DNA from: an uncultured virus (IMG/VR IMGVR_UViG_3300038428_000220)
Taxonomy: Duplodnaviria; Heunggongvirae; Uroviricota; Caudoviricetes
Length of the DNA stretch: 20,000 nucleotides
Virus record (IMG/VR): IMGVR_UViG_3300038428_000220
Direction: 5' to 3' (one strand)
Shown here: piece after piece, positions 1-20,000 of the stretch
How the letters are laid out: each line of letters starts with the position of its first letter
Position numbering within the stretch: position 1 is the stretch's first letter
Program-made: the position numbers and the translations under genes
Notes under the pieces: generated by a model
What the model was told of the DNA's origin: nothing
Databases searched by the model: none
What the model saw: the letters and a program-made list of their open reading frames with translations, nothing else

Positions 1-512
1 ACGGTGGTGAAGCCCCGGATATCGTCAAGCCAACAGGTCGTGGTGCTGCCGGCGTTCAAGTCGGTGCGCACGCGGGAATTCCCGCCCAGGTAGGCGCTAA
101 ACAACTTGTAGCGGCAAATCCGCTCCATGGACTGGGCGGCCTGCACGCCGTTGTTGCGGCTGTTGGCAATCAGCTGGTCGGCAATGCCGGCCAGTTCCTG
201 CTGCATGTTGGTGTCGACGGTGTCGGCGTACGAGGCAATCGTGAAGCTGTACTGCTCGACCGAGAAGGTGGACGACGTCAGGCCGTTGTCCAGGCCAGTG
301 TTGCTGGCCGGCGTCATTGGCGTGGTAACCGGCGTTTTGCGGCCCTTGCGGGTCCGCGTCAGCGTTTCACCGATTCGCGACGGCACAGTCTCCTGCAGGG
401 CCGCGCGCCGATAAGCCAGGATCGAATCCAGGCCTTCCTCAAGTTCGCGCTCCAGGAACCCCTGCTGCAGAATCGCGGCAAGCGCGGCGGGAAAATTGAC
501 GTATGAGCCCAT
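1..512 (-). CDS. Major capsid protein, N-terminal part (truncated by window edge)
   Basis: Manually translated from ATG at 512: MGSYVNFPAALAAILQQGFLERELEEGLDSILAYRRAALQETVPSRIGETLTRTRKGRK...GLDNGLTSSTFSVEQYSFTI...; open to base 1. GGGGGA SD upstream. Follows the scaffold gene. Resembles alphaproteobacterial prophage capsids starting 'NFPAALQPIIQQGFLERE' (from memory). Confidence 0.8.
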   Translation of the reverse strand, partial: MGSYVNFPAALAAILQQGFLERELEEGLDSILAYRRAALQETVPSRIGETLTRTRKGRKTPVTTPMTPASNTGLDNGLTSSTFSVEQYSFTIASYADTVDTNMQQELAGIADQLIANSRNNGVQAAQSMERICRYKLFSAYLGGNSRVRTDLNAGSTTTCWLDDIRGFTT

Positions 513-735
513 GTGGGTCCCCCAAAGCGTGATTGATCGTTCCGGAAGGGACAGCGGCTGTTACCAGCGCGTCATGGGTGCCAGCACCCAGTCCCGACGA
601 TCATTCACGGCACCCAGGGGGGCGGGCGCGTGGGGGACAACGGCGATCTATCGCACGACCAACGTCACAAGGTCGGCCAGTCTCGGCCGGGACCCCAGGT
701 TGCGCGCCTAGCCTGCTAGGCCGCGCGAGTCACGA
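513..735 (-). promoter_or_regulatory. Structured 5' leader of the capsid gene (putative cis-regulatory RNA)
   Basis: Nested stems 517-524/631-638, 528-532/605-609, 534-540/597-603, 548-552/591-595; hairpins at 557-568 (GUAA loop on the mRNA), 575-590, 643-654, 656-675 and 702-726. The outer stem covers the SD. Confidence 0.55.
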
Positions 736-742
736 CACGCAA

Positions 743-772
743 TCTATAGAGCCGATTTAATTCGATTGTCAA
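743..772 (-). promoter_or_regulatory. Sigma70-type promoter for the capsid gene
   Basis: TTGACA (772-767), 17-nt spacer, CTATAG (749-744), in an AT-rich patch just downstream of a terminator. Confidence 0.6.
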
Positions 773-778
773 ATTGTG

Positions 779-818
779 GAAAAGAAAACGGCCACGTCGG
801 GTGTGAACCGGTGGCCGC
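779..818 (-). terminator. Rho-independent terminator after the scaffold gene
   Basis: Minus strand CGGCCAC...GTGGCCG stem followed by TTTTCTTTT. Confidence 0.6.
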
Positions 819-963
819 TTCCTTGACGCTCGCCCTTTGCCCATGTGGGGCCCGACTCGTGCCGGGGACGATACCAGACCTGGCCTGCCGTTTCCATGGC
901 CGCGACCAGAAGCCACCGAAATGGCCGCGTTGTCCGTTGTCGTCGCGGGTGGCTGACACCCGG

Positions 964-1620
964 CTATTGGTTGCCCAGACTGCGCAGCGCGTCCTTTTTT
1001 TGCTGCTCGTATGCGCGCTTGCCCTCGGGCGTCTTTGGGATATCGCGCACGCTTGTCGTCGGCGGCGCGGCCCCAGGCGCTGGTGGCGGCAGCGGCGACC
1101 CGGTACTGGCGCGCACCGGCGCTGCAGCTGGCGCTGCGGCCGGCTTGAACCAATCGGGCTTCTTAGTCTTGCCCGCCGCAATCGCCTCGCTAATGCCGGT
1201 GAACGTGCCGGTGGCCGGGTCGTACGACACGGCCTTTTTATCAATCAGCGGCAGCAGGTCGAGGTCGGTCAGCCCGGCCTGTATGGCCGCGGCCTTAAGC
1301 TCGGCGTCGATCAGCTGCCTGCGCGTCGCCTGCAGTTCGGTGTTGCCGGCCTCGCGCGCGGTACGCTCGCGATTATCCGCCTCGGTCTTGAGTCGCGTGA
1401 TTTCCGCGTTAGCCGCGTCGACCTGTTCCTTGGCGGTACGCGCCTCGACGCGATTTGCCGCAGCCTCGGCGCGTGTGTTCGCAACGGTGTTTTCCAGCAC
1501 GGCAATGCGGTCCTGATCGGTCTGACCAGCTTGCCGCGGGGGTATCGGCGGCGCGACCGGCGGCACAACTGCTGCAGGCGGGGGTGGGGGCGGCGGCGGT
1601 GCATTATGGACGTCAGACAT
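964..1620 (-). CDS. Capsid scaffolding protein
   Basis: Coiled-coil core followed by 'IDAELKAAAIQAGLTDLDLLPLID...KPDWF'; Pro-rich termini; GAGAGG SD; immediately upstream of the capsid gene. Confidence 0.75.
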   Translation of the reverse strand: MSDVHNAPPPPPPPPAAVVPPVAPPIPPRQAGQTDQDRIAVLENTVANTRAEAAANRVEARTAKEQVDAANAEITRLKTEADNRERTAREAGNTELQATRRQLIDAELKAAAIQAGLTDLDLLPLIDKKAVSYDPATGTFTGISEAIAAGKTKKPDWFKPAAAPAAAPVRASTGSPLPPPAPGAAPPTTSVRDIPKTPEGKRAYEQQKKDALRSLGNQ

Positions 1621-1646
1621 TTGGGGCCTCTCTTGGGGTTAAGAGA

Positions 1647-1730
1647 TCATAGATACCGTTTACGCAAAAACCAAGCCAAAATCACCATGCTCGGCGCGCA
1701 GTATATCACGAATGCGTGCCAGATCGTCAT
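1647..1730 (-). CDS. Small hydrophobic peptide (27 aa, single TM plus basic tail)
   Basis: MTIWHAFVIYCAPSMVILAWFLRKRYL; ATGA overlap with the upstream stop at 1727-1730. Confidence 0.45.
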   Translation of the reverse strand: MTIWHAFVIYCAPSMVILAWFLRKRYL

Positions 1731-3034
1731 GCCGCCTTGTCCAGATAGGCCGGGGTGTTGTCGTTCGATGCCGGGTCCAGGTCGCGGTTGAGCAGGTAGG
1801 GGAAATATCCCCACGCGAAGCCGTTGTCTTCGAACGCGATGTACCCGTAGCCATAAATGGCCATGTTGCCTTCGCAGTCCATGATCGGGTCGACGCTGTT
1901 GCGCGGCACCGCCGGCCCAACCATCGTCCAGGTCACGCCCTGGTCGGTGGACCGCCACATTCCATAGCCGGTTAAATCCGTTATGCCTCCACCCCACGAC
2001 ACAACATAAACTGAGGGATAGCTTTGCCCGGACGCGGGCGCACCGAAGCCGACGCACATCGGTTCTTTAATCAATGAACTTGAAATCGTCGCGAAGGTCG
2101 CGCCGCCGTCGGTAGAGTGGAACAGCGAACTTGCCCCCGGATGCACCACCGTGCCGCCCCCAACGAGCCCTCCGGCGATCCATATGTCGTTCGCATTGCT
2201 AGGAGTCGCCTTCAATCTGATTATGTTGAACCCGAAGGCGTGATTGCCCATGAACGTGACGGTGCCGCCGCCGCCCGTCAGCTTGTAAATTCCGCTGCGG
2301 GAACTTGAGGGACTGGTTGCCGAATTGGTAGTGGCGAGGGCGATGTAGAACGTCCCCGCGGTCACGCGGTCCGCTGCGGTGGTGTAGTAGGGCCTATACG
2401 GCTGGATCAGATCGTTGTTGGAGTTCGCGTAGAGCGACACGAACAGGCTGTCCGCGCTTCCGCTGCTGGCCGACGTCGCGGCCGCCAGCAAAGTCACGGT
2501 GCCGGCGGCGCACGAAGACACCACGCCGATAGTCTTGGGCGGGGAATAGGTGTAGTCGAAAATCTCGGCAGTGGGATAAATGCCGGCGCACGAGCCCCCG
2601 CTGATGGTCAGCGTCGTGTCGTGCAGGGCCCACGACGCGCCCGCCGTGACGGACACCGGATCGGCGACGCCGTTGAACAATAAATTGTCGCCGCTCGTAA
2701 CGGTCGCCAGCGAGTTCGCGTTGAGCGTCAGCGTGGTGCTCGCGCAGCTCACTATCTGTCCGATGTTGACGGCGCCGCCGCCCTGAATGTCCCACGCCGT
2801 TTCGCCGGCGACCGCCTTTGAGCAAGACCCGACCGTGAGCGTCGCGCTGCCGCTTGCCGAGGTGGCGCTCGCGGTCGTGGTCGCCGCCAGGCCCGACGTT
2901 GGGGTGGCGGCGGCGAGCGAAACGTGCGTCCACCCCGACCCGCCGGCCCCTACCCCGCCGTTCATGGTATAGAACGGAGCCGACAGGGCGTAGGTCAGAA
3001 GAATGTTCAGCGGCGTGCTGACGGCGAGGGCCAT
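1727..3034 (-). CDS. BNR/Asp-box beta-propeller protein, GH74 xyloglucanase-like C-terminal part (probably 5'-truncated; plausible frame extends to ~3064)
   Basis: Asp-boxes HSTDGGATF and RSTDQGVTW; GFGAPASGQSYPSVY is typical of the GH74 C-terminal propeller. The part of the 599-aa ORF above ~3064 reads as non-coding shadow. No clear SD at 3034. Confidence 0.65.
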   Translation of the reverse strand: MALAVSTPLNILLTYALSAPFYTMNGGVGAGGSGWTHVSLAAATPTSGLAATTTASATSASGSATLTVGSCSKAVAGETAWDIQGGGAVNIGQIVSCASTTLTLNANSLATVTSGDNLLFNGVADPVSVTAGASWALHDTTLTISGGSCAGIYPTAEIFDYTYSPPKTIGVVSSCAAGTVTLLAAATSASSGSADSLFVSLYANSNNDLIQPYRPYYTTAADRVTAGTFYIALATTNSATSPSSSRSGIYKLTGGGGTVTFMGNHAFGFNIIRLKATPSNANDIWIAGGLVGGGTVVHPGASSLFHSTDGGATFATISSSLIKEPMCVGFGAPASGQSYPSVYVVSWGGGITDLTGYGMWRSTDQGVTWTMVGPAVPRNSVDPIMDCEGNMAIYGYGYIAFEDNGFAWGYFPYLLNRDLDPASNDNTPAYLDKAA

Positions 3035-3531
3035 GCCGTATTGAACTTGGTTCGTGAAGTCGACGAGCCGGTCGCGATGCAATGCAGCGTCGTAACGCCG
3101 GTCGGAATCGTGAAAGCAAACCAGCCGCCGCCGGCCGTTATCTCCTGGTCGCTGGTCGTGGCGGCCACGCCATTGACGTTGCAATACATCGGGTTGGCGC
3201 CGACGTTCGACACTACCGTGACCGGGCCAGTCGGCAGCGTGCCGCTGCTGTCGGAGGTCGTGACCGACAGCGGCGTCATGCGCGCGCCGGTCACGCTGGG
3301 CGTAAAGCCGCCAAGGCTTGCCGACAGCGTACCAAACACTGGTATGCCGCCGCCGGCGCATGACGACGTGCCGTCGCTGTTGACGACCGGCACAGCCTTG
3401 CCGGTCGAGTTCAAGCAGTACAGCGACACGCGCGCGGCGGTGCCGTCGTATTTTTGCTGCGCCTGGGCGGGCGCCACGAGGAAAAGCGCGGCGATCGCCG
3501 CACTGACAATGGCAGCCTGTAAGCATTTCAT
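3007..3531 (-). CDS. Signal-peptide-bearing Gly/Ser/Thr-rich beta protein (likely N-terminal part of a broken gene)
   Basis: MKCLQAAIVSAAIAALFLVAPAQA is a Sec-type signal with an AxA site. Sequence quality collapses after IATGSST at ~3060. Confidence 0.6.
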   Translation of the reverse strand: MKCLQAAIVSAAIAALFLVAPAQAQQKYDGTAARVSLYCLNSTGKAVPVVNSDGTSSCAGGGIPVFGTLSASLGGFTPSVTGARMTPLSVTTSDSSGTLPTGPVTVVSNVGANPMYCNVNGVAATTSDQEITAGGGWFAFTIPTGVTTLHCIATGSSTSRTKFNTAWPSPSARR

Positions 3532-3532
3532 T

Positions 3533-4234
3533 TTATGCGGCTCCATTATAGATGGCCGACACGACGGCACCGCCGCCGGTCAGCGTCTTAAGGCGCGCCT
3601 TGATGTACGCCGTAGTAATGCTGACCTGCGTCAGCCCCAGCTCGGTTATGGGCGCCAGCAGCACGCCGTCGGTGCCGGCCGCAATGGTGACCGACTCATT
3701 CGCGCCGCTATTCAGCACTCCGGTCAGCAGCGTCGTATTGGCATTGGGCGGGCTGCTGGGCGTGCCGGGGAATACCGCCGAGGGAAACTGAATCGTTATG
3801 GCGCCCGCCAGATTGGTCGCCGTGATCTGCACGGCCTGCATGCCGGCATCGGCGTTGATTTTGGTCACCAATGCGGCGGCGATGCTGGTGAGACTGTCGC
3901 CGCTGACCACGGTGTGCGTCAGAGTCTTGCTGCCATTCGGCAAATTGGGATTGATAAAATCCAGGCCGACCAGATCGCCCGGTGTCGCCGTGCCGCCGAT
4001 CGTCGCCGTGTAGGTATTAAGCGGCCAGCCCAGCGCGTTGGTGCCGAAAACGTCTATCTCGAGCGTCGAGATTGAACCAAACGCCTCGATTGAGCCGGTC
4101 TTGGCCCAGCCGGACGGAATCCACAGGCCCTCGACCGGCGTTGCCGCGACTGCGTCCAGCAATCGTGCCCTGATGCCGAAAGGACCGCCGAACGGCGCGG
4201 ACTGGTATTCACTGACCGGCTGCGTGCGCAACAT
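3533..4234 (-). CDS. Hypothetical phage structural protein
   Basis: 233 aa, beta-rich; contains 'TATIGGTATPGD...VVSGDSLTSIAAALVTKINA', a module seen in sheath/virion proteins; GGGGA SD. Confidence 0.7.
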   Translation of the reverse strand: MLRTQPVSEYQSAPFGGPFGIRARLLDAVAATPVEGLWIPSGWAKTGSIEAFGSISTLEIDVFGTNALGWPLNTYTATIGGTATPGDLVGLDFINPNLPNGSKTLTHTVVSGDSLTSIAAALVTKINADAGMQAVQITATNLAGAITIQFPSAVFPGTPSSPPNANTTLLTGVLNSGANESVTIAAGTDGVLLAPITELGLTQVSITTAYIKARLKTLTGGGAVVSAIYNGAA

Positions 4235-4253
4235 GGCGTCCCCCAGTTTCGGA

Positions 4254-4478
4254 TTACGATTCGCTCTCTATCACGGCCACGATCTCGTCCTGCGCGACCA
4301 CTTGGCCCAGCTCAATCCTGTGCCGCACCACGCCCGCGCAGGGTGCCACGATGGGCCACAGCGTTTTCATGCACTCGACCTCGACAATCCGATCGCCGGC
4401 CTCAACGCTGGCACCGTCGTCGGCGCAGCGGAGCGCGACGGTCCCGGCAATTTCGGCCCGGCAGTCTGTGGTGCGCAT
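4254..4478 (-). CDS. Stand-alone biotinyl/lipoyl attachment domain protein
   Basis: 74 aa with 'RAEIAGTV...GASVEAGDRIVEVECMKTLWPIVAPCAGVV...GQVV'; E-x-M-K biotinylation motif. Confidence 0.75.
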   Translation of the reverse strand: MRTTDCRAEIAGTVALRCADDGASVEAGDRIVEVECMKTLWPIVAPCAGVVRHRIELGQVVAQDEIVAVIESES

Positions 4479-4548
4479 TCGGCGGGGGACTCGGCTGGCA
4501 GCATGGACTGGTCAGGCCTCGACGGTGATTCGTCGTCTTGGACGCACG

Positions 4549-4872
4549 CTATACCATTTCCTGCGTTTGCTCGCGCCAATTAATCGTCAGGTTGGGCGCC
4601 GCGTCGCGCGCGTCGACCACGGCAATCAGCGCCCCGATGGCGCCGCCGCCCAACCAGAAGCTGCCCGTGAACATGCTGGGCTGCAAAAACAGCAGACGGC
4701 CCAGCGCGTCCTCAAGCTGCACGCGCCCCCAGGCGCCGGCCGCGACAATCTGCACGCTGTAGAGCTCGGCGTGCCGGCGCGCCAGGCGGAAGCGCCCGGC
4801 CGCGGTTATCTTGTGGCTGCGCATGAGGCTGCCCGGGGCCGACGGCGCGTACACGTCGACAAGGTCAAGCAT
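4549..4872 (-). CDS. Hypothetical protein (paralog of 7821-8282)
   Basis: 107-aa beta-rich ORF in the operon direction; shares motifs with 7821-8282. Confidence 0.65.
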   Translation of the reverse strand: MLDLVDVYAPSAPGSLMRSHKITAAGRFRLARRHAELYSVQIVAAGAWGRVQLEDALGRLLFLQPSMFTGSFWLGGGAIGALIAVVDARDAAPNLTINWREQTQEMV

Positions 4873-4901
4873 AGCGTTCTGGGGTTATGTACTTGACTCC
4901 C

Positions 4902-5198
4902 TCACGCCTTTTCCTTGGCGACCAACGACGCCGACACGCTGACGCCGGCCGATATGATGGCGCACCCCGGCGAGCCAAGATTGCCGCTCCAACCAACCGA
5001 GCCGCTGACCGACACATAGAAGTCCTGTTTGTCATTTGGCTCTGGAATAATGTTGACGAAAGCCATCACGGCAGTTCGCGCCTGCATGCGGTCGGCGGCA
5101 TGAATCGGCTGCGACGCCTCCACCTTGTCTAGCTCGGCGTCGACTTTTTTCATCACCTCGCGTTCGGTCGTCCCGCGTACACTGAATGAGTAGGACAT
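4902..5198 (-). CDS. Hypothetical phage protein
   Basis: MSYSFSVRG...; strong AGGAG SD; natural composition. Confidence 0.75.
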   Translation of the reverse strand: MSYSFSVRGTTEREVMKKVDAELDKVEASQPIHAADRMQARTAVMAFVNIIPEPNDKQDFYVSVSGSVGWSGNLGSPGCAIISAGVSVSASLVAKEKA

Positions 5199-5255
5199 TG
5201 ATGTCTCCTGGTGCAGATTTGCCGCAACCGGATGATTGCGGGGCCACCTATTTAA

Positions 5256-5492
5256 TCAGGTGTCGCACGGCTTGTCGATAAACGCTGGCGGTAACTTACG
5301 ACGCCGCGGTCGGAGAGGCCGGCCAAACACTGGCGCAATGCTGCGGTCGTGGCGTTCCATCCTATCCTCGTAGCTTTCCGCACGCACGATCGGCAGCAAA
5401 ATCACCATCGCGGGCTGCTCGCGGCGCACCGCCGGCGCGTAGGACGGCGCCCAGTCTGCAAACTGCACGACGTTACGGGCGCGCTTGCTCAT
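5256..5492 (-). CDS. Hypothetical protein
   Basis: MSKRARNVVQF...; its ATG is the TCAT target next to the IS left end. Confidence 0.6.
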   Translation of the reverse strand: MSKRARNVVQFADWAPSYAPAVRREQPAMVILLPIVRAESYEDRMERHDRSIAPVFGRPLRPRRRKLPPAFIDKPCDT

Positions 5493-5519
5493 CGTGACCT
5501 CGGGCGGAAACCCCGCCGT

Positions 5520-5951
5520 TCACGGCGGGGAGGAAGCCCGTTGAGCTTCCACGTATCGCTTGACCCTCTCAAGCGGAGCGCCACCAGCACTGGCGGCAAA
5601 GTAGGACGGCGACCAAAGAACACCGCGCCAATAACGAGCAGCGATATCCCGACGCTCAAGTCTGAGCAGTCGCGACGATGTTCCCTTGAGGGCGTTAACC
5701 AAGGCGGAAACGGAGTGCTTCGGCGGGTACTCAATAAGCAAGTGAACGTGATCTTTTTCGCCGTCACAGGCGATAAGCACACAATCCATTGCGGCGCAGA
5801 CCTTGCCAAAATGGCCTTTGAGCCAATTGATCGCTGGATCGTCAAGGAGCTTTCGACGATACTTTGTAACAAATACAAGGTGACAGACCAACTTAGTGAC
5901 GGAATGTCTACCCCTACGATATTCTGTCTTGTCCACTTGAAATCCCTCCAC
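5520..5951 (-). CDS. tnpA: IS200/IS605 Y1 HUH transposase
   Basis: HLVFVTKYRR, HUH motif DHVHLL, LWSPSYF, catalytic Tyr in YVEAQ. Confidence 0.95.
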   Translation of the reverse strand: MEGFQVDKTEYRRGRHSVTKLVCHLVFVTKYRRKLLDDPAINWLKGHFGKVCAAMDCVLIACDGEKDHVHLLIEYPPKHSVSALVNALKGTSSRLLRLERRDIAARYWRGVLWSPSYFAASAGGAPLERVKRYVEAQRASSPP

Positions 5952-5971
5952 AGACCAAGTAGATAGTCTGC

Positions 5972-7048
5972 ATGATTTTGACTTTCAAGTACAGGATCAA
6001 GGACGCGACAGTCGGGAAGTATCTCGACAGGCACTCGCGTTCGGTCAATTTTGTTTGGAACTACTGTTGCGAAACCCAGCGTAAGGTTGAAGCCTATTAC
6101 AAGGCAGGCGCACCTAAGCGCCGTTGGCCTTCGCATTTCGATCTCGTCAAGCTGACCACGGGTTGCGCAGCGGAACTTGGCCTGCACTCCGATACGGTCG
6201 GACAAATCTGCAAGCAGTTTGTAATCTCGCGCAACGCGGCCCGACATGCTCCGCGTTTCCGCGCCAGCAGGGGCCCCAAGCGAGCCCTCGGCTGGCTGCC
6301 CTTTATCAAGCGCACCGTGAAACTCGACGGCGCGCACGTTGTCTACCTCAAACGTAAATTCCATTTCTGGAAGTCGCGGGATATCCCCGACGCCATCAAG
6401 ACGGGCTGCTTTACTCAAGACGCCCGTGGTCGCTGGTATGTTTGTTTCCAGTGCGAGGTTGCCGACGATCTGCCAACTGGCAACGGCGAAGTCGGGATTG
6501 ATCTTGGATTGAAGACCCTCGCCACATGCAGCAACGGCGACACTATCTCCGCCTTGCGGCATTATCGCAAATATGAGGCTACGCTCGCCATTGCACAGCG
6601 CGCCGGACATAAGCAGCGCGTCAGGGCTATCCACGCCAAGATAGCGAACGTGCGCAAGGACCAACTTCACAAGGCCAGCAGCAAGATTGCTGCGGAAAAC
6701 CAACTTATCGTTGTCGGCAATGTCAGCGCCGCACAGCTTGCCAAAACGCGAATGGCTAAGTCCGTTCTCGATGCAAGCTGGTCGATGCTGCGGAACATGC
6801 TCGAATATAAAGCCAGCAGGCACCGGGCGCGTTACGTTGAAGCCGATGAGCGTTGGACTTCCCAAGTGTGTTCGTGCTGCGGGACAATTCCCGACAGCAG
6901 TCCGAAAGGTATGGGCGCACTTGGAATAAGACATTGGGTATGCTCAGACTGTGGTTGCTCGCATGATCGCGACGCGAACGCTGCTCGGAACATTCTCCGT
7001 GTCGGGGCGGAACGTCGCCCACCTGTAGAGGAAATCCCCGCCCTTTAG
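5972..7048 (+). CDS. tnpB: RNA-guided endonuclease TnpB
   Basis: RuvC-I GIDLGLK; Zn finger CSCCG...CSDCG; RuvC-III DRDANAARNI; ends in the RE hairpin. Confidence 0.95.
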   Translation: MILTFKYRIKDATVGKYLDRHSRSVNFVWNYCCETQRKVEAYYKAGAPKRRWPSHFDLVKLTTGCAAELGLHSDTVGQICKQFVISRNAARHAPRFRASRGPKRALGWLPFIKRTVKLDGAHVVYLKRKFHFWKSRDIPDAIKTGCFTQDARGRWYVCFQCEVADDLPTGNGEVGIDLGLKTLATCSNGDTISALRHYRKYEATLAIAQRAGHKQRVRAIHAKIANVRKDQLHKASSKIAAENQLIVVGNVSAAQLAKTRMAKSVLDASWSMLRNMLEYKASRHRARYVEADERWTSQVCSCCGTIPDSSPKGMGALGIRHWVCSDCGCSHDRDANAARNILRVGAERRPPVEEIPAL

Positions 7049-7061
7049 GGCGGGGAAGACG

Positions 7062-7280
7062 TTAAGCTGCCCTCGTGTATTCCCACCTAAAGTTGCCGCC
7101 CGGCAGTGGGTGCTTGCTGCGCTTGACGCGGCCAACGGCCGCTAGGTGACGCAGCATGGTGTCGACGCTCTCCGGTGACCAGCAGCCCACGCGCTCCCAT
7201 ATCTCGCGCGCGCCGCGCGGGTGGCTGTCCACCACCGACATAATCTGGTCGAGCGTCGCTGGGCTGAATCCACCAGTCAT
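7062..7280 (-). CDS. Small winged-helix-like protein
   Basis: 'AREIWERVG...SVDTMLRHLAAVGRVKR' wHTH pattern; ATGA-coupled start; stop supplied by the IS right end. Confidence 0.6.
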   Translation of the reverse strand: MTGGFSPATLDQIMSVVDSHPRGAREIWERVGCWSPESVDTMLRHLAAVGRVKRSKHPLPGGNFRWEYTRAA

Positions 7281-7504
7281 GGTCTAATAATTCCCCCCAA
7301 CAGTCTGGCGTCCAGCCGCTTGGCGCTGACCGGCACACCGATTCGCGTCTCGATCAGATTGGCCAGCCGGCACGGTATGCCGTCGGCCCAGCCCAGATAG
7401 TTTATCAGCGGCACGCCCAGCTCGTGCGCGGCCTCGGCCGGCGTGTAGCGATTGCGCTTTTGCCAGGCCTGCAGCTGCAGGGCGATGTTGCGGGGTGCTG
7501 CCAT
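7277..7504 (-). CDS. XRE-like HTH protein
   Basis: 'LQAWQKRNRYTPAEAAHELGVPLINYLGW' HTH pattern. Confidence 0.65.
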   Translation of the reverse strand: MAAPRNIALQLQAWQKRNRYTPAEAAHELGVPLINYLGWADGIPCRLANLIETRIGVPVSAKRLDARLLGGIIRP

Positions 7505-7507
7505 TGG

Positions 7508-7696
7508 TCAGCCCGTCAGCTTGTCCAGCAGAATCTTGTGCGCCAGCTGCGCGGCGCGGAATCCGCTTTCAAATCTCGTGATTGCAACATTGGTGTCGGC
7601 TTCCGTGACGATGCCGCTGCAGAGGACGCCAAACAGCAGCGACACATGCGCGTTGAATGCGTCGTCCAGCGCTTTGGTGATCTGCTCTTTGGTCAT
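7508..7696 (-). CDS. Hypothetical protein (62 aa)
   Basis: MTKEQITKALDDAFNAHV...; GGGAG SD before ATG 7696. Confidence 0.6.
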   Translation of the reverse strand: MTKEQITKALDDAFNAHVSLLFGVLCSGIVTEADTNVAITRFESGFRAAQLAHKILLDKLTG

Positions 7697-7824
7697 GCGT
7701 AAAATCTCCCCCACACCGGTTTGCTGCGCAGCGGCCAGCGTAGCCACGGGATTCGCGCCGACGACAGCACACAGCCGAGCATCAGCGCGCGGCGGTGGCG
7801 GCGCAAGGTCGGCTCCAGCGTCAT
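7693..7824 (-). CDS. Small basic hypothetical peptide (43 aa)
   Basis: MTLEPTLRRHRRALMLGCVLSSARIPWLRWPLRSKPVWGRFYA; ATGA overlaps at both ends exactly fill the gap. Confidence 0.4.
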   Translation of the reverse strand: MTLEPTLRRHRRALMLGCVLSSARIPWLRWPLRSKPVWGRFYA

Positions 7825-8282
7825 GCGTCACCAGCTGGGTCGGGTGCGCGCTGCCGGACTGGCATCCAGACTATGCTGGCAACGGTCGACACGCTGGCGT
7901 GCCCGCTCGTTGCCCTGATTGTTAGACCATGCAGGAATCCACCGTCCATCATGAACGACCCCATAATAGCTGCTGGGGCCTGGTAGATCGCCCGACCATT
8001 GCGTGTATCGTAAGCAATGCGTCGTTGCTTATGTTCGTCGATCTGCGCCTGCGTCGAGCCAGGCCGCAGGGGCGCAGGTTCTTCCATATTGTCGCCGGGG
8101 AAGTGGCCGCCCACGTCAGGGATTCCATCAAAGGCTTCAAGCGCACCGGCGCCAGCGTGTGTGCATGCGATGGTGCGCAAAATGCCGGGTCCTTCCTCAA
8201 GGATAAAAGTGCCCTTGCGGTCGAGAAGCCATATTTTGCCGCCCAGCGGCGGCAGATCGACGCGGATTCTAACTGGCTTCAT
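7821..8282 (-). CDS. Hypothetical protein (paralog of 4549-4872)
   Basis: Starts MKPVRIRVDL at the ATGA overlap with the portal stop. Confidence 0.7.
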   Translation of the reverse strand: MKPVRIRVDLPPLGGKIWLLDRKGTFILEEGPGILRTIACTHAGAGALEAFDGIPDVGGHFPGDNMEEPAPLRPGSTQAQIDEHKQRRIAYDTRNGRAIYQAPAAIMGSFMMDGGFLHGLTIRATSGHASVSTVASIVWMPVRQRAPDPAGDA

Positions 8283-9994
8283 GCGTTCACCGTCGTGCGC
8301 GGCCCTATGTTCATGCCGCCTACCTGCGCGGGACCGGCCGCCGGGCTGGCCGACTCGGGCTGGTCGGCCGGCGTGCCGGGCTCCACCGGCACGTCGACTG
8401 ACGTCGGCTGCGGCGCCATTGGCGTGGCCTCGTCGGGCTCCGTCGGGCTGTCGTCGACCGCGTCCTGTTCTTCGCCGGCGTCCTCCATGTCGATCATGGA
8501 CAAATCCAGCACCTGCGCGATGTAGGCCTTGGCTTCCTCGAACGTAATAAGCTGTTCTTCCGGCTTTGGCTCGGTCGCCGGCACGGCGTCGACATGCGCG
8601 CCCTGCGCGCTGGCCGGCCTGCTGCCTGGTTGCGCTGGCGCGGTCTTTTTCATCGGATCCAACATGATTTGGAACGCTTGGGCGAGCGAGAACACCTCGT
8701 CGGGCGTCGGCTGGAACATGCGCGGCCACTGCAGCGTGAAGCCGCCGGCGTCCTTGTCGATCTTGGACGCAATCGCTATCTTTTTGATCAGCGGCAGCGC
8801 ACCATGCTCGCCGTACTGGCTGCGCAGGTCGCCCACCATGTCGTCGCTGTCCTGGTCGAGGTACTCCATGGCGCGCCCAGACAGCGGGGCTTTCATTTTG
8901 TCGGGGTCTTTACGGCTGGCCGCGATCTGCTCGAGCGCCATGTTGCGCAGGTGGTCGATCAGCTTGAGCGCCGCCTCGGTGCCGGTGCCGGACATTTCCA
9001 GCAGCTTGGCGTCGCCGACGCCGACCATGCTGCCGTCCTCGTCCTTGTAACCGGCTTCCATTTCCAGGTGCGTCATGGGCCCGCGCGTCACGGCGCCGTT
9101 CATCACCTTGCCGATCGTCACCAACTGCGGCGCGCTGTTGTAGCGCGTGCCGCGACCGATTTGGCTCAACGTGTAGTCGAGCTCGACGCTGTTGGGGATT
9201 GCGTCTTCGAACGTGCAGCAGCCGTCGGGCGCCAGGCCGCCGCCCAGATTGACAAACCAATGCGCGCACACAAAGCCCAGGTCGTGCTTGTATTCCTCGC
9301 CGGCCCACGGCTCTAACTTTTTGTTGGCCGCGCCCTCGCCGACAAAGCCGTGCACGGGATTCCATTCGACCTTCTTGACCGGCTGATACGTCACCTCGCC
9401 GGTCGGCAGCCAGTCGCGGATATACCAATACTCTTGGCCCTTCTCGACGCCAGGCGCCCCCATGGCTTCAAGCGCTGCCCCGCTGGTCGTGTAGGCAACG
9501 CGCAGCTGCGCCAGCTCCCCCATGTCGTCAAAGCTGGGTTGGCAGTATTTGGCGCGCCAGCATTGCAACGCCACCTTGGGGTTTTTGCCGCCTGTGGTTT
9601 CGACGCGAAACGTGACGGCCACGGCGCCGACGCTGCCCAGCAGCACGGCTTCTGCCATGCGTTCAAAAAACTTGCCCTTGCGCAGCAGCGCCGCCATGGA
9701 CGCAATCTTGGCCTTGTCCTTGTGGCGCACCTTGGGCGCGTGCCGGCCGGTGAACAGCTTGCGGGTGCACCAGCGCGCGACCATGCGCGGCAGCCGGTAC
9801 TGCGCCGACGGTCGGCGCTCGGTCAGCGGTATCAGCTCCTGCGTGCCTGGCTTGACCTCGTCGTAAAACGCATAGTTCAAATGATTGTAAAAGGTGCCGT
9901 CGAGCAGGCGGTCGCGCAGGTCAAGGCAGCGATAGCGCGAGTCCTCGCTGGCCCAGTCGGGGTATCGGATCGCCTGCGCGATTTTGCGGAACAT
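8279..9994 (-). CDS. Portal protein (SPP1 gp6-like) with acidic/Pro-rich C-terminal tail
   Basis: 571 aa downstream of terL; 'ELDYTLSQIGRGTRYNSAPQLV', 'LSGRAMEYL', 'LQWP' pattern of SPP1-type portals. Confidence 0.8.
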   Translation of the reverse strand: MFRKIAQAIRYPDWASEDSRYRCLDLRDRLLDGTFYNHLNYAFYDEVKPGTQELIPLTERRPSAQYRLPRMVARWCTRKLFTGRHAPKVRHKDKAKIASMAALLRKGKFFERMAEAVLLGSVGAVAVTFRVETTGGKNPKVALQCWRAKYCQPSFDDMGELAQLRVAYTTSGAALEAMGAPGVEKGQEYWYIRDWLPTGEVTYQPVKKVEWNPVHGFVGEGAANKKLEPWAGEEYKHDLGFVCAHWFVNLGGGLAPDGCCTFEDAIPNSVELDYTLSQIGRGTRYNSAPQLVTIGKVMNGAVTRGPMTHLEMEAGYKDEDGSMVGVGDAKLLEMSGTGTEAALKLIDHLRNMALEQIAASRKDPDKMKAPLSGRAMEYLDQDSDDMVGDLRSQYGEHGALPLIKKIAIASKIDKDAGGFTLQWPRMFQPTPDEVFSLAQAFQIMLDPMKKTAPAQPGSRPASAQGAHVDAVPATEPKPEEQLITFEEAKAYIAQVLDLSMIDMEDAGEEQDAVDDSPTEPDEATPMAPQPTSVDVPVEPGTPADQPESASPAAGPAQVGGMNIGPRTTVNA

Positions 9995-10300
9995 TCAGGC
10001 CCCCTGCGGCGGTGGTGACGCGTCGACCTCGTCGCGCATGTTGACCGACGTGGCGAAACGATTCTGCAGATAGCTGATTCCGGCCATCAGCAGGTGCACT
10101 GTGCCGCTGTCGTCTTCCCAGCCGTCGCACAGCCAGCCGCCCGGCTTGACGAATGTGAACGCGATTGCGCGTATTTGACCGGCCTTAGCGCGCTCAAGCA
10201 GCTGCTCCAGCTTAGCGATCACATTGGCCTGCGGCTGCAGGTCGACAGCAACCTGCGGGTTGGCGACGCCGGGGAAGGTGCGCACGTTGTCGGTCGTCAT
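9995..10300 (-). CDS. Hypothetical phage protein
   Basis: MTTDNVRTFPGV...IAKLEQLLERAKAGQIRAIAF; ATGA-coupled start. Confidence 0.7.
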   Translation of the reverse strand: MTTDNVRTFPGVANPQVAVDLQPQANVIAKLEQLLERAKAGQIRAIAFTFVKPGGWLCDGWEDDSGTVHLLMAGISYLQNRFATSVNMRDEVDASPPPQGA

Positions 10301-10512
10301 GCCGCGGCCTCGTCCACCCAGGCAAAGTCGATCGCGCCGCCCGGCAGTCGCACCATATAGCAATTCGCTGGATATGAACGACGTACGCTGACGACGGCCG
10401 CCACGCAGGGGTCCTTGCCTTCCTGCACGCGCTTGTGCAGGAGTGCCAGCACCGCGGCATCAATCACAGCGTCGCTGTGGCGCATCGTTTGTTTGGTCAC
10501 AATTATGGTCAT
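10297..10512 (-). CDS. Hypothetical protein
   Basis: MTIIVTKQTMR...; GAGG SD; ATGA overlaps at both ends. Confidence 0.6.
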   Translation of the reverse strand: MTIIVTKQTMRHSDAVIDAAVLALLHKRVQEGKDPCVAAVVSVRRSYPANCYMVRLPGGAIDFAWVDEAAA

Positions 10513-10736
10513 GCCGCGACCTCGTCGGCCGGCGTGTCCAGCGTAAAGCGCCGCTCGTTGACCGTGTCCTGCTTGCCGGTATCCTCGTAGCGCACCAGCC
10601 AGCTGCCGGCGCCGTATTGCGGCTGCGGCAGCTGCACCGTCGCCAGGCGGTGACCGCCGGCGGGTCGCCAGCCAGCGTCGCACGCGACCTCGACGACGTC
10701 GCCAGCTTGGTATGGTCGCGGCTGTCGCATGGACAC
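10509..10736 (-). CDS. Small SH3/Tudor-like hypothetical protein
   Basis: 'YQAGDVVEV...WLVRYEDTGKQDTV' beta-barrel pattern. Confidence 0.55.
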   Translation of the reverse strand: MSMRQPRPYQAGDVVEVACDAGWRPAGGHRLATVQLPQPQYGAGSWLVRYEDTGKQDTVNERRFTLDTPADEVAA

Positions 10737-10800
10737 CGTTGGAATCAGCGCAGCGGTCGGCTGCGCGTTTATGAGCCAGCGCGCGCGTCGGCGTCAAGCG

Positions 10801-11070
10801 TCAGCCGGTGATCCCCATGGCGCGCTCGATCGCCTTGCGTTTGATCCACCGCCACAGCCGGTCGGCGGCCACGCCGTTGTCGTTTAACCGATATCGCCGC
10901 CACCGCTTGGCCTGCCGACCGTACACCCGCCGGTGCATCAGGTCGACCAGGCGCCAATGGTCGCCGCACAGCCATTCGTCGAATTCGGTGCGCGCGGTCG
11001 TGTGCCGGCAAAACGGCACGCAACAGTGCAGGCGGCCGGCGCGATTCCGCTTTTTGCCGTCCTGGGTCAA
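10801..11070 (-). CDS. Putative Zn-binding phage protein
   Basis: CCVPFC...WLCGDHW motif; AGGGGG SD. Confidence 0.65.
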   Translation of the reverse strand: MTQDGKKRNRAGRLHCCVPFCRHTTARTEFDEWLCGDHWRLVDLMHRRVYGRQAKRWRRYRLNDNGVAADRLWRWIKRKAIERAMGITG

Positions 11071-11217
11071 GTAGATTCCCCCTGCTTGCGCCAGCCAGGG
11101 TAAACGGTTGCTTAACTAACGCACCTGCTGCCTGGCGGCGTCGATAGGCGGTCGGCCGACCTTGCGCGGCTTAGGAGACAATGTCACTTGGACGTCTGTC
11201 ATTTGTCACCTGGATTG

Positions 11218-13827
11218 TCACCTTGCGAAGATCGGCAGCACCTGGGCGCCGCCGGACTGCGGCTGCGTGCGCTTTTTCTTCTGCAGCCTGGCGTAGCCGC
11301 CCGTCATGGCGTCGGTCTGGTCCTTGAACTTGCTGCCGGGGAAGTTTGTCACTTCCTCCAAAAACGTGTCGTTCCACGGCCCGACGACAATCTCGACGTT
11401 ACCATTTTCGGCCTGCGCCGCCATGGGCTCCGCGCGGTCGATCTTGCTGCCCGTCTCAATCAGCTTATGCGCGTCAAAGCCGTCCAGCATGCTGACCATG
11501 TCTCGCGCCACCGTATTGTGCACGACGATATCGCGCACTAGAAACGACGCCTGTCCGCGTACCGTCAGGCAGCGGCACGGTCGGACGCCAGCCGGCGTCA
11601 CGGACATGACCTGATCCGGCAAATAGTCCTCGTCGAAACGGCGATAGATCGACGCGTTGGCCAGCGACGCCAGTCGGGCGGCCTTGAACGAGTGGTGCAC
11701 CGGAATTCGCTTCAAAAACCGGCCATAGGCGTCGTCCTGCTGGCGCATGCGCAACAGCCAGCTACGGTGGCGTTTCTCCAGATATTTGCCATTCTTGGTC
11801 TTTAGCGTCGAATTGATGCCAAGCCGCAGCAGCAGGTGCTGCACATCCTCAAGCAACGCCTTGCTGACGCTGTAGAATATGACCTCGTGCGCGTCTTTCG
11901 ATACGAATCCGTCACAGGCGAAATAGGCCCCAAGGAATTCAGCCACCAACGGGCTGGGGGCGCCAAACACCCATGCTGGCACACGTTTGGTATAGGCATT
12001 GTGCCCGGCCAGTCCGGTATCACGCAGCCATGACTGCAAGCCCGCTGCGTTGATCTCGCCGCGCCGGTAACCATTGCTGGTGCGGCCACCAACGGATTGC
12101 ACGCAATGCCGGAAGTCCAGCAGCTCAACATGGTCGTGACAACAGAACGACGATTTGCTGCTTTGCACCTTGCGTTCCGGTCGTCGGATGCTTGTCACCG
12201 ATCCATCGCCAATAAAATAGCCAGCAAGCCGGAACTCTTCCGCCGAACGATCAGCGATCGCCGCTATGCGCGGAGTACTGCGGAGCGCGACAACGCTGCC
12301 TGGGCGCAGGGCGCCGGCAGCCACCCAATCGTCTGGCGTGAGAAACGGGTGGTCAAGCGCCGCCACGACTTCGCGCCCGGATCCTGTCTTAATGCACACC
12401 GTCGGCAAGTCGCCCTGTTGAAACACAGCGTCGACCATCCCAGGCACACCATCCTTGCCTATGACGGTGTCACCAACAATGATTTCCTTAAGCGGCACCT
12501 GTTGGCCATCGCCGCGCAAGATCAATTCTTCCTCCCAGATTGGCTTGCCGGCGCTGCCAGGGTCTTGCGGCACCTGCACCTCGTAGCTACCGCCCAGCTG
12601 GGCAATGCGTATCTGGTCGGCCAGCGCCGTCGCCTTGACCAGCCGGCGCACCAGGGGCGCCTGCTCGCGACAGCGCTGCACGTCGGCAATGCAGTATTGC
12701 GACAATGTCGGGTGCTTGCCCAGCAGCACGCCGGCGGTGTAGGGCGGGTCGGCCGTATAAGTCGCCTCGGTGTCCGCCAGGTCCCAGTGCCGCACCCAGC
12801 GATAGCCCAGCGGCATGGCTGGCCTGGGCTTGAACCAGGCGCGCTTGAACATGCCGCCTTCGCGCGGCACCGGAGTCTGTTGGTGTTGCCCAGAAACTGC
12901 GTATGCGGTCATCTCGCGTTCAAGTGCATCCACGGTAGCTAACGGGAATCGTTCAGGAAATAGCAATTCCCCCTCTTGCCGGCGCGGGTCAGTGAATATC
13001 GGCGTCGTGCAGTGCCGGCCTTGCTCGTACCGCATGGGCAGCACCAGGGCTATGTGCTGCACCCCGATTTGCTCCCACACCCCGCTGGGGTCATCCTGAT
13101 GCACCCGCTGCATAATCAGCGCGATGGCCGACGCCACCGGGTCATTAAGACGAGTTGGCACCGATTCCCGCATGATGAACTTAGCCTGCTCGCGATCGGC
13201 GTCCGACTTGGACTGCGGCACCGACAGCGGGTCGTCGATCGTCAGCACGTCGCCGCGGCCGCCGGTCAGCCCCTCGAACGCCACGCCCTCGCGTGTGCCC
13301 TTGCTCGAATTCTCAAACGACGTTTCGGCCACGCGTGTCAGCTTCACATGCGGCCAAAGCGTCTGATACCAGTCCGAAAGGATCAAATCGCGGGTCTTGC
13401 GCGTGTCGCGCTTGACGTAATCCGCCGAATAGCTGGTCGACAGGAAACGCCGGTGTGCCAGATTGCACGGTCCCCATTGCCAGGCGTTCCATAAAACACT
13501 GACAATCAATGATTTCCCGACGCCTGGCGGCACATTGAAGCGCACCTTGTTCGGCAGCCCCATGGCCAGGAAACGACCCCAGGTCAGAGCCTCAAGGTGA
13601 TCGCATATCGCACGCACCACCCAGCCCTCGACAAACTGCGTCCTGGGCTCAAGGACGTGCCAGGCCTCGCGCACAAAGCCGATTAAGGTCTGGCAGCGCG
13701 CGCGGATAGCATCCGCGTTCGCCTGCGTGTCTGCCCGCTCGCGCTCAGTGGCTCGTTGGTGCTTTGCCTGCTGGATCGCCTGCAGCAGTTGGGTCGGCGA
13801 GATTCGCGACAACACTGAGAGCGCCAA
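11218..13827 (-). CDS. terL: Terminase large subunit, intein-containing (start uncertain; ORF open to 13893)
   Basis: Walker A VPPGVGKS; GGRGDVLTIDDP (Walker B); IMQRVHQDD; nuclease motifs WDLA and FPGSKFKDQTDA. Confidence 0.92.
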   Translation of the reverse strand: MALSVLSRISPTQLLQAIQQAKHQRATERERADTQANADAIRARCQTLIGFVREAWHVLEPRTQFVEGWVVRAICDHLEALTWGRFLAMGLPNKVRFNVPPGVGKSLIVSVLWNAWQWGPCNLAHRRFLSTSYSADYVKRDTRKTRDLILSDWYQTLWPHVKLTRVAETSFENSSKGTREGVAFEGLTGGRGDVLTIDDPLSVPQSKSDADREQAKFIMRESVPTRLNDPVASAIALIMQRVHQDDPSGVWEQIGVQHIALVLPMRYEQGRHCTTPIFTDPRRQEGELLFPERFPLATVDALEREMTAYAVSGQHQQTPVPREGGMFKRAWFKPRPAMPLGYRWVRHWDLADTEATYTADPPYTAGVLLGKHPTLSQYCIADVQRCREQAPLVRRLVKATALADQIRIAQLGGSYEVQVPQDPGSAGKPIWEEELILRGDGQQVPLKEIIVGDTVIGKDGVPGMVDAVFQQGDLPTVCIKTGSGREVVAALDHPFLTPDDWVAAGALRPGSVVALRSTPRIAAIADRSAEEFRLAGYFIGDGSVTSIRRPERKVQSSKSSFCCHDHVELLDFRHCVQSVGGRTSNGYRRGEINAAGLQSWLRDTGLAGHNAYTKRVPAWVFGAPSPLVAEFLGAYFACDGFVSKDAHEVIFYSVSKALLEDVQHLLLRLGINSTLKTKNGKYLEKRHRSWLLRMRQQDDAYGRFLKRIPVHHSFKAARLASLANASIYRRFDEDYLPDQVMSVTPAGVRPCRCLTVRGQASFLVRDIVVHNTVARDMVSMLDGFDAHKLIETGSKIDRAEPMAAQAENGNVEIVVGPWNDTFLEEVTNFPGSKFKDQTDAMTGGYARLQKKKRTQPQSGGAQVLPIFAR
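11515..12543 (-). mobile_element. Intein (343 aa) with LAGLIDADG homing endonuclease, in TerL
   Basis: AGK|PIWEEELILRGDG...; block B ALDHPF; LAGYFIGDGS and FLGAYFACDG; block F CRCLTV; ends VVHN|T. Confidence 0.9.
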
Positions 13828-14251
13828 GGACTCGCTCGAATTGCTCAATATCGCCCTCCGGTAGTTTGCCCAAGATGGCCGCCAGTGCCGCAATGTCCAG
13901 CGGACTACCGTCCGGATTGGTGTGCGCCACGCCGGTCAGCCGGCGGTGGCAATACATCGCGGCATCGCGCGCGGCCATGCGGGCATACGATAGCTCATTC
14001 CTGACCAATTCGCGGTCCAGCGGCCGACCGCCTTCCCTGCCCTCGTCAGCCTTGGCGCGCGCCTGCTCGCGTCCGGCTTCGTCCATGTGGTATCTGGCGA
14101 TCGACAGCAGCATGTCGGCCGGGCTGGCACCGGCATGCAACGTCTTTATTTCGGCCGCCACCGCGCTGGCGCTGCTCGCAACGCCTGGAATGGCCAATTT
14201 ATCGGCTTTTGGCTTCCGCCCGGCACCTGGTCGCCATCCACCTCGTGGCAT
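13745..14251 (-). CDS. terS: Terminase small subunit
   Basis: N-terminus MPRGGWRPGAGRKPK; 'AARDAAMYCHRRL...NPDGSP'; directly upstream of terL. Confidence 0.75.
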   Translation of the reverse strand: MPRGGWRPGAGRKPKADKLAIPGVASSASAVAAEIKTLHAGASPADMLLSIARYHMDEAGREQARAKADEGREGGRPLDRELVRNELSYARMAARDAAMYCHRRLTGVAHTNPDGSPLDIAALAAILGKLPEGDIEQFERVLGALSVVANLADPTAAGDPAGKAPTSH

Positions 14252-14433
14252 GTTTTTGAATTAGCCCTGCAATCAATCTGGAATCGGTCGGGGGCGATAT
14301 TGAGCCCGTGCGGATCATAAGGCAGCTTTGCGCGCCAATGCAAATGGTGCTGCAATTAACGGGTTTGCACGTTGCGCTGGGTGGCGCGCGGAGCCATGTT
14401 TGATTTGATCGAGAATCAAAAGAGCCGCCGGCG

Positions 14434-14660
14434 ATGCTCGTTTACAAAATCACCAACATGCTGACCGGTGCCGAGTACGTCGGGCTGACGTGCCGCAGAT
14501 TGCTGACAAGGTGGAGCGATCACAAGGCGAAGGCGCGTGCCGGAACAAAAACGCCGCTATACAACGCAATGCGTAAATATGGTTTTGCTGCATTTTCGAT
14601 CGAGGCAGTTGCGTCTGCCAAGTCCTACGATGCGCTAAAAGCCGCCGAGGTGGCGATCAT
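14434..14660 (+). pseudogene. GIY-YIG endonuclease, truncated by IS insertion
   Basis: LVYKITN...EYVGLT...RWSDH...LYNAMRKYG...E; the frame runs into the IS left end at 14661. Confidence 0.8.
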
Positions 14661-14869
14661 CGTGACCTCGGGCGGAAACCTCGCCGTTCACGGCGGGGAG
14701 GAAGCCCGTTGAGCTTCCACGTATCGCTTGACCCTCTCAAGCGGAGCGCCACCGGCACTGGCGGCAAAGTAGGATGGCGACCAAAGAACACTGCGCCAAT
14801 AGCGAGCAGCAATATCCCGGCGCTCAAGTCTGAGCAGTCGGGACGAGGTACCCTTGAGGGCATTAACCA
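14661..14869. mobile_element. IS605 remnant (left end plus 3' part of tnpA)
   Basis: 209 bp matching 5493-5701, with 11 differences by manual count (~95% identity). Confidence 0.9.
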
Positions 14870-14908
14870 TGCTTATCCGGTTTAGACACACAGCCCTAGA
14901 TGTAGTGG

Positions 14909-15535
14909 TCACGGGAATACCAGCGTTTTGCCATTCCATGCGCAGTCAGGAATGTTCAATTTGATGTAAGCCAAAATGTCGGCGTCCAGCGTGGCGCGCT
15001 TGGCCTTGTAGTCGGCGTACAGCGTGGCGCGCTTGGCCTCGTAGTCGGCGTACAGCGGGGCGTGCTTGGCCTTGTAGTCGGCGTACAGCGGGGCGTGCTT
15101 GGCCTTGTAGTCGGCGTCCAGCGTGGCGCGCTTGGCCTTGTAGTCGGCGTACAGCGTGGCGCGCTTGGCCTTGTAGTCGGCGTCCAGCGGGGCGTGCTTG
15201 GCCTCGTAGTCGGCGTCCAGCGTGGCGCGCTTGGCCTTGTAGTCGGCGTACAGCGTGGCGCGCTTGGCCTCGTAGTCGGCGTACAGCGTGGCGTGCTTGG
15301 CCATCGCCTCACAACCGCCCAGATAGATCATGTTGTGTAAGCGGATAGCCACTTCGTTCTTCGGCTTTTTACGCTTCACATAATCAATGCGTTCATTCAC
15401 ATCGTGTGACTCTTCGCACAACTGTTCATGGTGCAGAAAACCAAACCAGCCTTTCGTCGGGCCAGTGTAATTGTAGCGACCTGGAAACAATGTATTCTCG
15501 ATCTTCTTGCGGCGCGGATGATTAACCATTTTCAA
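14909..15535 (-). CDS. Hypothetical protein with 11-aa helical tandem repeats (start may be ATG 15529)
   Basis: AGAGGA SD; unique N-terminal domain, ~10 x AK[RH]A[TP]L[YD]ADY[KE], C-terminus IPDCAWNGKTLVFP. Confidence 0.75.
   Translation of the reverse strand: MKMVNHPRRKKIENTLFPGRYNYTGPTKGWFGFLHHEQLCEESHDVNERIDYVKRKKPKNEVAIRLHNMIYLGGCEAMAKHATLYADYEAKRATLYADYKAKRATLDADYEAKHAPLDADYKAKRATLYADYKAKRATLDADYKAKHAPLYADYKAKHAPLYADYEAKRATLYADYKAKRATLDADILAYIKLNIPDCAWNGKTLVFP
14978..15301 (-). repeat. 33-bp coding tandem repeat, ~9.8 copies
   Basis: Head-to-tail units with no spacers, in frame with the CDS. Confidence 0.95.
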
Positions 15536-15628
15536 GTCCTCTGCCCCTGAAATCCCCGAGGCGCGGGATCAACATCTAGTGGCTCTTAGCAGTTGTGTGC
15601 GTCAACCGGATAAGCATGCAAGAGACAG

Positions 15629-15856
15629 TTAAGTGACAATGTCTCCTGCGTTGTCACTTTGGTGCGGCAAGCCCTTGTCGGCGTACTGGCGCGCCAGCAG
15701 CTGCACGCCGGGCGGTATCTCGCGGTGGTCATGCTCAAGGCGCCGCATGAGGCGCGACAGCGTCCTGGGCAGGCCGCGATAGCCCAGCGCCCTGGCAAAC
15801 TGGCTCTGGCTGGCGCCCAGCACGATGCGGATTTCCCTAAGCTCGGCGCCGGTCAA
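15629..15856 (-). CDS. XRE-family HTH regulator
   Basis: MTGAELREIRIVLGASQSQFARALG...RRLE...IP. Confidence 0.8.
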   Translation of the reverse strand: MTGAELREIRIVLGASQSQFARALGYRGLPRTLSRLMRRLEHDHREIPPGVQLLARQYADKGLPHQSDNAGDIVT

Positions 15857-16125
15857 GGCGTCACCATGGCCGCTATTTTTCGGCCAACCTCTAGGGCGTT
15901 GGTCATGTCCTCATTAAGATTTTCAACGATCAAATGCGCGATGGCCTGCGCGTTCGGCGTCTGACGCGACGGCGCGGCAGCTATCATAGCTTTCCAATCA
16001 CGCGCAGCGCACAGGTCATCGGTCCATAATTTGCCGTTCTGCAAATCGATCCCAAGGTGAGAAACCGACCATGCAAGGCACATTTCGAGCGTTGGCTCGG
16101 TCGGCACGCATTTCCATTCTGTCAT
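15853..16125 (-). CDS. Hypothetical phage early protein
   Basis: 'WKCVPTEPTLEM...WKAMIAAAP', a motif common in phage early genes. Confidence 0.75.
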   Translation of the reverse strand: MTEWKCVPTEPTLEMCLAWSVSHLGIDLQNGKLWTDDLCAARDWKAMIAAAPSRQTPNAQAIAHLIVENLNEDMTNALEVGRKIAAMVTP

Positions 16126-16325
16126 TGCCGTTGCTCCAAAAGTCGCTGCCGAAACTCAGCATCCGATTCCCCCATCCGACGGCATGGCATTAGACCGCCT
16201 TCGTACAATATGCGGCCGCGCAGGTGGCCATCGGATTCGAACCAACGGCGGCGCACGCCGTACAACAGCGCAAGCTGCGTCAGGTCGCGGCGCTTAAGAG
16301 GGAACTGCCCATGCAATTTCACCAC
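16122..16325 (-). CDS. Hypothetical protein
   Basis: Coupled ORF with repeated 'RR..ESD...R.R' motif. Confidence 0.55.
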   Translation of the reverse strand: MVKLHGQFPLKRRDLTQLALLYGVRRRWFESDGHLRGRILYEGGLMPCRRMGESDAEFRQRLLEQRQ

Positions 16326-16597
16326 CAGTCCTCCTGCAGCCCGCTGGTGAAGCCGCCGCGGCCGGCCAGGTCGGTCACGACCTGGCGCGTCACGTCGGCC
16401 AGCGATTTGAACGGCTTGGCCATGACGCGCTGGTCGGCCTGGTAGGTCACCTCGGCCTCAAGCCGCACGCCGGCGTAGCCCAGCACGCGCAGGCTGGCGC
16501 GCAGCACCACCTCGCTGCCGCCGGCCTGGTAATCGCGGCAGGCGCGCTCGTATTTGTCGCGCCAGATTTGCGCGTGGTCAGGGTTAGATCGGTCCAT
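16319..16597 (-). CDS. Hypothetical protein
   Basis: MDRSNPDHAQIWRDKY...; AGGAGG SD. Confidence 0.65.
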   Translation of the reverse strand: MDRSNPDHAQIWRDKYERACRDYQAGGSEVVLRASLRVLGYAGVRLEAEVTYQADQRVMAKPFKSLADVTRQVVTDLAGRGGFTSGLQEDWW

Positions 16598-17333
16598 GGG
16601 GTTGCCCTCCTGTGAGAATCTCGACCAGCCAAAACTTGTCGACCTTGCGGAAGTCCACCGCGTGCACGTTGTCGATAATAAACTGGCGCACCGCATTGCG
16701 GTGAATTACATGCTCGTCGCCGCCCTGTTTTTTGCCGCGCTTGGTGCCGCGCATACGTGCCTGCAGCCAGCCCTTGTCGACCCAGGCCGCGACGCTGTGG
16801 CCGTCGATATTGAACAGCTTGGCCAACGCGGTGGCCGAATAGTTGTCTGGGTCCAGCGCGCGGCCGGTGCCGCCGTTGCGCTTGAGCTTGACCACGATTC
16901 CGGTTTCGCTGCGCCGGTAGCCGGCGCGCGCCAAGTGCTTTTGTATTGTGCCGACGTGCTGGTGCGCATGTGCCTGGGCAATCGCCAGTTCCTCGGCCGA
17001 CCACGCGGGCTCCTTGAAGCGCGGCGCCTTGAGGCATAGGCGCGTCGCCTGGGTGCTTATCCACCAGCGCGGGACCTTTAGGCGCTTGGCCAGGGCGGCA
17101 ACTTGGCCGCGGCCGGTCAGGTCGGTAAACACCGCGGTAATCTGTGCATCGATCGCCGGTGTGGCAACATACAGCAGGCGCGGGTTGTACTGGCCTTTAA
17201 TTCCGAGTGCATAGGCATGCTGCGCAATCGCTAACGGCGAGCGCCCGCGCAGTTTGGGCGCACATGCCACCGCACCGCCCGTCGGGTAGCGCGCGCGCAG
17301 CACGGCATTTTCTTTTGTGGTCCAGAATTTCAC
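16584..17333 (-). CDS. Multi-HTH DNA-binding protein
   Basis: Myb-like WT/WS..E motifs (FWTTKENAVL, WSAEELAI); C-terminal excisionase/MerR-like 'YSATALAKLFNIDGHSVAAWVDKGWL'. Confidence 0.7.
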   Translation of the reverse strand: MKFWTTKENAVLRARYPTGGAVACAPKLRGRSPLAIAQHAYALGIKGQYNPRLLYVATPAIDAQITAVFTDLTGRGQVAALAKRLKVPRWWISTQATRLCLKAPRFKEPAWSAEELAIAQAHAHQHVGTIQKHLARAGYRRSETGIVVKLKRNGGTGRALDPDNYSATALAKLFNIDGHSVAAWVDKGWLQARMRGTKRGKKQGGDEHVIHRNAVRQFIIDNVHAVDFRKVDKFWLVEILTGGQPHGPI

Positions 17334-17572
17334 GACGGCACCAGACCAAAAAACAGATATTTGCCATCCAGCAGGTCAAAGCAGCCGGCGCGCGTAACGC
17401 CTAGGCCGGTGCCTTTGACGGCCAGCAGCTGATCCGCATACGCGTACGGGTCCATGCCGCTGGGCAGGCCGACCATGACGTATCGCGGCAGCGGGCAACC
17501 GTTGCCGATACGCACAAACTTGAAAGCGCGCTCGGGATTCATCCCGTAGGCAATGACAGCAAAGGTGCGCAT
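17330..17572 (-). CDS. Hypothetical protein
   Basis: Tightly packed ORF; GTGA overlap with the next gene. Confidence 0.55.
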   Translation of the reverse strand: MRTFAVIAYGMNPERAFKFVRIGNGCPLPRYVMVGLPSGMDPYAYADQLLAVKGTGLGVTRAGCFDLLDGKYLFFGLVPS

Positions 17573-17574
17573 GG

Positions 17575-17823
17575 TCAGGCCGCGATAAGGTTAATCAGCG
17601 AGCCATGGGCACCGCTGTCGCCCGCGCGGTACGTGCGCGACGGCTGGCCATAACGGTCCACAACGGTAATCGAATAGCCGAGCCCAAGGACGCGGGTCAG
17701 TGTGTGTCGCGTCAGCGTTTTTGAGCCGGCGATCTCAGCAAAGCAGGACGCCGCCGCGTCAGCCGGATAGGCCTTTTCGGTGCCATACACGTTGCGGATT
17801 TGGATTTTGATGGTGTCGGTCAT
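17575..17823 (-). CDS. Hypothetical phage protein
   Basis: MTDTIKIQIRNVYG...YP...FAEIAGSKTLT; AAGGA SD. Confidence 0.7.
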   Translation of the reverse strand: MTDTIKIQIRNVYGTEKAYPADAAASCFAEIAGSKTLTRHTLTRVLGLGYSITVVDRYGQPSRTYRAGDSGAHGSLINLIAA

Positions 17824-17908
17824 GTGCTTTTTCCTTTCGGCGGGCCGCATTGGCCCTAGGCAACGTGGGTACAGTCCCACAGGTCGCGGCTGCTGTCAAG
17901 CCCCATAT

Positions 17909-19999
17909 TCAACGGAATTCTTCGAATTGCGGCTCACCGGGTGCCAGCAAACTGGGAACCGGTTCTGGGCGTGCGCCGTGCCCGACCGGCGGCTCATCGA
18001 CTCCATGGACTTTGCGGTGAGTCCGCCACACATAGTCGCCGGATTTACCAATTAAATCCATCTTAGTGTTCCATTGATAATCTGCGTAAGTCCGTTCAAT
18101 CGCTTTCTTGCAACGGGCGCGTAATTTTCGGCCGTCAGGGTCGGCCGGGTCGACGCTGAATCGGATTTCGCACAACGCATCGATCCACTCGCCGACGCGC
18201 ACGCAGCGCTGGCCATGCGGCGTGTTGGCCTCGGCCGGCGCCGGCGCGCCCTTGACGCGTAACGCGTTGACCAGTGCGCGCATGATGATTTGATTATTGG
18301 GCCGCATTTCAATGTAACCGTGCGGAATCGTGCGCGAGGGCGCAGCTGGCCCGACCAGCTCATGCACCACGCAGCTGGTGTCGGGCTCGCCATCCTGGTC
18401 GGGGCCAAGATTTATCTGCTTCAACACAAACCTGCGGGTAATCCCGCCTTCCGCGTCTTTTTGCTTGGTGACGACCATTTCGCGGATGTCGCGCTGGACG
18501 CGCCCGCTGCTGACTTCCTCGCTGTCGACCTGCTCGGTGCGGATGACCTCGACGGCGTTCTCCACATTGCCCAGCAGCGACGAGTGACCGCGCGGGCTGC
18601 CGCCCAGCTTGGGCGTGTGATGCACCAGCGCGACGTGCGCGCCAGTCTCGATCGCCATGCGGTGACAGCGCTGCAGCACCTTGCTGACGTCCTCGCTGGC
18701 GTTTTCGTTGGCCCCCGGCGACGCCGCGCTAAAGGTGTCGATCACCACCAGCTCGAGAGGTGCGTCATAGAACGCCGCCCAAGACTTAATTTCCTCAATC
18801 AGTTTGTTCGTATGATCGTCGGCGCCGAACAGGTCGACGCGGCTGGGCAGCAGCACGAATGGCAGATTGTCGTCGTGCTTGATTTTGTGGTGACGCCGGT
18901 ACGCGCGCAGCCGTTTCTTGAGCCCCAGGCCGCCCTCGCCGGCCTGATAGACGGCAAGGCCGGGACGCACGCGCATGCCCATCCAGCTGACGCCGCGGGC
19001 GATCGACAGCGCGGCGTCCGTGATTAAAAAACTCTTGCCGCAAGAGGGAGGCCCGTACCAGATCGACACCTCGCCGCGCGTCAGTATCTTTTTAATCAGC
19101 CACTCGAGCTCGCGCGCCGGCTTGTCCAGGTCGACAAACCGGATGGCGTTGAACGACGACTCGGGCGGTACCGGCAGCCAGTCGGCCAATAGGTCGACAA
19201 TCGCAAACAGCTTGTCCTTGCTGCCGCCAGCGTGCGCGCGCCAGTCCGTGACGTCGGCACCCTCGGGGCATTCTTTCCACTGCGCGCGCCAGTCCAGCAC
19301 GCGCACGCGGCGCGCTATGCCGCGCAGCGACGCCGCCTTGCGGTGCCCGTATTCGCGTCCGCTGCGGTCGTTGTCGATCAGCACCACCACGTCGGCGTCG
19401 CGCAGCTGCTCGGCGTGATGCGGCGACCATTTTTTGCTGCCGCCGCTGCTGTCGGTGGCGACCAAGCCCCAGGCGGCCAGCGTGTCGCAATCCTTCTCGC
19501 CCTCGGGGCTGAAAATAATCCGCTGCTCGTCGCCGGGCTGCGCTAGTTCCTCGGCCAATTGCGGAAGCCGGTATAGGCCGTGCGCGACGCCGTCGAAAAT
19601 CCGCACGGCGGAGCCCGACCATTTGGCGCGGCGGTCGTCGGTCGCGCTGTACCAGTCCTTGTTGCGGCCCTGGATATACTCGGCCTCGTCCAGGCCCCAT
19701 ATCCAACCGCCGCCGGCGTCGGTCGGGGCCTTGCGTCGTTGCAGGAACGACTTTTTGCGCTTGCCGGCGTCCAGCCATTCGAGCCGGCAGACCTGGTACA
19801 GCAGCCCGCCGGCGTCGTCGGTGTAATCGTACGCCGCGGTGATTTCGCGCCGCGTGTTGGCGGACGGCGCGCCGGTGTCGCCATGCCCGTTGGGCTCGTT
19901 AGGATGAGGCTCGTGCGCCGACGCAGCCGGCCGGCCCGGGCGATCCGCGCCGGGCAGGGGGATTCCGGCCAGCTGCGCCAGAGTCTCGACGGACTGCAT
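17909..19999 (-). CDS. Primase-helicase (TOPRIM plus RepA/AAA_25 helicase); probably extends past the window
   Basis: TOPRIM EGEKD and DND; Walker A GPPSCGKS; AGEG; Walker B VVIDT; VHHT..GG..RGHSSL. Confidence 0.88.
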   Translation of the reverse strand: MQSVETLAQLAGIPLPGADRPGRPAASAHEPHPNEPNGHGDTGAPSANTRREITAAYDYTDDAGGLLYQVCRLEWLDAGKRKKSFLQRRKAPTDAGGGWIWGLDEAEYIQGRNKDWYSATDDRRAKWSGSAVRIFDGVAHGLYRLPQLAEELAQPGDEQRIIFSPEGEKDCDTLAAWGLVATDSSGGSKKWSPHHAEQLRDADVVVLIDNDRSGREYGHRKAASLRGIARRVRVLDWRAQWKECPEGADVTDWRAHAGGSKDKLFAIVDLLADWLPVPPESSFNAIRFVDLDKPARELEWLIKKILTRGEVSIWYGPPSCGKSFLITDAALSIARGVSWMGMRVRPGLAVYQAGEGGLGLKKRLRAYRRHHKIKHDDNLPFVLLPSRVDLFGADDHTNKLIEEIKSWAAFYDAPLELVVIDTFSAASPGANENASEDVSKVLQRCHRMAIETGAHVALVHHTPKLGGSPRGHSSLLGNVENAVEVIRTEQVDSEEVSSGRVQRDIREMVVTKQKDAEGGITRRFVLKQINLGPDQDGEPDTSCVVHELVGPAAPSRTIPHGYIEMRPNNQIIMRALVNALRVKGAPAPAEANTPHGQRCVRVGEWIDALCEIRFSVDPADPDGRKLRARCKKAIERTYADYQWNTKMDLIGKSGDYVWRTHRKVHGVDEPPVGHGARPEPVPSLLAPGEPQFEEFR

Positions 20000-20000
20000 G

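Follow-up and report, generated by a model that had tools for sequence, protein, structure and literature searches.

A mosaic, partly conserved structured RNA in the probable 5' leader of a tailed-phage major capsid gene

Results

The scaffold–capsid intergenic region

The window analysed here is a stretch of 20,000 nucleotides of DNA from an uncultured tailed virus (IMG/VR record IMGVR_UViG_3300038428_000220). It matches record G001 of IMG/VR, a linear sequence of 34 kb that is ~49% complete. All genes in this part of the window lie on the minus strand, and the features of Table 1 are read in that sense, from higher to lower coordinates. The capsid ORF begins with an ATG at 512..510; the window covers the first 170 of its 466 codons, the full 466-aa ORF being present in L001, and its N-terminus, MGS(F/Y)xNFP, is kept in relatives. 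Between the scaffold and capsid genes lies a gap of 451 nt (963..513, minus strand), which holds, from 5' to 3', an Atu_At1-like RNA, a terminator-like hairpin, promoter-like boxes and a leader of ~224 nt (~736..513) ending in GGGGGA-N5-AUG. Three viral contigs carry an identical capsid and intergenic region.

Table 1. Features of the scaffold–capsid region, in window coordinates.
Feature	Positions	Strand	Basis
Major capsid gene, 5' part	3..512	-	ORF list; phrog_1357 major head protein, E 4.7e-9
SD-like GGGGGA, 5 nt before the ATG	518..523	-	sequence; G-rich SDs are also seen in relatives, whether or not these carry the leader element
Hairpin D, GNRA loop (GUAA at 564..561)	550..573	-	MFE; loop-closing pairs at probability 0.99
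Hairpin C, UGGGUGC-U-GGCACCCA	575..590	-	pair probabilities 0.81-0.999
Second copy of UGGGUGCC, alternative partner in the initial annotation	609..616	-	sequence; pairing probability ~0
Anti-SD GUCCCCCA, perfect complement of 524..517	631..638	-	sequence; predicted pair probabilities 0.78-0.998
Hairpin B (GCGA-UAGA-UCGC); stem 654..651 with 646..643	643..654	-	comparison
Hairpin A (GGCCGAC / GUUGGUC), 8-nt loop CUUGUGAC; stem 678..672 with 663..657	657..678	-	comparison
Possible pseudoknot stem S1: CGAG (685..682) with CUUG (671..668) in the loop of hairpin A	668..685	-	comparison
Own-lineage GC-rich hairpin/palindrome near the predicted transcript 5' end	702..724	-	fold
Promoter-like site: TTGACA (772..767), 18-nt spacer, TATAGA (748..743)	743..772	-	sequence; predicted start ~736
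Intrinsic-terminator-like hairpin and U-tract, end of scaffold unit	780..824	-	dG -24.5, z -3.86, 0/200 shuffles
Atu_At1-like RNA (RF02496), overlapping the scaffold stop codon	861..968	-	Rfam, 63.5 bits against a gathering score of 60
Head scaffolding protein gene	964..1620	-	PF06810, 47.4 bits; phrog_194

The leader is non-coding as judged by single-base indels in the alignments and by tblastx scores that are alike on both strands. A hidden small gene was considered and rejected on account of those indels and of the finding that no sense-strand frame is open across the lineages, and a four-codon upstream ORF starting at AUG 577..575 was likewise set aside, being absent in L006. As anticipated when the leader was first annotated as an undescribed RNA, 513-772 matches no Rfam 15 family at the gathering threshold, or at E up to 5 when 400-1100 was searched. 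The sole gathering-level Rfam match in the 20-kb window is the Atu_At1-like RNA further upstream, which spans the full model (positions 1-108). For comparison, the type copy, on plasmid pAt of Agrobacterium fabrum C58, scores 115.3 bits; a blastn comparison of the window's copy with plasmids gave no match, and a literature search by the name Atu_At1 found nothing.

Relatives of the leader

Relatives of the capsid gene were found among metagenomic viral contigs (60-80% identity), in prophage-like loci of Acetobacteraceae/Rhodospirillales MAGs (43-64%) and in Ralstonia phages of the genus Rahariannevirus (~48% amino-acid identity), in which 93 nt separate the capsid gene from the upstream ORF. 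The gap between scaffold and capsid genes is 54-95 nt in many distant relatives and 150-450 nt in others, and in some it exceeds 600 nt with inserted ORFs, reaching more than 2 kb.

By blastn, the window's leader has a homologue in the L006/L040 lineage only (gap positions 277-404; capsid 78-80% identical). The alignable stretch is 128 nt long and ~67% identical, sharing the blocks GCCGAGACUGGC and CCUUGUGACG, the 14-mer GGGUGCUGGCACCC and the GNRA hairpin, and 6 of 51 pairs in this comparison are compensatory. L009 and L010 (capsid 73%) have a longer upstream element in common with L006, a second viral scan with the capsid alignment added L146 (capsid 77%), and R2, a covariance model of the full element, matched L039 (= L058 = L149; capsid 64%, with one of the copies in an Acetobacteraceae MAG) with a score of 37.2 bits and E 4.7e-8, in a place 61-229 nt upstream of the capsid ATG and with a fit that holds by eye. 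The element is thus known from only six lineages, a small sample of which five were counted for the core described below and four for the full-length form. It stands directly upstream of the capsid gene in 6/6 of them; the distance from core to ATG ranges from 71 to 130 nt, and most lineages have linkers with no relation to one another. By a manual reading of the matches, ~15 of ~21 lineages at 60% capsid identity or more are without the element, which on this distribution is dispensable for this capsid family.

No further convincing match came from 100 sources searched with model R2, or from 56 + 73 sources searched with R1, a model of the core. R1 scored 64.2 bits on the window's own sequence, which had served in its training, and 19.7 bits, in the right place, on L146, which lay outside the training set. 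Its 11 matches at 24-31 bits in 3 genomes and 151 of the family of G003 fell in coding-like DNA with neither capsid nor scaffold gene nearby and were rejected. R2 gave no match in a comparable sample of 151 genomes; that large run was the less sensitive one, since it took a small search with more candidates scored to recover the positive control, G002. DNA-pattern searches of viral contigs returned the known contigs and L053 only, and another pattern returned 30 stretches, 5 of them known and 25 without a shared continuation or a capsid gene. L053 carries a partial copy of the 5' hairpin region of the element in a non-capsid context (21.8 bits).

Two possible origins of the element were rejected. 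A tRNA or tRNA-like source of hairpin B was set aside since ARAGORN called no gene in the window or in 18 loci. A remnant of an IS200/IS605 right end or TnpB omega-RNA was set aside since a TnpB ORF occurs only in L010, 124 nt upstream of the element, and none adjoins it in L006, L009, L146, L058 or the window. A TnpB gene on a sibling contig is located elsewhere, away from the element.

A conserved core with compensatory changes

In L006, L009, L010 and L146 the element takes its full-length form of ~170 nt with seven helices. Across these four lineages, 93.4% of cells are paired, as against 27-45% with the partners slid, 16 of 34 pairs are compensatory, and 0/500 shuffles reach the covariation score. 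The window retains helices 6 and 7 only, approximately the 3' third of the element, helices 1-5 being absent; model R2 finds no match in the window at E up to 1, and none in record G001 at E up to 0.01.

What the window shares more widely is a core at 685..643, made up of hairpins A and B and the possible pseudoknot stem S1. Over 6 sequences from 5 lineages, 87.8% of core cells are paired compared with 32-44% with the partners slid, 9 of 15 pairs differ in both bases, and the covariation score is reached by 0/500 shuffles; pair counts of this kind, here and for the full element, lean towards the structures, because these were derived from the same alignments. Judged by the aligned sequences, hairpin A is the best-supported conserved helix: 6 of its 7 pairs are changed on both sides, and 90.5% of cells are paired (6 sequences, 5 lineages). 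Hairpin B has stems GCGA/UCGC, GGGC/GCCC, CGGGC/GCCCG and GGUG/CACC in different lineages, with both bases altered in 2 of 4 pairs; 71-80% of cells are paired, a share that would be higher but for 1-nt register shifts in L006/L040 and L146. The five lineages counted are the window's own and four others.

Stem S1 is paired in 24/24 cells and contains, among its 4 pairs, one GC-to-CG swap (L009) and one pair that varies between GU and GC. Where the element is full-length, helix 4 competes for two of the S1 bases. L058, which by eye has CGCG/CGCG at this place, was left out of the S1 counts because MAFFT misaligned it. From these pairings, S1 may close hairpin A into an H-type pseudoknot.

This comparison indicates that the leader holds a genuine, selected RNA fold in its core. 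The relatives' elements gave no relevant match in Rfam. What the initial annotation had called an undescribed structured leader RNA therefore stands in so far as compensatory changes are present and an Rfam match is absent, and the covariation that it proposed to seek among homologous leaders exists in the core; the same does not hold of the ribosome-binding-site helix around which its proposal was built.

The proposed Shine–Dalgarno switch

In that proposal, the anti-SD pairs with the SD-containing 8-mer, a neighbouring string chooses between two mutually exclusive partners, and the leader folds almost end to end. All of the strings concerned were found in place: GUCCCCCA (638..631) is a perfect complement of UGGGGGAC (524..517, RNA sense), and the GUAA hairpin at 573..550 (hairpin D) is present and forms in the predicted ensemble. 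A GCAA-loop hairpin occupies its place in L006, where 2 of the 8 pairs differ in both bases. The two partners of GGCACCCA (582..575) also exist, one at 590..584 and the other, UGGGUGCC, at 616..609, but the second is not competitive. Forcing it to pair gives -92.9 versus -110.1 kcal/mol, ~17 kcal/mol worse, with an ensemble probability of ~0, and the aligned place in L006 holds unrelated sequence. The pairings of 582..575 are not the two conserved, mutually exclusive helices of similar stability that would mark a riboswitch. The 14-mer of hairpin C (589..576) is identical in L006/L040, and this hairpin offers no covariation evidence because its five pairs never vary. Hairpins C and D are common to the window's lineage and that of L006 only.

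The end-to-end fold is a property of the MFE structure only. Hairpin A has a probability of 0.002 in the window's predicted ensemble, although enforcing hairpins A and B costs only 3.2 kcal/mol; since the MFE structure has a hairpin at 688..675 in place of hairpin A, its 5' half conflicts with the structure supported by comparison and is wrong there. The GC-rich palindrome at 724..702 has no counterpart in relatives, and it was rejected as a repeated operator since it is present once in the window.

Folding in excess of shuffled controls, which the annotation also expected, is marginal for the window's leader (z -1.6 to -1.9). The MFE of 505-745(-) is -110.8 kcal/mol (z -1.58), equalled or bettered by 14/200 shuffles; with the upstream part shuffled and the SD and start fixed (n=300), z is -1.91 and 3.3% of shuffles are equal or better; the SD has a pairing probability of 0.993 against a shuffle mean of 0.80, with 3.3% of shuffles as high; and 12/300 shuffles contain a perfect complement of at least 8 nt to the -16..-1 region, each of these statistics being uncorrected for the several features inspected in the initial annotation. 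Folding z in relatives is -0.36 (L009), -1.09 (L010) and +0.87 (L146), and the structuredness of capsid leaders over 19 lineages ranges from z +0.56 to -4.40 without a consistent signal.

In 4/4 related leaders (L006, L009, L010, L146), neither SD:anti-SD pairing nor complement length exceeds that of shuffles: 47-98% of shuffles match them there, compared with 3.3-4% for the window. SD pairing in L006 is 0.83 against a shuffle mean of 0.89, and the G-run SD of shuffled leaders is predicted to be paired with a probability of ~0.80-0.89. In such folding models, the G-run SD of a G+C-rich leader is predicted to be paired almost irrespective of the upstream sequence. In the alignment of the window with L006, the anti-SD falls in a gap, and 5 of the 11 pairs of the L006 SD helix are broken in the window. 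Covariation thus extends neither to the SD:anti-SD helix nor to the 616..609 partner, and the 638..631/524..517 helix is not the conserved or compensated, above-background pairing expected of an SD-sequestering operator. A riboswitch-like SD switch is not supported, and the helix would represent, at most, a static, lineage-specific damping of initiation.

A probable separate capsid transcription unit

The 3' end of the scaffold unit is marked by a bulged, G+C-rich hairpin followed by UUUUCUUUU (824..780), and it has the hairpin and U-tract of an intrinsic terminator. A simple scanner missed it, probably because of the bulge in the stem, and Rfam returned a weak ctRNA-terminator-like match (16 bits, E 2). 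Analogous terminators lie 3' of the scaffold gene in L006 (dG -26.8, z -4.93) and in L146, where one was called by the scanner.

Measured against the sigma-70 consensus, the promoter-like site downstream of the terminator has a -35 box matching at 6/6 positions, a spacer of 18 nt and a -10 box matching at 4/6, without T6. The final T of the -10 box is usually invariant, and its absence is the reason that a consensus scanner called no promoter. The site lies within the region's sole AT-rich island (GC 0.33-0.40 versus 0.6-0.78 nearby); promoter-like matches at two or fewer mismatches are common in shuffled sequence (51/200). The same boxes at the same spacing, TTGACA-N18-TATAGA, recur in L006/L040, and the counterpart in L146 is TTGACA-N18-TAGGGA. 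Alphaproteobacterial promoter consensus sequences given in PMC3384568 are CTTGNN-N18-TATNNT and CTTGAC-N17-CTATAT.

In L006 the scaffold stop codon is followed by a strong terminator, the same boxes, the element a few nt past the -10 box, and the capsid gene, and the order in L146 is likewise scaffold, terminator, boxes, element and capsid gene. That the window, L006 and L146 all follow the order scaffold, terminator, boxes, leader, capsid argues that the capsid gene is its own transcription unit. It appears from this arrangement to be separately transcribed in at least three lineages, with the element starting at the predicted 5' end of the transcript; we infer both the transcription start and the transcribed strand of the leader. 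The separation of capsid from scaffold by a terminator and a candidate promoter, as originally annotated, is thus found in the window and recurs in L006 and L146. Between the element and the capsid ATG, the scanner called no terminator on the capsid strand of the window.

Discussion

The leader of this capsid gene is a real, mosaic and partly conserved 5'UTR RNA. The minus strand of 513-772 would comprise the promoter region and the ~224-nt 5' leader of a tailed-phage major capsid gene that is transcribed as a unit of its own. From 5' to 3', the putative modules of this leader would be a GC hairpin peculiar to the lineage (724..702), the core (685..643), in which hairpin A may be held in an H-type pseudoknot followed by hairpin B, a three-way domain with hairpins C and D (~600..550) common to the L006 lineage only, and the G-rich SD. 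Given the observed anatomy, conservation, covariation and lack of an Rfam match, we consider it most likely, at a little better than even confidence, that the core acts in cis on the fate of the capsid mRNA, either as the site of a trans-acting factor or as a fold that determines how stable the mRNA is or how much translation it yields. We class the element with the structured leader motifs of phage head genes rather than with riboswitches or thermometers.

Other explanations have to be weighed against such a cis-acting role. A switch responsive to a ligand, a protein or temperature, hiding the capsid SD and toggling through the two partners of GGCACCCA, is unlikely. It is true that the 8-bp SD:anti-SD complement is perfect and its pairing confidently predicted, that only ~3-4% of shuffles exceed the window's SD pairing and complement length, and that in L006 a C-rich tract, GAUCCCU, is paired with AGGGGUC in the MFE structure. 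The same measures are nevertheless at shuffle level in the related leaders, the anti-SD and the alternative partner are not conserved and the latter is energetically costly, Rfam offers no riboswitch or thermometer match, and, to our knowledge, an 8-bp G/C helix is unlike known RNA thermometers. By analogy, the element might instead be a cis-acting processive antitermination RNA of the HK022 put or Bacillus EAR kind, promoting read-through of terminators in the long capsid/tail operon. Such RNAs are compact cis-acting stem-loops or pseudoknots just downstream of a promoter, and the capsid element resembles them in being compact, multi-hairpin and possibly pseudoknotted, in beginning a few nt past the predicted -10 box in L006 and L146, and in belonging to a unit that starts right after a terminator; moreover, its variable distance from the ATG and unconserved linker would fit action on polymerase better than on the ribosome. 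There is, however, no homology and no put or EAR similarity in Rfam, and the window's lineage has lost two thirds of the element, so that we also hold this reading to be improbable.

Two further readings are about as improbable. In one, the promoter drives a separate or processed trans-acting small RNA, moron-like, which merely happens to lie upstream of the capsid gene. The same intergenic region does host sRNA-like modules, namely the Atu_At1-like RNA in the window and a sub-threshold suhB/mmgR-like match with a terminator in L146, and the partial copy in L053 stands outside a capsid context; that match is weak and partial, however, and its 19-nt seed could be due to chance (~2 expected, by estimate). 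Against a small RNA, too, are the position of the element directly 5' of the capsid gene in every lineage and the lack of a terminator before the ATG, according to the scanner in the window and by eye in the other lineages. In the other reading, which we consider equally dubious, the region is recombination debris, a neutral mosaic in an insertion hot spot whose hairpins have no present function. The gap, with its inserted ORFs, the TnpB element of L010 and unrelated sequences even in close relatives, varies from 54 nt to more than 2 kb, the window lacks the 5' two thirds of the element, and its folding energy is marginal. Yet hairpin A and S1 have undergone compensatory change among lineages that include the window's, which argues for selection on pairing, and the 14 nt of hairpin C are identical despite a leader identity of only ~67%.

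A cis-acting role would have several precedents among phage leaders. The leader pseudoknot of T4 gene 32 is an autogenous translational operator, connected to the ribosome site by an A/U-rich single-stranded linker that becomes coated by gp32. The capsid leader resembles it in having a possible H-type pseudoknot tens of nt upstream of the ribosome site and an unconserved linker, and differs in that there is no sequence relation, the linker is G+C-rich and structured, and the target is a capsid gene. In T7, the capsid gene 10 follows the scaffold gene, has its own promoter, phi10, directly upstream, and is preceded by a dedicated leader responsible for very high expression. The order of scaffold, promoter, dedicated leader and capsid is alike here; the T7 promoter is one for the phage RNA polymerase and its leader is short, whereas the window has sigma-70-like boxes and a highly structured leader of ~224 nt. 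In the Mu com/mom and lambda cIII leaders, the SD or start lies within a hairpin whose fold changes under the action of a factor; these are genetically proven, conserved switches. The initially annotated model would work in this manner, but the SD helix of the window is confined to one lineage and the alternative fold is too costly to compete.

Structured leaders of phage structural genes have been predicted in bulk, and almost none has a known mechanism. In PMC10690425, mining of IMG/VR yielded 8,495 csRNA models, with thousands of covarying intergenic RNAs predicted; five csRNA candidates were typically upstream of the major capsid domain PHA00201, the Rfam motifs GP20-a and GP20-b were named among phage structured RNAs, and the T4 gene 32 leader pseudoknot was mentioned. 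The element described here is like those csRNAs in being a covarying intergenic motif directly 5' of a phage head gene in metagenomic viral contigs, and differs from the 'cis' class, as defined there, in that members of this class are no more than 25 nt from the start codon, compared with 71-130 nt for the core. Six motif strings were not found in the text supplements of PMC10690425, the model alignments being outside this comparison.

Should the core bind a factor or alter mRNA fate, it would show how capsid output can be uncoupled from a self-terminated scaffold gene. A more specific and rather speculative possibility, which we regard as a minority view, is that the core and its ~170-nt form belong to an undescribed class of phage leader RNA that gates capsid synthesis through a phage or host factor. 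If such gating were true, it could provide, for example, assembly-state feedback by free scaffold or capsid protein, similar to the autoregulation of T4 gp32, and the window's phage would be a natural minimal version defining the essential core. One compensated core in six capsid leaders, with differing 5' and 3' surroundings and a naturally truncated form in the window, constitutes a small natural experiment. As the leader also illustrates, a fold in G+C-rich DNA that seems convincingly to sequester the SD lies close to background.

sRNA-like modules and candidate structured leaders around the scaffold-capsid gap

The Atu_At1-like RNA of the window is a full-length match to its Rfam family. 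It immediately follows the scaffold gene, overlapping its stop-codon end by 5 nt, and precedes the terminator by 42 nt. The At1 RNA of Agrobacterium fabrum C58, a validated transcript of 113-115 nt (PMC3384568), lies immediately upstream of ligD on plasmid At. This locus scores 115.3 bits with Atu_At1, and no match to the family was found among the 13 + 20 capsid-relative loci examined.

A possible second sRNA-like module was found in L146, a relative's locus carrying the full leader element. Here, a stretch resembling suhB/mmgR, an alphaproteobacterial sRNA family, is located between the scaffold stop (610) and the capsid promoter-like site (~859) and terminates in a scanner-detected terminator (668-691). 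Because this slot is identical to that of the Atu_At1-like RNA in the window, the scaffold-capsid gap may be a collecting place for host-type sRNA modules.

In a locus from an Acetobacteraceae MAG (L071), an unrelated capsid leader folds much more stably than shuffled versions of itself (z -4.40, 0/100 shuffles as good). The scored stretch (~2294-2494, 201 nt) joins the 189-nt scaffold-capsid gap to 12 nt of capsid-coding sequence, and this leader may represent another kind of structured leader occupying the same slot. The 5' hairpin region of the full leader element, AAGCCGACCAAACGGCGGAC with its flanks, is partially matched (21.8 bits) at 2470-2571 (+) of IMG/VR 3300032246_002620. Neither a capsid nor a scaffold gene lies nearby, and the match could be due to chance or represent a second context for the 5' hairpin module.

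Features of the window and of two related loci
Feature	Location	Strand	Match
Atu_At1-like RNA	window 861-968	-	Atu_At1 (Rfam), 63.5 bits
suhB/mmgR-like match	L146 640-705	+	34.2 bits vs gathering score 41 (sub-threshold)
TnpB-like ORF	L010 1597-2130	+	OrfB_IS605 plus Cas12f1-like TNB
74-aa ORF	window 4254-4478	-	Biotin_lipoyl domain, 34.8 bits; amid head-module genes
891-aa ORF	window 11218-13893	-	terminase RNaseH-like C-terminal domain

Inserted genes and domains

The TnpB-like ORF of L010, another locus with the full leader element, lies 124 nt upstream of that element, at the place of the promoter of other lineages. A 56%-identical TnpB occupies another insertion site in L212/L213, the two sibling contigs of the window's phage, and is not present in the window.

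The 891-aa ORF looks like a large terminase with an intein: it is broken up by an intein splicing domain together with a homing-endonuclease domain of the LAGLIDADG_3 family. The scaffold gene is separated from the portal-like gene (8279-9994) by ~6.6 kb of ORFs (1727-8729, minus strand), an insertion of unusually large size for a portal-scaffold-capsid module; most of these ORFs, such as those of 599 aa (1727-3526) and 481 aa (5489-6934), have no family match. A small ORF in the locus L012 resembles the 74-aa Biotin_lipoyl ORF and contains the ECMK motif.

Follow-up and report, generated by a model that had tools for sequence, protein, structure and literature searches.

An IS200/IS605-family element in an ATGA stop–start overlap of a peat-phage operon: a neat fit that is probably a by-product of target choice

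Element and insertion site

The window analysed here is a stretch of 20 000 nucleotides from an uncultured virus of the Caudoviricetes (IMG/VR record IMGVR_UViG_3300038428_000220), a peat phage. It carries a 1573-bp mobile element that interrupts an ATGA stop–start overlap in the late operon, and the ends of this element supply a stop codon to the phage gene upstream and leave the start codon of the gene downstream in place. We consider, with a probability of about 0.72, that this is an ordinary element with a TCAT/ATGA target and that its neat fit is a by-product of that target, together with the selective loss of disruptive insertions.

The element looks like an ordinary and apparently intact member of the IS200/IS605 family, an assignment that follows from matches to the Y1_Tnp and OrfB_IS605/TNB domains together with imperfect subterminal hairpins, which are found at both ends and are kept in relatives. 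Insertion is 3' of a fixed motif with zero target duplication. The element ends were checked in two independent ways, by the empty allele described below and by three relatives, which align end to end over positions 1–1573 and whose flanks beyond are unrelated. The features of the locus are listed below.

5256–5492, minus strand: downstream phage gene, 78 aa, GC3 0.77; its ATG at 5490–5492 is kept
5489–5492, plus strand: TCAT, target and candidate transposon-adjacent motif (TAM); ATGA on the minus strand
5493–7065, plus strand: IS200/IS605-family element, 1573 bp, IS605-type layout with divergent tnpA and tnpB
5493–5535, plus strand: left end (LE), directly 3' of TCAT; begins CGTGACCTCGGG
5507–5510: LE DNA guide, GAAA
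5511–5530: LE hairpin, with the tnpA stop codon in the loop
5520–5951, minus strand: tnpA, Y1 HUH transposase; Pfam Y1_Tnp E 2.4e-37, covering 18–137 of 143 aa
5972–7048, plus strand: tnpB, antisense to the phage operon; OrfB_IS605 E 6e-14, Cas12f1-like_TNB E 8.6e-22
6864–7065, plus strand: right end (RE); last letters GACGTTAA, final base 7065
7032–7035: RE DNA guide, AAAT
7036–7055: RE hairpin
7062–7065: transposon-encoded motif TTAA; its complement gives T+TAA to the upstream phage gene
7062–7280, minus strand: upstream phage gene, 72 aa, GC3 0.79
14657–14869, plus strand: TCAT and LE remnant of a second insertion, 209 nt of LE, 95% identical
16122, 10297, 8279, 7821, 7693, 7277, 5489, 5032 and 1727: ATGA overlaps in the window

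On the minus strand, the ATGA holds the ATG of the downstream gene and, in the empty allele, the TGA of the upstream gene. With the element present the upstream gene terminates in GCT TAA, the stop codon (7062–7064) lying within the RE and element bases 7062–7065 being used; in the empty allele a synonymous Ala codon is followed by the TGA of the overlap. The first-pass annotation of this DNA had read the same final Ala and stop, had observed that the LE sets GAGGT 4 nt before the downstream ATG and had noted that tnpA is oriented along the operon. These readings agree with the sequence: the minus strand reads GAGGT CACG ATG (ACCTC at 5497–5501), and tnpA (5520–5951) lies on the minus strand, as do the phage genes.

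It had also been proposed that deletion of 5493–7065 restores the ATGA overlap, and a search for the empty allele had been suggested. That allele was found in a 226-nt metagenome contig (run X19) that fuses 5492 to 7066, with the 1573 bases between them missing and none shared at the joint; since the 5492|7066 joint is exact, the empty allele is identical to the proposed reconstruction. Both alleles occur in nature, occupied in X2 and empty in X19. Three assemblies, from nearly identical phages, carry the element at this site, and the occupied allele is abundant across several peat and wetland metagenomes. Protein searches of IMG/VR with both flanking genes and the portal brought up this phage alone, always with the element present, and no empty allele; the nearest virus record carries just the two IS copies of the window. 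A megablast search of 5000–7600 against isolated phages gave no match.

Both IS copies had been said to follow TCAT. The motif is indeed present at 5489–5492 and at 14657–14660, but the second copy is a remnant of 209 nt, consisting only of the LE and the 3' end of tnpA and ending at 14869 against an element flanked by inverted repeats. It sits within a plus-strand GIY-YIG homing-endonuclease ORF (14434–14712; codons GCG ATC ATC), where there is no overlap. The further homing elements of this phage are a LAGLIDADG intein in TerL and the GIY-YIG gene. A candidate full-length copy at the homing-endonuclease site (L046) was rejected and treated as an assembly chimera, because its letters switch from those of copy 2 to those of copy 1 between IS positions 21 and 94. 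Two further loci (L069 and L070) have the element and right flank in common and differ in the left flank, through chimerism or rearrangement. In the relatives L012 and L016 the element appears to stand exactly in place of window positions 1731–3531, although two copies on either side of that gene may give the same picture; an exact-flank search for a variant without both this segment and the IS gave just the three known contigs.

Transposase, TnpB and guide RNA

The translation of tnpA contains the HVH motif and a C-terminal Tyr, and translation probably begins at the second GTG (5936), behind GGAGG. The gene stops 24 nt upstream of the ATG of the phage gene. No sigma-70-like promoter was detected for tnpA, whose expression may therefore depend on transcripts reading through from the host operon.

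The tnpB product matches phrog_506 (E 2.8e-71) and the structures of ISDra2 TnpB (E 8e-19). It keeps the RuvC-I and RuvC-III Asp residues and has Gly instead of the canonical RuvC-II Glu (the 'rearranged' type), and therefore lacks the D-E-D triad of ISDra2-like TnpB; the Glu of the ISDra2 sequence GTEHL is aligned to the Gly of VVGNV, and this Gly is present in 78/78 relatives. A search of the RE against Rfam gave a weak omega-RNA-like signal (sot0042, 20.5 bits against a gathering threshold of 88) and matches to HgcC with 24.9 and 25.2 bits (gathering threshold 50). TCAT is the putative TAM of this TnpB.

Target motif and DNA guides in relatives

The fixed TCAT target proposed in the first-pass annotation is borne out by the relatives, in which TCAT precedes the LE at 32 of 33 readable junctions; it is found at 33/33 unique junctions when the LE set is combined with tnpB-only elements and duplicates are removed. 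Position −5 is not conserved (A4, C11, G7, T11). The single exception (L094) has TCAC as its target and GAAG in place of GAAA as its LE guide, which is the covariation expected. The pairs of end motif and guide, judged by inspection, are TTAA with AAAT, TTAC with AAAG (5/6 loci) and TCAA with GAAT (7/9). Detection of ends other than TTAA required the form T-Y-A-N, which makes the observation that the RE always yields a stop partly circular.

A scan of species genomes returned just ten distant loci; one of these genomes has 13 copies, which belong to a subclade with another RE motif and were left out, and the records of five relatives do not contain their flanks. In isolated phages, a different subclade of elements occupies intergenic spacers and is oriented the other way.

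Insertions at gene boundaries

Compared with control ATGA sites in the same contigs, retained insertions are concentrated at gene boundaries, with odds ratios of 4–7: 18 of 24 are at a gene start or stop, versus 140 of 489 controls. The excess is seen both for start-like sites (11/24 versus 79/489, p = 9e-4) and for sites at which an ORF ends at the TGA (13/24 versus 85/489, p = 9e-5). Metagenome contigs may be chimeric across repeats, which adds noise to the insertion and control sides alike. In the phage lineage itself, ATGA boundaries account for two of the three junction sites.

By ORF length and GC3, about nine ATGA overlaps, several of which involve very small ORFs, were counted among the 85 ATGA/TCAT sites on both strands of the window, with 5489 included, and the earlier figure of at least nine is thus plausible. 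In our own classing they stand against some 7–8 intergenic TCAT sites. Survivor bias is therefore sufficient for the enrichment, as roughly every second TCAT site of this window that can be hit without disruption is an overlap; an enrichment at gene boundaries relative to all ATGA sites is supported, and one beyond survivor bias is not.

Where flanks of clear composition are coding on the tnpA strand, the downstream flank is in the frame of the ATG in 9/9 cases and the upstream flank is in the frame ending at the TGA in 11/15. The longest open frames reveal no orientation bias of the flanks (15 versus 10 and 29 versus 27). A best-frame test based on GC3 on the downstream side (19/29 versus 556/994, p = 0.35) is uninformative, as the same frame bias exists at control ATGA sites.

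Left-end SD motif and right-end hairpin

It had been asked whether the SD motif of the LE is conserved, and only about half of the relatives have it: GAGG or GGAG lies 5–8 nt from the ATG in 14 of 29 unique LEs, and a weak GGAA is present in 7/29. In the remainder an SD-like motif is missing or wrongly spaced, and in three LEs it is at a useless spacing of 0 nt. In the close clade, all six distinct LEs have GAGG at 5 nt. The mean duplex energy of the LEs is −4.76, compared with −3.63 for shuffled sequences, and SD-like blocks in 14/29 LEs of differing sequence are not predicted by pure chance. At gene starts, however, all five informative elements without an SD motif are found, versus 11/16 of those with a strong motif.

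The native SD and that borne by the IS are both 5 nt from the ATG in the one case available. RNA folding gave similarly low accessibility of the SD before the ATG with and without the element (0.30 versus 0.17), which decides nothing. On the operon strand the RE hairpin is followed by TTTCCTCT and is terminator-like, so that the near-silence suggested for the insertion is conjectural.

Discussion

A scheme in which the fit is a by-product can be proposed from what is known of the family. TnpA would paste the element, as a single-stranded circle, into the strand opposite the phage late operon, 3' of TCAT, and leave the target unduplicated. In a gene-dense phage the non-lethal TCAT sites would largely be ATGA overlaps (about half in this window), and a surviving copy would thus tend to be found in one. 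The whole ATGA would remain with the downstream gene. At the other end, the last four bases of the element, TTAA, would be similar to the target since the DNA guides that read the two are alike, and the complement of TTAA would supply a stop codon in register with the lost TGA; the apparent repair of both genes would then stem from the grammar of the element ends. Translation of the downstream gene may be aided by the GAGG of the LE and by a tnpA stop that lies 24 nt ahead of it, although selection for either is only conjectural. Guided by an RNA from the RE, TnpB would cut the empty allele (TCAT plus the bases from 7066), and such cutting would favour retention of the element or its homing among co-infecting phages. 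We count against this by-product reading the strength of the boundary enrichment, which may reflect a target preference beyond TCAT, together with the frame agreement of the flanks, the frequency of SD-like blocks in LEs and the failure to detect a sigma-70-like tnpA promoter.

These same observations would favour an element adapted to operon junctions, in which the TCAT target, the stop in the RE and the outward SD have evolved for silent settling in coupled junctions and tnpA, ending just ahead of the next gene, is expressed by read-through from the host. The uniform GAGG of the close clade and the abundance of the occupied allele in peat and wetland metagenomes, which implies a low cost, point the same way. 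We nevertheless regard such adaptation as improbable, given that elements without the SD motif reach gene starts at least as readily as those with it, that three LEs have the motif at a useless spacing, that the stop on the RE complement is dictated by the T-Y-A-N form as set by guide pairing, that the RE hairpin resembles a terminator on the operon strand, that the flanks have no orientation bias and that the share of overlaps does not exceed the survivor-bias expectation of about one half. The second copy landed in coding sequence, within the homing-endonuclease gene, and so speaks against full restriction to overlaps. An extension of this idea, in which TCAT-class IS605 elements would be operon-junction specialists, near-costless in gene-dense phages, with ribosomes passing from tnpA to the host gene, and TnpA acting between two motifs could excise or swap whole genes precisely at their boundaries, is likewise unlikely; a gene swap is hinted at by L012 and L016. 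For the first-pass interpretation of a lineage suited to near-silent insertion at translationally coupled junctions, the TCAT target, the empty allele and the boundary enrichment are supported, and the excess over survivor bias and the conservation of the SD are not.

Arrival of the element at this site by TnpB-guided homing (a double-strand break in the empty site, mended with an occupied phage genome as template) instead of fresh insertion by TnpA is possible, if somewhat unlikely, and persistence would then reflect drive rather than low cost. Homing by TnpB is established for IS605-family elements (10.1101/2023.03.14.532601), empty and occupied alleles coexist here, three assemblies share the occupied site and the phage harbours other homing elements. 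Homing would, however, account for the spread of the element and not for the site's origin; the three assemblies represent one event, as their phages are near-identical; the nuclease activity of a TnpB without the canonical RuvC-II Glu is putative; and the guide-RNA signal in Rfam is far under threshold. It is rather doubtful that the synonymous Ala, the stop and the equal SD spacing are a coincidence at a single site, with no general meaning. The synonymous change does hinge on a four-fold degenerate Ala codon, other reconstructed sites alter the end of the upstream gene (one residue is added in L014, and L017 retains its own TAG) and the equal spacing is a single case; the immediate stop and the kept ATG would, however, arise from the end motifs wherever the element entered an ATGA overlap.

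As a by-product, the insertion would be a well-documented natural case, with occupied and empty alleles, of a target-specific single-strand transposon in a phage late operon, and annotation would have to allow for an upstream gene whose stop codon is within the element. Were the fit selected, it would mean that the translational grammar of host operons shapes the target choice and end sequences of IS200/IS605 elements; it would also explain the spread of such elements and their TnpB nucleases through compact viral genomes and point to sites at which engineered insertions could land scar-free.

Comparison with known systems

The ATGA target itself is already published, and a limited survey of the literature on IS605, IS200 and TnpB targets found no paper that links a TCAT/ATGA target to stop/start overlaps. 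For IS605B/ISC elements, Kapitonov, Makarova and Koonin (PMC4810608) described in 2016 an N|ATGA target with termini 5'-TT...CG-3'; in their account IS605B-1_MA and the ISC elements insert directly 5' of ATGA (3' of TCAT on the top strand), leave no target duplication, have subterminal hairpins and, as here, involve a Y1 transposase. On its minus strand the peat-phage element starts with TTAACG and ends with ...TCACG, followed by ATGA, which places it with the N|ATGA group by site and termini, the features in which it resembles IS605B-1_MA. Those elements are chromosomal, in Microcystis (one strain of which has 46 copies), Halomonas and Marinobacter, whereas ours is in a peat phage and has tnpA and tnpB. 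The words codon, operon and intergenic are absent from the main text of that paper, which draws no connection with stop/start overlaps.

IS608 and IS605 of Helicobacter pylori resemble the peat-phage element in a Y1 peel-and-paste mechanism that inserts them 3' of a tetranucleotide, in the 4-nt DNA guides 5' of the hairpins that read the target and the last four bases and, for IS605, in divergent orfA and orfB. The guide pairs TTAC/AAAG and TCAA/GAAT are those of IS608 and IS605. These elements differ in a TTAC target, as opposed to TCAT, and in a TnpB with the canonical catalytic triad. The principle by which guides read target and end motifs is set out in 10.1101/2023.03.14.532601, where the TAMs of ISGst5 (IscB) and ISGst2 (TnpB) of Geobacillus stearothermophilus are reported to equal the TnpA target, the guide RNA to aim at the empty donor joint and alternative ends to arise at look-alike motifs. 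The TAM of ISGst5, TTCAT, includes TCAT; the ISGst TAMs are, however, of 5 nt, whereas position −5 is not conserved here, and ISGst5 encodes IscB rather than TnpB. Replacement of the RuvC-II Glu by Gly, constant among the relatives of the present TnpB, recalls the RIIr TnpB branches described in PMC10691335.

IStrons and the free-standing homing endonuclease genes of phages are likewise selfish and persist in compact genomes by limiting harm. IStrons are silent via RNA splicing and homing endonuclease genes lie between genes, whereas the silence of the peat-phage element, if real, would arise in the DNA itself, from a stop codon and a start codon that are put to use again.

Insertion site and empty allele

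The IS200/IS605-family element occupies window positions 5493-7065 and follows a TCAT that reads ATGA on the coding (minus) strand of the phage. The first-pass annotation had placed this insertion at a stop/start overlap and held that the ends of the element repair both flanking genes, an observation that is correct in all details checked: TCAT is present at 5489-5492, a 72-residue ORF (7062-7280, minus) terminates in GCT TAA from bases of the element, a 78-residue ORF (5256-5492, minus) begins at the ATG within TCAT, and the minus strand ahead of this start reads GAGGT, four nucleotides and ATG. A 226-nt contig from metagenome run X19 joins 5492 to 7066, skipping exactly 1573 bases with none shared at the joint, so the empty allele exists, with the predicted four-base stop/start overlap. 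It agrees with the reconstruction whose search in related DNA the annotation had proposed, carries GAGG 5 nt upstream of the start and indicates that no target duplication was made.

The ends are also delimited by three loci from the TnpB searches, L012 and L016 (94% identical) and L017 (85%), which align over element positions 1-1573 and are flanked by unrelated DNA. Long contigs in run X2 span both junctions of the occupied allele, and in several runs loose contig ends break at 5489 (left) and 7065 (right), which mark other insertion sites with TCAT and the same right end.

Element structure

The features of the element are as follows.

5511-5530, left-end hairpin with the tnpA stop codon in its loop
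5520-5951, minus, tnpA, Y1 transposase (Y1_Tnp, E 2.4e-37)
5972-7048, plus, tnpB (OrfB_IS605 6e-14; Cas12f1-like TNB 8.6e-22)
7036-7055, right-end hairpin with the tnpB stop codon in its loop

The starts of tnpA and tnpB are divergent and 20 nt apart, an IS605-type layout, and one GC-rich hairpin lies near each end. Rfam matches (HgcC at both ends, sot0042 over 6864-7056) are all weak and below gathering scores. TnpB retains both RuvC aspartates, and a glycine (motif VVGNV) aligns with the RuvC-II glutamate of ISDra2, as it does in 78 of 78 TnpB relatives. It thereby resembles the 'rearranged' catalytic-site branches described in PMC10691335, and activity of the protein is plausible.

On the minus strand, 5489-6934 hold a 481-codon open frame that lies antisense to tnpB, crosses tnpA in another frame and closes with the TGA contained in the target ATGA; its GC3 of 0.57-0.63 suggests that it is probably not coding. 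In runs X2 and X18, some contigs have variants of the element that lack 238 bp (window 6784-7021, in the 3' part of tnpB), and a related locus, L030, is a further copy with an internal deletion, so decayed copies circulate in the same habitats.

Phage surroundings and other insertion sites

The window comes from a phage contig, and ORF, Pfam and PHROG calls place most of its genes on the minus strand. The main assignments are listed below.

3-512, major head protein
964-1620, scaffold
8279-9994, portal-like protein
11218-13893, large terminase with intein and LAGLIDADG domain (LAGLIDADG_3 9.5e-20, Intein_splicing 6.2e-5)
17909-19999, primase/helicase

A 34-kb virus record, 49% complete and the nearest to the window, shares all sampled words with it. 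Between the scaffold gene stop and the major head gene start, 451 nt (513-963) contain no convincing ORF, an unusually long stretch for so dense a genome.

At 14657-14869 a second copy retains, after TCAT, only 209 nt that cover the left end and the 3' part of tnpA (95% identical). The plus-strand ORF around it has a GIY-YIG domain and PHROG matches to homing endonucleases. Its TCAT spans two isoleucine codons, and the copy thus supports the TCAT target and not a preference for overlaps. With its terminase intein, its GIY-YIG gene and its IS copies, the phage is rich in selfish elements. The second copy is cut at 14869 by a 751-bp segment (14868-15618) that has inverted repeats of 25 nt at its borders (14868-14892 and 15594-15618, 88% complementary). 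This segment encodes a 208-residue protein (14909-15535, minus) in whose gene a 33-nt unit is repeated ten times in tandem; no family matches it above threshold. Metagenome contig L046 seemed to hold the complete element at the second site and is best interpreted as a chimeric assembly.

A third site in this phage lineage is revealed by L012 and L016, whose left flank corresponds to window 710-1730 (100%) and whose right flank starts at 3532. TCAT occurs in the window at 1727-1730 and 3528-3531, and in both loci the 94%-identical element sits exactly between 1730 and 3532, TCAT to TCAT, with the whole 1727-3531 gene absent; both junctions are ATGA boundaries of that gene. As base 1731 is G, the C following TCAT belongs to the element. 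The element may have replaced the gene through a TnpA-mediated deletion between the two target motifs, may have entered a phage naturally devoid of it, or may represent two copies flanking the gene that were collapsed in assembly; each reading is possible, and no contig deciding among them was found. The gene itself seems to start at ATG 3529-3531, 1 nt past the upstream stop and behind GGAG (174 codons, GC3 0.83), in a frame other than that of the listed 599-residue ORF (1727-3526), which could reflect two overlapping genes or a frameshift near 3000, either programmed or introduced by faulty assembly. Loci L069 and L070 share the element and right flank (99.7% over 1671 nt) and have unrelated left flanks, each ending in TCAT, and are either assembly chimeras or rearrangements on the left-end side.

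Target and guide motifs

TnpB searches yielded 23 viral, 10 genomic and 80 metagenomic loci. TCAT lies directly 5' of the left end in 32 of 33 readable rows (the unfiltered listing of DNA beyond the tnpA stop had 35, two of them truncated), the exception being L094, which has TCAC and the guide GAAG in place of GAAA. With tnpB-only elements added and duplicates removed, TCAT is found at all 33 unique junctions, bearing out the proposal of a fixed target, and no base is preferred at position -5. Unique right ends finish in TTAA (52), TCAA (9), TTAC (5) or TTAT (2), the counts for the last three depending on the T-Y-A-N form required by the search pattern. The four bases before the right-end hairpin vary, by eye, with the end motif: AAAT accompanies TTAA, AAAG accompanies TTAC (5/6 loci) and GAAT accompanies TCAA (7/9).

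These motifs suffice to explain why both reading frames survive. Insertion 3' of TCAT leaves the whole ATGA with the downstream gene and deprives the upstream gene of its last base and TGA, so that the latter reads into the complement of the right end, T followed by TAA (TGA in TCAA variants). Any gene ending in the TGA of an ATGA overlap thus stops at once, its last residue at most altered; here GCA becomes GCT and alanine is retained. Target and end motif share the form T-Y-A-N because similar guides read both, making the in-register stop a structural consequence that is by itself no evidence of adaptation. As far as reading frames go, the fit is indeed silent, and the end motifs explain it.

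Distribution at gene boundaries

Empty sites were modelled for the 24 unique sites with both flanks, and the controls were the 489 remaining ATGA sites, on either strand of the same contigs, that lie at least 90 nt from the ends.

Modelled insertion sites and control ATGA sites at gene boundaries
Class; insertions; controls; p
Start-like; 11/24; 79/489; 9e-4
ORF of at least 60 codons ending at TGA; 13/24; 85/489; 9e-5
Both; 6/24; 24/489; 0.0015
Either; 18/24; 140/489; 6e-6

Retained copies are clearly concentrated at gene boundaries. An ORF that starts at the ATG and has 50 codons or more, or an open one of 25 or more, is found in 20 of 32 informative left flanks. Composition gave a clear strand and frame call for a minority of flanks: downstream, nine on the tnpA strand, four opposite and 14 without a clear call; upstream, 15, nine and 36. 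All nine same-strand downstream flanks are in the ATG frame, and 11 of the 15 same-strand upstream flanks are in the frame ending at TGA. Longest-open-frame strand calls of the flanks gave no orientation bias, and likewise do not set overlaps apart.

The annotation further suggested that this lineage may be suited to near-silent insertion at translational-coupling junctions of phage operons. Selection against disruptive insertions predicts a similar pattern. The window holds 85 TCAT sites on both strands, of which our own classing counts about nine as credible overlaps and places about 7-8 in spacers, so that about half of the tolerated sites are overlaps; the boundary enrichment does not exceed this prediction. 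In isolated phages of Ralstonia, Acinetobacter and Salmonella, a more distant subclade (TnpB identity 42-46%) differs from the window element in having GTCAA at the right end and no TCAT at the left. Its members lie in spacers, oriented as the phage genes, which shows that intergenic positions are also reached by phage-borne IS605 elements with other specificities. The window's lineage may have specialised in coupling junctions, a claim that the enrichment does not support beyond survivor bias.

The proposed conservation of a left-end Shine-Dalgarno (SD) motif holds in part. GAGG lies at 5 nt in all six distinct left ends of the close clade, which are close kin, and 14 of 29 unique left ends have GAGG, GGAG, GGAGG or GGGG at 5-8 nt; in the rest the motif is weak (GGAA, seven), misplaced (at 0 nt, three) or absent (5-6, mostly tnpB-only elements). 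Mean anti-SD pairing energy is -4.76 kcal/mol for left ends versus -3.63 for shuffles, and -4.40 kcal/mol for native upstream regions of the modelled empty sites. Gene starts are occupied by 5/5 informative left ends with no motif, 11/16 with a strong motif, 4/8 with GGAA and 0/3 with spacing 0. The motif may help the downstream gene here; the data do not indicate a need or selection for it.

Two observations speak against the description 'near-silent'. The right-end hairpin on the operon strand, followed by TTTCCTCT, is predicted to be terminator-like, and no sigma-70-like promoter was found within 5200-7400, which may leave tnpA and the phage genes downstream dependent on read-through. Two others show a tolerable cost: the occupied allele is present in three assemblies, and at least half of the sampled words occur in 18 of 24 listed peat/wetland runs. 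Four runs were aligned with the window, and three are possibly its own source.

Comparison with known elements

In IS608, the target and the last four bases of the element pair with guides as TTAC/AAAG and TCAA/GAAT. The joint change of guide and end motif seen here follows the DNA-guide principle that is described for IS608 and ISGst elements in 10.1101/2023.03.14.532601. For ISDra2 and ISGst it is established that TnpA target and TnpB TAM are identical, and the TAM of ISGst5 is TTCAT. Our search of the literature on IS605/IS200 targets, the TnpB TAM and translational coupling found no link of an ATGA target to stop/start overlaps, and the words codon, operon and intergenic are absent from the main text of PMC4810608 as available. 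That work showed N|ATGA to be the insertion site of several families of IS605B and ISC elements, whose termini are 5'-TT and CG-3' and which make no duplication; for IS605B-1_MA, 12 empty sites were used (Kapitonov, Makarova & Koonin, 2016). Read on the tnpA strand, the window element has the same termini and target, and it belongs to this known ATGA-target IS605 group.
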